From Oligoflexia bacterium (GTDB lineage Bacteria > Bdellovibrionota_G > JANQFH01), in the NCBI GenBank assembly GCA_028277945.1, contig JANQFH010000008.1:195442-259441 (forward strand): a stretch of 64,000 nucleotides of DNA. The letters run 5' to 3'. The position numbers and the translations under genes were made by a program. Shown one piece after another: positions 1-64,000 of the stretch. Within the stretch, counting starts at the first letter, position 1. Each line of letters begins with the position of its first letter. Under the pieces are notes generated by a model. It worked only from the letters and a program-made list of their open reading frames with translations. It had not been told where the DNA came from and made no database searches.

Positions 1-83
1 GCTATAGTCTAAGCAATGAAAACTATGAGGACCTAGGGGGGCAGCTTCGCGACAAGATCGGCGATGCAAGCTGCCGACATTAG
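1..83 (+). CDS. 3' end of a secreted Cys-containing protein gene (5' part outside window); paralog of 8459..9051
   Basis: Frame 3 is open from the window edge to TAG 81-83: ..YSLSNENYEDLGGQLRDKIGDASCRH*. This aligns with LNDDNYDTLGDRIRTAIGDESCQKLEEIK* at 8962-9051. It occupies the same position, directly upstream of an MKRLW.. membrane-protein paralog. Confidence 0.45.
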   Translation, partial: YSLSNENYEDLGGQLRDKIGDASCRH

Positions 84-97
84 TAGAGAAGGTTGAT

Positions 98-481
98 ATG
101 AAAAGACTTTGGCGATACATAAAATTTGTTTTGAAGAGTCTCTTAATTCTTCTGGTCCTGGCAGGTCTGTTTGCTGGACTAGTGTTTTGGAGAACACCTA
201 TAGAGGATAGGCTTGTGGAAACTGTCGCACGTGAAAAGATAGCAGCCATTAAGCAATCCGTTGAGGAGAGAAGACAGGTCGGTTTACCGGAAGGCATTGT
301 TATTCAAGACGATGAGCCTGACGACACCAACGCCTTAGGTGGCTTTTGGGAATTTTGGTACGAGTGCGAACCGAGAGGGTCCCTGTTATTATACTTTGAG
401 GCGAGACGACGTATTCTTTTGTTTCCGTTGTTCAATAGGAAACAGGATATTAAGCTCATACGAGCGGCCTACGTTCCGTAA
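98..481 (+). CDS. small single-pass membrane protein, unknown function (paralog of 9048..9431)
   Basis: ORF track. N-terminal TM helix LLILLVLAGLFAGLVFW. Blocks shared with 9048-9431: MKRLW, VG(L/M)P(E/Q)G, FWY(E/D)C.P.G.LLL.F, LFNRK.D..LI. Confidence 0.6.
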   Translation: MKRLWRYIKFVLKSLLILLVLAGLFAGLVFWRTPIEDRLVETVAREKIAAIKQSVEERRQVGLPEGIVIQDDEPDDTNALGGFWEFWYECEPRGSLLLYFEARRRILLFPLFNRKQDIKLIRAAYVP

Positions 482-487
482 GTCCTG

Positions 488-2617
488 TCAAGAGCGCAGC
501 TGCGGGCCTGGTAGGCGGCTGTTGTCCTGGGTGCGCAGGGTGATCTTGTGCTGATCAAAGTACTCTAAAAAGGGTAGGGTGTACTTTCTTGAGGTGCGCG
601 TGAGCTGCTTAAACTCAGCCAGGCTCAGCATCTTGTTCTTATCAAAGTGATGTTGCAACTCAGTTCTGAGTTGGGCGATGGTTTCAGGGTGGGCATAGAA
701 CTCACCAGGTAGCCGCACCACCCGGTTTTCTCGCAGCAGCGACTTGATAAAACCAGCCGCCTTGGCCACAGGCACTTCCAACAGTTGTGCCAGCTCGCCA
801 ATATTGGGTGGGGTAAGCGCTGCCTTGGCAATAAGCGCTTCCATCTTTTCGGTGATCGAGGCGTTTGATGGCTGTGGCGCTGCTTGTTGGGCAAGTGGTG
901 GTGCCACTTTTTTGGAGGGCTCTTTGCCTTTGGTTTGATAGTCCTCGATCTCTTCGCCCACTAGCCTCAACCCACCATCGTCACTCTGTTGGATTTTTTT
1001 ATCCCTGTTGAGCTGCGTGAGCACACGTTTGAACACAGTTGTAGGCAGTGCCCGTCCCATCTTCACCCGCAGCGACTCTTGGTTCATGACTGGATCCTCA
1101 GGGTGGCTCTGTTGGTAGTGTTGCAACTCTGCAATGGCGCTGTCACACAGCTGCTGCAAACTGACCTCGCTTAGCAGTGGCGTTTGCCATTGTGCCGTCT
1201 CTGCCTGGTTGTCTTGCTGTTGCTTCTGCTTATGCTCCAGCGCTGCAACAATGCGCCCTTGCAGCAACTCCTCCTCCAGTGCCAAGGTAATGGTCTCCGG
1301 TGGGCGATCAAAGAAGCGCGCCAACTCTGCTATGGTACAACCGGCGCTGCCCGCACGTTGGATGAGCATCCCTGCAGCTACGGTTAGTTGCTCTTCATCA
1401 TCGATAAAATCTTGCAGTGTCTGCAGTTGTTGCCTCTGCCAACGACTACCGAGAAAACGTTTTTGCTCGTTGATCGGCACCAAGACTCTACCACCACCAA
1501 TGGTCGTCACCGGTGTTTGGCTACGCAGAATCACGGCATCGCCCAATTTCACAAAAACTGGCTCGTCTATTTTAATGAGCGCAAAGCTCTGCTCACCTGC
1601 CGGCAATTGTGGTTCAGCATAAAAACTCCGAAACAACAACCGCGCCCGGCTCTCAGCTGTGCCCCAGTGCAGTCGTACCCAGCTGTTGTGTTTGATGGCG
1701 TTGATATGGGGTAATGTCTTTATATGGACAAGCAATTGCGTGCTCGGTTGCACATTATCTGCAGTGGTAAGGCAGAACCCACGGTTGATTTCATGGGCAT
1801 CGGCGTGTTGCAGGTTGAGCGCCAAGCGCATGCCTGCCTCTCCCACCTGCAGCGGCTGCAGAAAAGACTCTATCTTACGTAGGGTAGTCTCCACCGCACC
1901 GGGAAAGAGTTGCAGCTTATCTCCCAGCCGCACTCTACCCCGGTAGCCGCTACCGGTGAGAACCGTACCAAAGCCTGGTTTAGAAAAGACCCGGTCCACA
2001 TAAAGGCGAAACGGCGCACTCAATCGGTGTGGCTTGGGTTTTGTTTTTGTGAGTTGTTGCAGTTGCTGCTTGAGTGCATCCACACCCTCACCGCTCACAG
2101 CACTGGTAGCAACAATCGGCGCCCCCTCCAGAGAGCTACCCTCTACCAACTTGGTAATCTCTTGGCGCCGCTGATCAATTAAGGTATGCCGTTCAGAGTC
2201 AGCCACACAGTCAATGCGGCTGATGGCAACCACCGCTTTATCAATGCCAAGCAGATTACAGATGTGCACATGCTCTACAGTCTGCGGCTGCACCCCTTGA
2301 TCTGCCGCCACCACCAACAGCAACAGATCCATGCCATAAGCACCGGCCACCATGTTCTTAATAAAGCGCTCATGTCCTGGCACATCGACAAATCCAAGCA
2401 GCCTGCCATCCTCCAGCGGCAGCGGCGCAAACCCCAGATCAATGCTAATACCGCGCTCCTTCTCCTGCGGCAGCTGATCGGTATCCGCACCCGTGAGCGC
2501 CTTAACCAGGGCACTCTTGCCATGATCAATGTGCCCCGCAGTACCGACAATCCACTGCTTCTTGAGCGTTGCTGCTTGCATAGCGGCAGTGATACTAATA
2601 ACCCATGCAATCGGCAA
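488..2617 (-). CDS. selB: selenocysteine-specific translation elongation factor SelB
   Basis: N-terminal GTPase region [48 protein letters not shown] is colinear with SelB. A long C-terminal extension is as expected for winged-helix SECIS-binding domains. The likely true start is M13 (MQAATLKK, about 2581), which removes the overlap with the divergent gene at 2605. Confidence 0.9.
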
Positions 2618-3144
2618 TGCTAAAGCTCCTCGTCCCCCTGCTATGGGCAGTCAGCCTCCTGCTGCCTACCTCAAAACTACTCGCCTACGAGGCCGATCCC
2701 TTTGATGAGTACAACATGGTCGAGTTTGCCAGTATGGGCCTGGGCACCATGCTCTTTGCCGGTGACTTTGCCGCCCCCTTCAAAGCGGGTGGCTCTGCCA
2801 ACATCAAGCTGGGTCTGCGTGTGGTTGGCCCCCTCCTCCTGGTGCCCACGGTAGGTGGGGCCATTGTTGGCCGTGAGGGGACCTCAGAGAAGGTCTACTC
2901 CTCCTATAGCCTGAGAGCTCGATTCCGCCTCACCCCCAAGCGCTTCCCCCTCAAACCCTACCTCGAGGCCGGCTTTGGCCTCATCACCATTATAGGTACG
3001 GACTTTCAGTGGCTCGCTGGCCTCGGCCTCGATATCCTCGTTTGGGGCTCTGGCAGCCTCGGCATTGAGACCTTCTTCCAACACGTCCCCGTTGAGGATG
3101 GCCTCATCGTCCCCATCCACTTAGCCTTCACCCGCTTTTTCTAG
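2605..3144 (+). CDS. small outer-membrane beta-barrel-like protein
   Basis: Signal peptide LLVPLLWAVSLLLPTSKLLA. Alternating Gly/aromatic-rich segments. C-terminal ..HLAFTRFF ends in Phe, as in OMP beta-signals. Confidence 0.5.
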   Translation: MQSAMLKLLVPLLWAVSLLLPTSKLLAYEADPFDEYNMVEFASMGLGTMLFAGDFAAPFKAGGSANIKLGLRVVGPLLLVPTVGGAIVGREGTSEKVYSSYSLRARFRLTPKRFPLKPYLEAGFGLITIIGTDFQWLAGLGLDILVWGSGSLGIETFFQHVPVEDGLIVPIHLAFTRFF

Positions 3145-3146
3145 CT

Positions 3147-3569
3147 CTAGTTCGCTAGCAGATCTCTCAAAATGGGTAGCGCTCTTTTTATTTGATCAAG
3201 TGTCGTCCAGGTTGGGTTGGCTGCTTTTGGAGATTCATAGCGTTGGTAGGCAGAGACATCTATACCTATTTTATCAGCAACCTTTTGTTGGGTGAGTTTG
3301 CTCTTAAGACGGCTCATCCGAACCAGCATTGCAATTTCCACCCTAGGATGAACCTTTATCCGCACAATATTTTTCCCTCGAACAGACTTCTTCGGCAGTG
3401 GAAAAATGTATTTGGAATCCTCTGGTTCACTTAGATAAAGATTGAGAACTTCTTCCATTCTTTCCTGCAGTTCCTTTTTGGTTTTAGCGTGTGTAAAACA
3501 GCCATCGAGCTCTAGTCCTTGAGCCCAATAGGCATTGCCTTCCTTATGAACTTTGAAATGATAGTGCAT
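3147..3569 (-). CDS. hicB: HicB-family antitoxin with C-terminal XRE-type HTH
   Basis: N-terminus MHYHFKVHKEGNAYWAQGLELDGCFTHAKTKKELQERMEEVL is HicB/UPF0150-like. C-terminal part LTQQKVADKIGIDVSAYQRYE is an HTH. It lies directly downstream of hicA. Confidence 0.8.
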   Translation of the reverse strand: MHYHFKVHKEGNAYWAQGLELDGCFTHAKTKKELQERMEEVLNLYLSEPEDSKYIFPLPKKSVRGKNIVRIKVHPRVEIAMLVRMSRLKSKLTQQKVADKIGIDVSAYQRYESPKAANPTWTTLDQIKRALPILRDLLAN

Positions 3570-3578
3570 GACGCTCTT

Positions 3579-3773
3579 CTATTTTCTCTTTAATCCTAGC
3601 TTTTTACGAATCGACATCTCAGTTCCCTTTGGCAAATCTTCGTTTGCATGTAATGGAATACTGACCGGTTTATGGCCTTCTTTTACAACAATGACATGAC
3701 TACCTGTCTGCCGATCCTTACGCCATCCCTCTTTTAGAGCCGCCCGCAATAGCTTCTTTCCACTTGTTGGCAT
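3579..3773 (-). CDS. hicA: HicA mRNA-interferase toxin
   Basis: 64 aa. GWRKDRQTGSHVIVVKEGHKPVSIPLHANEDLPKGTEMSIRKKLGL matches the HicA (YcfA-like) pattern GSH..(n)..P.H...L..GT...I. Confidence 0.85.
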   Translation of the reverse strand: MPTSGKKLLRAALKEGWRKDRQTGSHVIVVKEGHKPVSIPLHANEDLPKGTEMSIRKKLGLKRK

Positions 3774-3906
3774 TTATAGGCTATCCTCAATACTACAACT
3801 TCTATGCGGTAAAGTAAAGATACAATAATAAGTTATTGAAAATAATTTATAATATTTAACAACACAAACACAGTAAATAAGTGTACCAGCTGTTGATGTA
3901 AAGACA

Positions 3907-5727
3907 TCAAGTTTCTGTTATCGAAATCGGCACATAGCCAACGAGTTCTTTTGGGATGATGCCAACAGAGAGTTTGGCACATCGTTGCTGAAGAGGTTTT
4001 TCTTCATAACGATTGGTCACTAAGATACTCTTTTTGGCAATTCCGAGGCTTTCGATCAGGTCAAGACCGTTCTCTTGCTCTCCAGCAAGTTCATAGTCCA
4101 TGAGAAACAGCGACGACCCATTGTGTTCCAACTGTGAGCAGTCGACTTTAAAACTCTTGGCTGAGCGATAGTGCCGGATGTTCAAGTTCACTCCGTTCAA
4201 CTCCTGCTTAAAACGATAGTCCCATGTTTGGTGTACCGACTGGTCATCGTCAAGAACGATTGCATCCATCCCTTGACTCACCTGCAGGCTAGGTACGAAC
4301 CAGGAGGCCGGGGCGGTTCTCGGCAGCACAAGCGTCACGCAAGTACCCTGGCCAACCTCGGAGTCTATACTGAGATTGCCATTCCACGATTCAAGGGCCT
4401 TACGAGCCTGATAGAGACCAAGGCCCGAGCCTCCTTCTTTGTTATAGGTAAATCCGCGCTCACCGAGTTGGCTGAGCACATCTTTGGGAATGCCTTTACC
4501 ATTATCTCGAATAGTAATCCTGATCTTATCCTTGTCTGGAGGTTTATTATCGTTTTTACTAAGTCCAACTTCTATCAATCCTCCTTTGGGCATTGCCTCA
4601 ACGGCGTTGTTGACAAGGTTGGAGATGACTCGCTTAAAGGTCTTGGGGTCTATCTTGGAGAACAGTCCGTAACAGCTGGGTTCAAAGGTGTCCCGTATCT
4701 GCAAGTCTGTCCTCTCTTTAAACTGCATACGTTTTTCAGAGAGAACGCGACTGACAAGGCTGCTGAGTAGTACAGCCTCTCTTTGGCTGACCTCTGCTTT
4801 CTGGCTATCCATGGTGTCTTCTTTTCTTTTATTTAAATCATTGGCAACATCTCGAATTCTGTCGATAACACTGCGAATCAGCGTGCGTACCTGTTCAGGC
4901 AGATCAACGCAGATGTTGGTTACTGTGTCTAAGGCAGTCAAAGGAGATTGGATATCGTGTGCTACCTGTGTGGCGATCTCTCCCAAGGCCGCGTCCCGCT
5001 CCTTTTTCAAAAGCTCATGTTGCAGCTCGGTGATCTTTTCGCCTACCTCATTGATTGTCTTGTCTATCTCTTTTGATTCAGAGAAGAACAGTGGCGGCAC
5101 AGGTGGCGAGTCATGACGTCTGGCAAGGCCCTTGACGCGACTACGAATCGACAGGATTTCACTCCTAAAAATACGAAACTTTCTATGAGCAATGTAGGAG
5201 GATAGCAACAGTAGCACGGCAAGGGCGACTGTAGTGTAAAAAATAAACTTGTTTTGCAAAGAGCGTAGAAAACGGATGTCAGATACCAAAAATAGCCGCG
5301 CTTGAAGATGTTGTTTCCCGCCAACCATGGTGTGGAAGAAATCAGCCGTTTTATATATGAAGTCTTCGGAGTTTTGGTATTGATCTAGCCTGTTGCTTGA
5401 AAAGAAGCTGCATCCGGTATCGGTGCCGTTGCTGAATGCAAGGCACTGTTGCTCATTATCAAGCAAAAATGCCGCCTTGATATTGCTCAACCCTGAGAGC
5501 GTTTTGAAATACTCCTCTGCAGGCAGGTAGTCTGAATAACTCACCGATTTAGCGATAGCCCAGCGGGTCTGAGCAATAATGACGTCGAACTCCTTGAGGT
5601 AGTTGTCCTTTAGAATCTTCGGCACATAGTAAAAGGCAAGAAAGGCACCAAAGAGCAATAGCACAAGCTGACTACTTAAAATCCCAAGCAGGACTACCGT
5701 TGAAATCGATTGATGGTGCGGTTTCAT
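3907..5727 (-). CDS. hybrid sensor histidine kinase (cassette A)
   Basis: Two TM segments flank a periplasmic region of about 130 aa. H-box VAHDIQSPLTAL. N-box NLVNNAVEAM. G-boxes DNGKGIP and GGSGLGL. C-terminal receiver-like domain (IVLDDD .. LFLMDYEL .. ILVTNR .. IPK). Paralog of 22314-24110 and 35658-37532. Confidence 0.85.
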   Translation of the reverse strand: MKPHHQSISTVVLLGILSSQLVLLLFGAFLAFYYVPKILKDNYLKEFDVIIAQTRWAIAKSVSYSDYLPAEEYFKTLSGLSNIKAAFLLDNEQQCLAFSNGTDTGCSFFSSNRLDQYQNSEDFIYKTADFFHTMVGGKQHLQARLFLVSDIRFLRSLQNKFIFYTTVALAVLLLLSSYIAHRKFRIFRSEILSIRSRVKGLARRHDSPPVPPLFFSESKEIDKTINEVGEKITELQHELLKKERDAALGEIATQVAHDIQSPLTALDTVTNICVDLPEQVRTLIRSVIDRIRDVANDLNKRKEDTMDSQKAEVSQREAVLLSSLVSRVLSEKRMQFKERTDLQIRDTFEPSCYGLFSKIDPKTFKRVISNLVNNAVEAMPKGGLIEVGLSKNDNKPPDKDKIRITIRDNGKGIPKDVLSQLGERGFTYNKEGGSGLGLYQARKALESWNGNLSIDSEVGQGTCVTLVLPRTAPASWFVPSLQVSQGMDAIVLDDDQSVHQTWDYRFKQELNGVNLNIRHYRSAKSFKVDCSQLEHNGSSLFLMDYELAGEQENGLDLIESLGIAKKSILVTNRYEEKPLQQRCAKLSVGIIPKELVGYVPISITET

Positions 5728-5736
5728 TCTCCAAAC

Positions 5737-6675
5737 TCAAGAGATAGGGTGAAGCGCTGCATGTCGTGGTTGGCAAGCATAGCCCAGGCCCTGGGCACGC
5801 TTTTTGTTAATTTGAATCTCGTTCTCGGAAAAGAAGAGCTCTTGTAAACCATTGGAGAACGCCTGGCAGACAACTACGGAAAAAAATGGCAAGAGCTTTT
5901 GTTTGGTAAAGACAAATTCAACATGGATACGGCTTTTTCGCAGGCTATTCTCCAGCTCTCTAAGCGAGTGGTTTGGAAGGCTGGATTCATCAAGTTTCTT
6001 AATGTCATAGTCGGCTGGCGAAAAAGGCGGTATTTCTGTACTGCATACGGTCGGCACGACAAAGGGGAGAATATGCCAGAGGTTGCCACGGATATCTGTG
6101 GGTGGAGGGACATTGCGTGAGTCATAGAGGAGCAGAGCCTCTTTTAGTGCTTTATCCTTGGCTCTGGCCAGATCAAACGCCGCACCAAAACCGTAGCAAC
6201 GTTGTTTCTCAGCAGAAGCAATCTCAGTCATGACCACATGAATGGGAAGATCATGGGTGAGATAGAAGAGGCGAACGTTTTTGTCTTGGTTATGATCGAT
6301 TTCCCATAATACTTTGTTATAGAAGACGGATAGCAGAGCTTGATCGCGCTCAGCCAGTTCGATTAGCGCTGCTTGTCTTGCCTCATTACGGTTGAAGTGG
6401 CAACTCAGGCCGTTGGTGGTTGGCTTGACAGGTTTTGCGTAATAGTGATGTCGCTCCACACACTCCATCAGTGCCGTCAGTTGTGCCTGATAGGGATCTA
6501 AGGCGACACCCACGCCAGCTACCCGATCGTCTCGTCCCTGGGCGTAGACACGGTGCCAGGTGAGGTTGTTAAAGCGAATCTCTTTGTGGGCGAGCGTTTT
6601 GACGATTCCCTGCTGCTGTTTAAGAGTACCCGCAATAACGAGGTTAAGTCGAGCTCTCTGCAGCAGTTGTCCCAT
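5737..6675 (-). CDS. minimal YcaO-domain protein (cassette A)
   Basis: Two ExxER motifs in YcaO-like contexts: LTALMECVERH and TNGLSCHFNRNEARQAALIELAERDQALL. Paralog of 13582-14607. It is only 312 aa with no fused partner domain. Confidence 0.6.
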   Translation of the reverse strand: MGQLLQRARLNLVIAGTLKQQQGIVKTLAHKEIRFNNLTWHRVYAQGRDDRVAGVGVALDPYQAQLTALMECVERHHYYAKPVKPTTNGLSCHFNRNEARQAALIELAERDQALLSVFYNKVLWEIDHNQDKNVRLFYLTHDLPIHVVMTEIASAEKQRCYGFGAAFDLARAKDKALKEALLLYDSRNVPPPTDIRGNLWHILPFVVPTVCSTEIPPFSPADYDIKKLDESSLPNHSLRELENSLRKSRIHVEFVFTKQKLLPFFSVVVCQAFSNGLQELFFSENEIQINKKRAQGLGYACQPRHAALHPIS

Positions 6676-6688
6676 GGCCTACAGTGAG

Positions 6689-8248
6689 TCATGGAGTTGC
6701 CGGCAGAGCAGTTCTTGCCAGCCTCATATCCGCGAAATTGATGTTAAACTCCCACTCTGGCATGTGAGATAGATCGATTTTGGAGGAGGCATAAAAGGGT
6801 GTGGCCAGAAAATAGTAGGGAATAACAAAGCCCTCTTCTAGCATATAGCGGCTGATCTCTCTTGCCATTTGGATACGCTCTTTGGTGTTTCCTGTGGACC
6901 TGGTTGCTTCAATCATCTTATAGAGCCTGCCATCGTTAGGATCACGCACATAAAAGTCATCTGGACCAAAGTCTAGACGAAACACCAAACAAGGGTCTCC
7001 TGGTGGTATGGGTATAATACGGGACCCAAGATCAAAGCCTTGTCCCTGCAATCGGGCTTGTTTCATGGAACTACGAGATAGGGGGGTCATCTCAATTTGA
7101 AATCCATACGCTGAGAGATCATTGATTAATAATAGATCTCTCTTTGTTCTCTTATTCCAAACGTCTGGGTACATATATCTCAACGTCAAAGGCTCCTCTC
7201 TCAACCTGGCATAGATTGCTGTAAACTCTTTGGTCGCAGGTAGTGGGGCTTCAATGCGGCCACTAAAGCCGGGGGGAAAGAACTGATCAGAAGGAGCGTA
7301 AAGAAGTGAGTTACCGAATCTCTTGTGTTGGTGCTCTATGAGAGCTGCAGCAAAGGCAAGCCGTAGGGTTTTGTCCTTAAGGGGGCCTGTAATCGCATTG
7401 ACATAAACAATACGGCTCCAGTTACGTTTTGGTATAAACTGCTGAAAACGCTTTACCCTCTCTTGATCCTCTCGTTCTACTAGTCTATTGCGCTTATCTA
7501 AGAAGATGTCTGTTGTGCCTGCTAAAAGACGCTCCACAGCCTCCAAATCGTCACGCTCATAAACAATAACCGTCTGTGCTCTCTCGCCCCGTGGCTCAAA
7601 CCACTGCTCATGCCACTGCAACTTCACATAGTCCTTACGTTTCCACTCCACAAACTTGTAGGGTCCGCCTAACACAGGAAGCTTTTCTTTATGATAAGGC
7701 TCGTTCTCTGGATAGATCTTCCTCGGTACAACACCAGTACCTGGCATGGCTAGAATAAAGAGAAAGTACTCATAGGGGTTCGATAGGTTAAACTCCAAAG
7801 TGTGTTTGTCGATCATACGAATGGCTTTAGAATCTTTCTTTGGATCGACCCAATCAAAGAGCACGTACTCGGGCCAGTTAGTCTGTTTTCTCTTTAAGGA
7901 GAAGATAACATCTTCAACAGTGATAGGTGAGCCATCGTGAAAGAAGGCATCTTTTCTGATGGTGATCTCATAGCGTCTGCCACCATCATAAGAGCGCCAG
8001 CTCTGAGCTAACATGCCTATCAATGATTGGTCTTCGGCAATAGCAAAGAGGGTGATGGAGGTGCTGTTCAACATATACCAACCGCTGTTGGTCATATTTG
8101 CAGCTGGATCAAGAAAAGCTGGAAAATGATCCAGGTCCAACTTGATTGTGGAGCGGTCATCGCTTTGCAGCTGAGGCAGAGAACTGGCAAAACAGACAGC
8201 CGAAAGGAGTCCTAGGATGCCGACGGCTTTAAAAATCAATCTTTTCAA
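6689..8248 (-). CDS. periplasmic solute-binding protein, family 5 (OppA/DppA-like) (cassette A)
   Basis: Signal peptide GILGLLSAVCFASS. Family-5 signature region LAQSWRSYDGGRRYEITIRKDAFFHDGSPITVEDVIFSLKR. Length is about 520 aa. Confidence 0.85.
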   Translation of the reverse strand: MKRLIFKAVGILGLLSAVCFASSLPQLQSDDRSTIKLDLDHFPAFLDPAANMTNSGWYMLNSTSITLFAIAEDQSLIGMLAQSWRSYDGGRRYEITIRKDAFFHDGSPITVEDVIFSLKRKQTNWPEYVLFDWVDPKKDSKAIRMIDKHTLEFNLSNPYEYFLFILAMPGTGVVPRKIYPENEPYHKEKLPVLGGPYKFVEWKRKDYVKLQWHEQWFEPRGERAQTVIVYERDDLEAVERLLAGTTDIFLDKRNRLVEREDQERVKRFQQFIPKRNWSRIVYVNAITGPLKDKTLRLAFAAALIEHQHKRFGNSLLYAPSDQFFPPGFSGRIEAPLPATKEFTAIYARLREEPLTLRYMYPDVWNKRTKRDLLLINDLSAYGFQIEMTPLSRSSMKQARLQGQGFDLGSRIIPIPPGDPCLVFRLDFGPDDFYVRDPNDGRLYKMIEATRSTGNTKERIQMAREISRYMLEEGFVIPYYFLATPFYASSKIDLSHMPEWEFNINFADMRLARTALPATP

Positions 8249-8458
8249 GTTGTGTACTTCTAACTTAGGTTTTAGTGTTCTCTCTAATAATATGAAGAAC
8301 TTCTGTCAACGGGTACTTTTCATCAGCAACTCAACCAACACAAATGTGTTTCATTTTTAGACAAGTTGTTTCGTAAGACGACACTTAAATGATGGTTCAA
8401 TCTAGCTTCGAGAGCTTGACCCTGTCTATAAAATAAGCAATCATCCTGGGTTAAGAGT

Positions 8459-9051
8459 ATGAGGCGATGGTTTTATGAGCTAACCATATTCGGAACCATC
8501 CTTACCAGTTTGAATGCCTATGCAGTGAGTGAGGAGTGTGCGGCCTTTTTCCAGAACAACAACATTTATCCTGGTGCCGATTGTGAATTGTCGTGTGCAA
8601 CTTTGCCGACATCAATGGCTACGTTTGGTTGTCCCGCTCAGTGTCGCGAATACTGTCGTTCCCGGACATTAGCGACAGAACCCTCCAAATCGAATGAGCC
8701 TTTAGATAGCTTGCCAATGGATGAAGAAGAGCGTCGGCAGCGCCTTAAGGAGTTTGCTATAGAAGAGTTCAAGAGTGAAAACCGATGCAACGCCTTGGCC
8801 AATATTGTCGATGAAGCCTCCAGGCTCATTGGGAGTGAGGAGAACCCCTCAAAGACCATGCTTGAGGATCTTAAAGAGGTGCTAATTGGAGAAGGGCTTC
8901 ATGAAGGTCGAGGGAAGGGGCCATATTTTGCTGGTAATGTCTATGGCGCTTTGGTGACGTCCTGAATGATGACAACTATGACACATTAGGGGATAGGATC
9001 AGAACAGCGATTGGAGATGAGAGTTGTCAGAAACTAGAGGAAATCAAATGA
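8459..9051 (+). pseudogene. secreted Cys-rich protein, apparently frameshifted near its 3' end
   Basis: ORF 8459-8965 has a signal peptide and many Cys, and stops at TGA 8963-8965. Another frame is open from 8938 and encodes LNDDNYDTLGDRIRTAIGDESCQKLEEIK* (8962-9051). That sequence aligns with the C-terminus of the paralog at 1-83. Its stop overlaps the ATG of the next gene (ATGA at 9048-9051). Confidence 0.5.
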
Positions 9052-9431
9052 AAAGGCTTTGGAAGGTCGCCAAGGTATTACTCTTCATTTTCTTGTTCCT
9101 AGTCGTGGTGGGTTCAGGTTTTGTAGTCGCTCTGATTATGACTAAAGATCAGGAACTCAAGGTTGCTCAGGAGGCGGCCTATGAGGTAGTGACCTCCATT
9201 ATGTCCTCCAAAGATAGACAACGTGAAGTTGGAATGCCTCAAGGTGTGGAACTTATCGACACGGATCCGGAAGATATTGATATATTATTTAGAACTTGGC
9301 AGTTTTGGTACGATTGCAAGCCTGAGGGCGTGCTTTTGTTGGAGTTTTTTCCCAAACGGGGGATTTGGATTTTTCATTTGTTCAACAGGAAAAAAGACCT
9401 AGAACTGATTACAGCAAAATACATAAAGTGA
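9048..9431 (+). CDS. small single-pass membrane protein (paralog of 98..481)
   Basis: ATG at 9048 gives MKRLWKVAKVLLFIFLFLVVVG.., matching the start of the paralog. The track start at 9024 is a TTG extension. Confidence 0.6.
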   Translation: MKRLWKVAKVLLFIFLFLVVVGSGFVVALIMTKDQELKVAQEAAYEVVTSIMSSKDRQREVGMPQGVELIDTDPEDIDILFRTWQFWYDCKPEGVLLLEFFPKRGIWIFHLFNRKKDLELITAKYIK

Positions 9432-9716
9432 TGGCACTGAGCAAAAGAGACAAAAACAAGATTAAAAGCGTCTAGCTACCTATCTACCTCGTACAACCAT
9501 ATTCTTGGCAATTTTGGTGGAGAATTTCTGGCTTGATCACACCAACTTCAAATTTACTTAATAATTTTAGATGGTTATTATTAAATCTGTTATTCCGGCA
9601 AAAATATCGGCATATTTCTCTTAAAAAATAACTTCCCAAATTTATAACCATTTGTTATAAAATGTTATATATGAAAAATTCATCGGTAATAATACCGGCA
9701 TTTTCGACTTAAATCC

Positions 9717-10907
9717 ATGTCTCATCCAAAACCAGAGTCTCCAGCGCTTATGGAGCCGATGCTTCCGGCTGCAGGACAATCCTCGCAACTCGAGGATCTT
9801 GCTGTTGATCTCATTGCCAAGGGCAGTAGCTTTCACAGCCTTTTGCCCACGAACCTACAGACAGGCATTGCGGATCTGGTGCGCTCGATGAACTGCTATT
9901 ACAGCAATCTCATCGAAGATCATCACACCCACCCCCGCGACATTGATCGCGCTCTAGCAGATGATTTCTCTACTGAACCAAAAAAGAGAGCCTTACAATT
10001 GGAAGCCAAAGCGCACATTGAAGTACAACGCCTCATGGATCATGGAGGCATCCCCGCCAATCCAACGACGTCTACATTTATTACCTGGATCCACCGGAAG
10101 TTTTGTGAGCGTTTGCCCGACAATCTTCTATGGACTGAAAACCCTGACAGTGGAGAACGTCTTCGCATCCACGCAGGCAAGCTCAGACAAACTAATGTCA
10201 TAGTTGGTCGCCACCTTGCGCCTGAGGCAAAAAATCTCCACGCTTTTCTGGCTCGCTTTCAAGAGGCCTATGATCTACAGCGCCTTTCCAAAGTGCAACA
10301 GATCCTCGCAGTCGCTGCGTCACATCATCGGTTACTGTGGATCCACCCTTTTCTCGACGGCAACGGTAGGGTGGCACGTCTCTTCTCGCATGCGCTCTTG
10401 TTGCATCTGGGTATTGGCAGTTCCCTTTGGTCAGTATCACGCGGTCTAGCCCGTAGCGTCGACGACTATAAAAGCATGCTCATGCAGGCAGATCAGCTGC
10501 GCCGCAATGACCATGATGGTCGTGGTACGCTCTCCCAACAAGGGCTGATGGATTTTTGTGGCTTTTTCTTGGCCACATGTCTTGATCAAATTGAGTTCAT
10601 GCGCTCTCTGTTAGAACCTAAAGAGCTTCTAAATCGTGTTGCTGTTTATACCGAAGAAGAGATGCGTGCCAAGAGACTTCCAAAAGGGAGTCTGGCGCTA
10701 TTGCGACATGCCATACTGGTTGGCGAGATTGCGCGCCATGAGCTCTCTGGCATTACGGGTTACAAAGAACGTCAGGCTCGTAATGTATTAAAAGAACTAT
10801 TAGCTAAAAAACTCCTTTACTCAGCAACTCCACGTGGCCGCGTGCGTCTGGGTTTTCCTATTGAGGTGGTAGAGCGCTGGTTCCCAACCCTCTACCCTGG
10901 AGTCTAA
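9717..10907 (+). CDS. Fic family protein (AMPylase-type)
   Basis: Canonical Fic motif HPFLDGNGRVARLFSHALL. About 400 aa with a C-terminal wHTH-like tail. No adjacent small antitoxin gene seen. Confidence 0.9.
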   Translation: MSHPKPESPALMEPMLPAAGQSSQLEDLAVDLIAKGSSFHSLLPTNLQTGIADLVRSMNCYYSNLIEDHHTHPRDIDRALADDFSTEPKKRALQLEAKAHIEVQRLMDHGGIPANPTTSTFITWIHRKFCERLPDNLLWTENPDSGERLRIHAGKLRQTNVIVGRHLAPEAKNLHAFLARFQEAYDLQRLSKVQQILAVAASHHRLLWIHPFLDGNGRVARLFSHALLLHLGIGSSLWSVSRGLARSVDDYKSMLMQADQLRRNDHDGRGTLSQQGLMDFCGFFLATCLDQIEFMRSLLEPKELLNRVAVYTEEEMRAKRLPKGSLALLRHAILVGEIARHELSGITGYKERQARNVLKELLAKKLLYSATPRGRVRLGFPIEVVERWFPTLYPGV

Positions 10908-11045
10908 TAAGCGCTCTGTCACGATAACAAAAGGATAGACCACCCATAGTGTCCCCAGGGGCCGATTTGCAACTAGCCAGCGCATGCGATAGACTAGATC
11001 TAAGCTAAGACAACGAGATTTTTGAACATCTTCGCGGAGATACGC

Positions 11046-11987
11046 ATGCAACCAACCCCCCGTTTGTGGGTTTTGCCTCTCTTGATACTCTCTCTTCTAG
11101 CCAGTCCACTGATGGCCCAGGGGCCCGTAGAGGAGCTGGAGAAACAGCAAGAGGATACCCGTCTCTACCTTGAGACCATCGACATGCTCAAGGACAACTC
11201 CCTGGAAAATCAAATCAAAGGCTGGGAGAAGTTCCTCAAGGAGCATCCCGACAACTACTTTCGTGATGAGATCGAGGCCAACCTCGATAACATGAAGGCA
11301 CGCCAGGAGATCATTGCCAGAGAGCAGGAAGAGCAGGATTCTCGACGCTACTTTGCAACCGTGGAGCGGGCCGCAGACAAACCCGTAAGCGAGCAGATCC
11401 CTATCTGGGAGAAGTACCTCAAAGAGAACCCAGACTCACTCTTTGCCAACGAGGCACGCACCACCCTAAACCGCCTGCGTCTACAAGCAGGGCCTGCTGT
11501 GGCACCAGCCCAACAACCCCTGCCATCATCGCCACCCCCTCCAGCGCCCCTACCAACAGCTCCGCCAACCGTCGAGACCACCGCCAAAGATCTGACCCTG
11601 CAGGATGATGGGCTGCTCGATCCCAATCGCGCCCTCTTTCTCGCCTCCGTCCCAGGTCTCATTGTTCCAGGCCTTGGCCACTTTTATGCCGGCAACTATA
11701 CTATTGGCGGAGTCCTCGTCGGCCTACGCGTAGGTGGCTTAGCCCTCATGGGCTATGGTTTCTTTGATGAAAACCGCTTAGCGCTGATTATCCCCGGCAG
11801 CCTGGTGGCTGGCTTCTCCTACGTTCTCGATGTGGTCATGGCGCCCATCCAGGTACGCAACCGCAATCACAGCCTCGAGCCACTCCCACCCTTAGAGGGG
11901 AGCCAACTCAGACCTCTCGACCAAGATCACCCCTTCGCCAAGGCAGAGCAGGAGCTGCTCACCCTCACTGTGGGCTTCTCCTTTTAG
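11046..11987 (+). CDS. secreted repeat protein with Pro-rich linker and C-terminal membrane segments
   Basis: Start at MQPTPRLWVLPLLILSLLASPLMAQG (signal peptide). Duplicated W(E)K(F/Y)LKE(H/N)PD.. repeats. The linker PLPSSPPPPAPLPTAPP is followed by hydrophobic GLGHFYAGNYTIGGVLVGL. Confidence 0.55.
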   Translation: MQPTPRLWVLPLLILSLLASPLMAQGPVEELEKQQEDTRLYLETIDMLKDNSLENQIKGWEKFLKEHPDNYFRDEIEANLDNMKARQEIIAREQEEQDSRRYFATVERAADKPVSEQIPIWEKYLKENPDSLFANEARTTLNRLRLQAGPAVAPAQQPLPSSPPPPAPLPTAPPTVETTAKDLTLQDDGLLDPNRALFLASVPGLIVPGLGHFYAGNYTIGGVLVGLRVGGLALMGYGFFDENRLALIIPGSLVAGFSYVLDVVMAPIQVRNRNHSLEPLPPLEGSQLRPLDQDHPFAKAEQELLTLTVGFSF

Positions 11988-12329
11988 GCTGGATAAAACG
12001 GGACTTTGATCTAGTCTGACCTAAGGTTTCTGGCCCCATACTTGGAAGAGCCACGGCACACTCATAAGAGTGCGGGTATCCTGAGACAAAGTCTTTAAGG
12101 TTGTAACGATTGCAAGGATACTTCTTCATCGTGATATTTGTCGAACTCAAGCAAAGCCCTGCCTTCGCCCTGTAATCAAAACAAGTTGGTCGTATAGTGA
12201 CCATTTTGTTTCCATAAAAGACAATCAGCATTCTATCCAACGTTAGGATCAAGACAAAGTTAATCACTCCACTCCCTTCGTGAAGGCTAACAACTGATTA
12301 CTCTTCGGCTAATAATGGTCTGGCTTTCT

Positions 12330-12345
12330 TGGCACACAATTTGCT
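12330..12345 (+). promoter_or_regulatory. sigma-54 (-24/-12) type promoter upstream of short ORF 12393
   Basis: TGGCACacaatTTGCT. GG at 12331-12332 and GC at 12343-12344 are separated by 10 nt, matching TGGCAC-N5-TTGCW. It lies about 48 nt upstream of ATG 12393. Confidence 0.6.
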
Positions 12346-12392
12346 TTTTTTTAAGCCAGCCACGTCACCTTCAATTTGTTATGGGAGGAACT

Positions 12393-12515
12393 ATGAAGGA
12401 CGCAAAAAAGACAAAACGTCAACAGTCTAAGTCGTCAAAAAAAATCTTTTCCCCTATTAAGGACAAGCTGTTAGATACAGCTATGTCGACTATCACATAT
12501 GATGTAACTGGCTAA
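12393..12515 (+). CDS. candidate precursor/signal peptide, 40 aa (cassette D)
   Basis: MKDAKKTKRQQSKSSKKIFSPIKDKLLDTAMSTITYDVTG. RBS GGGAGG at 12383-12388, 4 nt before the ATG. A sigma-54-type promoter lies upstream. The HExxH gene starts 93 nt downstream on the same strand. Confidence 0.5.
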   Translation: MKDAKKTKRQQSKSSKKIFSPIKDKLLDTAMSTITYDVTG

Positions 12516-12608
12516 GTAGGCAACGAAAATAAGACAACGAAGCTAAGTATGGGAGTGGATGGTCTCTGCTCCCGTACCTTCAAGCCAGGCATATGAGAGA
12601 TCGATTTA

Positions 12609-13601
12609 ATGTGTTTAGAATATCATTCCGCCCCAGGAAAATTATCACCTTTTGTGCTTCGAAAAAATTTTCAAGGATATTTGGTTAAAAGCGCTATTTC
12701 CTACATTAATGAAGTTCAGTCGTCTTTAAAATTGGACCTCAACCACATAATATTAAAGTTATCCAGCCTAGATCAAAACCAGAAATTTTCCCCCTCTATC
12801 TATACAGGGTATCACATACTACAGTCAGCTTACGATAGTCAGAATAAAACCCTTGTGTTGGATGCCCTTCATTTCTTGGTTCAGTATTGCAATGATAAAG
12901 GTGGTAACAATAACATTGATTATTCAACTATACTTACAGAACCATATGAGAATCATTGTATAGACACTTTTCGAAAATCGAACCCTAAAGATGACTTCGG
13001 CGTGCCAGCTTTTGACGTTGTAGAAATGTTTCCAATACTGAATGTTAAAAAATATAAAATTCCTCCGTCTAGCCTTAAAAAGGCTGAAGAAATATTATCG
13101 CTGATTGATATGGATTTATGGAAAGAGTATCAAGCTTACGTTTCTATCTTAAAGATCTTCCAAGGAAAGAGTCTTCAAGGTGGAACAAGTCTCAACTGTT
13201 TTGGTACGGTATACCTGAGAATGCCTGAGGATTCCGAACATCCGGTACTCTACTTCCTGGAACATATTGTGCATGAAACCTCCCATTTGCATCTCTATGC
13301 ATTAGCCGGAGACAGAGACCTTGTTAGAAACGATTCAGCCTCTGTTTATGACTCGCCAATACGACACGACAAACGGCCCATTATTGGGGTATTTCACGCT
13401 ACGTTTGTTTTGGCTCGCTTAGTCCGTATATTTCAGCGCTACCTAAATCATTTTAGCAATGACTATCCAGAAGGAACTACCTTCTACAACAGAATAAGCA
13501 GAGACTTCAAAACCGGATACTCTATATTGAAAGAAAATTGTCTTTTTACAACGCTTGGGCGACAAATTTTTGATTCGTTAGATGATTGTACGAAAATTTG
13601 A
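12609..13601 (+). CDS. HExxH-motif protein (RiPP-associated HEXXH-domain type; possible peptide hydroxylase or peptidase) (cassette D)
   Basis: HIVHETSHLHLY is followed by KRPIIGVFHATFVLAR. The same two blocks occur in paralog 26946-27779 (HELGHHYL .. KRPLFGIYHAAFAEA). Confidence 0.6.
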   Translation: MCLEYHSAPGKLSPFVLRKNFQGYLVKSAISYINEVQSSLKLDLNHIILKLSSLDQNQKFSPSIYTGYHILQSAYDSQNKTLVLDALHFLVQYCNDKGGNNNIDYSTILTEPYENHCIDTFRKSNPKDDFGVPAFDVVEMFPILNVKKYKIPPSSLKKAEEILSLIDMDLWKEYQAYVSILKIFQGKSLQGGTSLNCFGTVYLRMPEDSEHPVLYFLEHIVHETSHLHLYALAGDRDLVRNDSASVYDSPIRHDKRPIIGVFHATFVLARLVRIFQRYLNHFSNDYPEGTTFYNRISRDFKTGYSILKENCLFTTLGRQIFDSLDDCTKI

Positions 13602-14607
13602 AAGGAACGACCCTCTTGGAAATACCGCGTTTGGCAAACTACCTATCAAAAAACTGGTACGTGCTGCAGTCTTCCCTGATCGCTTTTTTGTAGGCAAAGC
13701 AGGTATCAAGCTTGTCAATTGGCAAGGAAATAATCAGTACCTTTGTGGCTTCTCATGCAGCAGACAACCGGCTATTGCCGAAAATGTAGCTGTTTTCGAA
13801 CTCTGTGAACGCTTGACAGCAAAGTATGAATTTCAATCTTTTCTGGGCACGAATATGAATACTTTCAGAGCGTTTACCTGGCCCGATGGGAATCCAGCTA
13901 GAGTGACAAAATCTCAATTATTCCTTGGTCCAAATCCATTTTCCCAATTTGGACAAGAGGCAACTGGCCTAGGTTTTGGCCCTGATTATCATCAAGCATT
14001 AAATCACGCTATTCTTGAATTGTTGGAGAGGCACATCTGCGCAGGTCTTTGGTATGAAGCAAAATATAGGCTATGCAAGGCAATCGACAGAGTATCTTTA
14101 GACTCCTTTGACATTTTCTACTATACCCTCCACAGACCGAAGATACCATTTGTTCTAGCCATTATATACTCGAATGAACTTGAGGTGCTTTCAGTCGGCC
14201 ATGCAATAAGATCTACGTTTGAGGAGGCGAAGGAAAAATCCTACTCCGAAGCAGTGATGCTGTTAGATTGTGTTCTCCACAAGGATAACGGTATCTGTAC
14301 CAATTTAAGAACTAAAAATCGTTTGCTTTCTCAAAGAGGTCCCTTAGCAAAAGAACGATTCCAACAATTTAACGATCTGACAGTAAACGTGGCAGCAGCA
14401 AAAAATATCCTAAGCCGATATTTTTCAATATCTGAGATTACTGCGGCGGTGCTTGGCACTAATGACGATATCGAAATTATTCAACTTTTCCGGGATAGAA
14501 ACTTCTGGTCTCTACGAGCACTTTCGAAGAAGGTGGCTACCTTGGCAGAACGTCGACAATCGAATCGATATTCAGAAAAACAAAAGATTCTGGACCCTTA
14601 TTGCTAA
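13582..14607 (+). CDS. minimal YcaO-domain protein (cassette D)
   Basis: ExxER motifs VAVFELCERL and ATGLGFGPDYHQALNHAILELLERH. Overlaps the HExxH gene by 20 nt. Paralog of 5737-6675. Confidence 0.6.
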   Translation: MIVRKFERNDPLGNTAFGKLPIKKLVRAAVFPDRFFVGKAGIKLVNWQGNNQYLCGFSCSRQPAIAENVAVFELCERLTAKYEFQSFLGTNMNTFRAFTWPDGNPARVTKSQLFLGPNPFSQFGQEATGLGFGPDYHQALNHAILELLERHICAGLWYEAKYRLCKAIDRVSLDSFDIFYYTLHRPKIPFVLAIIYSNELEVLSVGHAIRSTFEEAKEKSYSEAVMLLDCVLHKDNGICTNLRTKNRLLSQRGPLAKERFQQFNDLTVNVAAAKNILSRYFSISEITAAVLGTNDDIEIIQLFRDRNFWSLRALSKKVATLAERRQSNRYSEKQKILDPYC

Positions 14608-14619
14608 GATCAGCATACA

Positions 14620-15888
14620 TTAGAGCTTGTCGGAAATAAGGCTATATCTTTTGGCCGTGCTCCACAACAACAGTGTTGAAGCAAGCCCCACAATGCCAGA
14701 AAGACCAATTAACTTGCCTATGGCTGGATCGGCTTTCATAAGTACAGTGAAGATTACCATGGACAGTATATACCCGACTCTGCCATAAGCCTGTCCTTTC
14801 GATATTGAGTAGGTAAACCGATCTTGGCTAAATTGTGACTGAATCTTGTTTGAAAACATTATAAGGGAAACACCGTACAGGATACCGATAATGATCATTA
14901 GGGCAATAAAGGAGTCTCGAGAAGTTCCTCCAGCAAGAATTAGTGTTAGACTTAGAGCTACAAGAAGAAGAATCAATTTATGAATACTACGGAAGTACAC
15001 TTGAAATGCATTTGGGAAGAGAGTAATTGCGGTTAATGCTAGGAGGAATCCAAAGTAGATAGACGATGGACCTGAAAGTATTCGTGTAATTCCAGAAAGA
15101 TGTTTTGATGCTGCTAGCGATTGCATAAGAATAAAGGCAACCGCTCCAAAAGCTAAATTTGTCAAAAATAGAAACTGATTGTTCCATTTTAGCCAATGGT
15201 CGTCTTTTAAATCTATGATACGTTGATTTGCATTGTTCTGAAAAACATCAACCGATACTTGTTGCATACTGGTTATCTTTTTCATAAAGGATAGTAAAAG
15301 GAAGAGTCCAAGTAGAGAAATAAGGTAGGTTATGGAGTTTACGATGCAGACGACAGACCATCCACTAGTTAGCAGCAACGCTGCGACTGAAGCACTTACC
15401 ATGTTTACTCCACGATTTGCAGCATTCGAGAACGCTAAAGCTCTAGGTAGAGGGAAAAAATTATTCCTATCCAGGAAGATAGGAATAATGGTGGTCAGTT
15501 GTCTTGTTATAAGTGATAATGTACGCATTACTATCATCAGAGCGAGAAATAAGCCGTAAAATAGGTGCCTTGGAAGATATGATATTAAGATAGGCAGAAT
15601 GGTCAGTCCCATTAGGATAAATTCGATACATAGGGCGTAAAAAATTCTATCCTTGATATTTATAATGCGATCAATGTATTTTCCAAGAAAGGGTGCTAAA
15701 CCAATTTGCAGTATGGCATCTGTAGAGAACAGAATCCCCGATAACAATATTCCCGAACTATCGTCAAGAAAGAGTGCAACTGCGAAGAAAAGTAAAAGGC
15801 TATCCCCAAGTTTGGAAATAATCGATAAAGAAAGATACCCCCAAATAGGCGCCTTTGTCATGTTGTGGATTGGCTTTTCTCTATCCAT
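14620..15888 (-). CDS. MFS-type transporter (cassette D)
   Basis: About 12 predicted hydrophobic helices. Loop LGKYIDRIINIKDRI is in the MFS motif-A position. The start is uncertain (15888 or M10 at 15861). Confidence 0.7.
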   Translation of the reverse strand: MDREKPIHNMTKAPIWGYLSLSIISKLGDSLLLFFAVALFLDDSSGILLSGILFSTDAILQIGLAPFLGKYIDRIINIKDRIFYALCIEFILMGLTILPILISYLPRHLFYGLFLALMIVMRTLSLITRQLTTIIPIFLDRNNFFPLPRALAFSNAANRGVNMVSASVAALLLTSGWSVVCIVNSITYLISLLGLFLLLSFMKKITSMQQVSVDVFQNNANQRIIDLKDDHWLKWNNQFLFLTNLAFGAVAFILMQSLAASKHLSGITRILSGPSSIYFGFLLALTAITLFPNAFQVYFRSIHKLILLLVALSLTLILAGGTSRDSFIALMIIIGILYGVSLIMFSNKIQSQFSQDRFTYSISKGQAYGRVGYILSMVIFTVLMKADPAIGKLIGLSGIVGLASTLLLWSTAKRYSLISDKL

Positions 15889-15902
15889 ATACTATCATCA
15901 AC

Positions 15903-16034
15903 AAGGCAAGAATTAGGCCAATAGGAATGTCCGGTATTCCAATGGGTTGTAGATAGGTAACGCTTAGGAACAGTATGTCTGATATAGGACGCTCTGTTCA
16001 CCCTGAAGACAGTTTGTTTGTATTGCGAACAATT
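15903..16034. repeat. about 130-nt conserved intergenic element, copy 1 (copy 2 at 28016..28146)
   Basis: Ungapped alignment by eye gives roughly 80% identity with 28016-28146. Best-conserved blocks are TTAGGCCAAT, GTCTGATATA and TGAAGACAGTTTGTTTGTATT.CGAACAAT. ORFs over the two copies lie on different strands, so the element is not coding. Confidence 0.7.
15905..15920 (-). promoter_or_regulatory. sigma-54-like -24/-12 motif inside repeat copy 1, facing MFS gene 14620..15888
   Basis: Minus strand TGGCCTaattcTTGCC. GG at 15919-15918 and GC at 15907-15906 are 10 nt apart. It is very close to ATG 15888, so the transcript would be nearly leaderless unless the start is M10. Confidence 0.35.
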
Positions 16035-16149
16035 GAGCCGTTGCCGGTCTGCCATCATGGAACCTCGCATCTGCCTTCAAGGTAAAGGTATACTCATCTC
16101 CTGCATCAGAGAGCAGCCCATTTTCTTGACCACAAACCAACGAACGCAT
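16033..16149 (-). pseudogene. 5' remnant of a family-5 solute-binding protein gene
   Basis: MRSLVCGQENGLLSDAGDEYTFTLKADARFHDGRPATAQ.. matches SSWKVSDAGDEYTFTLNSDARFHDGSPVTARD of 43334-44740. This includes a 31-nt identical run, gatgcaggagatgagtatacctttaccttga. Homology breaks at about 16034, where repeat copy 1 begins. Confidence 0.7.
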
Positions 16150-17643
16150 CTAGCGTACCCACAAGACAGATGTATCATGTCTCGTTAGATTGATACTTTC
16201 AGGAAGCATGCCCGCAGAAGCACGATCATCGTGTACCAGGGTCTCAATAGCTCGGCCATCCGCAGATTCACCATGAAAAGCAAAGTAGCCACACCAATAG
16301 CTTAGTGGATCTGCCATGGCATTCAAGTAGGAATAGACATCTATGAGTTCAGAACGTAGCTGAGCAATCTCCGTTTCTGTTTCTCCAAGACCAAAACTCA
16401 GTTCTTCGATAGTCTCTTCCAAGTCGTGAGATGACCGCAAGTCGCCGCTGAAGCAGGTCGCAATAGCAGAAAGTCTTTCCTTCTCTAACCGGCTCAGCTT
16501 TCCTTCGTCGTGAAGTACTTGAACTTTTTGTCTAAACTCCTGTGGATTTTTCTCGATTTCCTCTACAGTAAAACTAATCGACTCTCTCTTATTTTCCAAA
16601 ATTGACAGGCCTCTCAGCGCGTCGATCAGTGTATCTATGACTACTACATCCTCGCCTTTCAAATCCTTGCGAAATTTTTCGAGACTTTGGACAGCCAATT
16701 CGACTGTCGCAAGACTTTCTCTAAAGTAGCTCCCCAGGGCCCTTCGAACAGTCATAGCATCTCCTATTAAAGAGACGAGTTCTCTTGAAGAGTCAGCAAT
16801 AGCCTCTAATCTTCTCAACCTCTGGCCTATTTCCTGACAAGGTTCGAGCAAAATTTTTCTTCTAGCACCTACTCTCAATATCAAGAGAGGAACATGATAT
16901 GGCCGATAGAACATCACAACTTCTGATAGGTCTGTCCTCGACCGCTCATCATATGAGCCCGTAATCGGATGAGGGTAGTATCGCCCTCGAAAATAATTAT
17001 CCACCACTCTTCTAATCAGTTCCCCTTTGAGACGAATTTCCAAAATTCCAGGCTCATCGATTTCAAAAGCTAGTTGAACAAACTCTGGACCAAGTTCAAA
17101 TTGCCTACCCATATCTGCATTTCTGTACATACCCCTATCGGCAAACATAATAGGTTCGCTTAGGGCAAAGTGGGAAACCCCATAATAAGCTTCCCTTTTC
17201 CTATCCCATCTCTTCAAGCTCTTCCAGGTAGTTAGAATGGTCTTTGAGTTTAAACGAACATCAACGTTTACCTTTAATCCGTCTAAACTCCTTTCCAGAT
17301 CGGTTCTCTCACCTCGCCGTTCTTCAAAACTTGCTCCAACAAAATGTAGATCTAGCTCCAAGAGGTACGGCCCTGGGCGAATGATTTTCACTCCTGGGAA
17401 CCTTAGTTCTTTGTTGCCATCTATGATATCAGGATAGTCCGAAGATAGACTGGTAATAAATCTACCGTTTTCCATCCTCCCAAAGAGTCGAAAATTAGTA
17501 ATATCAGCGTAGCTTCCAATTCTAGGACCACGAACTCCATGATAAAAAGTATCTCCAGCCTCTGCAGCACGATCACATAGCGCTACTAGTGCAACCAGAG
17601 ACAATAGGAGCCAATGGTACTTTTGTGTCTTTAGAATTATCAT
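16150..17643 (-). CDS. secreted accessory protein 'Z' of toxin module 1 (paralog of 55970..57538)
   Basis: Signal peptide HWLLLSLVALVALCDRAAEA. The C-terminal helical half aligns with 55970-57538: EPCQEIGQRLRRLEAI vs EACTNLGDAENRLSWLETL, and EEIEKNPQEFRQKV vs AKIEKRPKAFRKTV. Confidence 0.7.
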   Translation of the reverse strand: MIILKTQKYHWLLLSLVALVALCDRAAEAGDTFYHGVRGPRIGSYADITNFRLFGRMENGRFITSLSSDYPDIIDGNKELRFPGVKIIRPGPYLLELDLHFVGASFEERRGERTDLERSLDGLKVNVDVRLNSKTILTTWKSLKRWDRKREAYYGVSHFALSEPIMFADRGMYRNADMGRQFELGPEFVQLAFEIDEPGILEIRLKGELIRRVVDNYFRGRYYPHPITGSYDERSRTDLSEVVMFYRPYHVPLLILRVGARRKILLEPCQEIGQRLRRLEAIADSSRELVSLIGDAMTVRRALGSYFRESLATVELAVQSLEKFRKDLKGEDVVVIDTLIDALRGLSILENKRESISFTVEEIEKNPQEFRQKVQVLHDEGKLSRLEKERLSAIATCFSGDLRSSHDLEETIEELSFGLGETETEIAQLRSELIDVYSYLNAMADPLSYWCGYFAFHGESADGRAIETLVHDDRASAGMLPESINLTRHDTSVLWVR

Positions 17644-17648
17644 GCTAT

Positions 17649-18392
17649 TCAGTCTTTTCGCGGTGAAAAAATTACGCCCCCAAGCGTTTCAAAAGGCCTT
17701 CCTATATCTACATCTACCTTCAATACATCGCGGGTCTTGATTCTTGCCCAAAGCGTAGTCGGATCCACACGCCTTTCCTCTTCCATCCAAAACTCGTACT
17801 CGCGAACGAAGAATGCTGGAGAGGTAATATCCGCATCAAAAGCGTTCGGATTAAGATAGTAAATTCTAGGTACCCTATGTTGATGGACCCAATCTATGTC
17901 AGGTTTCTCACTACGAGGCCACTTGTGTGTTTCATAGTTGACCTCATCCACACGTGTTCCGTCGTAGCGGCGACTGTGTTTGAATGTTGCCTTGAGCTTC
18001 CGATTCTCTAGTGCTGATTTTATAATTTTGACTTTCCCAACTCCTGCATAGTGAAAAAATAGAATTACAAGTGCCGTTCGGCCTGAATCGATGTCCTGTA
18101 GAAGTTTCTGAGGAAGAACGGAATCTCTAATTTTATCCGTACCTTCCCTACTTAGGAAGTCAAAAAACCAAATTAGGAAGTCTGATCGAACGAAAAAGAA
18201 AAGTCGATCACCAACGGGATCATGAAATACAAGCGGTTCTTTTATAATCTCCTCCGCCTCGTTCTCGGAAAGCTTCACTCGATGAAAATATTTTGATTCC
18301 TTAATCACTTTGTCCGATGGAAAGTAAGAATCAGCATACAACACTGGCGTCACCACTATAAGAACACTCAAACACAACGTAAAGCGATACAA
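17649..18392 (-). CDS. secreted protein, unknown function (toxin module 1)
   Basis: ORF track. Signal peptide FTLCLSVLIVVTPVLYA. I recognised no motif. Confidence 0.6.
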   Translation of the reverse strand: MYRFTLCLSVLIVVTPVLYADSYFPSDKVIKESKYFHRVKLSENEAEEIIKEPLVFHDPVGDRLFFFVRSDFLIWFFDFLSREGTDKIRDSVLPQKLLQDIDSGRTALVILFFHYAGVGKVKIIKSALENRKLKATFKHSRRYDGTRVDEVNYETHKWPRSEKPDIDWVHQHRVPRIYYLNPNAFDADITSPAFFVREYEFWMEEERRVDPTTLWARIKTRDVLKVDVDIGRPFETLGGVIFSPRKD

Positions 18393-18395
18393 CTT

Positions 18396-19142
18396 CTACT
18401 CTCCAAAACCCTTCACAAAAAACTTCTCATCGATCAACCGCAGACCCTCATAGACCTCATACTTGATCAAGGCACCCTTGGTATCGCGGTAGAGCCCTTT
18501 GCGCACTTGTCTTGGTTTTTTGTAAAGGCCCTCAACCTTGCTCAAAAAGGCTGCCAGTTCCTCTCTACTAAAAGGGCCATGCCGTTCCCAATCGAGCCAA
18601 TCAGGGCCAATGGAGACCACCACCGATAGCTCACGGCTGCCAGGTTTTACTCCACCAAAGAGCTTCTTTGCCATCCTCTGACTGCCAAGCGTCAGGAGGT
18701 GCCAGTTGCGGCTTTCAAAATGCTCTCGCTTGTTCTGCTGATCCATAAACATAAAATAGACGCCTTCGCTCCAGGAGCTACGATCCAGATTGACGCCTTT
18801 TTTGAAGCGCTCTAAAAATGTTTTTAAATCGGCAGGTTGATCATGCCAATGCCGTATGATCCTTTTGATAAAAGACCAGGTTGAGATGACAGACATGCCC
18901 TCCTCATCTTGCGACTGATCCAGAGAGTCGAGTTTTTCTAATTCATAACCTCTAAACAGTTCCGAACCTGTATCAGGCTCTGTTACCAGCAGCAGAGCAC
19001 CATCTTTAAGTTCCACAGTATCTCCAAACTCTATAGGTCTTTCGATATCCTCAGGAACTCCAGGGATATCAATCACTGTATCTCCCTGCTGTGCAAAGGG
19101 AGAGTCTGGATGGGGGGGTCGTTTTTCTCTCTCACGCATCAC
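18396..19142 (-). CDS. cytoplasmic protein, candidate immunity protein for the RES-domain toxin
   Basis: No signal peptide. Its start overlaps the toxin stop by 4 nt (19139-19142), the usual toxin-immunity coupling. No recognisable motif. Confidence 0.5.
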   Translation of the reverse strand: MMREREKRPPHPDSPFAQQGDTVIDIPGVPEDIERPIEFGDTVELKDGALLLVTEPDTGSELFRGYELEKLDSLDQSQDEEGMSVISTWSFIKRIIRHWHDQPADLKTFLERFKKGVNLDRSSWSEGVYFMFMDQQNKREHFESRNWHLLTLGSQRMAKKLFGGVKPGSRELSVVVSIGPDWLDWERHGPFSREELAAFLSKVEGLYKKPRQVRKGLYRDTKGALIKYEVYEGLRLIDEKFFVKGFGE

Positions 19143-20923
19143 TCTAGGGCCTCAAAAAGAACGACGTTAAAGCCATCTGGATTTCTTGCCGAGGGTACGA
19201 CAATACCACGATAGTGCAGCCGCGCCAATTCTCCTATTATTTGTGTTATTGAGTAATCCTCAGAGATCAAAGCTTCAGGAGCTATATTTAATAGCTCCCT
19301 GACACTTGGTTCATTAAGATCGAGCATGTTGTCGAGTGTGACATAGCGGCTTCTTGTTTCAATCACCCCCTTGACACCATGGGCTCGCATTTCCGCGGCG
19401 ATGGTCTGCCGATCGCCGCTCATGTAAAGCGCGCTTCTTCCCGGCGCTGAATAGCGATGGTTGGCGGCAATATTACCCTGCGGTATTTTCCACGAACCTG
19501 CTCGGTAAACATCACCTCTGTATTTACTTCCCTTGACAACACCTTGAACCAGCTTTTTGGTGGTATCAGGCCCCAAAGCTTGGCTCGCCCTTATCACCGC
19601 AGGCAGATGCTGCTGATCAAAGAGCTTTCTTGCCAAGCCACCACCACCGCGCCCTAGCAAACTGGTGGTCCCTCGGACCATGACCGTGCCTGACAGGACC
19701 ATAGGCACCATCATGGAGACAACTGTCTCTAAAGCCATCTCAAGCGGCAAGCTCGCCTCGACAACTCCAGTTGACGAATCCTCTTGTAGTGCCCACAAAT
19801 GGTAGTCTGCTGCCGCCATTTTGAGTGCTCCTGACAAGAACTCGCCGTCTCGGATATCTTGCACTCCCTCAATCATTAAATAGGCGGCATCTATAAGATG
19901 TGGCAGATCTGGCAGGGTTAAGGCATGATCGAGGGTAATCTCCACATGTTGCCAGATGTGTTGGGAGAGCCTCTCACCTAGATCGCGCTCTAACAGCGCC
20001 AACTCATCGAAGGTCTCAACACGGATGCGCGCCATGGAGCTGTCTGCTTCCAAATGGAGTCGACCTTTGGCCGTTGATTGAGCGCGTTCTGCTCGGTCAA
20101 TGAGTTCGTCTAATGTCTCCTGTATCCAGCGATGTCGTATGAGATCTCGCATGCTGCGAAGCTCGTGAACCCGCCGTGAGAATGCCGCGTAGCCATAGGC
20201 AACCACCTCCTTACTTGAAGCCCGTTCCACAGCCGCCAGGGCAACATCGGTGGAGGTGGCCGTGAGCCCCAGAAATAGTGGCAATCCATGTCTGTTTTCA
20301 GGAAGTGGCAACTGAGCTTGCTGTTGAAGTTGCACAAAAAGAGAGGAGTTGTGGATCATGTCACTAGCGGAACTGTGAGAAGCGAGATCGGAACCACCCC
20401 TTTCGTGGAGGGTGCGAATGTCGAGGCCGCTTGCAGATGATTCATCTCGAAGCTGATCATCTTGAGCTTGCTCTGCAGAGAGGCTTAGATGTTTGTTACT
20501 CTCTGCAACTGCAGTGTTGGCTTGAAGTAGGCTGAGGCCACGTTGCAACCCTGTAAGGTACTGAACTCTACGCCGAGCTTCCACATCACTGTGAGTCGGT
20601 GCTGAGCCTTCTTCATCCTCATCATCAAATCCACCGATCTCTCCTCTCGGGCTATCAAAGAAAGGGTCAAATCCTTCATCTTCTGTTTTGTCTTTGGGTT
20701 TTTGAGAGGAAACGATAACAATAGGCGTGTCAAAAACAATATGGACGTTGCCATCGGAGTCAACGGTCACATTTCCTGGCTCTGTGGTGTAGTCGTGCTC
20801 TCTTTCCTGAGCTGATTCAGTTTGTCCTGCATCATCTTGTGCAACAAGCTCTCTCTGCAACGGCGAAAAAAGACAAATCGTCGCGATCAATAAATAAAGC
20901 AGGCTTTTACATGAAATTTTCAT
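19139..20923 (-). CDS. Sec-signal polymorphic toxin with C-terminal RES domain
   Basis: Signal peptide LLYLLIATICLFSPL. The C-terminus NHRYSAPGRSALYMSGDRQTIAAEMRAH .. YRGIVVPSARNPDGFNVVLF fits the RES (Arg-Glu-Ser) pattern. Its overall build is similar to 52634-54766. Confidence 0.75.
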   Translation of the reverse strand: MKISCKSLLYLLIATICLFSPLQRELVAQDDAGQTESAQEREHDYTTEPGNVTVDSDGNVHIVFDTPIVIVSSQKPKDKTEDEGFDPFFDSPRGEIGGFDDEDEEGSAPTHSDVEARRRVQYLTGLQRGLSLLQANTAVAESNKHLSLSAEQAQDDQLRDESSASGLDIRTLHERGGSDLASHSSASDMIHNSSLFVQLQQQAQLPLPENRHGLPLFLGLTATSTDVALAAVERASSKEVVAYGYAAFSRRVHELRSMRDLIRHRWIQETLDELIDRAERAQSTAKGRLHLEADSSMARIRVETFDELALLERDLGERLSQHIWQHVEITLDHALTLPDLPHLIDAAYLMIEGVQDIRDGEFLSGALKMAAADYHLWALQEDSSTGVVEASLPLEMALETVVSMMVPMVLSGTVMVRGTTSLLGRGGGGLARKLFDQQHLPAVIRASQALGPDTTKKLVQGVVKGSKYRGDVYRAGSWKIPQGNIAANHRYSAPGRSALYMSGDRQTIAAEMRAHGVKGVIETRSRYVTLDNMLDLNEPSVRELLNIAPEALISEDYSITQIIGELARLHYRGIVVPSARNPDGFNVVLFEALE

Positions 20924-22077
20924 TTTGCCAGGCTCAGAATCAACTGTAATAGAAATGTGCCGTCCCCCTCCAAGGCTTTGGCGATCTCCAACAAGAGTTC
21001 AAGCTCTTTTGCCTTTTCAGTATCTCCTTGCGCCTTCAAAGCGCTGATTCTTTTCTCAGCCTCTGCAACTGGATTGAATCCCTTGACAATACCGGCAATT
21101 CTCTCGATATCCTCTTGACTATGAGCAACAAGTACTTCCAGGTCTCCTTTCAGCTCAGCATCGCTCAACTGTGGTAACACCTCCTCCCGGATCATGTGCG
21201 TTGCTGTAGACCACGTGAAAATGGCTTCTAATGCGGCAAAGAAATCTCGATTGACCAAAACCTCTTTTTGAACCTCAAGCTTCAACGAGGAGAAGAGATC
21301 GGAAATGTCGAAAAGAAAATCAATCCGTTGAAAATCAGCAAAGTATTGTTCCTTGAGCTCCTTATAAATCGCCGCTGACAGTTCAGCGGGTGCAGCGGCA
21401 AGATAGGAGGCAAGCTGATTGTCACTGCGATCGAGTTTTCGCAGCAGAACATCAACCGCCTGTACGAGCCTATCCCCAGTCTCCAAAGCTTCTTTAAAAC
21501 CAATAATGACCTTGCGGTCCTCTTCTCGAATCCGCCGTTCCACTTCCCGAAATCCTTCTAAGTAGAGAGGATCTAATCGGTTACCAGGCGGAGGTATCCG
21601 TTCATCGATGTCTTCTCGGGTTAGCTCTGGAATAACCGCTGATAGACCGGAAGTCGCCGACAGGGCGACCTGTCGAGAGCCTGCAAGCAGGTTTCTCGCT
21701 GCATCAATGTGCGAGCGGACTTGAAAGGCGAGCGACACAGCCTGACGTATCTCTTCTCTAGAGGATGCTGTTTTAACGGCGTTGACTTTGGCAAAGGGAG
21801 CCTCCAACCCTTCTTTGGTACGGCGAAATTCGTTAAGGGCAGCCGTTAGTCGACGCGTTGACCTCGAGGCCCTTGCATAAAGACCCCGATAGTGCTTATG
21901 CGCTGCGGTGCGTCCCTCACTCTTAACGGTAGCGCTCCTGGTCTGCTCGTATTTAAGCTGGAGACGCCGCAGCTCACCTTCCAGTTCCTCTACCGACTGC
22001 GCAAAGGCAGGTGAAAGAACAAAAAGCGAGATCAGCAACGATTTTAAGACCGACATGGGTAAGTATTTAAAGCACAT
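20920..22077 (-). CDS. secreted coiled-coil accessory protein 'X' of toxin module 1 (paralog of 54768..55964)
   Basis: Signal peptide ends ..SPAFAQSVEELEGE. The paralog has ..SLSQAQSVEEMARE. It is helical and charged throughout. Overlaps the toxin start by 4 nt. The likely start is MSVLKSLL (22056). Confidence 0.7.
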   Translation of the reverse strand: MCFKYLPMSVLKSLLISLFVLSPAFAQSVEELEGELRRLQLKYEQTRSATVKSEGRTAAHKHYRGLYARASRSTRRLTAALNEFRRTKEGLEAPFAKVNAVKTASSREEIRQAVSLAFQVRSHIDAARNLLAGSRQVALSATSGLSAVIPELTREDIDERIPPPGNRLDPLYLEGFREVERRIREEDRKVIIGFKEALETGDRLVQAVDVLLRKLDRSDNQLASYLAAAPAELSAAIYKELKEQYFADFQRIDFLFDISDLFSSLKLEVQKEVLVNRDFFAALEAIFTWSTATHMIREEVLPQLSDAELKGDLEVLVAHSQEDIERIAGIVKGFNPVAEAEKRISALKAQGDTEKAKELELLLEIAKALEGDGTFLLQLILSLAK

Positions 22078-22313
22078 TTAATGCCATCGAGCTGAGAGTT
22101 CAACTTTTTAAACAAAGTTCGTACCTTCTGAAACAAACTAGCCACCACAAGAACTGCTGCCACGCGTTTCAAGAACGACCACTTTGTCCATATAAGAAAC
22201 AAACCGTTCACGATCAAATCAGTCGTCGAAAAGCCTTCTTGTTCTTGGTGATGGCTACCGGGACGGTTCTGTGCACCAGCCCATCCGGTCCAGACTTCAC
22301 CGCTCTAAACTCT

Positions 22314-24110
22314 CTAACTCTGAGGCCGCAGGCCAATTGGAACGAGGCTAGCGAGACTTTTAGGAATACATTTCACACCAAGTCGAGCACAATTCATGAG
22401 GACAACCTCCTCTTCAAAATGGCTTGTCACAAGTATAGCCTGATCTTGAAGGTTGAGCTCTTCAATGAGATCGAGCCCGGTTTCCTTAAAGTTGAGAAGT
22501 TCATAGTCACACAGAAATAAAGCATTGTGTGTATCATTCTTCTCAACCCATGTTCTTATGGCGTCGGGTGTAGACAGATTGTCAAGTTTGATCCTATTTC
22601 CTCCTCCGTTGCGTAATGCATGAAATCGCTCTCGCCAAATCTGATGAATCGTAGGATCGTCGTCCAAGGTTACAATGCGGGAGTCTGGCGCAACTTCAAG
22701 TCTGGGTACAAACCAAGACGGAGGACTTTCTTTGGGTAAAAGCAGAGATATCTGAGTACCTTGTCCTTCCGTACTCTCAATTTTAAGCTCACCTCCCCAG
22801 CTTTCAGCGGCCACTTTTGCATGATAGACTCCAAGACCTAGACCACTATCCGTTCCCCCCTTTCCATAGGTCACTCCCTTTTGGCCCAGTTTTCCGAGAA
22901 TGTCCGGTGGTATTCCTGTCCCGTCGTCTTTTACATAGAGACACAATGTTGAATTATTATGTTGGAACAGGCCAATTTCGATGACACCCTCATCGGTCAT
23001 TGCTTCAACAGAGTTATTTACAAGATTTGAAATTACACGCTTAAGCTCAACAGCACTGACTTTGGCAAACAGTCCGTAGGATTTTTCATCCAATTTGGCC
23101 TCAATTCGGATTCCTGTTTTAGTTCGGAATTGACCCCGTTTTTCGCTGACGATACTTTCTATAATACTTGATATCAACCAAGTCCTTCTCATGGCTTGAT
23201 TGGGCCTCTCGTCATGTTGAGCCTGATGTATATTTCTGCCCAGCAAGTTGTTGGCGATATCTTTAATACGTTGGGACGCATTACGTATAAGAACGCGTTT
23301 CTCTTCCGGAATGTCTACAAGAGTGCCAGCCAAAAGATCCAATGCTGCTACAGGAGCTCGTATATCATGCGCGATTTGTTGAGCCACTTGGTAAACAGCT
23401 TCCGCCTTTTTTGTTTCGATCCTATATTGATTTGACTGAAGAGTTTGTTGCGCAAGTTTCCTAATGGAAGAGGTGAGAATAACAACTTCGGACAGATCAC
23501 CCTTGATATTTGGCTGATCAAGGAGTGAAAGATCTTCTAAGTTGCCACTTTCAGCTGTTTGACTAAGCGTGTGTAGCGGTGCTGAGATCCGATGTGCCAC
23601 TCTTTTTAGCATAAGGAAAGCTATAGCAGCGATAGTCATTAAGACAAATAGAGATACTCCCATAATCCGGTAGTATAGACCACGAATGATTCCGGTATTA
23701 AACCTCATACTAACCATAGCCGCTGGTTGTGTCTTTTCGTCGTCAAAATATACAGTGCGTTCAACGACAAATTTACTCGTCCTCGACACTTCTGCAGTTT
23801 CTGGTAAACTCTCGTAAATAACTTCTCCTCTTATGTTCGAAATAATAATGTTATCTATGGCCTCTTTTTTTATCAAGAGATTGCACTTTTCACGGATGCT
23901 GAGGTGAGAGCCGGTAAGAATTTCGTAGCGAATATTCTCGGAAAAGAGTTCTAAAATCATCTCATGTTTTGACGCAACTAAGTTATCGAAACTCTTGTTA
24001 ACCGCAAATAGAATTAGGATTCCCACAAGAATTAAACCCAATGATACTGTTATTGAAAAAGTTCTGAGTAAACTGGTGAATACAGTATGTTGACGTTTAG
24101 GCATTTCCAC
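22314..24110 (-). CDS. hybrid sensor histidine kinase (cassette B)
   Basis: Two TM segments. H-box IAHDIRAPVAAL. N-box NLVNNSVEAM. G-boxes DDGTGIP and GTDSGLGLG. C-terminal receiver-like domain (IVTLDDD .. LFLCDYEL .. ILVTSH .. IPK). Confidence 0.85.
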   Translation of the reverse strand: MEMPKRQHTVFTSLLRTFSITVSLGLILVGILILFAVNKSFDNLVASKHEMILELFSENIRYEILTGSHLSIREKCNLLIKKEAIDNIIISNIRGEVIYESLPETAEVSRTSKFVVERTVYFDDEKTQPAAMVSMRFNTGIIRGLYYRIMGVSLFVLMTIAAIAFLMLKRVAHRISAPLHTLSQTAESGNLEDLSLLDQPNIKGDLSEVVILTSSIRKLAQQTLQSNQYRIETKKAEAVYQVAQQIAHDIRAPVAALDLLAGTLVDIPEEKRVLIRNASQRIKDIANNLLGRNIHQAQHDERPNQAMRRTWLISSIIESIVSEKRGQFRTKTGIRIEAKLDEKSYGLFAKVSAVELKRVISNLVNNSVEAMTDEGVIEIGLFQHNNSTLCLYVKDDGTGIPPDILGKLGQKGVTYGKGGTDSGLGLGVYHAKVAAESWGGELKIESTEGQGTQISLLLPKESPPSWFVPRLEVAPDSRIVTLDDDPTIHQIWRERFHALRNGGGNRIKLDNLSTPDAIRTWVEKNDTHNALFLCDYELLNFKETGLDLIEELNLQDQAILVTSHFEEEVVLMNCARLGVKCIPKSLASLVPIGLRPQS

Positions 24111-25611
24111 CTAATCCTTTTCGGTGCAATTTCCATAATTCATGAAAAAATGTCTCTCCAAATTTTGGCATGTCTATTTGCTTTTTTAAGAGAATAGGAT
24201 AGTCAAAGGCCAGAATAGGGACAAAAAAATGTCTGCTTTCAAAATCTACCAGCTCTCTCTCGTACAGTTTTAGGCGTCGCAAGCGTTTTTTAGTAAACCG
24301 GATTGCCGAAATCCTATCCAAGAATTCTTTAACGGGAAATAATCTTTCAACGCCAAATAGCTTGCTCTGTAGAGGCCACAGGTAGCCATCTGGATCAGTT
24401 AGGCCTGCACCAAAAATAAAAGAGATCAGATCGAAATCCCCTGTCTTGTAGTAATTCAATAGCAGGGCCAAATCGACGATTCGAATATCCGGAACTAACC
24501 CTAGTCGTTCTAAAAGGGAGGAAACGCTATTGATGTGTTGCTGAGACATAAAACCTTTGTATACAACGACTCGAAATTTGTGGCCCTCAAGTTTCGGATA
24601 TTTTGTGACAAAGTTATCTTCAGTGATTTGGCTTTTTCTTGGTCCATAATAAGACATCGGAAGAGTACCCTCGGGAAGGAAGGTATGAAGAGATTTCTGG
24701 AAAGGCACTAGATTTTTCTTGATGGTGGATAGTGATGAAATAAGATAGCTTAAGTCGCGTCGTAGATTAGAGGACTTTAGATGGGCTCTATGTGTGTTAT
24801 ATAGGAAATGTAACACAAACACATTGTTGGGAAGAACCACATCAAAGCTGCTGCTATCAAGTTTGATTTTCGCAAGTTCATATGGGGCCACACCCAAAAA
24901 AACATCGAATTTGTTGGCCTCTATCAAGGTTCTTAAATCACTATAATCGTATCCTTCAACCACAAGTTTATAAATATTTTCGGAGGAAGTTCTTGGTTCA
25001 AAGCTCCAAGTTTTTCCTTTATTTGTTAGACTTGCAGTCATTAAACCGGAGCCGGTACAACAAAACGATTCTTTTTCGACAATGCCAAAAAGAGGATTGT
25101 TAAGAAGCTTTAGAAAAGGAGGATAGGGCCCCTTGAGATAAAATCTAATGTGTTGTTCGTCTATTGCCTCGACAGCATTGGTGCCTGCTTTGGTCTTGGG
25201 TTGCAGGGCAAGCTCCAAAATCGATCGTGAAGAAAAGTTTGATTCTAAAATTCTGAGAAATGAGTGCTCAACATCTTTGGCAGTGATTTTTCTTCCATTA
25301 TGAAAGCGTAGGTTAGGTTTTAGCTTAAAAGTGTATTCTCTGCCACTATCGTTTATGCTCCAACTTTCGGCTAGTTCAGACACAACAATACCTCTCTCAT
25401 TCAGGCGGACTAGACGCGAAAATACACAGGCGCTCATCATAAGGTGCGATACCGATACTATTTTCATTGGATCTAGAGTTTGTGGGAGAATGCTCACACC
25501 AATCTTTAGTTCATTGTAATTCGTCAGGTCTTTTGCCAGCAAATCAGTACTCAAAAAGCATATTAAGAATAGCACGGAGAAAATATTGAATTGTTTAGCA
25601 CTCTTTTTCAT
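24097..25611 (-). CDS. periplasmic solute-binding protein, family 5 (cassette B)
   Basis: Start taken at MKKSAKQFNIFSVLFLICFLSTDLLA (signal peptide), 6 nt after the MFS stop. Signature region LAESWSINDSGREYTFKLKPNLRFHNGRKITAKDVEHSF. The 3' end overlaps the HK start by 14 nt. Confidence 0.85.
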   Translation of the reverse strand: MKKSAKQFNIFSVLFLICFLSTDLLAKDLTNYNELKIGVSILPQTLDPMKIVSVSHLMMSACVFSRLVRLNERGIVVSELAESWSINDSGREYTFKLKPNLRFHNGRKITAKDVEHSFLRILESNFSSRSILELALQPKTKAGTNAVEAIDEQHIRFYLKGPYPPFLKLLNNPLFGIVEKESFCCTGSGLMTASLTNKGKTWSFEPRTSSENIYKLVVEGYDYSDLRTLIEANKFDVFLGVAPYELAKIKLDSSSFDVVLPNNVFVLHFLYNTHRAHLKSSNLRRDLSYLISSLSTIKKNLVPFQKSLHTFLPEGTLPMSYYGPRKSQITEDNFVTKYPKLEGHKFRVVVYKGFMSQQHINSVSSLLERLGLVPDIRIVDLALLLNYYKTGDFDLISFIFGAGLTDPDGYLWPLQSKLFGVERLFPVKEFLDRISAIRFTKKRLRRLKLYERELVDFESRHFFVPILAFDYPILLKKQIDMPKFGETFFHELWKLHRKGLGGNA

Positions 25612-25616
25612 TTGTG

Positions 25617-26933
25617 TTATGATCCTGACCGCACAGAGCTCTTTCGTTTTTGTTCGGATAATAAATAGACAGAAAAAATAGAAACAACACAGATGATACA
25701 CACTGTAATCATGGCCTCTTCAACAGAAGGAGCTCCATCTCTACATTTGCCTAGGTACCAGCTGTAGAAGCCGATACCTGCAAAAGCAGGCATATTCTGT
25801 AAACTTAGAGCTGTTGCCAATTCCTCATTGTCTACTACGGAGCATAGAAGGTTAGTTGCTAATGCGCCTGTGGCTCCGACCACAACATCAGCCATAACGG
25901 CGTATACTAAGATCATGAGGATTAGCATCGTAGGGTTTAGTGAGCTGAATGTACATAAAATATACAGACTGATTGTAGCAAGAAGAGTAAAGTGAATTAA
26001 GAGGTAATTATTTGTACTTAATCTTTTGCTCATCACTAGCCTTGGTAGTACATGTCCTCTTACAATCCATCCTATTCCACCATAAGCAAAGGTAAAGAGT
26101 CCCATGATAAACCACGAGAATAGGCCGTGGTCCGCATTTCCAAACTGTCTACCCAGAGTGATCGCAAAGTAGCCCGCGTTTACTGCAGCTAACATAAAGG
26201 CTGATAGCCGTAAATAAATCGCCTTTTTGGCGACCATACTTTGCCGTAACCTGCTGATTAGATTCGATGTGCTTGGTCTCCCCCCACTTATTGAAGTATC
26301 ACCATAAATACGAAAGTCCCTGAAAAGACGATAGAATCCTGCATACCATAGCAAAATACCGATGATCAGTGTGTGATGCACTCCAATGGTGTGATAGGTA
26401 ACAAAAAGTAAGACAAAAGCCAGCAGGATAACCAAGGCTGTGAGATATTTCCCGGCATGTTGGCTGAGAGTAAAACTTTGGCTGGCCATTTTCTCTGCTT
26501 CGTTATGTCCTTTTGATAACCTACGGATAGCATCCTGGTAGAAAGCCTCCACAGATCCTGAAATCAATGGCTTTGAAAATCCAACAATGACGCCATGTAT
26601 GATAAAAAGAAGCCGAGAAAAGGTGTTCGGCATGCTCGGGAAAAGGGCCACATAGATGCCACAGGTTCCAAGGAGAATAAGAAAACCGCCCAATAGTGCG
26701 CAAGGAATTCTACCAAAACGATCCGCAACGTATCCCATTGGAACTTCAAAAATCACATTCATCAGAAACTCAATGCCCGTAAGCAGAGCAACTGTATCAA
26801 GCGGTACGTTAGCCAGCACACCAGCAGTAATACGGAAAGTGATCGAAATGAAATGAGTTGATGCGAGGTTGAGAGCTCTAAATATACCTAAACTTTTAAC
26901 ACATGCTTGAGTTTGTGCGAGGGTTTGATCCAT
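25617..26933 (-). CDS. MFS transporter (cassette B)
   Basis: MFS motif A-like GYVADRFGRIPCALLGG. About 12 hydrophobic helices. Confidence 0.8.
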   Translation of the reverse strand: MDQTLAQTQACVKSLGIFRALNLASTHFISITFRITAGVLANVPLDTVALLTGIEFLMNVIFEVPMGYVADRFGRIPCALLGGFLILLGTCGIYVALFPSMPNTFSRLLFIIHGVIVGFSKPLISGSVEAFYQDAIRRLSKGHNEAEKMASQSFTLSQHAGKYLTALVILLAFVLLFVTYHTIGVHHTLIIGILLWYAGFYRLFRDFRIYGDTSISGGRPSTSNLISRLRQSMVAKKAIYLRLSAFMLAAVNAGYFAITLGRQFGNADHGLFSWFIMGLFTFAYGGIGWIVRGHVLPRLVMSKRLSTNNYLLIHFTLLATISLYILCTFSSLNPTMLILMILVYAVMADVVVGATGALATNLLCSVVDNEELATALSLQNMPAFAGIGFYSWYLGKCRDGAPSVEEAMITVCIICVVSIFSVYLLSEQKRKSSVRSGS

Positions 26934-26945
26934 TATGATCTCTAT

Positions 26946-27779
26946 TTACACTTCTATTCTCTCTCTGACACCTAGCATAAACAACTTAATGTCCTTATCG
27001 AATTCCAGAAGACCAGATTTTGTAATAGTAGTAAGATCCTTTATATACTTGTTCTTATAACAATCTAAAATACGACTGGAACTCTGCTTGATTAACTCTT
27101 CTATCGAGTGATTCGAATGTATCCGCAAACCAAGTTCCAGCATGGCCGCCTCAGCAAAGGCTGCATGATAGATACCGAACAGTGGCCTTTTCATGTTTCT
27201 CAAAGCTGATCGGTCTTCTTTTGCCCATGGATAGCGATTCACTGTGGCTTCACTTTTTGTTGCAAAGACAATAGTAAGGTAGTGATGGCCCAACTCGTGA
27301 GCTAGAATTTCTGCCCACTTCACAGGGTCATCACTATTCATTACATATTCAATAAGTCCAAAGACTTGGGGATCAGAGGCTGATTCGTGTTCAACACCTT
27401 GCCTGGGAAAACACATTCTTGGTTTGATAATTTGCTCAAATGCAAATAGTTTCTTCCATACTACTCCGATAATTGTTCTTGCTGCAGAGTATAGTGCTTC
27501 TTTTTCTGGATAGCGTTGCAGTGAAGAATCAAAAATAATGTTACTGCCAACTACGAACTTGCTACGTGCGATATCACGAGTTATTAGATTGCTAACTTGG
27601 TCAGTTGACAGACTAAACTTATCACGATTGAAATAGATCCAAGAGAGAGTTGATAAGCTCAATTCTCTATTAATGTCTATATTGCGGAATGCTGGTATGA
27701 GCTTAAGAGCTTGCATTCCCTGCTGTCTAAATTGACTAACGTATTTTTTTGTCAGATCAATTGAGAATATAGAAGGCAT
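26946..27779 (-). CDS. HExxH-motif protein (cassette B), paralog of 12609..13601
   Basis: ILAHELGHHYL, then KRPLFGIYHAAFAEAAM. Both blocks are shared with the cassette D protein. Confidence 0.6.
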   Translation of the reverse strand: MPSIFSIDLTKKYVSQFRQQGMQALKLIPAFRNIDINRELSLSTLSWIYFNRDKFSLSTDQVSNLITRDIARSKFVVGSNIIFDSSLQRYPEKEALYSAARTIIGVVWKKLFAFEQIIKPRMCFPRQGVEHESASDPQVFGLIEYVMNSDDPVKWAEILAHELGHHYLTIVFATKSEATVNRYPWAKEDRSALRNMKRPLFGIYHAAFAEAAMLELGLRIHSNHSIEELIKQSSSRILDCYKNKYIKDLTTITKSGLLEFDKDIKLFMLGVRERIEV

Positions 27780-27817
27780 TCATCATGCCAATTTTTTATT
27801 ACGTTTTAGTTGCCTCA

Positions 27818-27922
27818 CTACGACCCGGTAGGTATGCTAGCTAACTTAGCACCTAGCACACGGTGTGATTGAAAAGAGAAATTGAAGGAAACTGTCTTTT
27901 TACTTTCGTTGCTTTTTGCCAT
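27818..27922 (-). CDS. candidate precursor/signal peptide, 34 aa (cassette B); not in ORF track
   Basis: Minus-strand ATG at 27922-27920. Translation checked codon by codon: MAKSNESKKTVSFNFSFQSHRVLGAKLASIPTGS*. RBS AGGAG at 27934-27930, 7 nt before the ATG. The stop is 38 nt upstream of the HExxH start. Confidence 0.5.
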   Translation of the reverse strand: MAKSNESKKTVSFNFSFQSHRVLGAKLASIPTGS

Positions 27923-28015
27923 TTTCTAGCTCCTGGTTACAGATGGTTTGTAACTTGTTTGTAATTTTGTCAGTTACACATTATCTGGAATCGATAGCAA
28001 TTAATACCTTTTCAA

Positions 28016-28146
28016 AAGCAAGAGTTAGGCCAATGGGAATATCCAATATTTCAATACGTTGTAAATATATGATACTCGGAGACAGTGTGTCTGATATAAG
28101 ACATTCTGTTCACTATGAAGACAGTTTGTTTGTATTTCGAACAATA
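28016..28146. repeat. about 130-nt conserved intergenic element, copy 2
   Basis: See copy 1 (15903-16034). It lies upstream (minus-strand sense) of the cassette B operon. Confidence 0.7.
28017..28032 (-). promoter_or_regulatory. sigma-54-like -24/-12 motif inside repeat copy 2, facing cassette B operon
   Basis: Minus strand TGGCCTaactcTTGCT. GG at 28031-28030 and GC at 28019-18 are 10 nt apart. The -12 element is about 95 nt upstream of the short-ORF ATG at 27922. Confidence 0.5.
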
Positions 28147-28315
28147 GCCTCAGTAAGGATTGAGGTAGGTTAGGCTCCATTTTTTATTCCTAGGTAACCC
28201 ACTGAAAGTAAACAAAAGGTGCAGTTGACGCAACTTGGGTTGGCACCGATCTGATGCGGCGCGCCCTTATTTGATATATTCTTGTTATTTTCATATAGTT
28301 AGCGAACCTATCTTC

Positions 28316-28331
28316 TGGTACACTAGTTGCA
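28316..28331 (+). promoter_or_regulatory. sigma-54-type promoter upstream of pilin gene
   Basis: TGGTACactagTTGCA. GG at 28317-18 and GC at 28329-30 are 10 nt apart. It is immediately followed by a perfect 9-bp inverted repeat, AACTCCTAG(28331-39)..CTAGGAGTT(28351-59). About 170 nt upstream of ATG 28500. Confidence 0.5.
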
Positions 28332-28499
28332 ACTCCTAGAGAGTAGGGTACTAGGAGTTAATAGGGAACTAAAGTTACAAAAACCTCGGTATGAGGTTGC
28401 AATGTAACACGATAATGTATTAAAATTAAATTCTTAATTGAAAAAATAATACGTAACTTCTAGAGCTACGAACGTGTGTCATCAAAGGAGGGGGGCAAC

Positions 28500-29189
28500 A
28501 TGTTTCGCAACAAGGGTAGACGGTTTTCAAATAACGGCTTTTCTCTAACCGAGGTGATGATCTCGGTATCGATTGTTGGCATCCTCTCTGCTGTAGCCAT
28601 TCCTACGTATAAGAAACACTTCCGCCGCGCAAAAATCGCTGAGGCGCATCTGGGTTTGGCTGACCTACACAAATCCATGCAAGCGCACTTTCTCCAACAT
28701 CGTTGGTACAACGCCAATATAGATCAACTAACTAGTGACGCTAAGTTCACAGACTCAAAGTCACGGGCAATCTATGGGTTTAATGCAAACCAATATACTG
28801 GAGGTACATTCCCAACATGTAAAACCACCAACGAGGACTGCTTTACTACTCATGGGGAGGGTAATGATTTAAACGTAACTCCTGCGGATATCTTATTTGA
28901 ACGAGCCTGCCCCCAAGTGTCCTTCGGATCACTAGTAAAGTGTTCCTTTCCTATTCCGAGCTATGATCCTCGCAGCGGCGACCCTAAAGCCAGCGATTTT
29001 ACGTGGGGTCGACCAACCCGTTATGAAGCGCATGCAGTCATGGATATAGATAACGACGGCGAGTTGACAGTCTTTGGTGTTAATGAAACAGGTACGATTT
29101 TCCAGCTCTGTAATGATGGTGACAGTGTTGAAGTGGCTGGCAGTTATACTGGGGCACTTGCGGGAGATGTTATCTGTAGTAGACCCTAG
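28500..29189 (+). CDS. type IV pilin / pseudopilin-like protein
   Basis: Start at ATG 28500 behind AAGGAGGGGGG. Prepilin N-terminal motif ..NNGFSLTEVMISVSIVGILSAVAIPTY (G|FxLxE plus a hydrophobic helix). Confidence 0.8.
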   Translation: MFRNKGRRFSNNGFSLTEVMISVSIVGILSAVAIPTYKKHFRRAKIAEAHLGLADLHKSMQAHFLQHRWYNANIDQLTSDAKFTDSKSRAIYGFNANQYTGGTFPTCKTTNEDCFTTHGEGNDLNVTPADILFERACPQVSFGSLVKCSFPIPSYDPRSGDPKASDFTWGRPTRYEAHAVMDIDNDGELTVFGVNETGTIFQLCNDGDSVEVAGSYTGALAGDVICSRP

Positions 29190-29207
29190 TAGATCACCTT
29201 TAAGACT

Positions 29208-31196
29208 ATGCCCCGAAGATTTAACTATAACTTTTCTGGCTGGCTGAAGAAGTATTTCATTCCTCTTTTTATCTTCCTATTAAGCCTTACCACGGTCTTC
29301 AGCTTTTACCTTCTCAGTTCTCCCTCTGATCAAAAAACTGTCTTCAGCATTGTAGACCGCTCCCTCTACCACTCCTTTTTATTGCCAACAACTACCCAAG
29401 AGCTCTCTAGCAACGCCCCCATAACTATCGTCGCCATAGACGACGAAGATCTAGAGCGTTATGGCTCTTGGCCTTGGTCACGAGCGCTCTTAGCCAACGG
29501 TATCGAGGCGATTAATCGTTACGATCCAGCCCTGGTTGGGTTCTCTATCCTCATTGATCCTTTGCGCACGGTGGCCCCTTCAGAGAACGCAGCGCTATTC
29601 AAAGAACTCGCTGCCACTAAACACTTGGTTACTGCCTTTAACTTCAACTTCTCTCAACGCTTTCAAATAGGCACTGAAGAAGTCAGCTGGATCGCCAAGG
29701 CCGCTTTAGATGATCGACCAACTACAGAGGTCTCTGTCTTTCCCTATCAGCGTCCATTTAGCTTTCATGCTGCTGCACCTGAAGTCGTCAACGCCTCTGC
29801 CAACATGGGCTTTCTCAGCTACGCCAACTCTAAGGGACTTCTAGTCTACCCAACACTCTCTTACTTTGGCAGTCACTTCTACAAATCCTATCCGTTGGCA
29901 ATCGCGCAGAGTTTTAAACAGCAACAAACCCCAACAAAACTCTCCATCTTACGTAATAGAGAAGGTGTAGAGGGTTTGGAGTTTGGTAACCACACCCTGC
30001 CTACCCTTAACAACGGTACCATTCTATTGAGACCCTACAAGAAGCTCTCCCAAAGGAACGACCGTGCCTTTCCACAACTACGCTTTCGTGATCTTTTAGA
30101 AGGCAAAATACAACCGCACAAGTTGCGCGATAAGATCGTCCTGGTTGATCTAACTGCTTCAGGTTACTCACAGTCCTTCAACGTTCTCGATGGTGGTTTG
30201 GCCTCGAGACCAGTGATCCATGCCACTGCTGTGGCCAACCTGTTGCAAAACGACTTTATCCGTCGCGATGGGCGGGCCACGCTGCTAGAGACCCTATTGA
30301 TTCTCCTGGTAACCCTCTTGGTTTGGTGGTGCTCACGTAACCTCAAGGCAGTTACGGCAGTATTTGCCATCTGCCTTACGATTCCAGCTACCTTGCTCCT
30401 CATTGCATTAGCTGCGATCCACTTTGCCAACCTCTGGTTGCTGATCTCCTATCCATTAGCAGCACTGCTGATCTCCTTTCCCCTGCAGTTTGGCTACAAA
30501 CACTTTGTTGAAGATCGCCAGCGTCGCATAGTCGAGCGAGCACTCACAGGTTACACCTCAAAAACCGTGATGGACCGCTTGATTGAGAGAGGAGAGAGCT
30601 TTTTAACCTTAGGGGGTGAACGCCGTGATCTCACTATCTTGTTGTTCGATATCAAGGGTTTTACCCAACTATCCCACCGTCTGACCCCTGAAGAGACCTT
30701 TAAGCTGTTAAACCACATCTTTAAGCTTACGGATGAGATCATTATCGATCGCTTCAATGGAATGATTGATAAAAAGATGGGTGATGCTTGCATAGCTCTC
30801 TTTGGTCTTGATGGTGGCAAGGAGCATGCTCTGCATGCTGTGCAGGCAGCGCTGGCTATACAGGAGACTTTGTTTGAGCGCTTTGCTGAGCTCTCTCGCT
30901 TGGCTCACAAACAGGAGCTGGGTCCAGGTTGTATCCAGATCCGCGTTGGCATCACCACCGGTACCGTACTCCTTGGCAATGTCGGCTCTGAGCGACACAA
31001 GAACTTTACGGCCGTGGGTGAGATCGTCAACCAATGCCAACGCCTTGAGGCAGCTTGCAGTCTAGGTGAAGTGTTGATCAGTGAGGAGACCTACAGACGT
31101 TTAGGTGACCAAGTCAGGGTTGAGAAGAAGCAAGCACCCGGCAAACGAGAGGAAGAGTCTTATCTCGCTTACCGGGTACTGGGTTTAGCACATTAA
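29208..31196 (+). CDS. CHASE2 sensor domain-containing class III adenylate/guanylate cyclase
   Basis: N-terminal TM segment, then ITIVAIDDEDLERYGSWPWSRALLA (CHASE2-like). This is followed by three or more TM helices and a cyclase core RDLTILLFDIKGFTQLS .. KKMGDACIALFG .. RVGITTGTVLLGNVGS. Confidence 0.85.
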   Translation: MPRRFNYNFSGWLKKYFIPLFIFLLSLTTVFSFYLLSSPSDQKTVFSIVDRSLYHSFLLPTTTQELSSNAPITIVAIDDEDLERYGSWPWSRALLANGIEAINRYDPALVGFSILIDPLRTVAPSENAALFKELAATKHLVTAFNFNFSQRFQIGTEEVSWIAKAALDDRPTTEVSVFPYQRPFSFHAAAPEVVNASANMGFLSYANSKGLLVYPTLSYFGSHFYKSYPLAIAQSFKQQQTPTKLSILRNREGVEGLEFGNHTLPTLNNGTILLRPYKKLSQRNDRAFPQLRFRDLLEGKIQPHKLRDKIVLVDLTASGYSQSFNVLDGGLASRPVIHATAVANLLQNDFIRRDGRATLLETLLILLVTLLVWWCSRNLKAVTAVFAICLTIPATLLLIALAAIHFANLWLLISYPLAALLISFPLQFGYKHFVEDRQRRIVERALTGYTSKTVMDRLIERGESFLTLGGERRDLTILLFDIKGFTQLSHRLTPEETFKLLNHIFKLTDEIIIDRFNGMIDKKMGDACIALFGLDGGKEHALHAVQAALAIQETLFERFAELSRLAHKQELGPGCIQIRVGITTGTVLLGNVGSERHKNFTAVGEIVNQCQRLEAACSLGEVLISEETYRRLGDQVRVEKKQAPGKREEESYLAYRVLGLAH

Positions 31197-33940
31197 GGCA
31201 AATTGGGATCAATTGTAAACGTTCCCTGGGTGGTCTCCTCTAAGCCATTGTCATACAAGACCGTGGCGCTGACGTTAATTGGTTGGTCCTGCGCGGTGAT
31301 AGGTTGCGACACGTCACCAATAAGAGCACGGTTGTAGAGTTTAACGGTATGGGGTGAATTGGGCTGCAACATACCCTGGGTACCATCACCCCAATCAATG
31401 TTGACGCTGACAATATCAAGCGTTGGGTTAAGCAGTTCAGACATACTTGCATCCACAAAGAGCCACATTGGGTCTTTAAAAGGCACGGCTGAAGCGCGTA
31501 GGACAAAACCATTCTGAGGTGTTGATGGAGGAGGATCATCCGGTGGCTTGATCATTGCTTTGGTCACGAGGTAGCCAGGGCCACGTTTTCCATCGGCCAG
31601 GGAGTTTAATTCTAGGATGACCGTATCGCTGTCTGTGGCTGCATCCAGAGGTATAGTAACAGTGACTCCTTGTAGCTCGGTGTTTTTGTAGGTGTTGACA
31701 ACGGTTTCAATAGTACCGGTGGTGTCCAGCTTGATAATGGTGAGTGTGTCTTGATTGCCGGTATCGTCAAAGAAGAAGCGAGTTAGGTTATCAAAGGTGA
31801 GCATCATGCCCCCTGCAGCTGCAGCTCCAACCACGGTCTTTTTCTGTCTGAATTTATCCACCAAATCAGGGTAGGGACGTGGGGATTCAAGGTTGGACCC
31901 ATCATCTGCTGATTCAACAAAGCCTGGTGGGTTGGTAAAGCTGCCAACGCCTCGGGAAGCAAAGGCCTGTTGGATATCTTGGCTGTGCAGGCCACCAAAC
32001 ATCAGTTGATCAGTTGCTTGTAAGATGGTGGGAACATCGGGCAATCCATCCAATGAGGTGAAGCTAGCAACAGATTCTTGCATGATTAGGTAGGCTAAAT
32101 CGCCACGCATTTTGCTCCATTCCCAACCGGCAGAAGAACAAATCCGACTATCTTCGTGTTTTTCGCCAACAATGTCATCAGGAAAGGTAAGGGTGTTGTC
32201 GACGTTGCGGATGAACTGGAAACCAAAGTTCTTTGCATAGTACGGAGCAATTTCCGGGAATTTCAACATCAACGCAGAGTTTAGATCAGCAAAGCACTCG
32301 TCAATCAGCTCGTTGGCCGGGCCGCCAGTAAACGGGTAAATACCACCACCACGTACATGGTTAGCCCAGTGCTGCCACTCATGATATCCTACACTAGCGT
32401 CCCTCGATCCTTCAAACGAAGGACCGGCATCAAAGATTACCTTGCCAGTAATCGAATCATAAAAGTTTCCGAATGCACTCAAATTGATAGCCTCTGCTAG
32501 AGCGGCTCCTGGTAGGCCTGGGGGGTGGTCTAGAGGACCTGAGAATAAGTCGTCTAAGCTGAGGAGCTCAAAGGCATGTCCTTGGTCTGTGAGCCAACCG
32601 AGCACATTCACTTCAAGAGCGTGCAGTTTGTCAAGCGGAGAGCCAGCAGTCAAATAGCCGGTAAAATCGAGATCAGCTTCAAAAGCACGTTCAAACGGAG
32701 GCTCAACGATCGTTTTGACAAAATTGTTTTGTAGAAAACCCGTACCATCCACAAAGATCGGCTTGCCAAAATGAGTATGGTCTCCATCGGGATCTTGAAC
32801 ATCACCAATACCCACAGCCGCTATCAAAGGATTTTTCACTCCAAGAATGTCGCCATTTTCTGCATCAAAATATACTATCCGCTTGGTTTCTCTGTAGACT
32901 CGTTTACCATCATCGAGAGTTCTAGAATAGGCAAAGTCTGCATGTCTGCCGTTGTCTACGAAGTGTCCCTCTACCACAGCCTTGTCAACCACCTTGGGTG
33001 TAGTCTGAGCGGCATCTTTTTCTATTATGGCTCTGCCATCGTGAAGGATATTAGTATTAGCAACCTTGTCGGCATTGTAGGTAGTCTCTACGAGAATGCC
33101 CTTATCCATAATCTCGATGGATTCAATTTCCATCACGACGCCAACGGTTTTTGGAACACGTCTAGAGGTGTAATAGGTCTCTAACACATCGAGCTGTGCG
33201 CCTTGCCATCTGCTAATAATCTCTCGTTCACTCAACCACTCACTCGAGTCGACTGTTTCCTCAGGACGCGGGTTATCAAGCATTTGTATGGCTACTTGGG
33301 TAAGCGTGCCGGCGTTGGCTTGCCCGCTACCAACCAATTCAGTAGATCTCTGTCCACTAAAGAGATTTCCACCTGAGCTTTTTACCAAGGGTAGGGCCTT
33401 TTGCTCTCCTGGCTGTAGTGCCAATCGTTCAACGATCAACTTGGCGATCTCTTCAGGATCTTCTGGCTTCTCTATAGGAGGCTCATAGGCTGAGAAGAGC
33501 ACCTTCACCAGGCCACCAAAGACTGGCAGCTCTCCTAGCTTTTGTTTAAAGATAACCACGGTTGTGCGCTTTCCAGGCACGATTGTGGGGTCTTCTAGCT
33601 CATCGACACTTATTTCTAGCTCGGCGGCATTAGCCCGCAGAAACTCTAGGGCAAAGTCTTCGTAGTCTTCATTACTGTAGTGACTCTGACTACCCAATTG
33701 GTTGGCTAACGAGTGCCCTCGGATACCATAGACACGCTTAATACGGGTATAGTTAGGGTGGTTGGTATTTTCTTGCCAGGTCTCACCACTATATAATTGA
33801 TAGTAGCGAAGATCTTCAGAAGGCGCTGCAACCAGTTGTTGCTGGGTGACGACTCCCAAGAAAAGCAGTGGCAGGAGCAAACTCCCTGCCTTGACTAGAA
33901 AAGTTCTAGGACGACTGAGGCTCATGTCACTATCCTCCAT
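31193..33940 (-). CDS. large secreted metalloprotease-like protein (propeptide-like N-terminus, HExxH, C-terminal PKD-like domain)
   Basis: Signal peptide. FTP-propeptide-like ALEFLRANAAELEI..TTVVIFKQKLGELPVFGGLVKV. HExxH in GYHEWQHWANH. C-terminal IDWGDGTQG resembles a PKD repeat. Confidence 0.5.
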   Translation of the reverse strand: MEDSDMSLSRPRTFLVKAGSLLLPLLFLGVVTQQQLVAAPSEDLRYYQLYSGETWQENTNHPNYTRIKRVYGIRGHSLANQLGSQSHYSNEDYEDFALEFLRANAAELEISVDELEDPTIVPGKRTTVVIFKQKLGELPVFGGLVKVLFSAYEPPIEKPEDPEEIAKLIVERLALQPGEQKALPLVKSSGGNLFSGQRSTELVGSGQANAGTLTQVAIQMLDNPRPEETVDSSEWLSEREIISRWQGAQLDVLETYYTSRRVPKTVGVVMEIESIEIMDKGILVETTYNADKVANTNILHDGRAIIEKDAAQTTPKVVDKAVVEGHFVDNGRHADFAYSRTLDDGKRVYRETKRIVYFDAENGDILGVKNPLIAAVGIGDVQDPDGDHTHFGKPIFVDGTGFLQNNFVKTIVEPPFERAFEADLDFTGYLTAGSPLDKLHALEVNVLGWLTDQGHAFELLSLDDLFSGPLDHPPGLPGAALAEAINLSAFGNFYDSITGKVIFDAGPSFEGSRDASVGYHEWQHWANHVRGGGIYPFTGGPANELIDECFADLNSALMLKFPEIAPYYAKNFGFQFIRNVDNTLTFPDDIVGEKHEDSRICSSAGWEWSKMRGDLAYLIMQESVASFTSLDGLPDVPTILQATDQLMFGGLHSQDIQQAFASRGVGSFTNPPGFVESADDGSNLESPRPYPDLVDKFRQKKTVVGAAAAGGMMLTFDNLTRFFFDDTGNQDTLTIIKLDTTGTIETVVNTYKNTELQGVTVTIPLDAATDSDTVILELNSLADGKRGPGYLVTKAMIKPPDDPPPSTPQNGFVLRASAVPFKDPMWLFVDASMSELLNPTLDIVSVNIDWGDGTQGMLQPNSPHTVKLYNRALIGDVSQPITAQDQPINVSATVLYDNGLEETTQGTFTIDPNLP

Positions 33941-34453
33941 GCAGATTCACATTCTGTTCGCGCTATTGGGTTGCTCCCCACAACCATCACCACAACTTTG
34001 CGAACCTTACACCCGGTCGTGACTCTATTTAGTCTAGGTTGGCTATTGCTCTACAAGCCACACGACTGTCATCCCTCCTAAGTTGATGTCGAACAAACGA
34101 TGCGTTGTTGACAGCTTCGTGTCCACACCGGGATGAGTGCCCGTCTTTGGTACCCCCCAAAATGACGCACACTCGCCAGGGTGCTTAGCCCGCTTACTTA
34201 GTACACTTTGACCCACTTTGTCAATCCTGAAGACCTAACCCACTGTTTTTAAACAAAAATATTCAGAAAGCCACTATTGTTATCATCACGGTGACAAAGC
34301 TTATACCACACGGTATCAAAGTCTTAATTGATAGAGTGCCAGTAGAGTAGAGTAAGGAATAAAGCGTCTCTCGATCTCTTATCATCACGAGAGAAGAAAG
34401 AGGGCCTCCACTAATATAGATTTCGGAAATTGGTCTATTAAAAAGTGTGACTT

Positions 34454-35638
34454 ATGAATAAAGAAAAGACGATTAAGAGCTCTCTTTTCAATGGATTTTC
34501 TCTCCAGGCCTTTATCTCCTCCACTCCAAGCATTGTGACGGTTGCGATTATTCCATTTATCGTTAAACACCTCGGTTTAGCATATATATGGATCGGAGTT
34601 ATTTTTTTTCTATTACGAGTGGGTCTAATAAGCGGTCGGTTTATCGGTCCGTTCTTTCTAAAATGGCTAAAACCACATTACCTCTGTGCTATTTTTGAGC
34701 TAAAGAATTTTTTCTTGATTACCATTATCTGGTTTTATTTCGACAGGATACCTTCTTCCCTCTTTGCTATTCTTTGGCTGCTAAAAGGAATCATCATTGG
34801 AGCCATATCAACCCTGGTATTTTCTTGGCTGCGTCATCTATCCGACGTCAGTAAGACCAAGCGAACGTTAATTACGGTTATGGCTATTATACAGTCTAGC
34901 TATGGTGTAGCAGGAGTTATCATTCTTACTACAACTCCTGATATAAATCTTATCAAGAATATCTTGTTAATTGATGCGCTGTCATCCTGTGTAGGACTAG
35001 TTACATTTTTGAATCTTAGGCGTTTTCGGGCTAAGGACACAGGTCGTGGAAACGCATTCTCCATATTTAAATTTCCATTTCTCAATAGAGAACGCGTCAT
35101 TCTTCTTATTGTGGATATTTTGGTAGCGGCAGGTCTTGGCGGTGCAAATATTCTACTAGTGAAGTATGGTGAAATGTACTTTTCTACCATAGGCGGATAT
35201 GGCACGACGCTTGTCGTATATGCGATAGCTTTTCTAATCGTTGGCTTTCTATTTAATATAGAACAGTCAGATACAGATCTCATTATTCGTAGACTGACGA
35301 TGCTTTGCGTGCCTCTAATGTGGGCAGGGTTGGTTGTTTTGGCTATCGCATCAGATAAGTCTTTGTTAGGTATTGCTGGATTTTCACTAGTCTATTTAAA
35401 CTTACCTATTTTCTTTTTAAGAATACAGGCGAAATGGTTCACGTTAAGTACCCCTGAAGAAGCGGCTAAGATATTCGCTTACAGAAGTTTACTTGTAGAT
35501 GTTGTTAGTGCTGTCGGTGAAGTGGTCTACGGTAGTATTAAAGAAGATATTCTGATAAGAATTACTCTCTTAACTCTTGCTATTATTCTTGGAATTGCTT
35601 TCCGAAATATGATCTTTCCTCACACACAACAATCATGA
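34454..35638 (+). CDS. polytopic membrane protein, MFS-like transporter (convergent with cassette C)
   Basis: 10-12 hydrophobic helices over 394 aa. MFS motifs are weak, so the family assignment is tentative. Confidence 0.5.
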   Translation: MNKEKTIKSSLFNGFSLQAFISSTPSIVTVAIIPFIVKHLGLAYIWIGVIFFLLRVGLISGRFIGPFFLKWLKPHYLCAIFELKNFFLITIIWFYFDRIPSSLFAILWLLKGIIIGAISTLVFSWLRHLSDVSKTKRTLITVMAIIQSSYGVAGVIILTTTPDINLIKNILLIDALSSCVGLVTFLNLRRFRAKDTGRGNAFSIFKFPFLNRERVILLIVDILVAAGLGGANILLVKYGEMYFSTIGGYGTTLVVYAIAFLIVGFLFNIEQSDTDLIIRRLTMLCVPLMWAGLVVLAIASDKSLLGIAGFSLVYLNLPIFFLRIQAKWFTLSTPEEAAKIFAYRSLLVDVVSAVGEVVYGSIKEDILIRITLLTLAIILGIAFRNMIFPHTQQS

Positions 35639-35657
35639 AGAATGAGCTTTGTATAGC

Positions 35658-37532
35658 CTAGGCACTATATCTCGCCAGTGATGATTGATTGTTCAATTCG
35701 GGCATTACTAGTAGCGGCACAGTATTCGCCAGCATTTTAGGTAGTAATTTCACTTTCCACTTAGTACATAATTCTTGAATTTCCATTTCTTCAAAGCGAG
35801 AAGTTACAAGTATTGATTGTTGCTCCAGCCTGTATTCCTTGATCAAATCCAATCCGGTTTTTTTACTTCCTAGCAATTCATAGTCAAAAAGATAAATTGA
35901 TGGTCCCTGTTCTTTATGTTGTGCTAGATAGCTTGATGCATCGGTATAATTAGACAAATCAACTTGATTAATGGAATGTAGATATTTCAGCGGGCCAAGC
36001 CGGTTTGTCCACACGTGGTGGATAAATATATCGTCGTCAAGTACTACAAAGTCACTATTTGGCTTTATATGAATTTTTGGAACATACCAATTTGGTGGAG
36101 GAGCCTTGGGAACTATCATCTTCACATTCGTTCCCATGTTTTGCCGTGAGTCTATTGTTAGTTCTCCATGCCAACGTCCTAAGGAGCTCTTCGCATAGTA
36201 TAAGCCTAGTCCTAATCCATGTTTCTTGTTAGCAGTCACACCTCTCTCTGTCGCTTTTTTAAGCAGTTCCTCTGACATGCCGCATCCATTATCCGAGACT
36301 TCAATACAAAAATTGTCTCCGGAACAATTGCATAGTCGTATACTAACTTCACCATTATTTGGAATAGCTTCCACGGCGTTATTAATAAGGTTCGAGAGAA
36401 TTCTTTTGAACTCGACAATCTCGACCTTCGCAAAGATACTATAGGCTTCTTCCGTAAAAACTGTATTAATCTTTATATCCTTACGTCCTGAAAACTGAAT
36501 CCTCTTTTCGGACACAAGAGTTTCTATAAGCACGGCGATCTGCTGAGTACTTACACGTTCGAAGTGAGTGTTGTCTAAATGGCGGGCATCCTGATCTGAG
36601 TAATAGGTATTGTCATTCCAAAGTAGCTGACGATGCTTTTCTACTAAGCTATTAGCAATATCCTGAATACGTGTGGCCGCTTGTCGCAAAAGAACACGTT
36701 GTTCTTCAGGGATATCACTAGAAGACTTGCCCAACATCTGCAAAGCAGTCAACGGTGATCTGATATCATGGGCCACTCTTGAGGCAATCTCGCCCATTGC
36801 GGCCTTCTTTGTTGCTCGTACTAGAACAGCTTGGGCTGTTTCTAATTCTTTTACCAATTTTCGAGTATTTTTGTATAATTCATTAATCTCCTTTATGTTT
36901 GAAAATCGTACTTCTTGAGAATTCTCAAATAGAGACCTTAGTCCATGTTGCGAAAGTCGTCTAGATAGATGCACTATCGGCCAAGTAATTTTTTTTCCTA
37001 TAACCCCTCCTATCCAGACGAATATAATAAATAGGGAAACAAGGGCTATTACGAGCACTACTAACGCTCGATAAACAGATCGTGATAATAGTTGTTGTGA
37101 AAAAACAATCTGGATCGTTGCTGCCATTTCTTTGCTAGTTTGATCAAAGTAGACATGAGAGGTAATAACTTCAGTTGAGGAGATTCCCTCACGTTTGGTG
37201 GTACTGCAGATTGAAAAATTTTGACTGTCAACAACACTTATACCCAAAATTGACCGGTCACGTAAAAGTATTTTACATTTTCTGTAGACTTCCGCATGGG
37301 CTCCTATAAGAAGACTGTGGCTTATGTCCTCGGTAAAGATGTTTACGATAGATTGGAACTTTGCTTGAAGCTCCTCCTCTGCACTCTTCTTTATCAAGTA
37401 GAGTGCCAATGCCCCACTAAGTACGACAGTTGCCGCCGTTATGACGGCTGAGGGAACGAACATAGCCCTGCCTAATGTCCACCTAAATCTCATTGTCTTT
37501 AGCCCACTGTAGTCGGTAGAGAGGAAAGTCAA
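35658..37532 (-). CDS. hybrid sensor histidine kinase (cassette C)
   Basis: Two TM segments. H-box VAHDIRSPLTAL. N-box NLINNAVEAI. G-boxes DNGCGM and HGLGLGL. Receiver-like C-terminus (FVVLDDD .. IYLFDYEL .. ILVTSR .. LPK). The start could be MRFRW (37493). Confidence 0.85.
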   Translation of the reverse strand: MTFLSTDYSGLKTMRFRWTLGRAMFVPSAVITAATVVLSGALALYLIKKSAEEELQAKFQSIVNIFTEDISHSLLIGAHAEVYRKCKILLRDRSILGISVVDSQNFSICSTTKREGISSTEVITSHVYFDQTSKEMAATIQIVFSQQLLSRSVYRALVVLVIALVSLFIIFVWIGGVIGKKITWPIVHLSRRLSQHGLRSLFENSQEVRFSNIKEINELYKNTRKLVKELETAQAVLVRATKKAAMGEIASRVAHDIRSPLTALQMLGKSSSDIPEEQRVLLRQAATRIQDIANSLVEKHRQLLWNDNTYYSDQDARHLDNTHFERVSTQQIAVLIETLVSEKRIQFSGRKDIKINTVFTEEAYSIFAKVEIVEFKRILSNLINNAVEAIPNNGEVSIRLCNCSGDNFCIEVSDNGCGMSEELLKKATERGVTANKKHGLGLGLYYAKSSLGRWHGELTIDSRQNMGTNVKMIVPKAPPPNWYVPKIHIKPNSDFVVLDDDIFIHHVWTNRLGPLKYLHSINQVDLSNYTDASSYLAQHKEQGPSIYLFDYELLGSKKTGLDLIKEYRLEQQSILVTSRFEEMEIQELCTKWKVKLLPKMLANTVPLLVMPELNNQSSLARYSA

Positions 37533-39042
37533 ATTGGTAGCGTTTTTCCGGGACTTTAATATGTTTGTGGTAAATTACCGGAGTATAAAGATGAAATAAT
37601 GGAACGATAAATGACTTTTCCTCAAACTCAATCATTAGATCAGTGTATTTTTCTAATCTCCGTATACGGTCAGATATGAAACTGATTTCATCAGCACCCT
37701 TTAAAAGCTTCGTTGTGGGGAAATTGCCAAATTGGATTGGATTTTTGGCTCGAAACAAGTCTAGGAAGCCATCTGGGTCTGGTATGACTCCAAAATAACC
37801 TACCATAATCAAATCGTAATCTTTGCTTTTTAGAAGAGGTATAACCTCTTCAATATTTTTGAACTCTATAATCGGGATCATACCTACGTTGGTCAACACT
37901 TCACTGATAGCCTTACCTACAGGTATGTTTAAATATTCTTTCCTCAAAACTATTCTAAGCTTTTTATGTTTTACTTTATTTTTCCAGAGCTTTTTGAAAC
38001 TGATCGGACTCATACGGCGAAAGTCACGTTCGTAGTATCTTCTTAGAAGAACGCCATGTGGTAAAAAATGCTTCTGATGGTCTATAAAGAAACCGGGTTT
38101 CTCTATCTGGGAAACTCGAGTTTTTATTAGCGCCGCAATATCTCTTCTAAAACTTTCATTACTTAGTGCTGGATTGTCAGTGTTTGTATATAGATGTAGG
38201 ATGCCCAGTCCTCCTAGACGGAGTAACTGATAATTATTTGGTAGTGTTCCCGGTTGTAATCCTGGATCAGCAAAGCCTAATGCGAAGTCAATCGAGTCAT
38301 TCCGTAATTGTGATAGTAGTTGATTTGCGCTTTCTACCCGTCGAAACGAAAGCCTGGATATATGGCTATCATTGGGAACGAACGGAACCATCTGCAGACG
38401 ATTTGGCAGTTGTACTGAGTCCAGAGAAAAAGAGCCAGACCCCACTACCTGAGAAGAACTACCAGAGGACTTTTTAGTTACACCGTAACCAGGTACTGCT
38501 AACAATTCTAACAGATACGGATACGGACGCTTGAGGCTTAGAATAATCGTGTGCTGATTCGGAGTGATAATTCCCGATGGTATTTGTCCATCTTTCAGGT
38601 TTTCGGCACCTACCACGATACGACCTAGATAGCTGGATATTTGCGTCATACTACCTTGCCATAAATGGCGTGACAGACTAAAGGCGATATCTTTACTCGT
38701 AATGAGCGCACCATCATGGAACCGAGCATGACGATCCAGATGAAAGCTATAACGTCTTCCATCTGAAGATATCTTCCAGCGCCTTGCAAGATCAGCTGTA
38801 ATACGATTTTCTTTGTCTAACTTTACTAGAGTGCGTAAGTATGGTCTAAGAAGGTCAGAATGTACGTAATGCCACGCATCTATTGGATCCAGAGAGCTGG
38901 GCAAAATAGGCAACGCTATCTCAAAGCTGTTGGTTGTCTTACGGTACTTCTGTTTAGATGATGCTGCATAAGTATGAAAGACAAATGAAAATAAAAGAAA
39001 GTGCAACAGGCACGCCTTCATCAAAATGTGAATGAGTTTCAC
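37483..39042 (-). CDS. periplasmic solute-binding protein, family 5 (cassette C)
   Basis: Signal peptide LLHFLLFSFVFHTYA. Signature region LARRWKISSDGRRYSFHLDRHARFHDGALITSKDIAFSLSR. The 3' end overlaps the HK ORF. Confidence 0.85.
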   Translation of the reverse strand: MKLIHILMKACLLHFLLFSFVFHTYAASSKQKYRKTTNSFEIALPILPSSLDPIDAWHYVHSDLLRPYLRTLVKLDKENRITADLARRWKISSDGRRYSFHLDRHARFHDGALITSKDIAFSLSRHLWQGSMTQISSYLGRIVVGAENLKDGQIPSGIITPNQHTIILSLKRPYPYLLELLAVPGYGVTKKSSGSSSQVVGSGSFSLDSVQLPNRLQMVPFVPNDSHISRLSFRRVESANQLLSQLRNDSIDFALGFADPGLQPGTLPNNYQLLRLGGLGILHLYTNTDNPALSNESFRRDIAALIKTRVSQIEKPGFFIDHQKHFLPHGVLLRRYYERDFRRMSPISFKKLWKNKVKHKKLRIVLRKEYLNIPVGKAISEVLTNVGMIPIIEFKNIEEVIPLLKSKDYDLIMVGYFGVIPDPDGFLDLFRAKNPIQFGNFPTTKLLKGADEISFISDRIRRLEKYTDLMIEFEEKSFIVPLFHLYTPVIYHKHIKVPEKRYQFDFPLYRLQWAKDNEI

Positions 39043-40130
39043 TGCGTACTCCGGTCACAGTAGATCTCAATATCATTCTGTTTTATCAGTATATGTTTTT
39101 GTGTATACGTTACTTCTACGCCTTTATGGTGTGCTTTGTAATCATATCTATAATGACCATCGAAATATCGGCATATTTGTAACGGCCCTGATTTTTTTAG
39201 TAGGTCTGTCACCCCCAATTGTAGAGGATTTTTATTTCCCGAACGTGATGACGAGGCCATCTCCTGAAACGGATGCAATTTTGAATCAATTCGCTTAGGT
39301 ACATTAGGATGAGCGTAATAAAATATTTCTCTGTCACCGCACTTCCTAAAGTAATAGGGAATGTCACCTCGTTCTAATTGTTCTAGCTCACTAGGTAGAA
39401 ATTCGTTCCCGTTTAAATTATTCGCCTTCTTTGTCAAGAAGGAATGATAATCTCTTGTAGACCGAGGAATGACCCGAATCGGATTTTGCATGAATCCATC
39501 AATGGAAGCAAAAAGATTCGCTGTGAGTTCTGTTACTGATGAGAGAAAGTTCAATGCGTCAAAAAAACCAAAGCAAATTGCAGCAACGCCACTGTGGGAT
39601 CTATCCAACTCTCGAAAGTTATTTAATAGGTGGGAGAGTCCTGAATCTTCAAATGTCAATGCAGGGGAAGGTATGAGTGCTGTTTCAGAGAGAAGTGTGT
39701 GATCTTCAAAGATACATTCTATATCGATAGGGCTGAATATGATACTGCCAGCAGAAGTCTTGCCAAGCAATACATTGGCACGGTGCAGATCTCCAATTCC
39801 GAACCAAGTAATAAGTGCGATGGTACGGCCAATATCTTCTAATACTTCTAAATCTAGATCTTTGGAAATGAGAGGTTTAAGTAGGAGTTCCTCTACTCTG
39901 CCAAAACATTTTTCACCAGGAGATGACATTTCGACATATAGTTTTGGTAAAGATCTTCCTGGGTATACAAATCCCCTTTTCTTAGCTTCAGATTCTAATA
40001 AAGATGTTAAGGGACTTAATCGAGATAAGAAGAGGTATTCCCAAAATACAGTTCTAGGCTTGCAAATCCTTTGGGTACCATCACGACAAACTCGCTGTCC
40101 AAAATTGTGAGGGTCGCCTAACGGTTGCAT
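39039..40130 (-). CDS. stand-alone kinase-like protein resembling the LanM N-terminal (DUF4135-type) domain
   Basis: WFGIGDLHRANVLLGKTSAGSIIFSPIDIECIF contains a D-x-H-x-x-N catalytic-loop pattern followed by (I)D.E. As I recall, this is how class II lanthipeptide synthetase kinase domains read. No LanC-like cyclase domain is attached. Overlaps the SBP start by 4 nt. Confidence 0.45.
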   Translation of the reverse strand: MQPLGDPHNFGQRVCRDGTQRICKPRTVFWEYLFLSRLSPLTSLLESEAKKRGFVYPGRSLPKLYVEMSSPGEKCFGRVEELLLKPLISKDLDLEVLEDIGRTIALITWFGIGDLHRANVLLGKTSAGSIIFSPIDIECIFEDHTLLSETALIPSPALTFEDSGLSHLLNNFRELDRSHSGVAAICFGFFDALNFLSSVTELTANLFASIDGFMQNPIRVIPRSTRDYHSFLTKKANNLNGNEFLPSELEQLERGDIPYYFRKCGDREIFYYAHPNVPKRIDSKLHPFQEMASSSRSGNKNPLQLGVTDLLKKSGPLQICRYFDGHYRYDYKAHHKGVEVTYTQKHILIKQNDIEIYCDRSTQ

Positions 40131-40174
40131 ATGCCTCCCATCAGTCTATGCGGGTAGAGAAAGGGGAGGCTTAC

Positions 40175-40258
40175 CTAGATCCCTACAGTCACGCCACGTA
40201 TTACGACAATCTTCTCCAATTTATCTAAATCTATGTATTCTCGTCTTCTTTTTTTCAT
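40175..40258 (-). CDS. candidate precursor/signal peptide, 27 aa (cassette C); not in ORF track
   Basis: Minus-strand ATG at 40258-40256. Translation checked codon by codon: MKKRRREYIDLDKLEKIVVIRGVTVGI*. RBS AGGAG at 40269-40265, 6 nt before the ATG. The stop is 44 nt upstream of the kinase-like gene. Confidence 0.45.
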   Translation of the reverse strand: MKKRRREYIDLDKLEKIVVIRGVTVGI

Positions 40259-40350
40259 GATTTACTCCTATTTAGGTTATATCCACCAATTTTTCAAGCT
40301 CTTATTTGATATCCTTAAAGCTTAGGATGCACCCTATCCTAATTTATTTC

Positions 40351-40367
40351 TGCAAGGAACGTGCTAA
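40351..40367 (-). promoter_or_regulatory. near-consensus sigma-54-like motif (AG instead of GG at -24) upstream of short ORF 40258
   Basis: Minus strand TAGCACgttccTTGCA versus consensus TGGCAC-N5-TTGCA. About 93 nt upstream of the ATG, similar to the cassette B spacing. The G-to-A change in the normally invariant GG lowers confidence. Confidence 0.3.
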
Positions 40368-40413
40368 CAAAAAAGTTAATGATTTTAAAAGATTGGGTTC
40401 TTCAGGAAAGAGT

Positions 40414-40434
40414 ATTGTTGGTTTTTGCAACAAT
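40414..40434. promoter_or_regulatory. 7-bp-arm palindrome, candidate activator/repressor site upstream of cassette C
   Basis: ATTGTTGgtttttgCAACAAT. It lies about 50-60 nt upstream (minus sense) of the sigma-54-like motif. A second palindrome, TTAGGATgcaccctATCCTAA, is at 40322-40342. Confidence 0.3.
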
Positions 40435-40904
40435 CTAGTGCATAAAACGACAAATTGTATCTCTTACGACCAAGGTTAATAAAAGTTAATAGTGATTGAA
40501 GGGGAGGATTAGTTGTGGAGTGTTAACCCTTGGATGATATTAGACGAATTTTGAAAATCGGTCTTAATCTATTGATAAAAAAGAAACTTTTTGGGAAATT
40601 GGGGTTGATTGCCGACTGACCCAACAAAATACTACAGAAGTCTTAATGTGACAGACGTAACACATGATTCATTTCAGATGCTTATGTTGTAGTGCAGAGT
40701 GTATAGAATTTTCTCAACAAGAAGGCATATATCCTGGGAAAGGCTGCTGGTTATGGGATGTGGCCTTGCCTACTGGTATGGCGACTTACAACACTTACTC
40801 TTTTGTTAATTTCCGTAGGACTAAGAGTGGTTGCGAGGCTGGTGTACAGCATTCTCCCTATTTCAGTGGAGGGCTTGTTTTCAGAGTTTAAACACCTAGT
40901 TCGC

Positions 40905-41050
40905 TATGAGGCTTTCCATAAACTGGTAGCCTTCGGCAATTGCAGCATCGGTAATTTGGTCCTTCAAACTGTCAACACTTCTCCGTCCCCAAGCACATGA
41001 AGTGTGTTGAACTTGAAATAGGTCTGCTACCTAAGCGAATGCTTTCCTAC
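40905..41050 (-). pseudogene. 3' remnant of a paralog of gene 44960..46414
   Basis: Minus-strand translation ..LFQVQHTSCAWGRRSVDSLKDQITDAAIAEGYQFMESLIAN* aligns with ..FLFSKSPECWAKNATGLKDQITDAAITEGRQFMESLIVN* of the 484-aa protein. An in-frame stop lies further upstream. Confidence 0.65.
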
Positions 41051-41116
41051 ATTCCTATTGAAGTAGTTGGGCATAAATTACGTTAGTGGTTTTAACAAAT
41101 ACTAGTTAAGGTCTTG

Positions 41117-42331
41117 ATGTTTAGATTCTATTTCAACTCTTTTCGAGGTTTACCCAGGGCGGGAGTGTTGCTTTCATTGGCTGCATTGATAAACCGTCTT
41201 GGAAGTGTGGTGTTGTTTTTCTTTGCGATCTATTTAACGAAAAATAATTGGAGCGTATTTGATATTGGGAAGGTTCTATCAGCCTATAGTTTTGGCTATG
41301 CAGGTGGGGCTTATCTTGGTGGTCGTCTTAGTGATCGTTATGATAGCCGTTTTATACTTATAATTACACTAATGGGTTCTGGCTTATGTTTCTTCGGACT
41401 TTCTATAGCGGATTCTTTTACACCTGTTATTCTTTTACTTTCTATGGCTGGCATTTTGGAAGGTGCCTTTAAACCAGCATACAATGTTACAATGACCCGA
41501 TGTTGTACCCAGGACGAGTGGTCACGTGCTTATGCACTGTATATGACCACGACTTATTTAGGAGGAGCTATAGCTTCAATGGCAGGTGGATTTTTGTCCA
41601 AATGGAACTTTAGCTACATTTTTTATTTTGATGGTGTAACGTGTATCATTGCAGCGGTTTTTGTGTGTATTGTTTTCGATCGGCTAACCCGTTCAGTGGA
41701 AGCAGAGAAAGAGCAAATCACCGATGAGTTCAGTCTATCTAAAAATACACCTCCATCTTCTCTAGTTATTTGGATAATTTTTGTATCCATGTTTTTTGTC
41801 TATCTTGTTGATCAACAGGAGTCTGGAAGCTATATGATTCATATTACAAAACAGTATGGTATTGATACTCACCAGGTAGGTATGTTGATTGCTTTTGGCT
41901 GTGTACTTATGGCACTGACCACTGTACCTTTGACTCAGTTTTTCAAACGCATTCCGGATTTTATCGCGATGACTTTAGGATCTTTGATTCTTTGCCTGTC
42001 CTTTGGTCTTTTGAATCAGGGTGATAGTTTTGCCTTTCTTTTCTTGTTGATGGCTATGTGGTCCTTGGGCAGCATCATATCATTTCCGACCGTAGTGAGC
42101 CTCATTGGTAAGTACTCAACAAAGGAAAGGGTTGGACATAACATGGGAATTTACCATTTCATCTCTGGCTTAAGCAGAATCGTCGCGCCCTCTCTTGGTA
42201 CCTATGTCTATCAAAACTTGGGTCCGAATATCTTGTGGAGTGCTTGCACTGCTATTGGTGTTTTCAGTGGTGTATCCTTCCTTCTCATTTATCGTTTTAG
42301 TTTAAGGTCAATTCACTCCAGAGAAGCATGA
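41117..42331 (+). CDS. MFS transporter (cassette E)
   Basis: ATG at 41117. MFS motif-A-like LGGRLSDRYDSRFILII. 12 hydrophobic helices. Its stop overlaps the next start (ATGA). Confidence 0.8.
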   Translation: MFRFYFNSFRGLPRAGVLLSLAALINRLGSVVLFFFAIYLTKNNWSVFDIGKVLSAYSFGYAGGAYLGGRLSDRYDSRFILIITLMGSGLCFFGLSIADSFTPVILLLSMAGILEGAFKPAYNVTMTRCCTQDEWSRAYALYMTTTYLGGAIASMAGGFLSKWNFSYIFYFDGVTCIIAAVFVCIVFDRLTRSVEAEKEQITDEFSLSKNTPPSSLVIWIIFVSMFFVYLVDQQESGSYMIHITKQYGIDTHQVGMLIAFGCVLMALTTVPLTQFFKRIPDFIAMTLGSLILCLSFGLLNQGDSFAFLFLLMAMWSLGSIISFPTVVSLIGKYSTKERVGHNMGIYHFISGLSRIVAPSLGTYVYQNLGPNILWSACTAIGVFSGVSFLLIYRFSLRSIHSREA

Positions 42332-43131
42332 AACTGATCGAAAGAGATGTAGCTTTAATCAACCATGAATATTACATCGATGGAATTGCTGGCAGTCAGT
42401 ATACATCGAGACAGGTGTTTACGTGCCGAGGTAAACTATTTGTTGTGATTGATGAATTGTGTGTCGATAAGTTACATGATATAGCGGTTAACTACGTTGG
42501 CCAATATAGTACTAAGAGTATAGTGTGTCTTTGCTCACATTTACGTGTTAGACAAATTAGTGAAATGTGGGAAAAGACAAGTTCAAAATTCTATTCGTGG
42601 TTTGGTTTTACGTTTGATCCGGCATTGTCCCGGTTCGACTTTGCTTACTCGAAAAGTGCACTAGAGGGATTCGACGTATCGGTCGGTATGCCAATTAGTA
42701 AGGTTGAAAAGGAAACACTGTTAAAATTGTGGCAAAAACACTATATTGAAAAGGTTCTCCTAGGTTATCCGGAGAAAATAAGGCATCGTTATCTTGAAGA
42801 ATTTCAACAAAGATTGGGTTCTGATAATGAAAATCGGCATACCATAGTTCGGCAGGATAGTGAGATTGTGGCCCATCAGATGCTACGAAGACTTTTTACG
42901 GAGCAAAGAAACTGTTGGGATAAAGAGTTGCACTTTTGGGTCGATGGACAGCTGAATAAGTCGATTCGACGAGAAATTCATCGACGGTTTTGGTATGAAG
43001 TACATGAGGCATCGAGAAAACATATGGTGCTTGGTGGTGTTGCGAGTAATAATATATCGAGTATCAAACATCTCATTAAAAATGGTGGCCGATTACTTTT
43101 TATTCAATACATAGGGTTATCGTCTTACTAG
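42328..43131 (+). CDS. cytoplasmic protein of unknown function, translationally coupled to the MFS gene (cassette E)
   Basis: ORF track. No signal peptide and no motif I can name with confidence. The C-terminal half is vaguely acyltransferase-like (..LGGVASNNISSIKHLIKNGGRL..). Confidence 0.55.
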   Translation: MKLIERDVALINHEYYIDGIAGSQYTSRQVFTCRGKLFVVIDELCVDKLHDIAVNYVGQYSTKSIVCLCSHLRVRQISEMWEKTSSKFYSWFGFTFDPALSRFDFAYSKSALEGFDVSVGMPISKVEKETLLKLWQKHYIEKVLLGYPEKIRHRYLEEFQQRLGSDNENRHTIVRQDSEIVAHQMLRRLFTEQRNCWDKELHFWVDGQLNKSIRREIHRRFWYEVHEASRKHMVLGGVASNNISSIKHLIKNGGRLLFIQYIGLSSY

Positions 43132-43254
43132 TGGTCTGACATATCTTGGTTGTCACCCTACAAACTACACATAGATTGTGTCAAAATTGAACAGTTTGTT
43201 TGAAATGGAGACAGTAACAAACCAAGTAAAAACTAACTGATTTTATGCCTGTGT

Positions 43255-43343
43255 AACCTTGACGGATTTAAGCGATCAGGGTAAGCATTTATAATTAGAC
43301 GAGATTATAAATGAGCTTAGAAAGGGAAGCGCAATGCGGAGTT
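43255..43343 (+). repeat. about 90-nt repeat, copy 1 (copy 2 at 47261..47352)
   Basis: The shared ends AACCTTGACGGATTTAA and GATTATAAAT.AGCTT.GAAAGG.AA..GCAATGCGGAGTT flank a diverged middle. The repeat includes the ATG (MRS..) of the SBP ORF. Confidence 0.6.
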
Positions 43344-44740
43344 CAAAAATTGGTATGACAAACGTTCCAAGTGACCTTGATCCATTGAAGGCACGATATG
43401 CTTACGACCTGATGATGAACGCATGCGTTTTTTCGCGACTTGTACAGCTTGATGGTAATGGTCAGGTGGTGTCAGAGCTTGCGTCCAGTTGGAAGGTTAG
43501 TGATGCAGGAGATGAGTATACCTTTACCTTGAATTCGGACGCGAGATTTCATGATGGGTCACCAGTAACAGCTCGAGATGTTGTCTATACCTTCGAAAGG
43601 ATCTTGAAGTCAGATCGGCCACCTGCTTCGATTCTTCGTCTAGCATTAGATCCTTCCTTTCGTTCGGATGAGGATTGTCCGGTAAAGGCAGTGAACGATC
43701 GTCAGGTCAAATTTCATTTACCTGGTGCGTACCCGCCATTTCTGTCTCTGCTTTGTAATCCTGTTTTTGGAATAGTTGCTCAGGATAGTGATGGTAAGAT
43801 TGGCTCTGGTCCAATGGTGCTGGAGGCTGACGAGCATAGTAAGACATTGAAGTTTAAACCCTTCCAGGAAGGCGCCGGTCTCGGCGAGTTTTATGTAAAG
43901 CAGATCTCCCGTGACAGCTTACCGGAAGTTATTGCCGAAGATGAACTAGATCTGATTTTTGGGCTCAATTCAATAGATTTTCAGAACGTAATCCGCATAG
44001 ACCCATACAAGGTCGTCAGAGGCCATGATTCGTTTGTCGCTCACTTTTTATGCAATACCAAAAGTCCAGTACTAGATTCTTTAGAGAGGCGACGTAATCT
44101 AAGCTATTTGATCAATTCGCTTTCAGATGAAGTGAGCAATTTAGCAGAATATCAAAAACCGCTGAAAAGTTTTCTACCAAGTGGGTTGTTGTCGCCATCT
44201 TATTACCAGAGAGCAACATCGCCTGTATCCGAGGATGCCTTTAGTGCAAAAAACAGCCAATTCAAAGCCCAACCGCTGCGTATCGTGGTTCAGAAAGGTA
44301 TTTTTTCTCAGAGTTATATGAGTGCGCTAGGTTCTCTAATAGAAAGGCTAGGTATGGTACCTGATATTCAACTAGTGGATTCAGACGCATTATGGAACCG
44401 CTATGCAAAGGATGATTATGATCTTATATCTTTTAGTTACAGTTTGGCGATTCCCGACGATCCAGATGGCTACCTATGGCCCTTCGACAATAAGGAGCTC
44501 GGCATTGATAATCGGTTTCCTATGAGCTCTTTTCTTCAGAAGATTGAAAAGGTCCGTTTTACGTCGAACCAGAAAGAGAGACTCGAGCTCTATGAACGTG
44601 AGTTCAAGCAGTTTGAACAGGAACATTACTTTATTCCAGTGCTTCAACATGACCATCTTATTGCTTTTAAAAACCGGAGCGAAATACCGACTTTAAAGCC
44701 TACATTCCTTTATCGATTGTCTGATTTTATCAGACCTTAG
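43334..44740 (+). CDS. family-5 solute-binding protein lacking a signal peptide (possibly truncated/inactive) (cassette E)
   Basis: It aligns with the cassette B SBP from ..LKIGVSILPQTLDPMK (here MRSSKIGMTNVPSDLDPLK) onward, so the leader peptide is missing. The new 5' end is supplied by the 90-nt repeat. The rest is intact (..ASSWKVSDAGDEYTFTLNSDARFHDGSPVTARDVVYTFER..). Confidence 0.75.
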   Translation: MRSSKIGMTNVPSDLDPLKARYAYDLMMNACVFSRLVQLDGNGQVVSELASSWKVSDAGDEYTFTLNSDARFHDGSPVTARDVVYTFERILKSDRPPASILRLALDPSFRSDEDCPVKAVNDRQVKFHLPGAYPPFLSLLCNPVFGIVAQDSDGKIGSGPMVLEADEHSKTLKFKPFQEGAGLGEFYVKQISRDSLPEVIAEDELDLIFGLNSIDFQNVIRIDPYKVVRGHDSFVAHFLCNTKSPVLDSLERRRNLSYLINSLSDEVSNLAEYQKPLKSFLPSGLLSPSYYQRATSPVSEDAFSAKNSQFKAQPLRIVVQKGIFSQSYMSALGSLIERLGMVPDIQLVDSDALWNRYAKDDYDLISFSYSLAIPDDPDGYLWPFDNKELGIDNRFPMSSFLQKIEKVRFTSNQKERLELYEREFKQFEQEHYFIPVLQHDHLIAFKNRSEIPTLKPTFLYRLSDFIRP

Positions 44741-44824
44741 CCTAGATCCGGACACAGACATATTTTTTAACGAATTTATTATGGTTCATTTCGTGTAATA
44801 GTGTGTTCGATCCGAGTGTGTACC

Positions 44825-44959
44825 CTAGGCTTTTTCAAGAATGAGTTTGGTTTTGAGCCGAAAGGGCTCTAGCAGTATATCCAGGGTACCCCGTTTCAGG
44901 CGGCGACGTCCTTTAAGAAAGGCGGAGATGTTTGCTGGCGTTGCATGGGCAAGTAAAGC
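44825..44959 (-). pseudogene. possible C-terminal remnant of an XRE-type HTH gene
   Basis: ALLAHATPANISAFLKGRRRLKRGTLDILLEPFRLKTKLILEKA* resembles the recognition-helix end of XRE antitoxins (..NIS.FL.G.R.L....L..LL..L.L). It has no start codon and begins right after the stop of 44960-46414. Confidence 0.3.
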
Positions 44960-46414
44960 CTAATTCACTATTAGGCTCTCCATAAACTGGCGGCCTTCGG
45001 TAATTGCCGCATCGGTAATTTGATCCTTTAAACCTGTGGCATTCTTTGCCCAACACTCAGGGCTTTTTGAGAATAGGAATCGCTGCTGGTTGGCCTTGAA
45101 CCCATATTGGTGTCCGCCACCTCTGCCGCGCTGGGCGTGACCGTTGTAAGAGGTACAATAAGACATCTCTGCCCATTCTAAATCCTCTCGTCTCGCTTTC
45201 AAAACCAATGCCGGACAATCATCAAACCATTTCAACACGGCATCTGCCTGTTCACTACATTTAAGCAAAAGACCAGAGATAACATCCATAAAAGCCATTC
45301 CTGCCATACACTGACCTACACTCAACTTTTGCGGCCTATGAATATGCCGATGCATCCAATGCCAAACAGGCATTAAAGAAGAGTGTAATCCATTTACCAG
45401 TTCATGCATATAGGCTCGTTCGTATTGTACTACCGGATCTTCAGAATTGATTGATCCGATCAAAAATTCTTCTTTAATCTTTATCTTCATCTCTCCATTG
45501 TTTTCAAAAACCCATTTTTCAAACATCTCGTCTATAGCCGAACGGATCATCAGCATTACAAAATCCCATGCTGAACCACTAAGATAATGCCTTACAAAAT
45601 CGTGCCCCGTACCTGTCGCCTCCTCATCACTCCAGTTTGGCGGTAGTTTTTTTGGCACTGCTCTGATAATTCGATCTTGCTTCAGCGTAATATGCAATGG
45701 CTTGATATAAGGGGTGTCTCCAGGACCTTTTGCTCTAGATAAATCACCCAACTTAGTTCGCTCAAACCGAGTATCAGACACCTTACTTGCTGGCGTTGCC
45801 ACTGAAATCAGCATCATGATACCTTTAAAGCCTCCGTTATCACCCTCGAACATCACCTTTTCATAAGCCTCATTTGAAAAGAAATTCCCTTGTGAGTGAC
45901 TGACTGTTAATGTATTGTAACCTTCCTCCAGTGATTTTCGATAAGCCGCTACTTGTTCAGCAATGTCAGCTCTTCTTTGTCTGTTCACAAATTCGTCAAA
46001 TAACCCCCTAATCGACTTAGAGATGTTCACCAAAAAATCCGGCGCTAGGTGCTGCTGGGAGAACAGACGAAACATGCTCCCTGAATCTAAGACAACGTTT
46101 TTTCTACGCAGATCGTCCCGCTTTTGATCCATTGCCTCGGCAATCTGCAGCAAAACTGTTTGATCGGTGTTGAACGCGATGTTCGGCTCAGCGTCTCGTA
46201 CTAGCCCTTCCACACCTCTCAAAACACGCATTTTCTCCCAAAGCTGAGTCCAAGATTTTTGTGCCTCCTCAAAAGAGGTAAACATTCCATTTGCGAAATA
46301 TAATCTCGATTTCCTCCAACACTCACCTGCACCATAACCTACCTCAGCCACAGTCAGCAGAACGACAAGGATCCCTAGAGCAATGTTCAAATTTCTACTT
46401 GTGTTCAAATTCAC
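44960..46414 (-). CDS. membrane-anchored/secreted protein with SHSQG nucleophile-elbow-like motif (putative alpha/beta-hydrolase or lipase-type effector)
   Basis: N-terminal anchor LNIALGILVVLLTVAEV. The motif LTVSHSQGNFF resembles GxSxG hydrolase elbows. The function is a weak guess. Confidence 0.55.
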   Translation of the reverse strand: MNLNTSRNLNIALGILVVLLTVAEVGYGAGECWRKSRLYFANGMFTSFEEAQKSWTQLWEKMRVLRGVEGLVRDAEPNIAFNTDQTVLLQIAEAMDQKRDDLRRKNVVLDSGSMFRLFSQQHLAPDFLVNISKSIRGLFDEFVNRQRRADIAEQVAAYRKSLEEGYNTLTVSHSQGNFFSNEAYEKVMFEGDNGGFKGIMMLISVATPASKVSDTRFERTKLGDLSRAKGPGDTPYIKPLHITLKQDRIIRAVPKKLPPNWSDEEATGTGHDFVRHYLSGSAWDFVMLMIRSAIDEMFEKWVFENNGEMKIKIKEEFLIGSINSEDPVVQYERAYMHELVNGLHSSLMPVWHWMHRHIHRPQKLSVGQCMAGMAFMDVISGLLLKCSEQADAVLKWFDDCPALVLKARREDLEWAEMSYCTSYNGHAQRGRGGGHQYGFKANQQRFLFSKSPECWAKNATGLKDQITDAAITEGRQFMESLIVN

Positions 46415-46898
46415 AAGGATCTACCTTTGGATCATGCCCGCCAAGCATCTTCCCTGAAAGCTTACCGTTGAACTCTATATAACGCCTCGCTCTTGCTCGT
46501 GTGTTCACTACGAGATCTTCGATTACCTCACCAGCCTCCCCAGCATAAGCCTCCAAATCTACCTTGGCAAAACAAAGCGATGCTCTCGTAATCTGTCCTG
46601 CCACTACCTCAGCGTCTAAGTCGTTTTTAAGGGCATTCTGTAGGGCCTTTGCCTGTTGTCGCATCGCCATCTGTACCATTCTATCTCCGGCATACTCCCT
46701 CTCAATGAGGGCTTCCACGTCATCTCGCACGCCGTCTTGGTTTTTATCTACCCCCTCAATTGTCTCGTCTTCTGCTTTCTTACTACAGGGCCCACATCCA
46801 GCTCCCACCAGGCTTCCTAAGGTAAGACTAAGCAGCAGGACAAAAGAGGCACCGGTCATACGGATTGTCTTCAGAATCAACAACCATAAATTCATCAT
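46395..46898 (-). CDS. small lipoprotein-like protein upstream of and overlapping 44960..46414
   Basis: Signal sequence with SLVGAGC (lipobox-like) followed by an acidic helical region. A 20-nt overlap with the next gene suggests a functional pair. Confidence 0.5.
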   Translation of the reverse strand: MMNLWLLILKTIRMTGASFVLLLSLTLGSLVGAGCGPCSKKAEDETIEGVDKNQDGVRDDVEALIEREYAGDRMVQMAMRQQAKALQNALKNDLDAEVVAGQITRASLCFAKVDLEAYAGEAGEVIEDLVVNTRARARRYIEFNGKLSGKMLGGHDPKVDPCEFEHK

Positions 46899-47260
46899 CT
46901 CTATTCTCCTTCTTTAGTTACTACGATTGCGGAAAGTTGTTCTGTTTCCTTAATAACGCAAGAATCGTGCCTATACAGGGTCATATAGGCAATCTCATGA
47001 TTCGGGTTTCTGATGTATCTGATAAAACAAAGATGGATGAAGGAAAATGAAACAACCTGACGTTAATCCAAGCAATATGTATGAAAAGAAAACAACAGCG
47101 TGTATGTCATGCTTGGAGTCTTTTCACTCGGTATAAGTAAAAGAGCCTCGACAGAAACGACGTGGATATGTTTGTGCTGAGTCAATTGTTATTTGCGCAT
47201 CTCCGGATCTGATGAAACAGCGACAAACTGAAAGAAGAACTGACCAACTTTACCATTTAT

Positions 47261-47352
47261 AACCTTGACGGATTTAATCAGTCAAGGTAGTCAATGAACT
47301 AGGATTAGTAGGATTATAAATAAGCTTGGAAAGGAAATTGCAATGCGGAGTT
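47261..47352 (+). repeat. about 90-nt repeat, copy 2
   Basis: See 43255-43343. Here the shared ATG (47343) opens only a 16-codon ORF, MRSLMLQFIGRKYVSR*. Confidence 0.6.
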
Positions 47353-47379
47353 TAATGTTGCAGTTTATAGGAAGAAAGT

Positions 47380-47748
47380 ATGTCAGCCGTTAAAATTACA
47401 GCAAATTTATTTTCGCTGTACTTTGTAATAGTGCCTTTCAGCAATGCAGCAAACTGGTCACTCGTAGAGAAGATTGACCCAAGCACAACGGCTCAGACCA
47501 AACGTGAATTAACCGACAGCGAGTATTCGTATATTTCTGGTAAATTCAAATGCACTGTTTTAGCACCAGAGAAAGACTCAAATAAAAAACGTGGGTGGTT
47601 TAGAACTATTAAGTGTAAAAATGGCGATCTAGTATTTGAAGATACTGCTTCTTGTGGCGGTATACATGGAGAATTCGGTATTGTCGGGGTTAAAGTTACC
47701 TATAAAGGTGAAACTTTTCAGCCATTGCTAGTTTGTCAGGCAAAATAG
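47380..47748 (+). CDS. small secreted Cys-containing protein, unknown function
   Basis: Signal peptide LFSLYFVIVPFSNA. Five Cys in the mature part. Confidence 0.55.
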   Translation: MSAVKITANLFSLYFVIVPFSNAANWSLVEKIDPSTTAQTKRELTDSEYSYISGKFKCTVLAPEKDSNKKRGWFRTIKCKNGDLVFEDTASCGGIHGEFGIVGVKVTYKGETFQPLLVCQAK

Positions 47749-47975
47749 TTTCATCGCCTAAAATGGCCTAGTCAAGAAAAGCGTTTACAGGTTGTGAAAA
47801 GAGAAGGCCCTCTTATTTCAATGAGGCCGAATTTATCCGCGATATAAATTAGTTGTACAATGGAAACGCATAAGGAACCAGGGCATTCTAGATTTCTCCG
47901 CCCGTCTAAAACCGTGTATATCTGGTATGTAACATCAATAATGCATGATATTGGTCGAAGAAAAGGTTAACATGC

Positions 47976-49151
47976 GTGGATAGGTTAATGAGCGGAAGCT
48001 TGGTCCGTGTCTATGTTGTCCGATTTTGTGCTTCAAGCATTGAAGGGATCGTAGCCGTAATCACGATTACAGCCTTCATCAGAGCGACGGGATCAGTTAG
48101 TGCGGCAAACCTTCTCAATTCCATATTTTGGCTGACGTTATTTTTTGCAGAGCTGCCAACTGGCTATCTAACAGATAAGTGGGGTGGTAAAAGAGCGCTA
48201 GGTATTAGCTTAACTCTACGGGCTATTGGGTTTTTAATTTTCTACCTTGCTGGAGGCTCTTGGATTCTGCTTATAGTAGGCTGTATATTAACAGGCGTCG
48301 CTGTAACTTTCCTAAGTGGAACCTTTGAGCTACAAGTAAAGCAAATTCAAAAAGAGGCACAGACACAAGAGCTAGCCGGAGATTCCTCAAAGACCGTCAT
48401 TTCTTATCTACATTTTTCTCACTATCTGGGCCTATGTACCGGGTCACTTCTCGTAACACTTTGGCTGCTTAAAATGGAGATACAGACAGCATGGCTATTG
48501 TCGGCTTGTCTATCATTTATTGCGCTCGGTATCTTATCCTTTACCTGGGATTCTCTTAAGCCTGCTTATGATAAGGGTCCTTTTATTCATTTCAAAGAAG
48601 CTGTCTCGAAAGTTATTAATGAGCAGAAAGTTCGGAGCCTATTTGTATATCAATTTATCTTTGTACTTTTTTCGATATCGTTTCTAACGAACTGGGTAGT
48701 GATTTTTGTCCCAAGACTAGACAATACGCCGATTCAGCTCGGCGTATTAACGGTGGTTTTTTCTATGCTGATTAGTTTTTTTGTATGGACGTGGAAGTAC
48801 CTAGAGATACTTAAAAGATTAACTATACCTTATGTTTTCATTGGATTTTCTATATCGCAAGTGCTCGCATGCAGCGATGTTATGGTGTTTAGATTTCTTG
48901 GCGGATTAGGTGCCTTATTTTTCTTTGCTGGCTGCCAGATAGGCATCCGGCATGCAATATTTTCATCTATTTCGTCCTCGAAAGCGGGAGCTATCTTGTC
49001 GCTATTTAGTTTGCAGGAAAATTTTTCTGGTTGGGTTGGTTTACTTTCATTGGCATTCTTTCTGAAGCTCTATTCAGTTGAGGTATCCTGGATAGCCTCA
49101 GGAGCCTGCATGGTTGCTGCAGTTGGCTTTTATTCATTCCATCGACGTTGA
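47976..49151 (+). CDS. MFS transporter
   Basis: Motif-A-like GYLTDKWGGKRALGISL. About 11-12 hydrophobic helices. The start is either GTG 47976 or ATG 47988. Confidence 0.75.
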   Translation: MDRLMSGSLVRVYVVRFCASSIEGIVAVITITAFIRATGSVSAANLLNSIFWLTLFFAELPTGYLTDKWGGKRALGISLTLRAIGFLIFYLAGGSWILLIVGCILTGVAVTFLSGTFELQVKQIQKEAQTQELAGDSSKTVISYLHFSHYLGLCTGSLLVTLWLLKMEIQTAWLLSACLSFIALGILSFTWDSLKPAYDKGPFIHFKEAVSKVINEQKVRSLFVYQFIFVLFSISFLTNWVVIFVPRLDNTPIQLGVLTVVFSMLISFFVWTWKYLEILKRLTIPYVFIGFSISQVLACSDVMVFRFLGGLGALFFFAGCQIGIRHAIFSSISSSKAGAILSLFSLQENFSGWVGLLSLAFFLKLYSVEVSWIASGACMVAAVGFYSFHRR

Positions 49152-49213
49152 AAGGACCGGTTAATAGCTACGGTCATATTGCACTTTCAGCTTCTATGAT
49201 CTATTAAGTCGAA

Positions 49214-50011
49214 ATGGCAAGAAAGTCGGTCTACACAAAGGAGTGGTGGAACGCCGCATTTCAAGGAGGTGTCTATCCTCTTACGCAACTGGCGGCCTTA
49301 AAGGATCAAGTGGGGTTAACGCGAAGAGAGGTTCAGGGTATTAAAAAACTGTTGAATCTTCCAAAAGGGTCAAAGATCTTGGATTTAGGATGCGGAGTCG
49401 GACGACACTCGCTAGGTCTTGCAAGACATTCATATGATGTAACCGGAGTTGACATCTCGAATACGTTCCTTAGATATGCACGAGCGAGAGCTAGAAAAAT
49501 GAAACTGCAAGTCAATTTTATACGAAAAGATATGCGACTCCTATCTTTCAAGGGTCAATTTGATGCAGCTATAAATATTTTTACCAGCTTCGGATACTTT
49601 CCGCAAAAGTCTGATGATCTCCGCGTTGCTAGAAAAGTCTGTAAATGCCTTAAGCCAGGCGGTAAATTTCTTCTAGAGATCTTCAACGGTACAAAAATTC
49701 AAAAACTCCTGGTTAATGCCAATAGCAATAGAGAACCCGTCCGCCGCTGGTATGAATTTGCAGATAGGAGTCTGCTGTTAGAGCATCCAAGCTACTCCAA
49801 GCGTCTCGGGGGGACAGTCACGAGGTGGATTTATATCACTAAGGGAAAACGAAAAGAAGTGACTTCGTTCACCAGAGCGTATTCTAAGAGCAGTTTAGTC
49901 CATTTGCTGAAAAATGCAGGATTCAGACAGGTGACAGTTTATGGAGACCTGGAATGTTCACGTTACTATCCGCATAAATCTAACCGCCTAGTAGCAGTAG
50001 CAACGAAGTAG
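49214..50011 (+). CDS. class I SAM-dependent methyltransferase
   Basis: Motif I ILDLGCGVGRHS. Post-I acidic residue in VTGVDIS. Motif II-like FDAAINIFTSFGYF. Confidence 0.85.
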   Translation: MARKSVYTKEWWNAAFQGGVYPLTQLAALKDQVGLTRREVQGIKKLLNLPKGSKILDLGCGVGRHSLGLARHSYDVTGVDISNTFLRYARARARKMKLQVNFIRKDMRLLSFKGQFDAAINIFTSFGYFPQKSDDLRVARKVCKCLKPGGKFLLEIFNGTKIQKLLVNANSNREPVRRWYEFADRSLLLEHPSYSKRLGGTVTRWIYITKGKRKEVTSFTRAYSKSSLVHLLKNAGFRQVTVYGDLECSRYYPHKSNRLVAVATK

Positions 50012-50306
50012 AGGATGACGGGGGAAAACTAGCAGTCGATCGACAATTTGGAAACCCTATTCCGGATTTTGAGGATATACTAAATGGAAGATTTTGAGAC
50101 ATTGACTCCGCAAATAAATCCTATGGGCGCTATTCGTCCTGTATCCTACGACCAACGGTTGAGGAGGCTGTACGCCGCTATCCTGAGAGTGTCACAATGC
50201 AAAAACTCGTTCAGGCGTTAAAAGCTGCTACTCCGTTCCCCACGCCAGTTCCTAAAAATTAAATCGCTATTCACTGCTTCGGTTGGTGGCAACGCATTAG
50301 GGAAAA

Positions 50307-50425
50307 AATTCCCGATCGGTAATAAATAGGCCTCAAATCTGTCTTATTTGATATAAAATTCCCGATCAGGAATAATTTTCTTGATTTCAGTCTAGGTGTA
50401 GATTAATATTCCCGTACGGGAATAT
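50307..50425. promoter_or_regulatory. three palindromic operator-like sites upstream of hipBA
   Basis: ATTCCCGATCGGTAAT (50308-23), ATTCCCGATCAGGAAT (50358-73) and the perfect 20-mer ATATTCCCGTACGGGAATAT (50406-25), which overlaps the hipB ATG. The site centres are exactly 50 bp apart. Confidence 0.6.
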
Positions 50426-50654
50426 GAAACAGGCAGCAGCACAGATTGGTCATTTAGTGAAAAAGACCCGTAAAAGTCTAGGTGTCACCCAGAAGGAGTT
50501 GGCGCTGACCTCGGGTACAGGTCTGCGCTTCATCATTGAGCTGGAGAAGGGCAAACCGACCTGTCAACTAGCCAAGGTGCTGACGGTTCTACATACGCTG
50601 GGCATCAAGCTTGAGCTAACGGCGCCAGCCACTGCAAGAGATGACGGCAAATGA
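50424..50654 (+). CDS. hipB: HipB-like XRE-family antitoxin/repressor
   Basis: HTH LGVTQKELALTSGTGLRFIIELEKGKPTCQLAKVLTVLHTLGIKLEL. Overlaps hipA by 4 nt. Confidence 0.8.
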   Translation: MKQAAAQIGHLVKKTRKSLGVTQKELALTSGTGLRFIIELEKGKPTCQLAKVLTVLHTLGIKLELTAPATARDDGK

Positions 50655-51907
50655 GCAAGACTCTTGATGTTTATTTGTACCGCCACCTGGTTGGCTGCCT
50701 CATACAGGATGAGCATGGTCTGATGGTATTTGATTATGCAGAGAACTGGCTAGAGAATCCCAACGCAATTCCTCTATCGTGTTCGCTACCGCTAAGAAAA
50801 GAGCGCTTCTCGTTTAAGGAATGCCGAGGATTTTTTACCGGCGTCCTACCAGAAGAAAGTAAACGAGAGGTGATTGCGCGCATTTTTGGAATTAGTGCAC
50901 GCAATGACTTTGCCATGCTTGAGCAAATTGGCGGTGAGTGCGCTGGAGCAGTTACTTTCATTCCCACTGGTCAATTGTTGCCGGAGCGTGACGAGCACTA
51001 CCGTGAGGTTTCCAACCAAGAGTTGGCGGAAGTTCTTCGAACACTACCAACTCGGCCCCTTTTGGCGGGAGAAGAGGGCGTCCGTCTATCGCTAGCAGGT
51101 GCACAGGACAAAATTGCTGTTCGTATGGATGGCGATAGAATCTCCATTCCGCTTGGAGACTCTCCCAGCACACACATCCTGAAGCCCGACATCGAGCGTT
51201 TCCAAGGGGTGGTTTTCAACGAGGCGCTCTGTATGCAATTGGCGGCCTCTATCGGCCTACCAACGGCGAATGTACAAACCCGCAGCGTTGAAGGCATCGA
51301 TTATCTTTTGATTGAACGCTATGACCGAGTGGTTCATATGACGTCCGATGGTCAGGCAAAGCTTCAACGTCTGCATCAGGAGGATTTTTGTCAGGCACTC
51401 GGTATTCCATCCGAGATGAAGTACCAGAGCGAGGGAGGGCCATCTCTCAAACAGTGCTTTAGCTTACTGCGAGAAGTTTCCAGCGCACCGGTGATCGACC
51501 TACAGCATCTTCTAGATGCCGTTATTTTTAATCTGCTGATTGGCAATCACGATGCGCATGCAAAGAACTTTTCATTTTTGTATGGAGATGGGACATCAGT
51601 AGAGCGGGGGACAAGACTTGCACCTCTGTATGATCTGATCAGCACCGTCTATTACCCAGAACTATCCAAGAAGATGGCCATGAAAATTGGTGGTGAGTAT
51701 GCTGCAGACAAAATCTTCCCAAGACATTTTGAGAGACTTGCCGAAGAGGCTGCCTTAGCCAAGCCGATGGTCAAGAAACGTATACCGGAGGTAGCTGAAT
51801 CCCTGATACACAGTCTAAGCAGCTTAACTACTGAAGAGTCGGTAGCAAAGGGTGTCACTCAAACTATACAAAAGCAGGCTGAATTGGTTCTGGAACGATT
51901 CAGATAA
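50651..51907 (+). CDS. hipA: HipA-family serine/threonine kinase toxin
   Basis: LSLAGAQDKIAV and LIGNHDAHAKNFSF are HipA catalytic motifs. 418 aa. Confidence 0.9.
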   Translation: MSKTLDVYLYRHLVGCLIQDEHGLMVFDYAENWLENPNAIPLSCSLPLRKERFSFKECRGFFTGVLPEESKREVIARIFGISARNDFAMLEQIGGECAGAVTFIPTGQLLPERDEHYREVSNQELAEVLRTLPTRPLLAGEEGVRLSLAGAQDKIAVRMDGDRISIPLGDSPSTHILKPDIERFQGVVFNEALCMQLAASIGLPTANVQTRSVEGIDYLLIERYDRVVHMTSDGQAKLQRLHQEDFCQALGIPSEMKYQSEGGPSLKQCFSLLREVSSAPVIDLQHLLDAVIFNLLIGNHDAHAKNFSFLYGDGTSVERGTRLAPLYDLISTVYYPELSKKMAMKIGGEYAADKIFPRHFERLAEEAALAKPMVKKRIPEVAESLIHSLSSLTTEESVAKGVTQTIQKQAELVLERFR

Positions 51908-51913
51908 GGTTAG

Positions 51914-52268
51914 TTATTTCCCCCATCCGATATATTTCTTGTAACCTTTTTCTAAATTTATAATTTCAAAGACATCACCATCAAATGTTGAGCACTGCAA
52001 TTTTTTTCCATTACATCCAAGATTGGCGTAGTTAATTTCTGGCTGGTGTCTGGATGGCGGTGCTAGGGTCCACATTTCTTTACCGTTTAGATCGAACGCT
52101 CGGATGTTTTGTGGGTCTCTGGATTCAAAGAGAAAGACGATGAGTTTATCAGCTAGGTAGGCTGTTTGATACATTCCCACAATGCTTTGGGATTGGTACA
52201 GGCTTGAGGTTATCAGTTTTTATCTCTATGTTATCGCCGTTAGTAATAAAATATATTGAATTGAGCAT
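51914..52268 (-). pseudogene. second, frameshifted copy of the TNT-toxin immunity candidate
   Basis: The 3' part (51914-52180, ..LIVFLFESRDPQNIRAFDLNGKEMW..FEIINLEKGYKKYIGWGK) and a 5' part in another frame (ATG 52268: MLNSIYFITNGDNIEIKTDNLKPVPIPKHCGN..) together align along the intact 121-aa paralog. The frames switch near 52172-52185. Confidence 0.5.
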
Positions 52269-52292
52269 TCTGAGTTTGCCAAACAACGTTGA

Positions 52293-52658
52293 TTACTTAC
52301 CCCATCTTTTTTTAAAACCTTTTTCTAGGTTTATGATCTCGAATACATCGCACTCCACTGTAGCGCATAGCAGACTGTTTTCATATTCCCATAGATTGAC
52401 GTAGTAGACCTCCGGTCTATATCTAGATGCCTTTGTTAGTGCCCATAATTCATTGCCATGGAGATCAAAAGCACGGATATTCTGTGGGTCTTTGGATCTA
52501 AAAAGTACAATAATGATGTTATCGATCAGATATCCTACTGTAATCTTCCCATATGTTTTAGGAAGGAGTATGGATTTGTGATTGTCTACTTTTATTTCTA
52601 TTCTATTGTCTCTTTCTAGAAGTTTTTGTAATTTCACCATATTATTGGTTCGCTCCAT
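52293..52658 (-). CDS. cytoplasmic protein, candidate immunity protein for the TNT-like toxin
   Basis: No signal peptide. It overlaps the toxin 3' end. A tandem paralog lies downstream. Confidence 0.55.
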   Translation of the reverse strand: MERTNNMVKLQKLLERDNRIEIKVDNHKSILLPKTYGKITVGYLIDNIIIVLFRSKDPQNIRAFDLHGNELWALTKASRYRPEVYYVNLWEYENSLLCATVECDVFEIINLEKGFKKRWGK

Positions 52659-54766
52659 GCTTCAACCGATGATTCTAGAGGTTCATCAATCAATTCCCAT
52701 TGAATGCCTCCACCCGGAGTACCGAATTCATCAACTTTGTCGACGATTCCCTTTCTTAGAACAGTACTCGTAGGGACACGAACTTCGACCATGAAGGTCA
52801 TACTATTATTTGGAGGAAGAGAATATAAATCCCTTACAACACTTTTACTCAGAGTTCGAGGATCAACTTCCATTAACCATGGCCCCATTTTGTCAGAATT
52901 ATCTCCAAACACTCGATAGAAGATTTTTGTTTCTTTTAGTTCTATTGTTTCAACAATCTGATTTGGGGCATAGGGCCTGATACCTTTGGCATATTTCCAA
53001 TAGCTGTCAACCGCACCGGCGGTCTGTTTGCCAGGAAGAGCAGCTTTTGCCAGTTTGGTCCAGGTCGAGGCTTGTGTGAGCTCTTCTGGGGTTATCTGGT
53101 CCTTTTGTACGGCGCGGAAGCCGCGAAGGGAGAGGAGGACAGGACGTTTTTTGACGAAGGCTTCTACGGTCTCTGGGCCCAGCTCTGCGACCACCGTGGC
53201 GAATCCGGCGCTGGCCTGCTTTTCTCCGGAAATGGCCATCTTTAGGGCGATGGCTTGGGTATAGGGGCCGAGACGGGGCAGGGTATCGACAAGAACGCCA
53301 GACTGTAATGCCTTTGCCATCCTGGCGTGGTGGATTTTGGCGAGGGGGATGCCAACTTTACTCAAGACAACGCGTAATGATTGGACGCCGATGGCTCTGG
53401 CAAGACCGCCGATGGTATTAACGCCGAGGCTGCCGAGTGCCAGGACCGTTTCCCCAGCTATCCCTGGGGCAGTGATGGCGTCACGATCCACAAAGCCATC
53501 GGTGAGATACTTGGCGATGGCTGCTGCGGTTGCTGCTCGCAGGTAGTCGCCTTGGGAGAGGGCCTCTTGGCTACTGCGGATCTGCTCCTGCAGTAGGGCA
53601 GGTGAGTACGGTTGGTTGTAAGGGGTGATCTTACCGGCAACCACCTGCTGGTTGTAAAGGGCAGCACGGATCAGGGTGTTGAACACGGCACTTTCGGCTG
53701 CTGCATCGATCTCCGCCAGTCCTTCGTGCAGAGTGCGTTCAAAATCGTAACTGCGGAGAATTCCCGCCAGTCCTGAACGGAGTGTGGCGAGTTTCGTGCG
53801 CATGCTTTCAAAAAGCTCACGGGTTGCCAGCATCGAGGCATGCAAGTTGGGATCTTCAATCAGATCGGCAACAGCCTCGATGGTAAGCAGATGCAGATCA
53901 ACAGCTTCGGTGAGCTCTAAGACAAGATACTCGTCGTTGACACGAATGGCCTCCTCGACTTTGGCTCCTAGAGGCGCGTACGCAGCTGCCAGGGACTGTT
54001 TGAGTGGGTCTCTGAGAAGAGAGAGAGGATTTTGAAAGACATCATGGAAGATCTGTTCAGGGTTCCAGAGATTTTCTAGATCCACCTCCTGCATGGCTTC
54101 TTCAATGAGCTCTCTGTGGGTGGCACGGGCCATGTTTGCTACTGCCTTGTCCCCCTCTAAGGTATCGAGGCCGACGACAATGGTGTTTTCACTCAAGTGG
54201 CTCCATTTGAGATTTGCCTGTTGATGAAAGCGCTGGTAAAGCGCTTGCATCCGGGGGATTAAGGATTGTTGTTCGTAACCTTTCCACTGTTGGTGTTTGA
54301 TGCGGATCACTTCTGAATTGGGACGAACAGTGTGCAATGGCTCAGGTCTTTTAGGTGGCTCTCTAGGATCGACCTCACCAGGATGAGGTCTGTCCCAGTG
54401 AAAGGGATCGAAGTCATTAAAATGATCATGACCGTTGCTGTTGGGAAGGTCGTCTTCAGCATACTGTTCATCGACCGGATGAGGTCGTTCTGTCGGGTTT
54501 TTTGGGGATTCGTTCTTTACGGGAAATTCAACATCACGCTCCATCGTGACGGTGATTTTTCCTGTTTTAGGATCTATATAAACTCCAGGATAACCTCCAG
54601 GCATGATGTCTTTAGGCGCGTGGTTATTTCCTGGTTTTTCGACCTCGCTCCCATTGCCATCACCGCCGCCTGTTTCCTGAGCGCTAGCTGATAAATCAAC
54701 AGCTGATGTGGCCATGATATAGAGAGTCAACAAGAAGGTGATAAATCTCTTCAGAGAGTCCTTCAT
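52634..54766 (-). CDS. Sec-signal polymorphic toxin with C-terminal TNT-like (NAD+ glycohydrolase family) domain
   Basis: Signal peptide FLLTLYIMATSAVDLSASA. The C-terminus FYRVFGDNSDKMGPWLM..RDLYSLPPNNS..FMVEVRVPTSTVLRKGIVDKVDEFGTPGGGIQWEL resembles the TNT-domain pattern as I recall it (R.G...G.f .. LP .. y.V.. .. fg.pGGG.Q). Confidence 0.6.
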   Translation of the reverse strand: MKDSLKRFITFLLTLYIMATSAVDLSASAQETGGGDGNGSEVEKPGNNHAPKDIMPGGYPGVYIDPKTGKITVTMERDVEFPVKNESPKNPTERPHPVDEQYAEDDLPNSNGHDHFNDFDPFHWDRPHPGEVDPREPPKRPEPLHTVRPNSEVIRIKHQQWKGYEQQSLIPRMQALYQRFHQQANLKWSHLSENTIVVGLDTLEGDKAVANMARATHRELIEEAMQEVDLENLWNPEQIFHDVFQNPLSLLRDPLKQSLAAAYAPLGAKVEEAIRVNDEYLVLELTEAVDLHLLTIEAVADLIEDPNLHASMLATRELFESMRTKLATLRSGLAGILRSYDFERTLHEGLAEIDAAAESAVFNTLIRAALYNQQVVAGKITPYNQPYSPALLQEQIRSSQEALSQGDYLRAATAAAIAKYLTDGFVDRDAITAPGIAGETVLALGSLGVNTIGGLARAIGVQSLRVVLSKVGIPLAKIHHARMAKALQSGVLVDTLPRLGPYTQAIALKMAISGEKQASAGFATVVAELGPETVEAFVKKRPVLLSLRGFRAVQKDQITPEELTQASTWTKLAKAALPGKQTAGAVDSYWKYAKGIRPYAPNQIVETIELKETKIFYRVFGDNSDKMGPWLMEVDPRTLSKSVVRDLYSLPPNNSMTFMVEVRVPTSTVLRKGIVDKVDEFGTPGGGIQWELIDEPLESSVEAWSEPIIW

Positions 54767-54767
54767 G

Positions 54768-55964
54768 TTAATCTTCTTCTAGTTTGTTGAGAGCTAGTTC
54801 CGCGAACGCGGCATATGTGCCATGGCTGTCTTCGTTAGCGATTTCTGCGTAGAGTAGAAGTGCCTTTGCCTGTTCAAGCTCTGCTGGCAGGACTCTGCCG
54901 CTCTTTTCTAGCTTGCGGATACGCTTTTGGATCCAATAGGAAGGTGGATTCTTTGTGACCAGGCGTCGGTATTTTTTGACCTTTGCTGTCCATTCAACGG
55001 CCAGCTCTTTTGCCTTTTTCGCCTCTTTTTCGCGCAAATCAAGCGACAGTAGGGCATTAAGGAGGATGAGAGAACCTGTTTGCAGGACTTCTAACCTTCG
55101 TAGGGCCTCAAAGTAACGGTAGTGCAGGAGTAAAGCATCTTGAAACTGTTGCTCCAGCTCCACCAATACATTCTCGGCATCGTAGTAGGCGTCAAGACTG
55201 ACTTCTGCATGAGCCAGCCTCTCCTGAAAATCCTTGTACATACCATGGGCTAAAACTTCGGAGGTGTGGTCGAGGTATTTCTCCAAAGTTTCGCCATACT
55301 GCTCGAAAATGCGCCCATAAGCTTGCTCGACTTGTGGCAATGGTTGCCTGAGCTTTTCGCAGTAATCCACCAGAGGGGAGAAACCATGTGATTTGAGCCA
55401 AGAGATTGCACCTGCAAGGGATGGCTTGTAGCCGTATTGCAGATCTTGTGAATATTCGGGAGGAATGGCATCTACAAGTCGGTCGGCGTTGGTTTCGAGG
55501 ACGATGCGACACTGTGCTTCCATGGACGATAACGACCTACGGTATCGTTCCAAGGCCGTGGTGGCTTTATGTTCTTCCTCGGCAAACCCAAAAGCCGCCG
55601 TATGGAGCTTTTGTGTCCACTGCTTTGCCTCTTCAGCCCCTAGACTCTCAACCTCCGGAGGTTGTATTACTTGGACATTCTCAGCAGCTACAGCAATGGT
55701 CCTGAATGCAGACTTCATCACCTCACGATGTTTGACCCCTTGTAGATATGCCCCATTCAAGAAATCGTAGGCTTGCAGGCGGGCCTTTTCATGGACTATC
55801 TTGCGTTTTAGCTCATCTTTTTGCGTCTCAATTTCTCTCCTCTCACGTGCCATTTCTTCGACAGATTGTGCCTGACTAAGAGAAGGAAGTGAGACAAACA
55901 ACAAAAGTAAAAGAGGAAGATTGAACAGGTTTGTCATAACAACGTTACTTTTAATCGCCCTCAA
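54768..55964 (-). CDS. secreted coiled-coil accessory protein 'X' of toxin module 2
   Basis: The signal peptide ends SLSQAQSVEEM. It is helical and charged. Paralog of 20920-22077. It lies immediately upstream of the toxin with a 1-nt gap. Confidence 0.7.
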   Translation of the reverse strand: MRAIKSNVVMTNLFNLPLLLLLFVSLPSLSQAQSVEEMARERREIETQKDELKRKIVHEKARLQAYDFLNGAYLQGVKHREVMKSAFRTIAVAAENVQVIQPPEVESLGAEEAKQWTQKLHTAAFGFAEEEHKATTALERYRRSLSSMEAQCRIVLETNADRLVDAIPPEYSQDLQYGYKPSLAGAISWLKSHGFSPLVDYCEKLRQPLPQVEQAYGRIFEQYGETLEKYLDHTSEVLAHGMYKDFQERLAHAEVSLDAYYDAENVLVELEQQFQDALLLHYRYFEALRRLEVLQTGSLILLNALLSLDLREKEAKKAKELAVEWTAKVKKYRRLVTKNPPSYWIQKRIRKLEKSGRVLPAELEQAKALLLYAEIANEDSHGTYAAFAELALNKLEED

Positions 55965-55969
55965 TAGTG

Positions 55970-57538
55970 CTAATAGCGGCGTCCTACTTGGTCTCCATAT
56001 CTATCTAGTATAGGAGTTTGCGTCCTGTACTTTTTATCGCCTTCGATAGCCCCAATAGCGGCGTCCTCCTTGGCCTCCATACACTTTGTATAGAGCAGAT
56101 CGCGTCCTGTATCTTTTAAGGCGCGAATAAACTTTTGCAGGTGTTTGGTTTCATCTTGCACTTCAAAACTCTTGGAAATCAGCATGGCATGCAGCTCTGT
56201 TAAGCGAGTGAATGCTCTGCCTATCTCGTCTTCCGGGCCGACTGTATCTGTAGGTTCCTGCATAAGGCTGTAAACGGCGATCAGGCGCTCATAGTCGCTT
56301 AGCGACAATTCTTCGTCTTCATAGAGCTCTTCTACTGTCTTCCGAAACGCTTTCGGGCGCTTCTCGATCTTAGCTAGCGTCCATTCCTGCAGATTCCCTA
56401 CTTTTTTGAGTAACAACAGCCCTTCGAGTGTTGCGGCTGTAAGTTCTAACTCTTGGAAGGTATCGTCGTACTCCTCATCGTTTATAGCGCGGAGACGATC
56501 GATGATTCTTTTTAGCGAGGATTCGGATTTCTTGAAATAGGCTTTGAATATCCTGCGTGCCTCAAAATTGACCATTAACGCTCTTTCAAGATCTTCTTTG
56601 TCTGATTTAATTAGCGTTTCGAGCCAACTCAGGCGATTTTCTGCATCACCAAGGTTTGTGCAAGCTTCGAGCACAGAGTCTTCATAAACAAGGAGATCGT
56701 AACCAACGAGGTTAAGGGAGTAACTACGAAGCATCCCAACAGGCATTTTTATCTTTATTGTTGTGTTTCCCAGCAGGTCTAACTGCTGTCTCATGCTGGA
56801 CCTTGCTGTGTAGGTCCATCGCTGTGGTCCTCTTTCTTGACACCAAAATCCGTCTTTAGGATTATGATGGTGTGCGTGACGCCCATTTAAATTGCAGTAA
56901 CACCAGCCACTGTCACCCGTGTAGGTGGGTTTTCCATAGCGCCAATGATCCTCGGGAAAGACGATTTCAACACGGTGCATACGGTATAGAGAGTTTAACT
57001 TGCTTAAAGGGGTGTCACCGAGAAATGCATTGGTCGTCTGTTCGGTGCGAAATTTATTCCAGTCTATGACTGCGAGTGGAAGAGGAAAGTTTTCAATATC
57101 ATACCTCTTATAAGATGCTGGAGGATCTAACGCAGACGAGAAAGGTCGATAGCTGACGGTTGTTTGGGGAAATGGATATTTGTATTTAAACAGTGTTTCG
57201 TCATTTTGTTTATAATAGAGCTTAAAATAGACGTTGCTTCCTAAGAGCTGCTGCTCCAGCTCTCTATGTACTTCGGAATCATCAATTCCTTCGCCTTTCG
57301 CACCCATCTTGCCAAATAGCCGAACTTTGTAGGTGGCGGGATAGAGATATGATTCTCTTTCGTCAATATCCTCAAAATCTGAAAGGAATAATCCCAAGGA
57401 AGGAAGGCCTTGCTTCATCGCATAGCTGTTAACGTAGTAAATTTCACTCTTAGCCCAGGAGATTGGTGGAAAAATAATTAGGACCATGGTTAGAAGCAGA
57501 AAATATAGCCAGGGGATATGTGTTACTCGGTTTGACAT
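55970..57538 (-). CDS. secreted accessory protein 'Z' of toxin module 2
   Basis: Signal or anchor sequence WLYFLLLTMVLIIFPPISWA. The C-terminal helical half is homologous to 16150-17643. Confidence 0.7.
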   Translation of the reverse strand: MSNRVTHIPWLYFLLLTMVLIIFPPISWAKSEIYYVNSYAMKQGLPSLGLFLSDFEDIDERESYLYPATYKVRLFGKMGAKGEGIDDSEVHRELEQQLLGSNVYFKLYYKQNDETLFKYKYPFPQTTVSYRPFSSALDPPASYKRYDIENFPLPLAVIDWNKFRTEQTTNAFLGDTPLSKLNSLYRMHRVEIVFPEDHWRYGKPTYTGDSGWCYCNLNGRHAHHHNPKDGFWCQERGPQRWTYTARSSMRQQLDLLGNTTIKIKMPVGMLRSYSLNLVGYDLLVYEDSVLEACTNLGDAENRLSWLETLIKSDKEDLERALMVNFEARRIFKAYFKKSESSLKRIIDRLRAINDEEYDDTFQELELTAATLEGLLLLKKVGNLQEWTLAKIEKRPKAFRKTVEELYEDEELSLSDYERLIAVYSLMQEPTDTVGPEDEIGRAFTRLTELHAMLISKSFEVQDETKHLQKFIRALKDTGRDLLYTKCMEAKEDAAIGAIEGDKKYRTQTPILDRYGDQVGRRY

Positions 57539-57840
57539 GTGGCACTTTCCATGTGCAAAGAAAATGCCACTGTCATTTCGAAACGCCGATCTCTGCTAAA
57601 TTACAACAGAGATGTTCATTGAAAATTGAAGCTTAAGATCTATGCATATTTTTTTCAGTTGTTGGTTCCTCGTACAGGCTATTGCATATCTGGGCAACTT
57701 GTCTCTTCAGCAGGCAATGACAGATGGGAGAATCACTGAAAGGTGGACGGGATCGGCTGTTCATGTCTAACCTTATGATATAACAGGGATAAACGACTAA
57801 ACTGCAAGGCACAGGAGTTGCAAAAGTTAGATCAAAGAAC

Positions 57841-57886
57841 TTGACGGAGCCCCAAAAAGTATATACTATTAAATATATACTATAAT
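57841..57886 (+). promoter_or_regulatory. putative vapBC promoter with direct-repeat operator
   Basis: TTGACG (57841-46), 17 nt, TACTAT (57864-69). The 12-nt direct repeat TATATACTAT(T/A)A occurs at 57860-71 and 57874-85. The first copy lies within the palindrome AGTATATACT. Confidence 0.35.
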
Positions 57887-57904
57887 CTCGTCCTGAGTAA
57901 GGTG

Positions 57905-58138
57905 ATGAAACAAGCGAAGCTATTTAAGAACGGTCAGAGTCAGGCGGTGAGACTGCCGAAGGAATTTCGTTTTAAGGGGAATCGGGTATTTATTCGTCGG
58001 ATTGGGAATGCTGTGGTACTTCTTCCTGAAGATCAGCCATGGCAACCACTGTTAGAAAGCCTGGAACACTTTTCAGATGATTTTATGCAGCAACGTCGTC
58101 AGCCTTCCTCGCAAGAGAGAGATCTCTCTTTTGACTGA
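57905..58138 (+). CDS. vapB: VapB-type (AbrB/SpoVT fold) antitoxin
   Basis: MKQAKLFKNGQSQAVRLPKEFRFKGNRVFIRRIGNAVVLLP is the typical AbrB-like antitoxin N-terminus. Its stop overlaps the vapC start. Confidence 0.8.
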   Translation: MKQAKLFKNGQSQAVRLPKEFRFKGNRVFIRRIGNAVVLLPEDQPWQPLLESLEHFSDDFMQQRRQPSSQERDLSFD

Positions 58139-58536
58139 TGTATCTTCTTGATACCAACATTTGTATTTATATTATCCGAAAAAAACCGAAGAAAGTATTA
58201 AACCAACTGCAGTCTATATCTCCTACTGAGATTGGCATCTCTGCTGTGACCCTTGGCGAGTTGCAGTATGGTGTTGAAAATAGTAAACAGCCGACAAAAA
58301 ATCAAGAGGCGCTGAATTATTTTTTGGCACCATTAGAAATCTATCTGTTCGGTGTGGAAGCAGCTCAGATGTATGGTAAGGTACGTGCTGATCTCGAGAC
58401 CAGAGGCAAGACCATTGGGCCGTTTGATACGATGATTGGGGCACACGCTTTGGCATTAGGGGCGATTTTGGTTACAAATAATACTAGGGAGTTTTCGCGG
58501 ATTAAGAGTCTATCTGTCGAAAACTGGACTCGGTAG
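58138..58536 (+). CDS. vapC: PIN-domain ribonuclease toxin VapC
   Basis: MYLLDTNICIYII.. (first acidic residue), then ..SAVTLGELQYG.. and ..VTNNTREFSRI. 132 aa. Confidence 0.85.
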   Translation: MYLLDTNICIYIIRKKPKKVLNQLQSISPTEIGISAVTLGELQYGVENSKQPTKNQEALNYFLAPLEIYLFGVEAAQMYGKVRADLETRGKTIGPFDTMIGAHALALGAILVTNNTREFSRIKSLSVENWTR

Positions 58537-58591
58537 ACTCTTCAACCCTTGTGATGCACCGCATCTAGAGTCTGGGAATCTGCTGCAACGC

Positions 58592-60259
58592 CTACCGTAA
58601 CATATCTTCGACCTGGGCATAGAGGTCATCGCCGCGCAGGTCCTTAGCTGCTATGGTGCCCTCTTTATCAATCACGAAAACCCGGGGGTAGGAGCGTACG
58701 CAGTAAAGGGTGCGGATATTATGTGTTGCATCGTGGAGCTGTGTCCAGTCCATAGTGAACCTGCCGGAGTCAAGAAAACGTTTAAGATCGGCCAAACTAT
58801 TGTCAGTAGAAACTGAAACCAATGCAAACTCGTTTGAGTCGCCAAAAGCTTGGTGCAGTTTAATAAGGTTTGGTAACTCGTTGATGCAGGGAGGGCAGGT
58901 GGTGTACCAAAAATCAAGTACCACGACCTTGCCTTTGAGGTGTTCTAATTCAATTGGATTGTTGTCCAAATCTTTTATGTTGCCGCCAAAACCAAAGTCT
59001 GGCGCTGGTTTGCCTACTACCAAGTGGTCTAATTCCGTGAGCATTCTCTCACAGTAAGACAGGTCTCTACTGTTTGGAAAGTGCTCGATCATGAGGTTGC
59101 AGTATTCTCTTGCTGTATCGAGATGGCCGGTTTTCTCGGCATGGTATGCAAACGCGTAGAGGAGGAATGGACCGGTATAGGAGTTGGTGCGCACATCCAT
59201 ATTGTTGGTGGCTAGGGTTTGCTCGATGCTTGTACTCAGGGCGATGTCGATGGCCTCCAACCAGGTTTTATCGTCGTCTCGCTTAGAGATCTCTTCTTCA
59301 CTATCGTCCATAATGCGGGCGAGGGATAGTGCTCGCCTTGCATCCATGCCAACCTCTGGTGCTGTGGGGTGGTTGGTGGCGAGATCTTCGAAGTGCTGTA
59401 ACCATTTTAGGGTGGCCACCTCTGGGTCGATCCATTCTACGTCTGTTTCCGGGCCTCGATACGGTCTCCGTAATTTGAAAAGAATAGTGAGAAGATCGAA
59501 GTAAATCTGGGATTGAATGCGTGGTGCTCTGTGGGTCTCTAGCATTGCTTCAAAGTACGGTAGCCACTCTTCTTGCGCCTTCTGTCGATCCCGCTGGCTA
59601 CGAAGATAGTCGCGTCTTTGGAGTGCATAGTGGATTGCTGAAGCACTCGACGTTGTCGGATGCCCATCTAGGCTAGCCCTTAATGCATCTACGAGTTTTT
59701 GCGACCTACCGCTGACTGCAGCCCACTTTAGTGCTGTTACAGCAAGGTTGCCGACCGCTTCGTCTTCGGGTCTTTGCTCGAGCATGGTGAGGTAGAGCTC
59801 TACTGCCTTGGCTAAATAGGCAGCAGGTTCTTGGGCTTGATGGGCTGCACGTTGGTAGGCAGCTAGCAGATCGTGCTGCATCTCAGGTATGCGTGCCTGG
59901 TTTTCTTCTGCTGCGAGGGCTTTTTCCAAGCGGCCGAGCCAGTCGGGATAAAAATCTGCGGGCTCTTCGGGCACATCCTTAACCGAACCTGTTTTGATGG
60001 CCGCTTCAAAGCGTTGCATGGCGATGGCATCGTCGCTGAGATCGATGGTTGCTGCTAGGCCATGGCGTTGGCGTTGTTCTAAGCGCCAGCGGATAAAAGC
60101 TTTTTGACGGTCCTTTTTTATCCTATGCCAAGTTGCTTCAGTAACGGTAAAAGTAGCGGAAAAATCTTGTTCGAACCTCTCATACCCCTGCTGAGCGTAA
60201 CTATTAGAGATTATTAGGCTAGAGACAATGATGGCAAGGATGGTGCGGTGTAGAGACAT
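58592..60259 (-). CDS. secreted TlpA-like thiol-disulfide oxidoreductase with long helical-repeat N-terminal region
   Basis: Signal peptide. C-terminal redoxin GKVVVLDFWYTTCPPCINELPNL (CxxC). Confidence 0.75.
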   Translation of the reverse strand: MSLHRTILAIIVSSLIISNSYAQQGYERFEQDFSATFTVTEATWHRIKKDRQKAFIRWRLEQRQRHGLAATIDLSDDAIAMQRFEAAIKTGSVKDVPEEPADFYPDWLGRLEKALAAEENQARIPEMQHDLLAAYQRAAHQAQEPAAYLAKAVELYLTMLEQRPEDEAVGNLAVTALKWAAVSGRSQKLVDALRASLDGHPTTSSASAIHYALQRRDYLRSQRDRQKAQEEWLPYFEAMLETHRAPRIQSQIYFDLLTILFKLRRPYRGPETDVEWIDPEVATLKWLQHFEDLATNHPTAPEVGMDARRALSLARIMDDSEEEISKRDDDKTWLEAIDIALSTSIEQTLATNNMDVRTNSYTGPFLLYAFAYHAEKTGHLDTAREYCNLMIEHFPNSRDLSYCERMLTELDHLVVGKPAPDFGFGGNIKDLDNNPIELEHLKGKVVVLDFWYTTCPPCINELPNLIKLHQAFGDSNEFALVSVSTDNSLADLKRFLDSGRFTMDWTQLHDATHNIRTLYCVRSYPRVFVIDKEGTIAAKDLRGDDLYAQVEDMLR

Positions 60260-60390
60260 GGGCTCTCCTTTTTCGATGCATTACTGAGCCCATAACTGAT
60301 TTCTGCCAATTTAGCAATGGCGTCAAATGGCTTTGCGAGAGCTCTGATATTGTTCATACAAACACTCACTTATAGTATATTTCAGAGACT

Positions 60391-61332
60391 ATGGTCTGCC
60401 GTTGGGTCTTGTTGGGAGTACTGTTTGCTAGCGTTTCTGGCTATGGCAACTCCTTAGAGTACCATCCGGTGACGCCGGGTAAGGTGTGGTGGATTGTGGC
60501 GCCGGATGAGAAGATACCCCGGTTTGATCCTTCGGGCTTGGTGAAATACCAAGGCCAGTGGCTGGTGGTGAGCGATCGGACGGCTTACAACGATATCTAC
60601 AAACTTACTGAAGTGGGACGGTCTAAGCTGCAAGCAGAGACATTTTTACAACTACAGTTGCCAGCAAGCCAATCCAAAGGCCAACCCAAGCATCGTCAAG
60701 ACTTTGAAGGCATTACCTATTGTCATGGGCGTTTCTATATCGTCGAAGAGATAACCAACTCACTGTTGACGGTGGAGCTGTCTGGAAAGACTACAGTACA
60801 ACCCTTGGATCTGGTTTCTATCCATAAGGAGAGATCCCAGGCTCCAGCTACGGGTACTAGCCGTGGTGGCTTGGAAGGTGTTAGCTGCGATGCCCACAAG
60901 CAGCAACTCTATGTGGCCAACGAGCGGCAGTTCCGTATGATCTACGTGTTAAAACTTGGTATGGCTAAACCCTTTGACTTTTTTGATGTGCCAGCTGGTT
61001 GGGATTCACCAAGATGGGAGGGGCGGTTTGATGTCTTTCCTGACTATACGGGTCTGCACTTTGCGGATGGCTTTCTCTATGCGCTACAACGTAGCGACCA
61101 TCAGATCTTAAAGATTGATCCAAAGAAGAAACGTCTGGTCGCTGTACTCAAGTACGATTTGGATGAGAGGACGATCTACCGCTGGAAAAAGCCCTTTGGC
61201 ATGGCGGAAGGACTCTATGTGGATAAAGAGAAGATCTATCTGTTGCTGGATAACAATGGTGTCGGGCGAAGAAAGAAGCGCAGAGATATCTCAGCGAGCT
61301 TGGTCGAACTCGCACGTCCACAGGGATTTTAG
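60391..61332 (+). CDS. secreted beta-propeller-like protein (possibly SdiA-regulated/YjiK-type)
   Basis: Signal peptide. Repeated ..GLEG(V/I).. and FEGITY.. blocks. The family assignment is tentative. Confidence 0.5.
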   Translation: MVCRWVLLGVLFASVSGYGNSLEYHPVTPGKVWWIVAPDEKIPRFDPSGLVKYQGQWLVVSDRTAYNDIYKLTEVGRSKLQAETFLQLQLPASQSKGQPKHRQDFEGITYCHGRFYIVEEITNSLLTVELSGKTTVQPLDLVSIHKERSQAPATGTSRGGLEGVSCDAHKQQLYVANERQFRMIYVLKLGMAKPFDFFDVPAGWDSPRWEGRFDVFPDYTGLHFADGFLYALQRSDHQILKIDPKKKRLVAVLKYDLDERTIYRWKKPFGMAEGLYVDKEKIYLLLDNNGVGRRKKRRDISASLVELARPQGF

Positions 61333-61337
61333 CGATT

Positions 61338-61832
61338 TTAGTTTGCCAGCTGTTCTAGGGAAGCCTTAAGCTTTTTGTTGAGGCGATCGCCACGATACTG
61401 AATTCTGCCATGCTGATCAACCAGAATGATGGTTGGGGTGGCGTTTACTTTAAAGAGTTCTGCAAGCTCTATATTGGAGTCGATGAGGTTGGGGTAGGGG
61501 AGTGAGGTCTTATTAATAAATGCCTGTGCCTTGGCAACTTTAATGTCAACGCTGATGCCAACGATATCGACCTTGGTGTGGAGTTGCTCATAGAGCTTTA
61601 GAAGCTCAGCGATTTCATAGTGGCAGGACTGGCACCAACTGGCCCAAAAGAGCAACAGTGTTGGTTTTTGGCGGCTGGCTGGATCAAACTGCCACGGCTG
61701 ACCACCCAGCGTTTGCGCGGTGAAGCTTGGGGCTAACGCTGTAGCAGGAGTAGGATTGGTTTTACCGAGAGCAAACGTGGCGACGACGCTGCTTAAGACA
61801 ACCAACAACAGAATGGGCTTTGCTGTGTGCAT
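61338..61832 (-). CDS. periplasmic TlpA/ResA-like thioredoxin-fold protein
   Basis: Signal peptide. PTLLLFWASWCQSCHYEIAEL (WCxxC). Confidence 0.8.
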   Translation of the reverse strand: MHTAKPILLLVVLSSVVATFALGKTNPTPATALAPSFTAQTLGGQPWQFDPASRQKPTLLLFWASWCQSCHYEIAELLKLYEQLHTKVDIVGISVDIKVAKAQAFINKTSLPYPNLIDSNIELAELFKVNATPTIILVDQHGRIQYRGDRLNKKLKASLEQLAN

Positions 61833-61895
61833 GAGGAAAATGTAACCTACCGAGTTTGAGTTGACAAATGACCTTTATATAGTCATAGTATAGTC

Positions 61896-62183
61896 ATGAA
61901 AAGGTCATCAGCACTACCCAAAAAATCTATTAATATCGCAAGCTTAAAGGCAGAGTTGGCGAAGTATCTGCGCTTGGTTAAAGCTGGAGAGGAGGTTGTG
62001 GTGTTGGAGCATAGGATGCCGATTGCCAAGATTATCCCGTTTGCGACCGATAGCACGCTCGAGTCTATTCAGCCTAAAGGGAACTTTGCCGCCAAGGTGG
62101 CTAAATTAAAGATTCCGCCGCTAAAGAGGAGAACTGGTGTTGATTCCCTCAAGCTTCTTTTGGCCGAACGTGGTCAGCGCTGA
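61896..62183 (+). CDS. Phd/YefM-like antitoxin
   Basis: INIASLKAELAKYLRLVKAGEEVVVLEHRMPIAKIIP is the typical antitoxin N-terminus. Its stop overlaps the PIN gene start. Confidence 0.7.
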   Translation: MKRSSALPKKSINIASLKAELAKYLRLVKAGEEVVVLEHRMPIAKIIPFATDSTLESIQPKGNFAAKVAKLKIPPLKRRTGVDSLKLLLAERGQR

Positions 62184-62596
62184 TGTTAGCCTACGTGGAT
62201 TCGTCTGTACTACTGCGCATTGTTCTTGCGGAACCTCACGCCCTAAAAGAGTTCAGAGAGATCAACTTTGCGGTCTCTAGTGAGTTGATTCGGGTTGAGT
62301 GTTTAAGAACGATGGATCGTTATAGAGTGCAAGCGTCTCTGTCGGAGGAGGAGTACCTATCTCGTGTTGGTCTTGTGCACGACCTTCTTGCTGAGTTTGA
62401 ATTGATTAAAATTTCATCCATGGTTTTGAACCGAGCCTGTCATCCCTTTCCCGTCAGGCTAGGAACCTTGGATGCTATCCATCTTTCAAGCTGCCTATTG
62501 TATGGAGAGAGGGCCGAACAAGAGATCACCCTCTGCTCCCATGACGAAAGCTTAAAAAGAGCAGCGCGATCTCTTGGACTAGCTGTGCTTGGTTAG
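62183..62596 (+). CDS. vapC: PIN-domain toxin (VapC-like)
   Basis: MLAYVDSSVLLRIVL.. then ..LGTLDAIHLSS.. and ..LCSHDESL (PIN acidic residues). Confidence 0.8.
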   Translation: MLAYVDSSVLLRIVLAEPHALKEFREINFAVSSELIRVECLRTMDRYRVQASLSEEEYLSRVGLVHDLLAEFELIKISSMVLNRACHPFPVRLGTLDAIHLSSCLLYGERAEQEITLCSHDESLKRAARSLGLAVLG

Positions 62597-62768
62597 ACCA
62601 CATACCTTCAGGCCAAAAAACAAATAATTTCAAATAGTTATTTTATATTCTGGTTTAAACAGAGGTCAGCTTTCCATATTTGTATAAATTTAGAAACTAT
62701 ACTTGCCAAATTTGTACAAATACAGCGCACTGATGTGGTCACACTGTTGGAGTTTCTGACCTGATGGG

Positions 62769-63206
62769 TTAGCGCTCGAGCCAGGCGGCAACGATGCCCA
62801 TGCAGGTGACGGCAATGGTGTCGAAAATGATCTGTTTGAAAACAAGCATGCCTGGTGTGGGCTGAACGGCGTAGTAGATGAGATAGACCGGAATGATGGC
62901 GATCAAGGCGACGGCGATGCCGTAGCGCAGACCCTGACCGAGCCACGGTTTGTTTGCTTTACCCTGACGGTAAATCCAGACAAAGCCAAAGCTGAAGAGG
63001 ATGTGCGCGAGCAGCATAAAGTGGAAGTAGTTTTGTGAGTCTTCGGGAGTGCGAAAGAGCTCTGGCAGGGTGGCGTAGGTGCCTCCTAAGAGAGCGCCGT
63101 GGACGACAAAACCAAACACCATGGAGAGAACAAAAACAGCCAGTGCAGCTAGGAAGAACTTCTTATCCATGTCCATGATGGTAATGTGATTGAGGGGCTT
63201 AATCAA
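62769..63206 (-). CDS. four-helix integral membrane protein, unknown function
   Basis: ORF track. It is hydrophobic throughout. The likely start is MDMDKKFF (about 63176). Confidence 0.6.
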   Translation of the reverse strand: MIKPLNHITIMDMDKKFFLAALAVFVLSMVFGFVVHGALLGGTYATLPELFRTPEDSQNYFHFMLLAHILFSFGFVWIYRQGKANKPWLGQGLRYGIAVALIAIIPVYLIYYAVQPTPGMLVFKQIIFDTIAVTCMGIVAAWLER

Positions 63207-63367
63207 TGCTTTTCAGCTGGGACATCGATGCCCCTGATATCCAAGCCTTGAAGCAGATTTATCGAGAGTGCCGGTTTGCTTTCGTGAAATAACCACTTGA
63301 AATCTATGAAATATCTGGCAGGATGCAGACAGAGCGGGTGGCATATTCGTTGCTTCACTAGGTCCTG

Positions 63368-64000
63368 ATGAGAAGCCAAAGCCAAAGAGCTCAGCTAGGT
63401 ATTGGTTCACAGACACTGCGGTCATGGTCGTTGCTTGTGGCCTGGATTTTTTTGGTGGCCATGGCTGTCTGCGAGCCACTCTTTGCCCAGATCCCAAGAG
63501 AAAAAGCTCCTCTAACGACACCGCAGCTGCACGGACAAGTCGATGAGGAAGACGCAGAGGCACTCTATGATCTGCTTGTCTTTCTGCATCATGGCGACAT
63601 GGATGCTATTCTAAACTACCTCAAAGAAGAAAAGAACATTAAGACCAAGGAAGATGATGAGCCCCTTAGTAAGAAGCTCATCGTCTATCTCTACTTTTAC
63701 TTTGGCCTGATGGATCCAGATTATGAAGGAACGATTTATTTACGTCCAGTGGAAGGGAGGAGTGGCGCTGAAAGACCAGACTTGGTTTTCAGAAGAGACC
63801 GTGCTGATGGGGCGCACCTGTTTTTCAGGCCTAATGCGGACGATCGGCTTTTTCTGACAGAGCTCGATGAGGCTTATGCTGAACAGAAGACAAACCCGCA
63901 GGTCTCTTTGGATTCACCTGCGCCGTCCTCTTCTCTAACAACCGAGAGCGCTCACCTGACTCGCCTAATTGTTAATTTTAATAACACCCTGTTCGAACAG
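63368..64000 (+). CDS. secreted protein, unknown function (3' end outside window); not in ORF track
   Basis: ATG at 63368 opens a frame that stays open to the window edge: MRSQSQRAQLGIGSQTLRSWSLLVAWIFLVAMAVCEPLFAQIPREKAP.. (signal peptide). It was probably omitted from the track because it has no stop. Confidence 0.5.
   Translation, partial: MRSQSQRAQLGIGSQTLRSWSLLVAWIFLVAMAVCEPLFAQIPREKAPLTTPQLHGQVDEEDAEALYDLLVFLHHGDMDAILNYLKEEKNIKTKEDDEPLSKKLIVYLYFYFGLMDPDYEGTIYLRPVEGRSGAERPDLVFRRDRADGAHLFFRPNADDRLFLTELDEAYAEQKTNPQVSLDSPAPSSSLTTESAHLTRLIVNFNNTLFEQ

What the first reader, a model, noticed from the sequence alone, without database searches (positions are those of the whole stretch)
22314..28146. 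Cassette B is the complete version: sigma-54 element, 34-aa ORF, HExxH, MFS, SBP, hybrid HK, all on one strand
Seen: the following lie on the minus strand with short gaps or overlaps, in this order. A conserved about 130-nt element with a GG-N10-GC motif (28017-28032). A short ORF MAKSNESKKTVSFNFSFQSHRVLGAKLASIPTGS (27922-27818, AGGAG RBS). An HExxH protein (27779-26946). An MFS gene (26933-25617). An SBP (25611-24097). A hybrid HK (24110-22314).

Inference: this is a single operon that places peptide production, modification, export and reception under one promoter. That is an autoinduction-type arrangement. It serves as the template for interpreting the partial cassettes.
Basis: partly seen in the sequence, partly recalled or inferred. 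Interest (0 to 1): 0.85.

Follow-up and report, generated by a model that had tools for sequence, protein, structure and literature searches.

The report
Modified-peptide operon with its own sensor
One sigma-54-driven operon, probably from a Bdellovibrio-like bacterium, encodes a small peptide, an enzyme that probably hydroxylates it, an exporter and a periplasmic binding-protein/kinase sensor; this looks like a peptide self-signalling circuit of a type I could not find described for Gram-negative bacteria.

Summary
On the minus strand lie a 131-nt promoter element with a near-consensus sigma-54 site, a 34-aa ORF with an AGGAG ribosome-binding site, an aKG-HExxH-type enzyme, an MFS transporter, a family-5 solute-binding protein (SBP) with no ABC partner, and a hybrid histidine kinase (HK). 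The genes are separated by 38, 12 and 5 nt, and the last pair overlaps by 8 nt.

Comparative data support the modified-peptide (RiPP) reading:
- The HExxH family is rare. In Bacteriovoracia MAGs and metagenome contigs it sits beside the same MFS, an SBP, a hybrid HK and a sigma-54 activator.
- A homologous short ORF lies directly 5' of the HExxH gene in those loci.
- Eight relatives of the kinase all follow an SBP gene (Pfam-confirmed in seven). Upstream are short ORFs and varying peptide-modifying enzymes: LanM-like, radical SAM, methyltransferase.

The circuit resembles LuxP/LuxQ/LuxO, with a RiPP as the presumed signal.

Not shown:
- that the SBP binds the operon's own peptide;
- which activator serves this promoter (none lies in the window);
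- what chemistry the enzyme performs.

Verdict: real, apparently undescribed, a new variant of known kinds.

The parts
28015..28145 (-). 131-nt conserved promoter module: a probable upstream activator region followed by the sigma-54 -24/-12 site
   Evidence: 80% identical to 15903-16033. Conservation stops just past the -12 TTGC, so it covers an untranscribed region. No Rfam match.
28017..28032 (-). Sigma-54-type -24/-12 promoter TGGCCTAACTCTTGCT; inferred TSS near 28006
   Evidence: Exact match to TGGC-N7-TTGCW; 7 in the window against 1.58 expected. The TSS is inferred from the usual spacing.
27818..27922 (-). 34-aa precursor peptide gene (MAKSNESKKTVSFNFSFQSHRVLGAKLASIPTGS)
   Evidence: AGGAG ribosome-binding site. 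Short ORFs occupy the same position before the HExxH gene in L001, L002, L004, L005, L007 and L008. Similarity to the L001, L002 and L004 peptides is significant against shuffles (p 0.003, 0.0005, <0.0005). L001 against L002: 8 synonymous and 3 conservative non-synonymous changes.
26946..27779 (-). aKG-HExxH-type peptide-modifying enzyme (probable beta-hydroxylase), 277 aa
   Evidence: TIGR04267, 43.6 bits against a cut-off of 40. AF2 pLDDT 95.6. Best PDB match 8s5f ChlBHExxH, E 1.3e-6, TM 0.70. H161, E162, H165, R198 and H205 are invariant in 29 relatives.
25617..26933 (-). MFS transporter, presumed exporter of the peptide
   Evidence: Weak MFS_1 hit. 36-37% identical to the MFS that follows the HExxH gene in L001, L002, L005 and L008; 27% in L009.
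24097..25611 (-). Orphan periplasmic solute-binding protein, family 5 (peptide/nickel/opine type), presumed signal receptor
   Evidence: SBP_bac_5 E 1.9e-31. Signal peptide. No ABC permease or ATPase among the scanned window ORFs.
22314..24104 (-). Hybrid sensor histidine kinase: 2 TM helices, a periplasmic domain of about 110 aa, HisKA, HATPase_c and a divergent receiver domain
   Evidence: Pfam. Paralogue alignment. The receiver model matches TorR, XynC, RcsB and other receiver domains. 596-aa database form.
15903..16033 (-). Second copy of the promoter module, directly upstream of a second MFS gene (14620-15888)
   Evidence: This implies the second MFS is co-regulated with cassette B by the same unknown activator.
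12330..14607 (+). Related cassette: sigma-54 site TGGCACACAATTTGCT, a short ORF (...MKDAKKTKRQQSKSSKKIFSPIKDKLLDTAMSTITYDVTG), a second HExxH protein (12609-13601) and a YcaO protein (13582-14607)

Best explanation
Cassette B is a RiPP-type peptide-signalling operon.

Proposed mechanism:
1. A sigma-54 promoter, with an upstream activator region, drives one transcript.
2. The transcript encodes a 34-aa precursor and an Fe/alpha-ketoglutarate HExxH enzyme that modifies it, most likely by side-chain hydroxylation. It also encodes an MFS pump that exports the product, an orphan periplasmic peptide-type binding protein, and a membrane hybrid histidine kinase.
3. The exported modified peptide is captured by the binding protein, which docks on the kinase's small periplasmic domain.
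4. The phosphorelay runs from the kinase His to its own receiver domain, through a phosphotransfer step, to an NtrC-type sigma-54 activator encoded elsewhere in this genome.
5. The activator acts back on the 131-nt promoter module. This module also controls a second MFS gene at 14620-15888.

Shown: the gene identities, the compact operon structure, the promoter motif and its duplicate, the homology and position of the precursor, the enzyme's fold and the receiver fold. Also shown is the recurrent linkage of SBP, HK and sigma-54 activator with short ORFs and RiPP enzymes in other genomes.

Inferred: co-transcription, the chemistry, the direction of transport, binding of the operon's own peptide, and the sign of the feedback.
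For: Operon and promoter:
- Gaps of 38, 12 and 5 nt and one 8-nt overlap, all on one strand.
- A sigma-54 site inside a duplicated 131-nt module.

Enzyme:
- NCBIfam TIGR04267 above its cut-off.
- High-confidence model that matches the ChlBHExxH oxygenase.

Precursor:
- A short ORF with AGGAGG lies directly 5' of the HExxH gene in 6 of 7 related loci that contain upstream sequence.
- Similarity to three of those peptides is significant against shuffles.
- The codon substitution pattern indicates purifying selection.

Synteny of the HExxH cassette:
- The order REC-sigma-54 activator, 70-aa His protein, SBP, peptide, HExxH, MFS, hybrid HK is found in L001, L002/L003, L005 and L008.

Generality of the SBP-HK pairing:
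- Seven full-length HK relatives and one partial relative all follow an SBP gene. Pfam confirms SBP_bac_5 in seven of the eight.
- Upstream of them are short ORFs plus DUF4135/LanC, radical SAM with or without Peptidase_M19, or a methyltransferase.
- Sigma-54 sites lie upstream in L014 and L016, and an activator is adjacent in L016.

Control:
- A relative with a 7TMR-DISM sensor in place of this N-terminus has no SBP.

Divergence:
- The SBP and the kinase's periplasmic part are the most divergent components, as expected for ligand-specific surfaces.

Precedent:
- SBP-stimulated kinases exist, including the SBP_bac_5 protein CBP with the hybrid kinase ChiS, and LuxP-LuxQ (PMC8050422).
Against: - No sigma-54 activator and no HPt-like gene lie in the 64-kb window, so the loop cannot be closed from sequence.
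- The SBP-HK pair of cassette B is closer to pairs attached to LanM-like cassettes than to the pair in the orthologous HExxH cassettes. This shows module shuffling and weakens a strict 'cognate receptor' argument.
- No leader protease or RRE domain is present, and no leader/core boundary can be identified.
- An HMM built from all five non-window peptides ranks the window peptide only 19th of 2534 six-frame segments (E 17).
- SBP_bac_5 proteins also bind nickel, opines, chitin oligosaccharides and murein peptides, so the ligand could be something else.
- The MFS hit is below Pfam's gathering score, and the direction of transport is unknown.
Confidence: 0.55

Rival explanations
1. It is a RiPP biosynthetic operon, perhaps for a bacteriocin or a predation factor. 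Its SBP/HK senses an external cue such as prey-derived or murein-derived peptides, metals or oligosaccharides, not the operon's own product. Regulation would then be environmental induction and not autoinduction.
For: - SBP_bac_5 ligands are diverse: MppA binds murein tripeptide, CBP binds chitin oligosaccharides, NikA binds nickel.
- The NCBIfam hits of the SBP are to NikA/Opp-type proteins, and only over the N-terminal part.
- SBP-HK modules have been exchanged between cassettes with different enzymes.
Against: - The SBP-HK pair was found only next to short ORFs plus peptide-modifying enzymes in 8 of 8 sampled loci and in three cassettes of this window.
- SBPs and periplasmic kinase domains diverge far faster than the enzyme and the MFS. 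A shared generic cue would predict conserved sensors.
Confidence: 0.25
2. The SBP and MFS serve uptake or recycling of a peptide (import rather than export), and the kinase merely reports substrate availability. On this reading the cassette is a catabolic or uptake operon in which the HExxH protein acts as a peptidase-like enzyme.
For: - HExxH is the classical zincin protease motif.
- The MFS direction cannot be read from sequence.
- MFS and SBP genes are adjacent (5-nt gap).
Against: - The enzyme matches the aKG-HExxH oxygenase family by HMM and by fold, not a zincin protease.
- I know of no SBP-dependent MFS importer (my own knowledge).
- A conserved co-encoded peptide gene has no role in an uptake model.
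- In L001-type loci the SBP is not adjacent to the MFS.
Confidence: 0.1
3. The short ORF is a chance ORF, and the 131-nt element is a structured RNA or other repeat. In that case the four large genes would form an ordinary two-component operon with accessory genes.
For: - Short ORFs are abundant: 107 ORFs of at least 30 aa lie in 11 kb.
- The peptide family HMM does not single out this ORF.
Against: - Strong ribosome-binding site, positional conservation in related loci, pairwise similarity beyond shuffles, and a synonymous-biased substitution pattern.
- No Rfam match.
- Conservation of the element ends just past the -12 box, upstream of the inferred transcription start.
Confidence: 0.05

Closest known systems
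Vibrio LuxP-LuxQ-LuxU-LuxO quorum-sensing phosphorelay
   Same: - A periplasmic binding protein without a transporter partner signals to a membrane hybrid kinase (HisKA, HATPase, receiver).
- The output goes through an NtrC-type sigma-54 activator to sigma-54 promoters.
Sources: for LuxP-LuxQ; LuxU and LuxO from my own knowledge. The activator is found here only in orthologous loci.
   Different: - The presumed signal is a ribosomal modified peptide encoded in the same operon, not AI-2.
- The SBP is family 5, not Peripla_BP_4.
- The kinase's periplasmic domain is only about 110 aa.
- No LuxU-type HPt was identified, only a conserved 70-aa His-containing protein in L001-type loci.
- The sigma-54 promoter sits on the signal gene itself.
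Lantibiotic autoinduction (nisin NisK/NisR, subtilin SpaK/SpaR) in Gram-positive bacteria
   Same: A RiPP precursor, its modification enzymes, an exporter and a sensor kinase are encoded together. The mature peptide induces its own operon (my own knowledge).
   Different: - Here the host is Gram-negative (diderm).
- The sensor is an SBP plus a hybrid kinase and not a direct membrane sensor.
- Export uses an MFS pump, not a LanT ABC transporter.
- Transcription depends on a sigma-54 activator and not an OmpR-type regulator.
- The enzyme is an aKG-HExxH oxygenase.
- Self-induction is not demonstrated.
aKG-HExxH RiPP enzymes (ChlBH/ChlH domain, BpmH, PflC/PosC)
   Same: - Same family by HMM and fold.
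- Encoded next to a short precursor and transporters, with no protease in the cluster, as in the pfl cluster (PMC12636437).
   Different: - Stand-alone 277-aa protein, only 15-16% identical to the solved ChlBHExxH domain.
- It belongs to a small clade: 52 representatives among 1.84 billion proteins.
- No radical SAM, MNIO or other partner enzyme is present.
- It is linked to an SBP-HK sensor, which the literature I searched does not report for this family.
- Substrate residue and reaction are unknown.
ChiS-CBP of Vibrio cholerae
   Same: An SBP_bac_5 protein regulates a hybrid sensor kinase from the periplasm (PMC8050422).
   Different: The CBP ligand is chitin oligosaccharide, and CBP also serves an ABC transporter. 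Here there is no transporter partner, and a peptide gene is co-encoded.
Enterococcal pheromone-responsive conjugation (PrgZ/PrgX)
   Same: An OppA-family binding protein captures a small ribosomal peptide signal (my own knowledge). In the orthologous loci L002, L005 and L018 the signalling module lies next to conjugative T4SS genes.
   Different: - In Enterococcus the pheromone is imported and acts on a cytoplasmic repressor. Here a transmembrane kinase relay is predicted.
- No T4SS genes were found in this window.

Membership tests
aKG-HExxH-type peptide beta-hydroxylase (NCBIfam TIGR04267 / IPR026337) | Family HMM score above the curated cut-off | tested here: met
   43.6 bits against a cut-off of 40, E 3.1e-11, residues 127-225. 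This is only marginally above the cut-off.
aKG-HExxH-type peptide beta-hydroxylase (NCBIfam TIGR04267 / IPR026337) | HExxH motif plus conserved downstream His/Arg (candidate metal and aKG ligands) | tested here: met
   H161, E162, H165, R198, P199 and H205 are invariant in 29 relatives. Their roles as ligands are inferred.
aKG-HExxH-type peptide beta-hydroxylase (NCBIfam TIGR04267 / IPR026337) | Fold of the solved ChlBHExxH oxygenase domain | tested here: met
   AF2 pLDDT 95.6. Foldseek top hits are 8s5f chains, E 1.3e-6, probability 1.0, TM 0.70. The next is SjiH; nothing else has E below 0.1.
aKG-HExxH-type peptide beta-hydroxylase (NCBIfam TIGR04267 / IPR026337) | Fe(II)/aKG-dependent hydroxylation of a peptide substrate | not testable with these tools
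   Needs in vitro reconstitution or heterologous co-expression with mass spectrometry.
RiPP biosynthetic gene cluster | Short precursor gene adjacent to the tailoring enzyme and conserved with it | tested here: met
   Present in 6 of 7 related loci with upstream sequence. Pairwise p of 0.003 or less against L001, L002 and L004. 8 synonymous against 3 non-synonymous changes between L001 and L002.
RiPP biosynthetic gene cluster | Leader/core organisation with a recognition element and a leader protease | tested here: inconclusive
   No protease or RRE domain in the cassette. The conserved motif [ST]FN[LF]...[VIL][LI]G[EA]x[RL]AS spans most of the peptide, and no cleavage site is evident.
SBP-dependent hybrid-kinase / sigma-54 phosphorelay (LuxPQ-LuxU-LuxO type) | Secreted SBP with no ABC transporter partner, co-encoded with the kinase | tested here: met
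   Signal peptide. No ABC genes among the scanned ORFs. SBP and HK are in the same operon in all sampled loci.
SBP-dependent hybrid-kinase / sigma-54 phosphorelay (LuxPQ-LuxU-LuxO type) | Hybrid kinase: HisKA, HATPase_c and a receiver with the DD/D/T/K positions | tested here: met
   - HisKA and HATPase_c are found by Pfam.
- Pfam misses the receiver, and profile matches to PDB response regulators are weak (E 0.12).
- D22, D23, D74, T101 and K123 are conserved.
- AF2 model with pLDDT 95.1; all top PDB hits are receiver domains.
SBP-dependent hybrid-kinase / sigma-54 phosphorelay (LuxPQ-LuxU-LuxO type) | HPt phosphotransfer protein | tested here: inconclusive
   None recognised in the window. 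A conserved helical protein of about 70 aa with a conserved N-terminal His lies between the activator and the SBP in L001, L002, L005 and L008. It has no homologue in the window.
SBP-dependent hybrid-kinase / sigma-54 phosphorelay (LuxPQ-LuxU-LuxO type) | REC-AAA+ sigma-54 activator as the response regulator | tested here: not met
   Absent from the 64-kb window (Pfam scans; tblastn). Present next to orthologous or related cassettes in L001, L002, L005, L008, L016 and L018.
SBP-dependent hybrid-kinase / sigma-54 phosphorelay (LuxPQ-LuxU-LuxO type) | Sigma-54 (-24 GG / -12 GC) target promoter | tested here: met
   TGGCCTAACTCTTGCT at 28032-28017 inside a duplicated module. Function is not tested.
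Autoinducing (quorum-sensing) peptide system | The secreted product activates its own promoter through the co-encoded receptor | not testable with these tools
   Requires reporter, binding and deletion experiments.

The most novel reading that the evidence does not exclude
Cassette B is one member of a widespread, modular family of RiPP-based peptide quorum-sensing systems in diderm bacteria (Bdellovibrionota and Elusimicrobiota). An interchangeable modified-peptide module (HExxH hydroxylase, YcaO, LanM-like dehydratase, radical SAM or methyltransferase) is read by a fast-evolving orphan SBP plus a LuxQ-like hybrid kinase, and relayed to a sigma-54 activator. In some elements the output is conjugative transfer genes. 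This would be a peptide 'pherotype' system in Gram-negative bacteria, comparable to agr or com in Gram-positives.
Probability: 0.4. Interest if true: 0.9.

Novelty: new variant of a known kind. Interest (0 to 1): 0.78.

Why it matters
- Gap in current knowledge: from my own knowledge, ribosomal peptide signalling is the rule in Gram-positive bacteria, but few examples are known in Gram-negatives, and no quorum-sensing system is established for Bdellovibrio-like predators.
- What this offers: a concrete, testable circuit with a 34-aa peptide that can be synthesised, a single modifying enzyme, a soluble receptor and a defined promoter.
- Generality: the comparative data indicate the same receptor/kinase chassis has been combined with at least five RiPP chemistries across two phyla.
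- Possible payoffs: new signal chemistries, orthogonal peptide-responsive switches for Gram-negative synthetic biology, and, if the link to conjugation genes holds, a new mode of controlling horizontal transfer.
- Enzymology: it gives a new, minimal substrate/enzyme pair for the recently recognised aKG-HExxH oxygenase family.

Tried and rejected
- Source contig: exact-sequence look-ups for the HExxH protein and for HipA found no contig. The source genome is not among the species representatives scanned. The organism is therefore only inferred, as Bacteriovoracia-like, from its nearest homologues.
- Word-indexed protein search: it found only the HExxH protein itself. The full HMMER scan was needed to find relatives.
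- Locus search: the 29-sequence alignment was too diverse, so an 8-sequence alignment was used.
- Receiver domain by sequence: Pfam found nothing at E up to 0.01. A 3-sequence profile against the PDB gave nothing useful. A 24-sequence profile gave only weak response-regulator hits. Structure prediction settled it.
- Peptide family HMM against all six-frame segments of the window: the B peptide ranks 19th of 2534 and is not significant. Pairwise shuffle tests against the closer peptides are significant.
- Palindrome TGTCT-N6-AGACA in the element as a candidate activator site: it is not conserved in the second copy and not enriched. I do not propose it as the binding site. The direct repeats AGACAGTKTGT are seen in copy 1 only.
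- Known RNA family in the element: none.
- Intrinsic terminator after the kinase, or an attenuator after the peptide gene: no convincing candidate.
- Literature: eight searches on HExxH RiPPs, Bdellovibrionota or Elusimicrobia RiPPs, and SBP plus kinase plus RiPP plus sigma-54 found no description of this arrangement. The library is limited to open-access papers and bioRxiv.

Full report
**1. What is in the sequence**

- The ORF table and the sequence show a 34-aa ORF at 27922-27818. AGGAG ends 8 nt before its ATG.
- The 277-aa ORF 27779-26946 contains HELGH.
- The 438-aa ORF 26933-25617 is a membrane protein with a weak MFS_1 hit.
- The next ORF is an SBP_bac_5 protein (E 1.9e-31). Its ATG at 25611 yields a typical signal peptide.
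- The last ORF is a kinase with HisKA and HATPase_c.
- Spacing: 38 nt from peptide to HExxH, 12 nt from HExxH to MFS, 5 nt from MFS to SBP, and an 8-nt overlap between SBP and HK. The overlap uses the ATG at 24104, which the 596-aa database form of the kinase implies.
- This spacing is typical of a single translationally coupled operon. Co-transcription itself is inferred.

**2. The upstream element**

- The repeat finder reports a 131-nt repeat, 28015-28145 against 15903-16033, at 80% identity.
- In the alignment, conservation starts abruptly at ATTGTTCG and ends just past the TTGC of a TGGCCTAA(C/T)TCTTGC motif.
- That motif matches the sigma-54 consensus TGGC-N7-TTGCW exactly at 28032-28017. 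The window holds 7 such matches against 1.58 expected.
- Two others precede related genes. One is at 12330-12345, before a second peptide/HExxH/YcaO cassette. The other is at 57554-57569.
- Conservation ends at the -12 box, upstream of the inferred transcription start, and there is no Rfam match. I therefore read the element as a promoter plus an activator-binding region, not as an RNA.
- I could not define the activator site. The TGTCT-N6-AGACA palindrome is not conserved in copy 2.
- The second copy sits directly before a second MFS gene, 14620-15888. Both units should therefore answer to the same activator.

**3. The enzyme**

- Pfam finds nothing, but NCBIfam TIGR04267 (aKG-HExxH-type peptide beta-hydroxylase) scores 43.6 bits against a cut-off of 40.
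- The protein is a singleton in the word-indexed search of 5.8 billion proteins.
- A full HMMER scan of 1.84 billion representatives finds only 52 relatives at E up to 0.001. About 37 of them have the same length of about 280 aa.
- Twenty-nine relatives share invariant H161, E162, H165, R198, P199 and H205.
- An AF2 model built on that alignment has pLDDT 95.6. Its only strong PDB matches are the ChlBHExxH aKG-dependent oxygenase domain (8s5f; E 1.3e-6, TM 0.70) and SjiH.
- Characterised members hydroxylate Asp/His (ChlH) or Gln (PflC/PosC). PflC/PosC also cleave off a C-terminal ARMD tetrapeptide oxidatively (PMC12636437).
- Membership is supported. The reaction and the target residue here are unknown.

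**4. The precursor**

Related loci were fetched from genome and metagenome collections.

- Six of the seven with upstream sequence carry a short ORF with an AGGAGG-type ribosome-binding site immediately 5' of the HExxH gene. L006 is the exception.
  - L001: MKNRKRSFNLAILRNKLIGEARASY
  - L002: MKTNKKLGIKRRSFNLALLKNKLIGEVRASYP
  - L004: MSTVTFNLEIHEDQILGEARASM
  - L005, L007, L008: MTD..QIECEVLVSLEIFDDEIISESRASM
- Between L001 and L002 the aligned 20 codons show 9 identical codons, 8 synonymous changes and 3 conservative replacements. That is a coding signature.
- The window peptide aligns as ..TVSFNFSFQSHRVLGAKLAS.. Its similarity exceeds composition-preserving shuffles against L004 (p<0.0005), L002 (p=0.0005) and L001 (p=0.003), but not against L005.
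- An HMM of all five foreign peptides does not single it out (rank 19 of 2534). Sequence evidence is therefore moderate, and positional evidence is strong.
- I found no protease, RRE or recognisable leader cleavage site.

**5. Synteny of the HExxH cassette**

- L001, L002 (identical to L003), L005 and L008 share one gene order. It runs REC-Sigma54_activat activator, a protein of about 70 aa with a conserved His, SBP_bac_5, the short ORF, HExxH, MFS and a hybrid HK.
- L001 and L002 are Bacteriovoracia MAGs. L003, L005 and L008 are metagenome contigs of unknown taxonomy.
- L009 retains HExxH followed by MFS.
- HExxH is 34-40% identical and the MFS 36-37% identical to the window proteins.
- The same five functions are thus linked in independent genomes, together with the sigma-54 activator that the window cassette lacks.
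- Neither an activator nor the 70-aa protein is encoded in the window (Pfam scans; tblastn).

**6. The kinase and its partners**

- The three kinases in the window are paralogues (31-34% identity). They share two TM helices around a periplasmic segment of about 110 aa, an H-box (AHDIR.P), an ATPase domain and a C-terminal domain with conserved LDDD, DYEL, ILVT and PK.
- Pfam and a PDB profile search barely see this domain.
- An AF2 model (pLDDT 95.1) has a (beta-alpha)5 receiver fold. Every top PDB match is a receiver domain: TorR, XynC, RcsB, GacS D1, Sln1.
- 'Hybrid kinase' is therefore correct. Most relatives carry two such domains in tandem; the window's three carry one.
- A search with the kinase gave 422 hits at E up to 1e-30. 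The named ones come mostly from Bdellovibrionota and Elusimicrobiota.
- I looked up the context of seven full-length relatives and one partial relative. All eight lie directly after, or one gene after, an SBP gene. Seven of the SBPs have a Pfam SBP_bac_5 hit; the 473-aa one in L014 does not.
- Small ORFs and varying peptide-modifying enzymes lie upstream:
  - DUF4135 (LanM dehydratase-like) in L010/L011, L017 and the P0056 contig;
  - DUF4135 plus LanC in L014;
  - B12-radical SAM plus Peptidase_M19 in L012;
  - radical SAM in L019;
  - MFS plus methyltransferase in L016, with an adjacent sigma-54 activator.
- Consensus sigma-54 sites precede the L014 and L016 cassettes.
- One control is a relative whose N-terminus is a 7TMR-DISM sensor. 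It has no SBP, but it does have an activator, a small protein and small-molecule enzymes.
- In this window, cassettes A (SBP, YcaO, HK; 8248-3907) and C follow the same logic. Cassette C runs from 40258 to 35658 and comprises a 27-aa ORF, a DUF4135 protein, an SBP and an HK. It is preceded by TAGCACGTTCCTTGCA.

**7. Mechanism proposed**

- The recurrent unit is a peptide plus tailoring enzyme(s), an orphan peptide-type SBP, and a hybrid kinase feeding a sigma-54 activator.
- The closest working analogue is LuxP/LuxQ/LuxU/LuxO. ChiS-CBP is a precedent for an SBP_bac_5 protein controlling a hybrid kinase. Nisin-type RiPP autoinduction is the precedent for a RiPP that induces its own operon (my own knowledge).
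- I propose that the modified 34-mer is exported by the MFS and bound by the SBP. The signal is then relayed to an unlinked activator acting on the 131-nt module. This would regulate both the operon itself and the second MFS gene.
- In favour of cognate sensing, the SBPs and periplasmic kinase segments are by far the most divergent parts (at most 27% identity, often undetectable). The kinase cores are 35-50% identical and the enzyme and MFS 34-40%.
- Against a simple picture, the B sensor pair is closer to sensor pairs of LanM-like cassettes than to the pair in orthologous HExxH cassettes. HK scores are 330-404 bits against 57-120 bits. Sensory and biosynthetic modules have recombined.
- The main rival remains open: the SBP may sense an external peptide or other cue.

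**8. Comparison and novelty**

- The enzyme is a member of a known family.
- The signalling architecture works like LuxPQ-LuxO, but membership fails on the activator (absent from the window) and is inconclusive on HPt.
- In the searchable literature I found no description of SBP-HK-linked RiPP cassettes or of peptide signalling in Bdellovibrionota or Elusimicrobiota.
- I rate it a new variant of known kinds: a RiPP cluster joined to an SBP-dependent sigma-54 phosphorelay. It is of high interest because it is modular, widespread and directly testable.

**9. Limits**

- The organism is inferred only from its nearest homologues.
- Nothing about transcription, translation, chemistry, export, binding or feedback has been measured.
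- Context sampling of kinase relatives was small (nine look-ups) and not random.

Noticed in passing
window 12330-14607 (+): A second HExxH cassette. It has a sigma-54 site TGGCACACAATTTGCT and a short ORF ending ...KKIFSPIKDKLLDTAMSTITYDVTG. These are followed by a 330-aa HExxH paralogue (HETSH, 29% identical to the B enzyme) and a YcaO protein. It converges on the MFS gene that carries the duplicated B-type promoter.
   Followed up: partly
window 40363-35658 (-): Cassette C. A near-consensus sigma-54 site with AG in place of GG (TAGCACGTTCCTTGCA, 40363-40348) precedes a 27-aa ORF, MKKRRREYIDLDKLEKIVVIRGVTVGI (40258-40175). Then come a stand-alone DUF4135 (LanM dehydratase-like) protein, an SBP and a hybrid HK. 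The same DUF4135-SBP-HK trio occurs in Elusimicrobia and Bdellovibrio contigs (L010, L017).
   Followed up: partly
window 8248-3907 (-): Cassette A: SBP_bac_5, YcaO, hybrid HK. I found no convincing precursor ORF or sigma-54 site upstream. The only candidate is a 25-aa TTG-initiated ORF at 8400-8323.
   Followed up: partly
L002 2012-4581 (-); L005 520-4674 (-); L018 1-1991 (-): In the orthologous or related loci, the operon divergent from the sigma-54 activator encodes Sigma70_r4 regulators, a TrbC/VirB2 pilin, TcpE, TraU, a VirB11-like ATPase and TraC. These are conjugative T4SS genes. In L002 and L005/L008 a sigma-54 site faces this operon; L018 was not scanned for one. The peptide/kinase module may control conjugative transfer there. 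No T4SS genes were seen in the window.
   Followed up: partly
L001 6160-6378; L002 6176-6394; L005/L008 about 6235-6445: A conserved helical protein of about 70 aa with a conserved N-terminal His (IHDFQ / LHDFQ / LHGIS) lies between the activator and the SBP. It is a candidate minimal phosphotransfer protein for the hybrid kinase. No Pfam assignment was attempted, and it has no homologue in the window.
   Followed up: partly
window 16033-16146 (-): A 40-aa remnant of an SBP (45% identical to residues 73-112 of the B SBP) abuts the second copy of the promoter element. This suggests a decayed or rearranged cassette.
   Followed up: no
window 41114-44740 (+) and 47260-50011 (+): More partial cassettes.
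- First: an MFS, a 267-aa unknown protein, and an SBP that is 42% identical to the B SBP but lacks its signal peptide.
- Second: duplicated 30-44-nt segments (43254-43346 against 47260-47355), followed by a 122-aa ORF, an MFS and a methyltransferase.
No kinase is attached to either.
   Followed up: partly
window 16150-22077 (-): A tightly packed five-gene operon lies directly downstream of the B kinase. Four of the proteins have no family hit. The 594-aa protein has a C-terminal RES domain and a weak MbnB/TglH (MNIO, RiPP enzyme) hit (E 0.005).
   Followed up: no
window, whole: The region looks like an accessory island.
- The cassettes are 39-43% GC against 48-52% in flanking genes.
- HipA (50651-51907), Fic (9717-10907) and RES toxin-type genes are interspersed.
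- SelB (488-2617), a type IV pilin-like gene (28476-29189) and a CHASE2 adenylate/guanylate cyclase (29208-31196) flank the cassettes.
   Followed up: no
window 57554-57569 (-) and 52634-57538 (-): A consensus sigma-54 site, TGGCATTTTCTTTGCA, precedes a three-gene operon (522, 398 and 710 aa) with no Pfam hits at all.
   Followed up: no
P0054-P0172: The kinase core with its unusual receiver domain forms a large family in Bdellovibrionota and Elusimicrobiota. Most members have two tandem receiver-like domains, and some have a different sensor N-terminus (7TMR-DISM, HAMP). The family appears to be a general chassis for locally encoded signals.
   Followed up: partly

Follow-up and report, generated by a model that had tools for sequence, protein, structure and literature searches.

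A predicted sigma-54 promoter and enhancer module preceding a putative peptide-signal operon in an Oligoflexia bacterium

The sigma-54 activator LuxO of Vibrio receives its signal from the binding protein LuxP through the hybrid kinase LuxQ and the Hpt protein LuxU, and drives the Qrr sRNAs rather than an autoinducer gene. Sigma-54 promoters that depend on an enhancer-binding protein (bEBP) have no -35/-10 requirement. The GG of their -24 element is near-invariant, and the enhancer typically sits about 90 bp before the transcription start. Signalling by peptide autoinducers through two-component systems is textbook knowledge for Gram-positive bacteria and, as far as we are aware, barely documented in Gram-negative bacteria.

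The DNA analysed here (the window) is a stretch of 64,000 nucleotides containing cassettes A to E. Positions 27818-28146 are best explained, with a probability of roughly 0.6, as part of a minus-strand peptide-signal operon, comprising its sigma-54 promoter/enhancer module and its first gene, with control by an activator encoded outside the window. The operon has the order precursor B, aKG-HExxH hydroxylase, MFS exporter, SBP_bac_5 receptor, hybrid kinase. Sigma-54 RNA polymerase would bind the -24/-12 element and stay closed until an NtrC-family enhancer-binding protein, bound upstream and most likely at a 28-bp dyad, opens the complex. The transcript would begin near 28006 with a leader of 84 nt, followed by the SD-preceded precursor gene of 34 codons. 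Promoter and enhancer would constitute one 131-bp module, which has a second copy before the MFS exporter gene of cassette D (MFS_D), so that one activator would control the two units. The precursor operon of cassette D would use its own independent consensus sigma-54 promoter. In the least certain step, the cassette kinases would phosphorylate the activator of these promoters via a phosphotransfer protein, closing a loop in which the peptide induces its own synthesis. The reading of the initial annotation is thus partly supported, its promoters being likely and its feedback loop conjectural.

As in Vibrio, the binding protein gene adjoins that of a hybrid kinase with a C-terminal receiver, and a single activator could serve several receptor cassettes in parallel. 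A related locus, L081, has all parts of such a relay in one gene string, its Hpt counterpart being recognized by eye only. Unlike AI-2, the signal would be a ribosomal, enzyme-modified peptide encoded in the same operon, and unlike LuxP, which has a sugar-binding fold, the binding protein belongs to SBP_bac_5, a family of peptide-binding proteins of the Opp/Dpp kind. Sigma-54 would here act on the precursor operon and on an exporter gene, in contrast to the Qrr sRNAs of Vibrio. The LuxPQ-LuxO-like logic originally proposed agrees in the SBP-paired hybrid kinases and differs in the output. No LuxU-type Hpt protein was detected, and an activator and rpoN are not encoded in the window; L081 has a 72-aa H-box-like ORF in place of the Hpt protein.

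The GG-N10-GC spacing, the TGGC..TTGC flanks and the dyad about 90 bp upstream resemble the classical bEBP promoters glnAp2/NtrC, nifH/NifA and pilA/PilR. The likeness to the pilA/PilR systems extends to a pilin gene in the intergenic region of cassette B, which has its own sigma-54 site. What sets this region apart from the classical promoters is that promoter and putative enhancer behave as a single portable unit of 131 bp, a copy of which stands before a second gene. Similarly to the Gram-positive agrBDCA, comQXPA and nisin/subtilin circuits, the precursor is predicted to be co-transcribed with enzyme, exporter and kinase, suggesting positive feedback. Unlike in those circuits, the kinase is a hybrid that would sense through a separate periplasmic binding protein, the output would be a multi-step relay and sigma-54 instead of an OmpR/LytTR-type regulator at a sigma-70 promoter, and the hosts are Gram-negative (Bdellovibrionota-like, Elusimicrobiota and others). 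Full-text searches of a collection of papers found no description of this cassette type. A peptide-based signalling circuit in a Gram-negative bacterium can now be tested through named parts, namely two strong sigma-54 sites, the 131-bp module with its 28-bp dyad, and the L081-type activator subfamily with its 72-aa H-box-like partner.

Table 1. Positions of the predicted control elements and genes in the window.
Feature	Position	Strand	Details
Sigma-54-type element D	12329-12345	+	TTGGCACACAATTTGCT, core TGGCACacaatTTGCT at 12330-12345; TGGCAC-N5-TTGCT
Short ORF D, 40 aa	12393-12515	+	MKDAKKTKRQQSKSSKKIFSPIKDKLLDTAMSTITYDVTG; GGGAGGA SD 4 nt before ATG
Cassette D aKG-HExxH gene	12609-13601	+	TIGR04267, 66.4 bits
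Cassette D YcaO-like gene	13582-14607	+	Pfam YcaO
131-bp module, copy 2	15903-16033	-	TTGGCCTAATTCTTGCC at 15921-15905
Cassette B hybrid histidine kinase	22314-24110	-	Pfam HisKA, HATPase; C-terminal receiver by AF2/Foldseek
Short ORF B, 34 aa, predicted precursor peptide	27818-27922	-	MAKSNESKKTVSFNFSFQSHRVLGAKLASIPTGS; AGGAG SD 7 nt before ATG
Predicted 5' UTR of B, ~84 nt	27923-28006	-	putative TSS 12 nt downstream of -12 C 28018
131-bp putative promoter-plus-enhancer module, copy 1	28015-28145	-	predicted to drive precursor B, HExxH, MFS, SBP, HK
Sigma-54-type -24/-12 element B	28017-28033	-	TTGGCCTAACTCTTGCT, core TGGCCTaactcTTGCT from 28032 to 28017
28-bp dyad ACAGnnnGTCn8GACnnnCTGT	28082-28109	n/a	candidate enhancer (bEBP-binding), ~-90 from predicted TSS
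Divergent sigma-54-type element	28315-28331	+	CTGGTACACTAGTTGCA; 15.4 bits, rank 4; 5' of pilin gene
Type IV pilin gene	28497-29189	+	Pfam N_methyl
Short ORF C, 27 aa	40175-40258	-	MKKRRREYIDLDKLEKIVVIRGVTVGI; AGGAG SD; predicted precursor of DUF4135/LanM-kinase-like cassette
Sigma-54-like element C, probably defective	40351-40367	-	TTAGCACGTTCCTTGCA, core TAGCACgttccTTGCA from 40366 to 40351

The short ORFs of cassettes B, D and C have the appearance of RiPP-type precursor genes, and modification and export of the peptides are predicted from sequence. All three are preceded by a strong SD and are situated directly 5' of genes for TIGR04267 aKG-HExxH, YcaO or DUF4135 enzymes. The gene following short ORF B encodes an aKG-HExxH peptide beta-hydroxylase, which scores 43.6 bits with TIGR04267 (cutoff 40). 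Syntenic precursors are found in L081 and L065, and 7 related loci retain the IDLxxLE motif of precursor C 5' of the homologous enzyme. In L081 a 32-aa ORF precedes an enzyme that is 39% identical to the HExxH protein of cassette B. This ORF and precursor B have a common SFN..LG..AS.P pattern, noticed by eye only, and BLASTP gave no alignment between them; the homology of precursor B to the L081 precursor rests on synteny and on this pattern. The predicted B leader contains an imperfect stem-loop just 5' of the SD, formed by an inverted repeat (27937-27955 and 27972-27990), with a weak fold z-score of -2.08.

The sigma-54-type elements were scored with a position weight matrix (PWM) built from 90 Geobacter PromScan predictions. 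Element D, initially described as near-consensus, is in fact a perfect match to TGGCAC-N5-TTGCW and lies 48 nt 5' of the SD-preceded ATG at 12393. Its score of 18.5 bits is the highest in the window, and the probability that 18 bits are attained in 300 nt of random sequence is 0.0007. Element B (TGGCCT-N5-TTGCT, with GG at 28031-28030 and GC at 28019-28018) lies 95 nt 5' of the ATG at 27922. It differs from TGGCAC at two positions, and its 14.0 bits rank 8th of about 128,000 window positions and are close to the median of the 90 Geobacter sites (13.4 bits). The coordinates given for it by the initial annotation are correct; the strand, which was left unstated there, is minus. A GG and a GC 10 nt apart within TGGCAC-N5-TTGCW are present in B, D and the MFS_D copy of the module and are not found in C. 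Cassettes A and E have no sigma-54-type site of this kind. Placing such a promoter before each short ORF, as had been done, was thus an overstatement. Cassettes D and B carry sigma-54-type -24/-12 elements, which are correctly placed and oriented and exceed chance by a wide margin.

The one-mismatch variant reported upstream of cassette C, TAGCAC-N5-TTGCA, is present, but its mismatch falls on the -24 GG (AG-N10-GC), which makes the site doubtful. Only 4 of the 90 Geobacter predictions lack this GG, and none of those 4 was validated by primer extension. The element scores 10.3 bits (rank 37 in the window), and 10 bits are reached by 3.4% of random 300-nt stretches. Upstream of the homologous C-type precursors in 7 loci the best scores are at most 9.0. 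The element nevertheless agrees with the consensus at all but one base, its orientation and its distance of 93 nt to the ATG are fitting, and no sigma-70-like site is found in the whole 1-kb intergenic region. In addition, L001 has TGGGAGagtggTTGCA 82 nt before a C-type precursor. On balance the site is probably weak or non-functional, and the odds are slightly better than even that it is not a working sigma-54 promoter, with cassette C either using another promoter of a kind not recognized here or being silent.

The histidine kinases were described at first as hybrids carrying a receiver, and comparison of folds bears this out. The AF2 model of the receiver, run on an alignment of 3 sequences from the window, has a (beta-alpha)5 fold with a pLDDT of 87.3 and a pTM of 0.82. 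Receiver domains make up nearly all of its top Foldseek matches in the PDB (best E 3.5e-5), and the DD..D..T..K positions are invariant. Sequence methods alone give a weak signal: the Pfam receiver match in the kinases has an E-value of only 0.03-0.07 and a sequence-profile search of the C-terminus against the PDB found no match, so that the fold comparison was decisive. An SBP_bac_5 gene adjoins the kinase gene in cassettes A, B and C, and this pairing recurs in relatives. Since the kinase carries a C-terminal receiver, a phosphotransfer step to a receiver-AAA+ activator is needed. In agreement with the initial annotation, Pfam detected no bEBP or response regulator among the approximately 50 ORFs of at least 100 aa in the gene map, and a full-sensitivity hmmsearch with a bEBP profile detected no bEBP in the six frames of the window. 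The companion claim that the window encodes no HPt protein is correct insofar as the ORFs of at least 100 aa have no Pfam Hpt match, but a small divergent phosphotransfer protein could escape such a search. The 72-aa ORF of L081 has no homolog in the window.

Homologs of the kinase and cassettes, with at most 51% identity, occur in Bdellovibrionota-like, Elusimicrobiota and other Gram-negative lineages and are the basis for regarding the host as Bdellovibrionota-like. In these related loci, genes of the kinase family lie in physical linkage with those of NtrC-type receiver-AAA+ activators. The closest B-type cassette, L081, has the gene string bEBP, 72-aa H-box-like protein, SBP, precursor, HExxH, MFS, hybrid kinase. 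Its bEBP matches Sigma54_activat (1e-39) and Response_reg (1e-19), while the H-box-like motif of the 72-aa protein was judged by eye and has no Pfam match. The same bEBP subfamily adjoins a kinase in 12 further loci, and a bEBP is the immediate neighbour of the kinase in L015, L039, L043, L051 and L075. Such bEBPs occur in Bdellovibrionota FG-1 and other relatives. The distant HExxH loci L082-L086 are uninformative, as they lack any SBP/kinase context.

It may be proposed, tentatively, that the cassettes represent Gram-negative peptide quorum sensing, in which a ribosomal peptide, hydroxylated or modified in another way, is exported by the MFS protein, sensed by the Opp-like SBP and hybrid kinase, and autoinduced through an NtrC-type activator and sigma-54. 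The parallel cassettes would converge on one unlinked activator, and the 131-bp unit would be portable, allowing new genes, in this case the exporter gene, to join the regulon. A rather unlikely alternative is that the sigma-54 promoters are real but are driven by another bEBP, responding to nutrients, surface contact or prey, and that the output of the SBP-kinase pairs lies elsewhere, with no autoinduction. The window cassettes indeed have no linked activator, and the regions upstream of D, B and C contain no common site, only scattered 10-mers. In L081 the sigma-54 site beside the bEBP drives genes for a Zn-ribbon protein and an ECF sigma factor and not the precursor, which is internal to its operon and has no promoter of its own; the bEBP/Zn-ribbon pairing is also found in L023 and L008. 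Against this alternative, the first gene behind the B promoter is the precursor and the transcript would include receptor and kinase, which is the usual autoinducing design. Furthermore, sigma-54 sites directly precede precursor genes beside a kinase and/or bEBP in L043, L072 and L064. L043 has TCGGCATaataaTTGCT and then tandem Cys-rich precursors, with the bEBP in divergent orientation; the order in L072 is SBP-HK, TGGCACtggaaTTGCT, precursor, rSAM, bEBP, and that in L064 is TTGGCAGaaggaTTGCA, 24-aa precursor, enzyme, SBP, HK. These three examples are subject to ascertainment bias because they were located by a motif-first search, and among 9 precursors found by enzyme homology, a sigma-54 site scoring 12 bits or more precedes only 1. 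Across the cassette family as a whole the sigma-54 motif is not conserved. Its recurrence in Elusimicrobiota and Bdellovibrionales relatives, but not universally, suggests that regulation of the cassettes is evolutionarily plastic.

The proposed promoter/enhancer module of cassette B is 80% identical to its second copy (E 3e-29), and the flanks of the two copies are unrelated. Both are oriented alike with respect to the gene that follows, and the similarity ends at the -12 element. In copy 2, TTGGCCTAATTCTTGCC (TGGCCT-N5-TTGCC) is situated 17 nt 5' of the ATG of MFS_D (14620-15888), leaving a predicted leader of only about 5 nt. The -24/-12 17-mer is kept at 15 of 17 positions. The dyad, a candidate enhancer by its position, sits in the best-conserved block of the module. 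It occurs a second time in copy 2 (15970-15997) and nowhere else in the window, 0.12 matches being expected, and has no counterpart 5' of D or C. It resembles no enhancer known to us and is unlike the palindrome GTATCGAtttTCGATAC noticed by eye beside the L081 bEBP. No further copies of the module were found in 1.27 Mb of related loci or, by an exact-pattern scan, in metagenomes. With two known copies and no metagenome match, the conservation could reflect recent duplication instead of selection.

Other origins of the module were considered. A structured RNA was rejected, as the z-scores range from -1.2 to +0.6 and neither strand stands out; known RNA families and tRNAs are absent from the window. 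A coding function (51-aa ORF at 28025-28180) was rejected as well, since the frame is broken in copy 2 and the substitutions are mostly non-synonymous. A BLASTX alignment deriving the 5' part of the module from SBP coding sequence is weak past the FHDG block and was not relied on.

An SBP pseudogene fragment (16034-16140) abuts copy 2 on its upstream side and the cassette C/E region shares a 75-nt repeat with 44959-45033, which indicates that rearrangements are frequent in this region. Two sigma-70-like sites (each 9/12) are found just upstream of element B, at 28093-28064 and 28065-28038. It is nonetheless improbable that the B motif, with its two departures from TGGCAC, is a chance match beside a sigma-70-type promoter and that the repeat, known in two copies only, is a recombination scar between decaying cassettes, because the probability of meeting TGGC-N7-TTGCW by chance on a single strand of 550 nt is about 0.007, the sigma-70-like sites are no more numerous than in shuffled sequence (5 against 2.3 +/- 1.7), their hexamers decay in copy 2 (TTTACA to TCTACA, GATATT to GACATT) while the -24/-12 element is kept, both copies of the repeat are directed towards a gene and the repeat breaks off precisely at the -12 element, and upstream co-oriented positions in the window are enriched about tenfold for sigma-54-like sites.

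TGGC-N7-TTGCW occurs 7 times against 1.58 expected. The 11 intergenic PWM matches scoring 10 bits or more are all oriented towards the gene downstream (1.04 expected; 0 of 300 shuffles), with gene starts re-set by us at 22056, 28497 and 63367, which shifts two of the matches into intergenic space. With a threshold of 14 bits, 6 intergenic, gene-facing matches remain against 0.10 expected. The uniform orientation of the 11 sites, together with the position of one of them before the pilin gene, makes it very probable that the host uses sigma-54. An rpoN gene is not present within the 64-kb window; in the phylum to which the host likely belongs, rpoN has been reported in Bdellovibrio (bd0843) and Bacteriovorax (PMC3464611, PMC3526173). 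Pilin genes are classical sigma-54 targets, and those of Pseudomonas, Myxococcus and Geobacter carry sigma-54 sites (PMC2725144).

Region 27818-28146 carries, on the minus strand, a sigma-54-type motif followed by short ORF B, the precursor gene of cassette B. Behind this ORF, on the same strand, lie four genes. They encode a peptide beta-hydroxylase of the aKG-HExxH type (277 aa; 43.6 bits to TIGR04267, cutoff 40), a transporter of the MFS family, a binding protein of the SBP_bac_5 family (SBP) and a histidine kinase. Cassettes C and D are also headed by short ORFs, and the B, C and D gene sets are peptide-precursor cassettes with a receptor built in. Enzymes of the aKG-HExxH type are already known in RiPP biosynthesis (PMC12636437). 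A hairpin (GGCATgatgaATGCC) with a T-rich stretch, at 27775-27789 (minus strand), lies immediately 3' of the precursor stop and overlaps the HExxH start codon; by attenuating transcription or translation it could leave the precursor in excess of the enzyme.

Motifs were scored over ~128,000 window positions with a position weight matrix (PWM) from 90 Geobacter PromScan sites (PMC2725144, Additional file 3), with neutral spacer columns; the training-set median is 13.4 bits. In the consensus, mrNrYTGGCACG-N4-TTGCWNNw, GG and GC are near-invariant (PMC2725144). On this Geobacter-derived scale the D motif, called near-consensus in the initial annotation, is a perfect TGGCAC-N5-TTGCT and ranks first in the window (18.5 bits). 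The motif reported before B at 28017-32 is present but lies on the minus strand (TGGCCT-N5-TTGCT; 14.0 bits, rank 8); TGGCCT-type -24 regions also occur in the training list (CTGGCCTGCTAATTGCA). The one-mismatch variant noted before C at 40351-67 exists as well (TAGCAC-N5-TTGCA), but its mismatch turns the -24 GG into AG, and the site ranks only 37th (10.3 bits). It is somewhat more likely than not to be non-functional as a sigma-54 promoter.

The window contains seven occurrences of TGGC-N7-TTGCW against 1.58 expected. All 11 intergenic PWM matches of at least 10 bits face the adjacent downstream gene, against 1.04 in Markov shuffles of intergenic DNA, none of 300 of which reached 11; two of the 11 are intergenic through our re-setting of three gene starts (22056, 28497, 63367). 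With the threshold raised to 14 bits, six intergenic matches remain where 0.10 are expected. One match precedes a type IV pilin gene, and pilin genes are classical sigma-54 targets (PMC2725144). This site and that of B diverge within a common 574-bp intergenic region, so that two sigma-54 promoters may share the intervening space. The closeness of the site at 57570-57554 to its start codon implies a near-leaderless transcript; the four genes of that operon have no Pfam matches. Since the site at 63338-63354 heads a plus-strand gene, ORF 63213-63563, listed as a 116-aa reading frame of the minus strand, is probably spurious. The enrichment, the gene-facing orientation and the pilin site together indicate, from sequence, that the organism very probably has sigma-54. 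The rpoN gene has been reported in Bdellovibrio (bd0843) and Bacteriovorax (PMC3464611, PMC3526173).

The B motif is part of a 131-bp module (copy 1, 28015-28145) that recurs at 15903-16033 (copy 2) with 80% identity (E 3e-29) between unrelated flanks. Each copy faces a gene, that of copy 2 being MFS_D, the MFS exporter gene of cassette D, and the similarity stops at the -12 element. The site in copy 2 is part of the repeat and hence not an independent PWM match. The copies share 15 of 17 positions of the -24/-12 17-mer. Conservation is highest 60-130 nt upstream, in a block with a 28-bp dyad; its pattern, ACAGnnnGTC-n8-GACnnnCTGT, occurs in the two copies and nowhere else (0.12 expected). With a predicted start at ~28006, 12 nt 3' of the -12 C, the dyad is centred near -90, the usual binding place of enhancer-binding proteins. 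Sigma-70-like hexamer pairs (9/12), two of them upstream of B, number 5 against 2.3 +/- 1.7 in shuffles, which is not above expectation, and those 5' of B degrade in copy 2. The module has no RNA-structure signal on either strand, and a 51-aa ORF overlapping it does not keep its reading frame in copy 2. No enhancer shared by the module and the D precursor promoter could be recognised. A fragment of an SBP_bac_5 gene breaks off exactly at the boundary of copy 2; cassette D thus apparently lost its receptor through rearrangement, and a copy of the B control region now appears to govern its exporter. Recombination among the cassettes is also suggested by a 75-nt repeat (40895-40969 and 44959-45033; 86.7% identity) joining the C/E intergenic region with the 3' end of a 484-aa gene (44960-46414).

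We consider it reasonably probable (about 0.6) that the B and D motifs really serve as sigma-54 promoters and that the module is their control unit. The sigma-54 holoenzyme would sit on 28033-28017, and an NtrC-type activator (bEBP) encoded elsewhere would bind the module, probably at the dyad, whereupon the complex would open. The B transcript would carry precursor, hydroxylase, exporter, receptor and kinase. Through copy 2, MFS_D would answer to this activator too, the D precursor operon having an independent consensus promoter. That the cassette kinases feed this activator, so that the peptide induces its own synthesis, is a tentative proposal, less likely than not and less likely than the promoter assignment.

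Features of the cassettes and of related loci (L numbers, loci of other genomes)
Feature	Position	Strand	Remarks
Short ORF B (precursor)	27922-27818	-	34 codons, MAKSNESKKTVSFNFSFQSHRVLGAKLASIPTGS; AGGAG Shine-Dalgarno (SD) 7 nt 5' of ATG
Predicted leader, between ORF B and sigma-54 motif		-	~84 nt
B sigma-54-type motif	28032-28017	-	TGGCCTaactcTTGCT
D motif	12330-12345	+	
Short ORF D	12393-12515	+	strong SD; then second aKG-HExxH enzyme, YcaO-like protein
C motif	40366-40351	-	
Short ORF C	40258-40175	-	strong SD; then DUF4135/LanM-kinase-like protein, SBP, kinase
Copy 2 sigma-54-type site	15921-15905	-	TTGGCCTAATTCTTGCC; PWM match; 17 nt 5' of MFS_D ATG
SBP_bac_5 fragment	16034-16140	-	LSDAGDEYTFTLKADARFHDGRPATAQ; 78% aa identity to SBP_E residues 55-81
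Pilin sigma-54-like site	28315-28331	+	CTGGTACactagTTGCA, 15.4 bits; pilin gene 28497-29189, N_methyl motif
Sigma-54-like site	57570-57554	-	16.9 bits; 15 nt 5' of ATG 57538; four-gene operon
Sigma-54-like site	63338-63354	+	17.2 bits; gene leaving window end
Further co-oriented sites	22087-22071; 46973-46957; 47326-47342	-; -; +	
Toxin-type genes	9717-10907; 19139-20923; 50651-51907; 58138-58536; 62183-62596		
L043 (Elusimicrobia MAG)			bEBP divergent from TCGGCATaataaTTGCT, then tandem Cys-rich precursors
L043 precursors	13319-13520	+	MELFKIEVEKVEAQTRGCGCVCVPGVGGGAGENK and MRELFKIEVEVLNETTTRACQCLCSGL...
L072			SBP-HK (histidine kinase), TGGCACtggaaTTGCT, 35-aa peptide, second site, radical-SAM enzyme, bEBP further on
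L064			TTGGCAGaaggaTTGCA, 24-aa peptide, enzyme, SBP, HK
L081 72-aa ORF	4176-4394	+	between bEBP and SBP; ATGA overlaps, translationally coupled on both sides
Activator/sigma-54 site/Zn-ribbon pairing	L081 2229-2582; L023 ~4720-4936; L008 ~1820-2045	-; -; -	

The window kinases had been described as hybrid. By Pfam alone this is weak: HisKA and HATPase are found with no receiver at E <=1e-3, the C-terminal ~130 residues match Response_reg only at E 0.03-0.07, and a 22-sequence profile of this part gave no sequence match in the PDB. Nevertheless, the DD, D, T and K residues do not vary and have CheY-like spacing. The AlphaFold2 model is a (beta-alpha)5 domain (pLDDT 87.3, pTM 0.82), and nearly all of its top matches in the PDB are receiver domains. 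The kinases are hybrid, as the predicted fold indicates, and a phosphotransfer step is therefore needed. The reported absence of HPt, response regulator and bEBP from the window holds for the gene-map ORFs of at least 100 aa, none of which has a Pfam match to Sigma54_activat, Response_reg or Hpt. For the bEBP, all six frames were also searched with a profile by hmmsearch at full sensitivity, and only weak kinase receiver tails were recovered.

Activators do occur in related loci, of which 80 around kinase homologs and six around HExxH-enzyme homologs were examined. A GAFTGA protein lies within 10 kb in 16 of the 80 kinase loci, and all nine that were checked combine a receiver with Sigma54_activat. 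In L015, L039, L043, L051 and L075 the receiver-AAA+ gene is the kinase's immediate convergent neighbour; some of the kinase-activator loci are probably orthologous and so not independent events. L081, to which cassette B is most closely related (full-length HExxH identity 39%), encodes on one strand a receiver-AAA+ activator (Sigma54_activat 1e-39, Response_reg 1e-19), a 72-aa ORF, an SBP, a 32-aa precursor, HExxH, MFS and a hybrid kinase. This activator is nearest (E 1e-51 to 1e-60) to activators that adjoin the kinase in 12 other loci and less like the generic NtrC-like proteins of L001, L066 and L054, which suggests a subfamily of activators tied to the cassettes. There is good support for the linkage of the kinase family with the activator. 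The 72-aa ORF, a candidate phosphotransfer protein of the DHp type, has, as judged by eye, an H-box-like LHDFQSEFHAILN motif (LHDFQSEFHAILNAVEL). Pfam does not recognise it, and neither the window nor the other loci encode a homolog.

Sigma-54 sites lie directly 5' of precursor-like ORFs in L043, L072 and L064, three cases that came from a search starting with the motif. Among nine precursors located independently by adjacent-enzyme homology, a single one is preceded by a site scoring 12 bits or more (L065; 12.4 bits, with TTGAT in place of TTGC), a level that a random 300-nt stretch reaches with P = 0.010; L001 has 9.0 bits and the rest at most 5.7. The L081 precursor, ~20 nt 3' of the SBP gene, is operon-internal without its own promoter. 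Sigma-54 control of the precursor is thus, on these sequences, a recurrent variant and not a family rule. The strong site of L081 (16 bits) points away from the activator gene; downstream of it lie genes for a Zn-ribbon protein of the CxxC type and a sigma factor of the ECF type, which it drives. The Zn-ribbon protein, in L081 with the sigma factor, may be the pathway's real downstream output.

The initial annotation compared this logic to LuxPQ-LuxO. The cassettes share with LuxPQ-LuxU-LuxO the logic of receptor and relay, and with agr- or nisin-type circuits a precursor that the pathway's output would itself control, but the design is a member of neither type. The binding protein belongs to the Opp/Dpp family, a modified ribosomal peptide would be the signal, protein-coding operons are proposed as sigma-54 targets instead of Qrr sRNAs, and neither Hpt nor activator is found in the window. 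Full-text searches of a limited set of papers found no description of such cassettes. Exact cis elements and a specific activator subfamily are now open to testing.

The C-type precursors form a conserved family (window 40175-40258; L001 7149-7226; L002 ~2701; L003, L022, L030, L031, L078) with an IDLxxLE motif ~10-12 residues from the C-terminus. They sit 5' of genes for DUF4135-like enzymes in loci from Bdellovibrionota and Elusimicrobia, and some are longer, with a signal peptide at the start. The nearest relatives of the window kinases and C-type cassette are in Bdellovibrionota, Oligoflexia and Elusimicrobiota MAGs (<=51% identity). Toxin-type genes (Fic, RES domain, HipA, two PIN) are unusually abundant among the cassettes of the window.

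Follow-up and report, generated by a model that had tools for sequence, protein, structure and literature searches.

What does a stand-alone LanM-type enzyme do between a 27-aa ORF and the genes of a binding protein and a sensor kinase? The window, that is, the whole 64,000-nt stretch of Oligoflexia bacterium DNA analyzed here, contains four SBP_bac_5 genes that are paralogs of one another. Three of these are paired with a kinase gene, the kinases likewise being paralogs, and each set adjoins a different tailoring enzyme. The tailoring position is occupied by a minimal LanM dehydratase, a YcaO-like protein or an aKG-HExxH hydroxylase-like protein. The LanM-type enzyme belongs to cassette C; the YcaO-like genes of the window sit in other cassettes. 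The genes of cassette C and of the membrane protein next to it are as follows.

34454..35638, plus strand: uncharacterized polytopic membrane protein, 394 aa, about 10-12 TM segments; candidate exporter
35658..37532, minus strand: hybrid sensor histidine kinase, 624 aa, with two TM segments, periplasmic loop, HisKA, HATPase_c and receiver-like C-terminus
37483..39042, minus strand: orphan family-5 solute-binding protein, 519 aa, with N-terminal signal peptide (Pfam SBP_bac_5, 3e-31)
39039..40130, minus strand: stand-alone minimal LanM-type (DUF4135) Ser/Thr kinase-dehydratase, 363 aa, ATG start
40175..40258, minus strand: precursor peptide gene, 27 aa, MKKRRREYIDLDKLEKIVVIRGVTVGI, from the ORF list and homologous small ORFs
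40265..40269, minus strand: Shine-Dalgarno sequence AGGAG, 6 nt 5' of the precursor ATG, read directly from the sequence

Across 12 loci, conservation is confined to the genes for the peptide, the enzyme, the binding protein and the kinase, and the stop codon of one often overlaps the start codon of the next. Genes for a putative signal, its maturation enzyme and a receptor thus stand in one unit at 12 syntenic loci, and the association recurs in seven further metagenomic loci. In cassette C, the binding-protein and kinase genes lie on the same strand as the enzyme gene, with ends that overlap or abut their neighbors, and the binding-protein start overlaps the enzyme stop by 4 nt. The four-gene module was seen only in Bdellovibrionota, the phylum to which the window is assigned by its nearest relatives. 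The preliminary description of the locus had read the enzyme as a swap peculiar to one genome; the stand-alone LanM-like enzyme is indeed present in cassette C, but the module recurs in Bdellovibrionota and the enzyme is therefore not a one-off. The module neighborhood shows no conserved ABC permease or ATPase. The conserved content of the module itself includes neither a leader protease or double-Gly site nor an Hpt protein or DNA-binding response regulator; a sigma-54-type regulator lies near the module in a single locus (L090). We found no description in the literature of stand-alone DUF4135 proteins or of this four-gene unit, which looks like an undescribed modified-peptide signaling circuit recurring across predatory Bdellovibrionota.

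The ORF at 40258-40175, with its AGGAG and single Thr, is present as first described and has homologs at 18 loci. Two of its elements are central to what follows.

40214..40234, minus strand: leader-type recognition motif I9-D-L-D-K-L-E15, with Tyr8 before it, from cross-locus conservation and positional specificity
40187..40189, minus strand: codon of Thr24, the predicted modification site and sole Ser/Thr of the peptide, from the conserved register

The length of 27 aa is firm because an in-frame TAA stop lies two codons 5' of the ATG. The peptide contains one Thr (T24), no Ser and no Cys, and so lacks the Cys partners that (methyl)lanthionine rings require in a substrate core; nor does it have a GG, GA or GS site ahead of a core, as a leader of the double-Gly type would. 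No NCBIfam family matched the precursors.

At 18 distinct loci, a small ORF adjoins the enzyme gene: in 17 of them it lies immediately upstream and runs in the same direction, and at the remaining one (L089) the two genes converge. These peptides share a common design, [FY]xx-[IV]-D-[LM]-x-x-[LIV]-E followed by a Ser/Thr at +7 to +9, with the distance from the motif Glu being exactly +9 in 13 of the 18 loci and +7 or +8 in the rest. The single Thr that had been proposed as the target from the window alone falls on this conserved Ser/Thr site. Given the same C-terminal design in small ORFs at 18 distinct loci, the 27-aa ORF is, on grounds of sequence conservation, real. For the specificity of the motif, taken in the form [IVLMY][DS][LIM]xx[LIV]E, we scanned a pattern consisting of the motif, the Ser/Thr and the stop. 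It occurs 12 times per 480,516 six-frame residues in the 16 module-bearing sources, always in the ORF directly 5' of the enzyme gene and with no off-target match, and once per 1,731,218 residues in 69 control loci.

These numbers bear on the possibility that the enzyme modifies a protein, such as the binding protein or the kinase, or a small molecule, and that the short ORF is a regulatory leader or spurious. A Myxococcota clade of the enzyme keeps every catalytic residue, and at its 69 loci neither the peptide motif nor the binding-protein and kinase genes are found nearby (ORF clustering in Myxococcota was swamped by high-GC shadow ORFs). Thus, the enzyme family can act on other substrates and its fold is not tied to peptide-signal use. 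Against such a substrate in the module, however, the motif and the Ser/Thr register are kept at the protein level though the DNA of the loci has diverged, their position is fixed relative to the enzyme gene, and background matches are absent. In addition, the precursors vary freely in their N-terminal parts (22 to 126 aa, some with a signal peptide and some lacking one) but retain the C-terminal 20-25 residues, which is the pattern of a substrate and not of a regulatory uORF. We therefore regard another substrate as highly improbable here and favor the peptide. The 18 loci have the makeup of a RiPP unit, with an adjacent short precursor gene whose product keeps its recognition segment and target residue and varies elsewhere, and the IDLxxLE-type motif resembles ELXXBX, the leader motif of class II lanthipeptides (PMC11877530). 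Two variant precursors end in S-M-I-C and T-M-W-C, the Ser/Thr-x-x-Cys spacing of lanthionine rings.

The enzyme had been assigned to the kinase-like domain of LanMs from a DxHxxN loop plus a downstream Asp. Both are present, in residues 111-122 (GIGDLHRANVLL) and 134-138 (PIDIE), and align residue for residue with CylM D347/H349/N352 and D364. A Pfam search agrees with the proposed DUF4135 domain (score 39.7 bits, gathering score 29, E 4.3e-10), with the match to PF13575 limited to enzyme residues 182-260 and profile positions 274-375. The NCBIfam LanM model, TIGR03897, gave 27.4 bits against a cutoff of 304. The absence of a LanC-like cyclase holds: LANC_like is missing from the enzyme and from the 41 window ORFs of at least 150 aa that were scanned, and the enzyme stops after the dehydratase core without a C-terminal LanC-like zinc-dependent cyclase domain. 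As a single sequence, the enzyme matched no PDB sequence, and LanMs were reached only by family profile and fold comparison. With the family profile, the N-terminal catalytic motifs align as well, both to LicM2 (E 4.9e-7) and to CylM, and the AF2 model (pLDDT 88.8) shows the same lipid-kinase-like fold as LanM dehydratase domains. Neither a signal peptide nor a TM segment is predicted in the 363 aa of the enzyme. The family comprises 387 clusters at 50% identity. Its catalytic positions, placed by profile alignment, are listed below.

40107..40115, minus strand: P-loop D6-P-H8 of GDPHNFG, equivalent to CylM D252/H254 (phosphate elimination); D in 83/85 and H in 85/85 family members
40059..40061, minus strand: Lys24 of KPR, equivalent to CylM K274 (gamma-phosphate activation); 85/85 family members
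39774..39791, minus strand: catalytic loop D114-L-H116-R-A-N119, equivalent to CylM D347/H349/N352
39723..39725, minus strand: Asp136 of PIDIE, equivalent to CylM D364 (metal ligand); 85/85 family members
39456..39476, minus strand: R219-V-I-P-R-S-T225, equivalent to CylM R506/T512 (phosphate elimination); R in 85/85 members, T in 84/85 and Ser in one

All nine CylM catalytic residues (K274, D347, H349, N352, D364, D252, H254, R506 and T512; roles as assigned in PMC4550811) are identical in the enzyme, and the nine positions are conserved in 83-85 of the 85 family members. At the last of the sites listed, the alignment pairs the family segment IRVilRsTreY with vRNVIRPTQRY of CylM.

Because the elimination residues D6, H8, R219 and T225 are conserved along with those for phosphotransfer, dehydrobutyrine is a likelier product than a stable phospho-Thr, and the enzyme would be better named a minimal LanM dehydratase than a kinase. 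If it instead stopped after phosphorylating Thr24, the reading that the preliminary description put first, the signal or product would be a phospho-threonine peptide, for which the kinase fold and the five conserved phosphotransfer residues would be in place. The alignment to CylM starts at CylM residue 249 (enzyme residue 4), so that the N-terminal ~248 residues of CylM, comprising the capping helices (Leu5-Asn131 plus the insert Ile180-Tyr200; PMC4550811) and most of the N-lobe, are absent from the enzyme, and the insert between D136 and R219 is about 80 residues long compared with about 140 in CylM. Either the loss of these ~250 residues or the shortened insert could impair elimination, and the conservation of R219 and T225 could instead reflect structural roles. 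We nevertheless consider an enzyme that only phosphorylates unlikely: the four residues whose CylM counterparts are needed for elimination or speed it are kept in 83-85 of 85 relatives, the CylM T512A substitution abolishes phosphate elimination (PMC4550811), the S-M-I-C and T-M-W-C precursor ends make sense only after dehydration, and a phospho-ester would presumably face periplasmic phosphatases. To judge from the sequence, the most likely product at Thr24 is dehydrobutyrine, or at a minimum phospho-Thr.

Known LanMs (CylM, LicM2 and LctM) are about 900-1000 aa long and carry capping helices, which in LanMs are implicated in leader binding, a longer kinase-activation insert and a LanC-like zinc cyclase; the 363-aa enzyme lacks these or has them in shorter form. 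It thus falls short both of a full-length dehydratase domain with capping helices (about 600 aa) and of the TIGR03897 cutoff. The 27-mer differs from LanM systems in having no Cys, one target in a fixed register and neither a double-Gly site nor a peptidase-ABC exporter, and the module differs in its Gram-negative Bdellovibrionota host and in having a binding protein and a kinase as partners. CcaM/LanMbC of the dehydrazoles likewise uses DUF4135 for dehydro-amino acids that are not made into lanthionine (PMC10676384). However, CcaM is about 1015 aa long, requires a fused class III-type cyclase domain for activity, is leader-independent and acts only beside azoles installed by its YcaO partner (PMC10676384), whereas the enzyme has no fused domain and cassette C has no YcaO. 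The DUF4135 network of the dehydrazole study left out proteins shorter than 500 aa (PMC10676384), and the family of the enzyme was therefore outside its scope. Since lanthipeptide pipelines also seed on LanC, the family has escaped RiPP mining. The dehydratases of classes III, IV and V with split kinase and lyase functions (LanKC, LanL and LxmK/LxmY) use the same phosphorylation-then-elimination chemistry on Ser/Thr of ribosomal peptides, and in class V lanthipeptides the kinase is a separate protein, as the stand-alone enzyme is.

The other half of the module has the layout of a sensor. The binding protein has an N-terminal hydrophobic segment and gave weak NikA/CntA/OppA-type matches. The kinase shares 34-36% identity with the window's other two kinases. 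Its two TM segments, near residues 20-48 and 156-174, flank a ~107-aa periplasmic loop; its TTG start is uncertain, with the ATG at codon 14 as the alternative. It ends in a further domain.

35661..36065, minus strand: receiver-like domain at the C-terminus of the kinase, carrying DDD, D, T and K at canonical positions

In the alignment of this domain, D10, D11, D12, D61, T88 and K110 are invariant. Its profile matches the response-regulator structures 3lte (E 0.019) and 4mld (E 0.054), and the single-sequence Pfam match is weak (E 0.12). Thus, an orphan periplasmic binding protein is encoded together with a membrane kinase bearing a periplasmic loop, as in LuxP-LuxQ and TorT-TorS, which are binding-protein-dependent sensor kinases. 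NisA-NisK/R, Agr and ComX-ComP likewise hold a modified-peptide gene in one unit with a potential membrane sensor kinase. Unlike Gram-positive autoinduction or LuxPQ-type circuits, the module encodes no cognate response regulator. We know of no characterized diderm system in which a family-5 binding protein and a hybrid kinase read a RiPP-type modified peptide.

A peptide made in the cytoplasm would have to reach this sensor, and the predicted export routes differ by locus: a Sec signal peptide, the 394-aa membrane protein or an MFS-SBP fusion. Five types of precursor, from six loci of which L079 duplicates L051, bear Sec signal peptides, and an MFS transporter is fused to the binding protein in L086 and L087. 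Homologs of the 394-aa protein adjoin the module in L002, L059 and L088, which together with the window makes four loci, all with short precursors that have no signal peptide; judged by this co-occurrence only, the protein is a candidate exporter of the signal-less peptide. It matched no Pfam or NCBIfam family and showed no relation to MFS transporters by BLASTP or hhalign, and its assignment as an MFS transporter was rejected.

From the computed fold, family, catalytic-residue conservation, peptide design, synteny and predicted protein topologies, we infer how the enzyme and the peptide pair, the chemistry at Thr24, export, ligand recognition and signaling output. Cassette C would be a self-contained modified-peptide signaling module, a reading to which we give about an even chance. 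The 27-aa peptide would be translated in the cytoplasm, and its Y-I-D-L-D-K-L-E segment would serve as a leader-type docking motif for the 363-aa enzyme, in which the ATP-dependent kinase-like dehydratase domain known from class II lanthipeptide synthetases would stand alone and in minimal form. The fixed spacing would put Thr24, nine residues past the motif Glu, into the active site, where it would be phosphorylated and the phosphate then eliminated to leave dehydrobutyrine; no thioether ring would form because there is neither a cyclase nor a Cys. The modified peptide would pass to the periplasm or the cell exterior, in the window probably via the adjacent 394-aa candidate exporter and at other loci by means of the Sec signal peptide of the precursor or through an MFS transporter that forms one protein with the SBP. 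The orphan family-5 binding protein may then take up the modified peptide and switch the hybrid histidine kinase, which would start a phosphorelay. Cell-to-cell signaling is not a given, because Sec-type precursors would end in the producer's own periplasm, the home of the binding protein.

There is a further possibility for the same set of genes. The modified peptide could be an effector, such as an antimicrobial or a predation or competition factor, with the binding protein and the kinase sensing something else, for instance peptides from prey or the environment, or serving only as a sensor for lantibiotic-style autoregulation and immunity. The host phylum is predatory, lantibiotic clusters commonly include LanK/LanR sensors, and paralogous SBP_bac_5/kinase sets with different tailoring enzymes would also suit a regulated effector battery. 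However, the conserved part of the peptide extends only ~10-15 residues past the motif, would bear a single modification and lacks an amphipathic or cationic core, and the module contains no immunity or ABC-transporter genes. Moreover, the four-gene unit is compact and translationally coupled, and the MFS-SBP fusion in L086 ties export and reception of one molecule together. For these reasons, we judge an effector role to be improbable and prefer the signaling module.

Beyond cassette C, Bdellovibrionota may use modular RiPP-autoinducer circuits, in which a common chassis of SBP and hybrid kinase is combined with interchangeable tailoring enzymes and private modified-peptide signals; we put this forward tentatively, as a possibility somewhat short of probable. 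If true, such modular circuits would constitute peptide-based cell-cell or cell-envelope signaling in diderm predatory bacteria, and the enzyme would be the smallest known single-site LanM-type dehydratase, with a ruler-like register from leader to target. Modified-peptide signaling is textbook knowledge in Gram-positive bacteria and barely known in Gram-negative bacteria, and the module of peptide, enzyme, binding protein and kinase would offer a testable route to Bdellovibrionota communication or envelope monitoring. If the proposed chemistry is true, the 363-aa protein would (i) define a minimal LanM catalytic unit, with kinase and elimination sites and without capping helices or a cyclase, (ii) bear on how LanMs recognize leaders and (iii) provide a compact tool for placing a single dehydro-amino acid at a set distance from a short tag.

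Promoter, terminator and Rfam scans of the region found nothing, and the 850-bp upstream intergenic region holds no repeats or operators besides one hairpin.

40130..40173, minus strand: imperfect inverted repeat (hairpin) lying between precursor stop and enzyme start, with its 3' arm over the enzyme GGGAGG RBS

Its MFE is -18.9 kcal/mol, with a z-score of -2.2 against mononucleotide shuffles and of -0.76 against dinucleotide shuffles. Because it is not significant against the latter, the hairpin was set aside as a functional element of the enzyme RBS. Hairpins at the same position are stronger in L083, L085, L088 and L090.

Cassette C comprises four tightly packed genes, all on the window's minus strand:

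40258-40175, minus strand, peptide ORF of 27 codons; AGGAG 6 nt 5' of the ATG, in-frame stop two codons upstream
40130-39039, minus strand, enzyme ORF of 363 aa
39042-37483, minus strand, SBP_bac_5 protein; start overlaps the enzyme stop by 4 nt
37532-35658, minus strand, histidine kinase

The preliminary description had proposed a stand-alone LanM-kinase-like protein acting on a single-Thr 27-aa peptide, and the sequence features on which it drew are all present. The ORF behind AGGAG encodes MKKRRREYIDLDKLEKIVVIRGVTVGI, with one Thr (Thr24), zero Ser and zero Cys, and the enzyme carries GIGDLHRANVLL at residues 111-122 and PIDIE at residues 134-138. The claimed absence of a LanC-like cyclase was likewise borne out, as no LANC_like domain was found among the 41 window ORFs of at least 150 aa that were scanned.

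Pfam DUF4135 scored 39.7 bits versus a gathering score of 29, with the match confined to enzyme residues 182-260; the NCBIfam LanM model reached 27 bits, far under its cutoff of 304. Searching the PDB with the enzyme sequence alone gave no match. AlphaFold2 gave a confident model from the family alignment (pLDDT 88.8, pTM 0.91), for which Foldseek found significant PDB matches only with the LanM enzymes CylM (5dzt, E 1.5e-6) and LicM2 (6st5, E 2.8e-6); the suggested comparison with CylM thus produced a fold match, and computation supports this fold. Homology searching recovered 24 proteins, 207-388 aa long and none with extra domains (23 of them form alignment A1), and an exhaustive profile search (50%-identity clusters, E <= 1e-30) yielded 387 family representatives, the best 150 of which all measure 257-407 aa. 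The enzyme is therefore a member of a sizeable stand-alone family, and its reading as a truncated gene was rejected on these lengths. Neither a signal peptide nor a TM segment is predicted; for an ATP-dependent enzyme, a cytoplasmic location is expected.

We aligned the enzyme-family profile against CylM, the sequence of which came from the E. faecalis cytolysin plasmid (locus L081).

Table. CylM motifs and residues, with the matching positions of the window enzyme.
GDSHSRG, D252/H254: D6/H8 (GDPHNFG)
YKPK, K274: K24 (KPR)
TDLHYEN, D347/H349/N352: D114/H116/N119
IDNE, D364: D136 (IDIE)
vRNVIRPTQRY, R506/T512: R219/T225 (IRVIPRSTRDY)

In CylM, K274, D347, H349, N352 and D364 act in phosphorylation, and D252, H254, R506 and T512 in phosphate elimination, which T512A abolishes (PMC4550811). 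The DxHxxN loop and downstream Asp previously taken as DUF4135-like align with D347/H349/N352 and D364. Because the residues of both steps are conserved (catalytic positions identical in 83-85 of 85 aligned family members), the enzyme carries the full dehydration apparatus, which sharpens the earlier reading from a kinase to a putative full minimal dehydratase, supported to the extent that computation allows. On the chemistry, the chief rival holds that the product is a stable phospho-Thr, for which the phosphorylation residues are in place; the elimination residues, including T225 at the position of T512, are in place as well.

The putative dehydratase would work like the dehydratase half of LanM. 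Missing from it are the counterpart of CylM residues 1-248 (capping helices and much of the N-lobe) and the entire LanC-like cyclase, and the CylM D364-R506 insert is only partly represented. The enzyme does not qualify as a class II lanthipeptide synthetase: unlike these synthetases, it has no cyclase and no capping region and falls under the curated LanM cutoff, and unlike their substrates, the 27-mer has no Cys. CcaM, the dehydrazole enzyme, likewise relies on DUF4135 and makes no lanthionine, but its 1015 aa include a fused class III-type cyclase domain that is required, and it is azole-dependent and leader-independent (PMC10676384). The same study left out DUF4135 proteins <500 aa (PMC10676384), and large-scale mining for lanthipeptides that used LanC as its seed (PMC7268733) would miss a stand-alone DUF4135 family. 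We found no description of stand-alone ~350-aa DUF4135 proteins, or of the four-gene module, in the literature searched, which covered subscription journals incompletely.

Scanning one genome per species for enzyme relatives gave 134; of the 80 best, which were retained, 11 come from Bdellovibrionota (Bdellovibrionales, Bacteriovoracaceae, Pseudobdellovibrionaceae, Oligoflexia and the isolate Fluviispira multicolorata). A small ORF adjoins the enzyme gene in all 11 Bdellovibrionota loci and in seven further metagenomic loci, with its stop 3-120 nt 5' of the enzyme gene on the same strand; the sole exception, L089, is convergent. The N-terminal parts of these peptides are freely variable, and their C-terminal 20-25 residues share one design.

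Table. Peptide C-termini at the window and at homologous loci (L numbers). A slash closes the leader-type motif, and the Ser/Thr taken as target is bracketed; L079 is a copy of L051.
Window: EYIDLDKLE/KIVVIRGV[T]VGI
L001: EFEVIDLDSIE/ATTVISSS[T]VGTF
L026: KTFIDLDALE/KEMSHSGV[T]VSSG
L040: SEFIDLKSLE/KHLSHAER[T]LTSTKVE
L059: MDLDKLE/IKSFKFFG[T]VL
L088: EFVDMDLVE/AQAVVPSN[T]SV
L085: MIIDLDKIE/NESAPAIC[T]RTAPEN
L090: MVIDLDKIE/SESAPVLA[T]RTAPEN
L083: QIDIEDLE/STYVILHN[S]SI
L005: DPAKLE/KVLSRPNQ[T]MTSVVE
L068: DKKELE/KILARPSK[T]ITSL
L002: VEIEEVE/KEEVVGVD[T]I
L003: VIDLKTLE/YEARGPA[T]GITSG
L006: TIDLKKLE/LESKGPA[T]ITSG
L051/L079: SIDMDSLE/SEMKTVH[T]TDF
L086: VISLEAIE/TQAEAST[S]ETKTH
L082: YDLDGVE/LAGRPGS[S]DDSMIC
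L089: LDVDGFE/AERSEV[S]IPRTMWC

Computation supports both the conservation and the register of the peptides: counted from the motif Glu, the target Ser/Thr is at +9 in 13 of 18 loci, with +7 or +8 for the remaining five. A regular expression (motif, spacer, Ser/Thr, <=6 residues, stop) matched 12 times in 480,516 six-frame residues from 16 module-bearing sources, always at the enzyme-adjacent ORF, and once in 1,731,218 residues of 69 Myxococcota loci; it was composed post hoc from the first loci, and its informative part is the lack of off-target matches. The acidic-hydrophobic motif resembles ELXXBX, the leader motif of class II lanthipeptides (PMC11877530). These peptides have no double-Gly site after the motif and gave zero matches to NCBIfam models. 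Five precursor types of 85-126 aa (L003, L005, L026, L040, L051) bear typical Sec signal peptides; other precursors, that of the window among them, have 22-72 aa and no signal peptide.

Several precursors or their flanks show further features. In Fluviispira multicolorata (L059 7773-7991), five tandem MDLDKLEC units precede a final MDLDKLEIKSFKFFGTVL, which could reflect either a recognition motif expanded by repetition or a leader with several docking sites. In a variant sub-type (L082 2724-2948, L089 2634-2903), with a divergent binding-protein gene and an adjoining erythromycin-esterase-like gene, the precursors terminate in S-M-I-C and T-M-W-C, a Ser/Thr-x-x-Cys spacing that could permit a C-terminal (methyl)lanthionine ring without LanC. 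Stem-loops lie directly 3' of the precursor stop in L083 (perfect 13-bp stem, z -6.3), L085 (z -3.2) and L088 and L090 (11-12-bp stems); a window hairpin at 40130-40173 overlies the enzyme RBS and was not significant in a dinucleotide-shuffle test.

The 69 Myxococcota homologues (L004-L080, among the best 80 of 134) group as a single clade by neighbour joining; identity averages 62% among its members and 29% to module-type enzymes. They keep every catalytic residue, and no peptide, binding protein or kinase lies near the enzyme gene at the 69 loci. An rsmE-like gene precedes it in several inspected loci, and a DTW-domain gene follows it in L016.

The order enzyme, binding protein, kinase recurs in 11 of 11 Bdellovibrionota loci, and ORF clustering across 12 loci found only the four cassette genes conserved, with no conserved ABC permease/ATPase, protease, Hpt protein or DNA-binding regulator. 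Cassette C is a recurrent Bdellovibrionota module, not a single oddity. Predicted topology gives the binding protein a signal peptide and the kinase two TM segments flanking a ~107-residue loop. The family profile of the kinase C-terminal extension matches receiver domains (3lte, E 0.019), with DDD, D, T and K invariant at canonical positions.

We infer a circuit in which the leader-type motif (I9-D-L-D-K-L-E15 in the 27-mer) would dock onto the enzyme and present Thr24 in a fixed register; the enzyme would phosphorylate Thr24 and then eliminate the phosphate to give dehydrobutyrine, and the modified peptide, with any proteolysis, would reach the periplasm or medium, where the orphan binding protein would present it to the hybrid kinase. 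Sec-type precursors would place the product in the periplasm of the producer itself, so that in some lineages the circuit may be cell-autonomous. Clues to the export route vary from locus to locus: a 394-aa polytopic membrane protein (window 34454-35638), with no detectable relation to MFS proteins, has homologues adjoining the module in L002, L059 and L088, and the precursors of all four loci are short and signal-less. On the biology, the chief rival casts the peptide as an effector, with a sensor that only regulates it or senses something else. MFS_1 and SBP_bac_5 are fused in an 865-aa protein directly 3' of the enzyme gene in L086 (6045-8642) and L087 (2656-5253), which suggests that export and reception deal with one molecule. 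The sole output-regulator candidate observed near any locus is a sigma-54-dependent response regulator (Response_reg + Sigma54_activat) at L090 2205-3578, ~1.4 kb upstream of the module.

The window holds four paralogous SBP_bac_5 genes (26-42% identical), three of them paired with paralogous kinases (34-37% identical). The other sets, the "cassettes" of the preliminary description, each lie beside a different tailoring enzyme: YcaO-like, aKG-HExxH hydroxylase-like with MFS, or an unknown 267-aa protein with MFS.

3907-8248, minus strand, cassette A: SBP_bac_5 (6689-8248), YcaO-like (5737-6675), paralogous histidine kinase (3907-5727)
22314-27922, minus strand, cassette B: 34-aa ORF (27818-27922), enzyme (26946-27779), MFS transporter, SBP_bac_5, paralogous kinase
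41114-44740, plus strand, operon divergent from cassette C: MFS transporter, 267-aa protein, fourth SBP_bac_5

The short YcaO-like protein of cassette A matches Pfam YcaO (1e-15) and has a partial match of TOMM cyclodehydratase type; a 25-aa ORF upstream (8323-8400) ends in LCWLSC. Cassette B combines the same sensor chassis with a different tailoring enzyme, an aKG-HExxH peptide beta-hydroxylase-like protein (TIGR04267, 43.6 bits vs cutoff 40). The divergent operon may be another cassette: its SBP_bac_5 is 42% identical to that of cassette B, its 267-aa protein has no family match, and no kinase follows.

RiPP-type enzymes are unusually abundant in the window; at 12609-15888, an unknown 330-aa ORF comes before a second YcaO-like gene (13582-14607), and an MFS-like gene (14620-15888) is convergent with them. 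Minus-strand ORFs of 915 aa (31193-33940) and, consecutively, of 710, 398 and 522 aa (52634-57538) have no Pfam match. With SelB, the selenocysteine elongation factor (488-2617), a Fic-domain protein (9717-10907), a 594-aa protein whose C-terminal domain is RES (19139-20923), a CHASE2-adenylate/guanylate cyclase (29208-31196) and a HipA-family kinase (50651-51907), the region resembles an accessory island of signalling and toxin genes.
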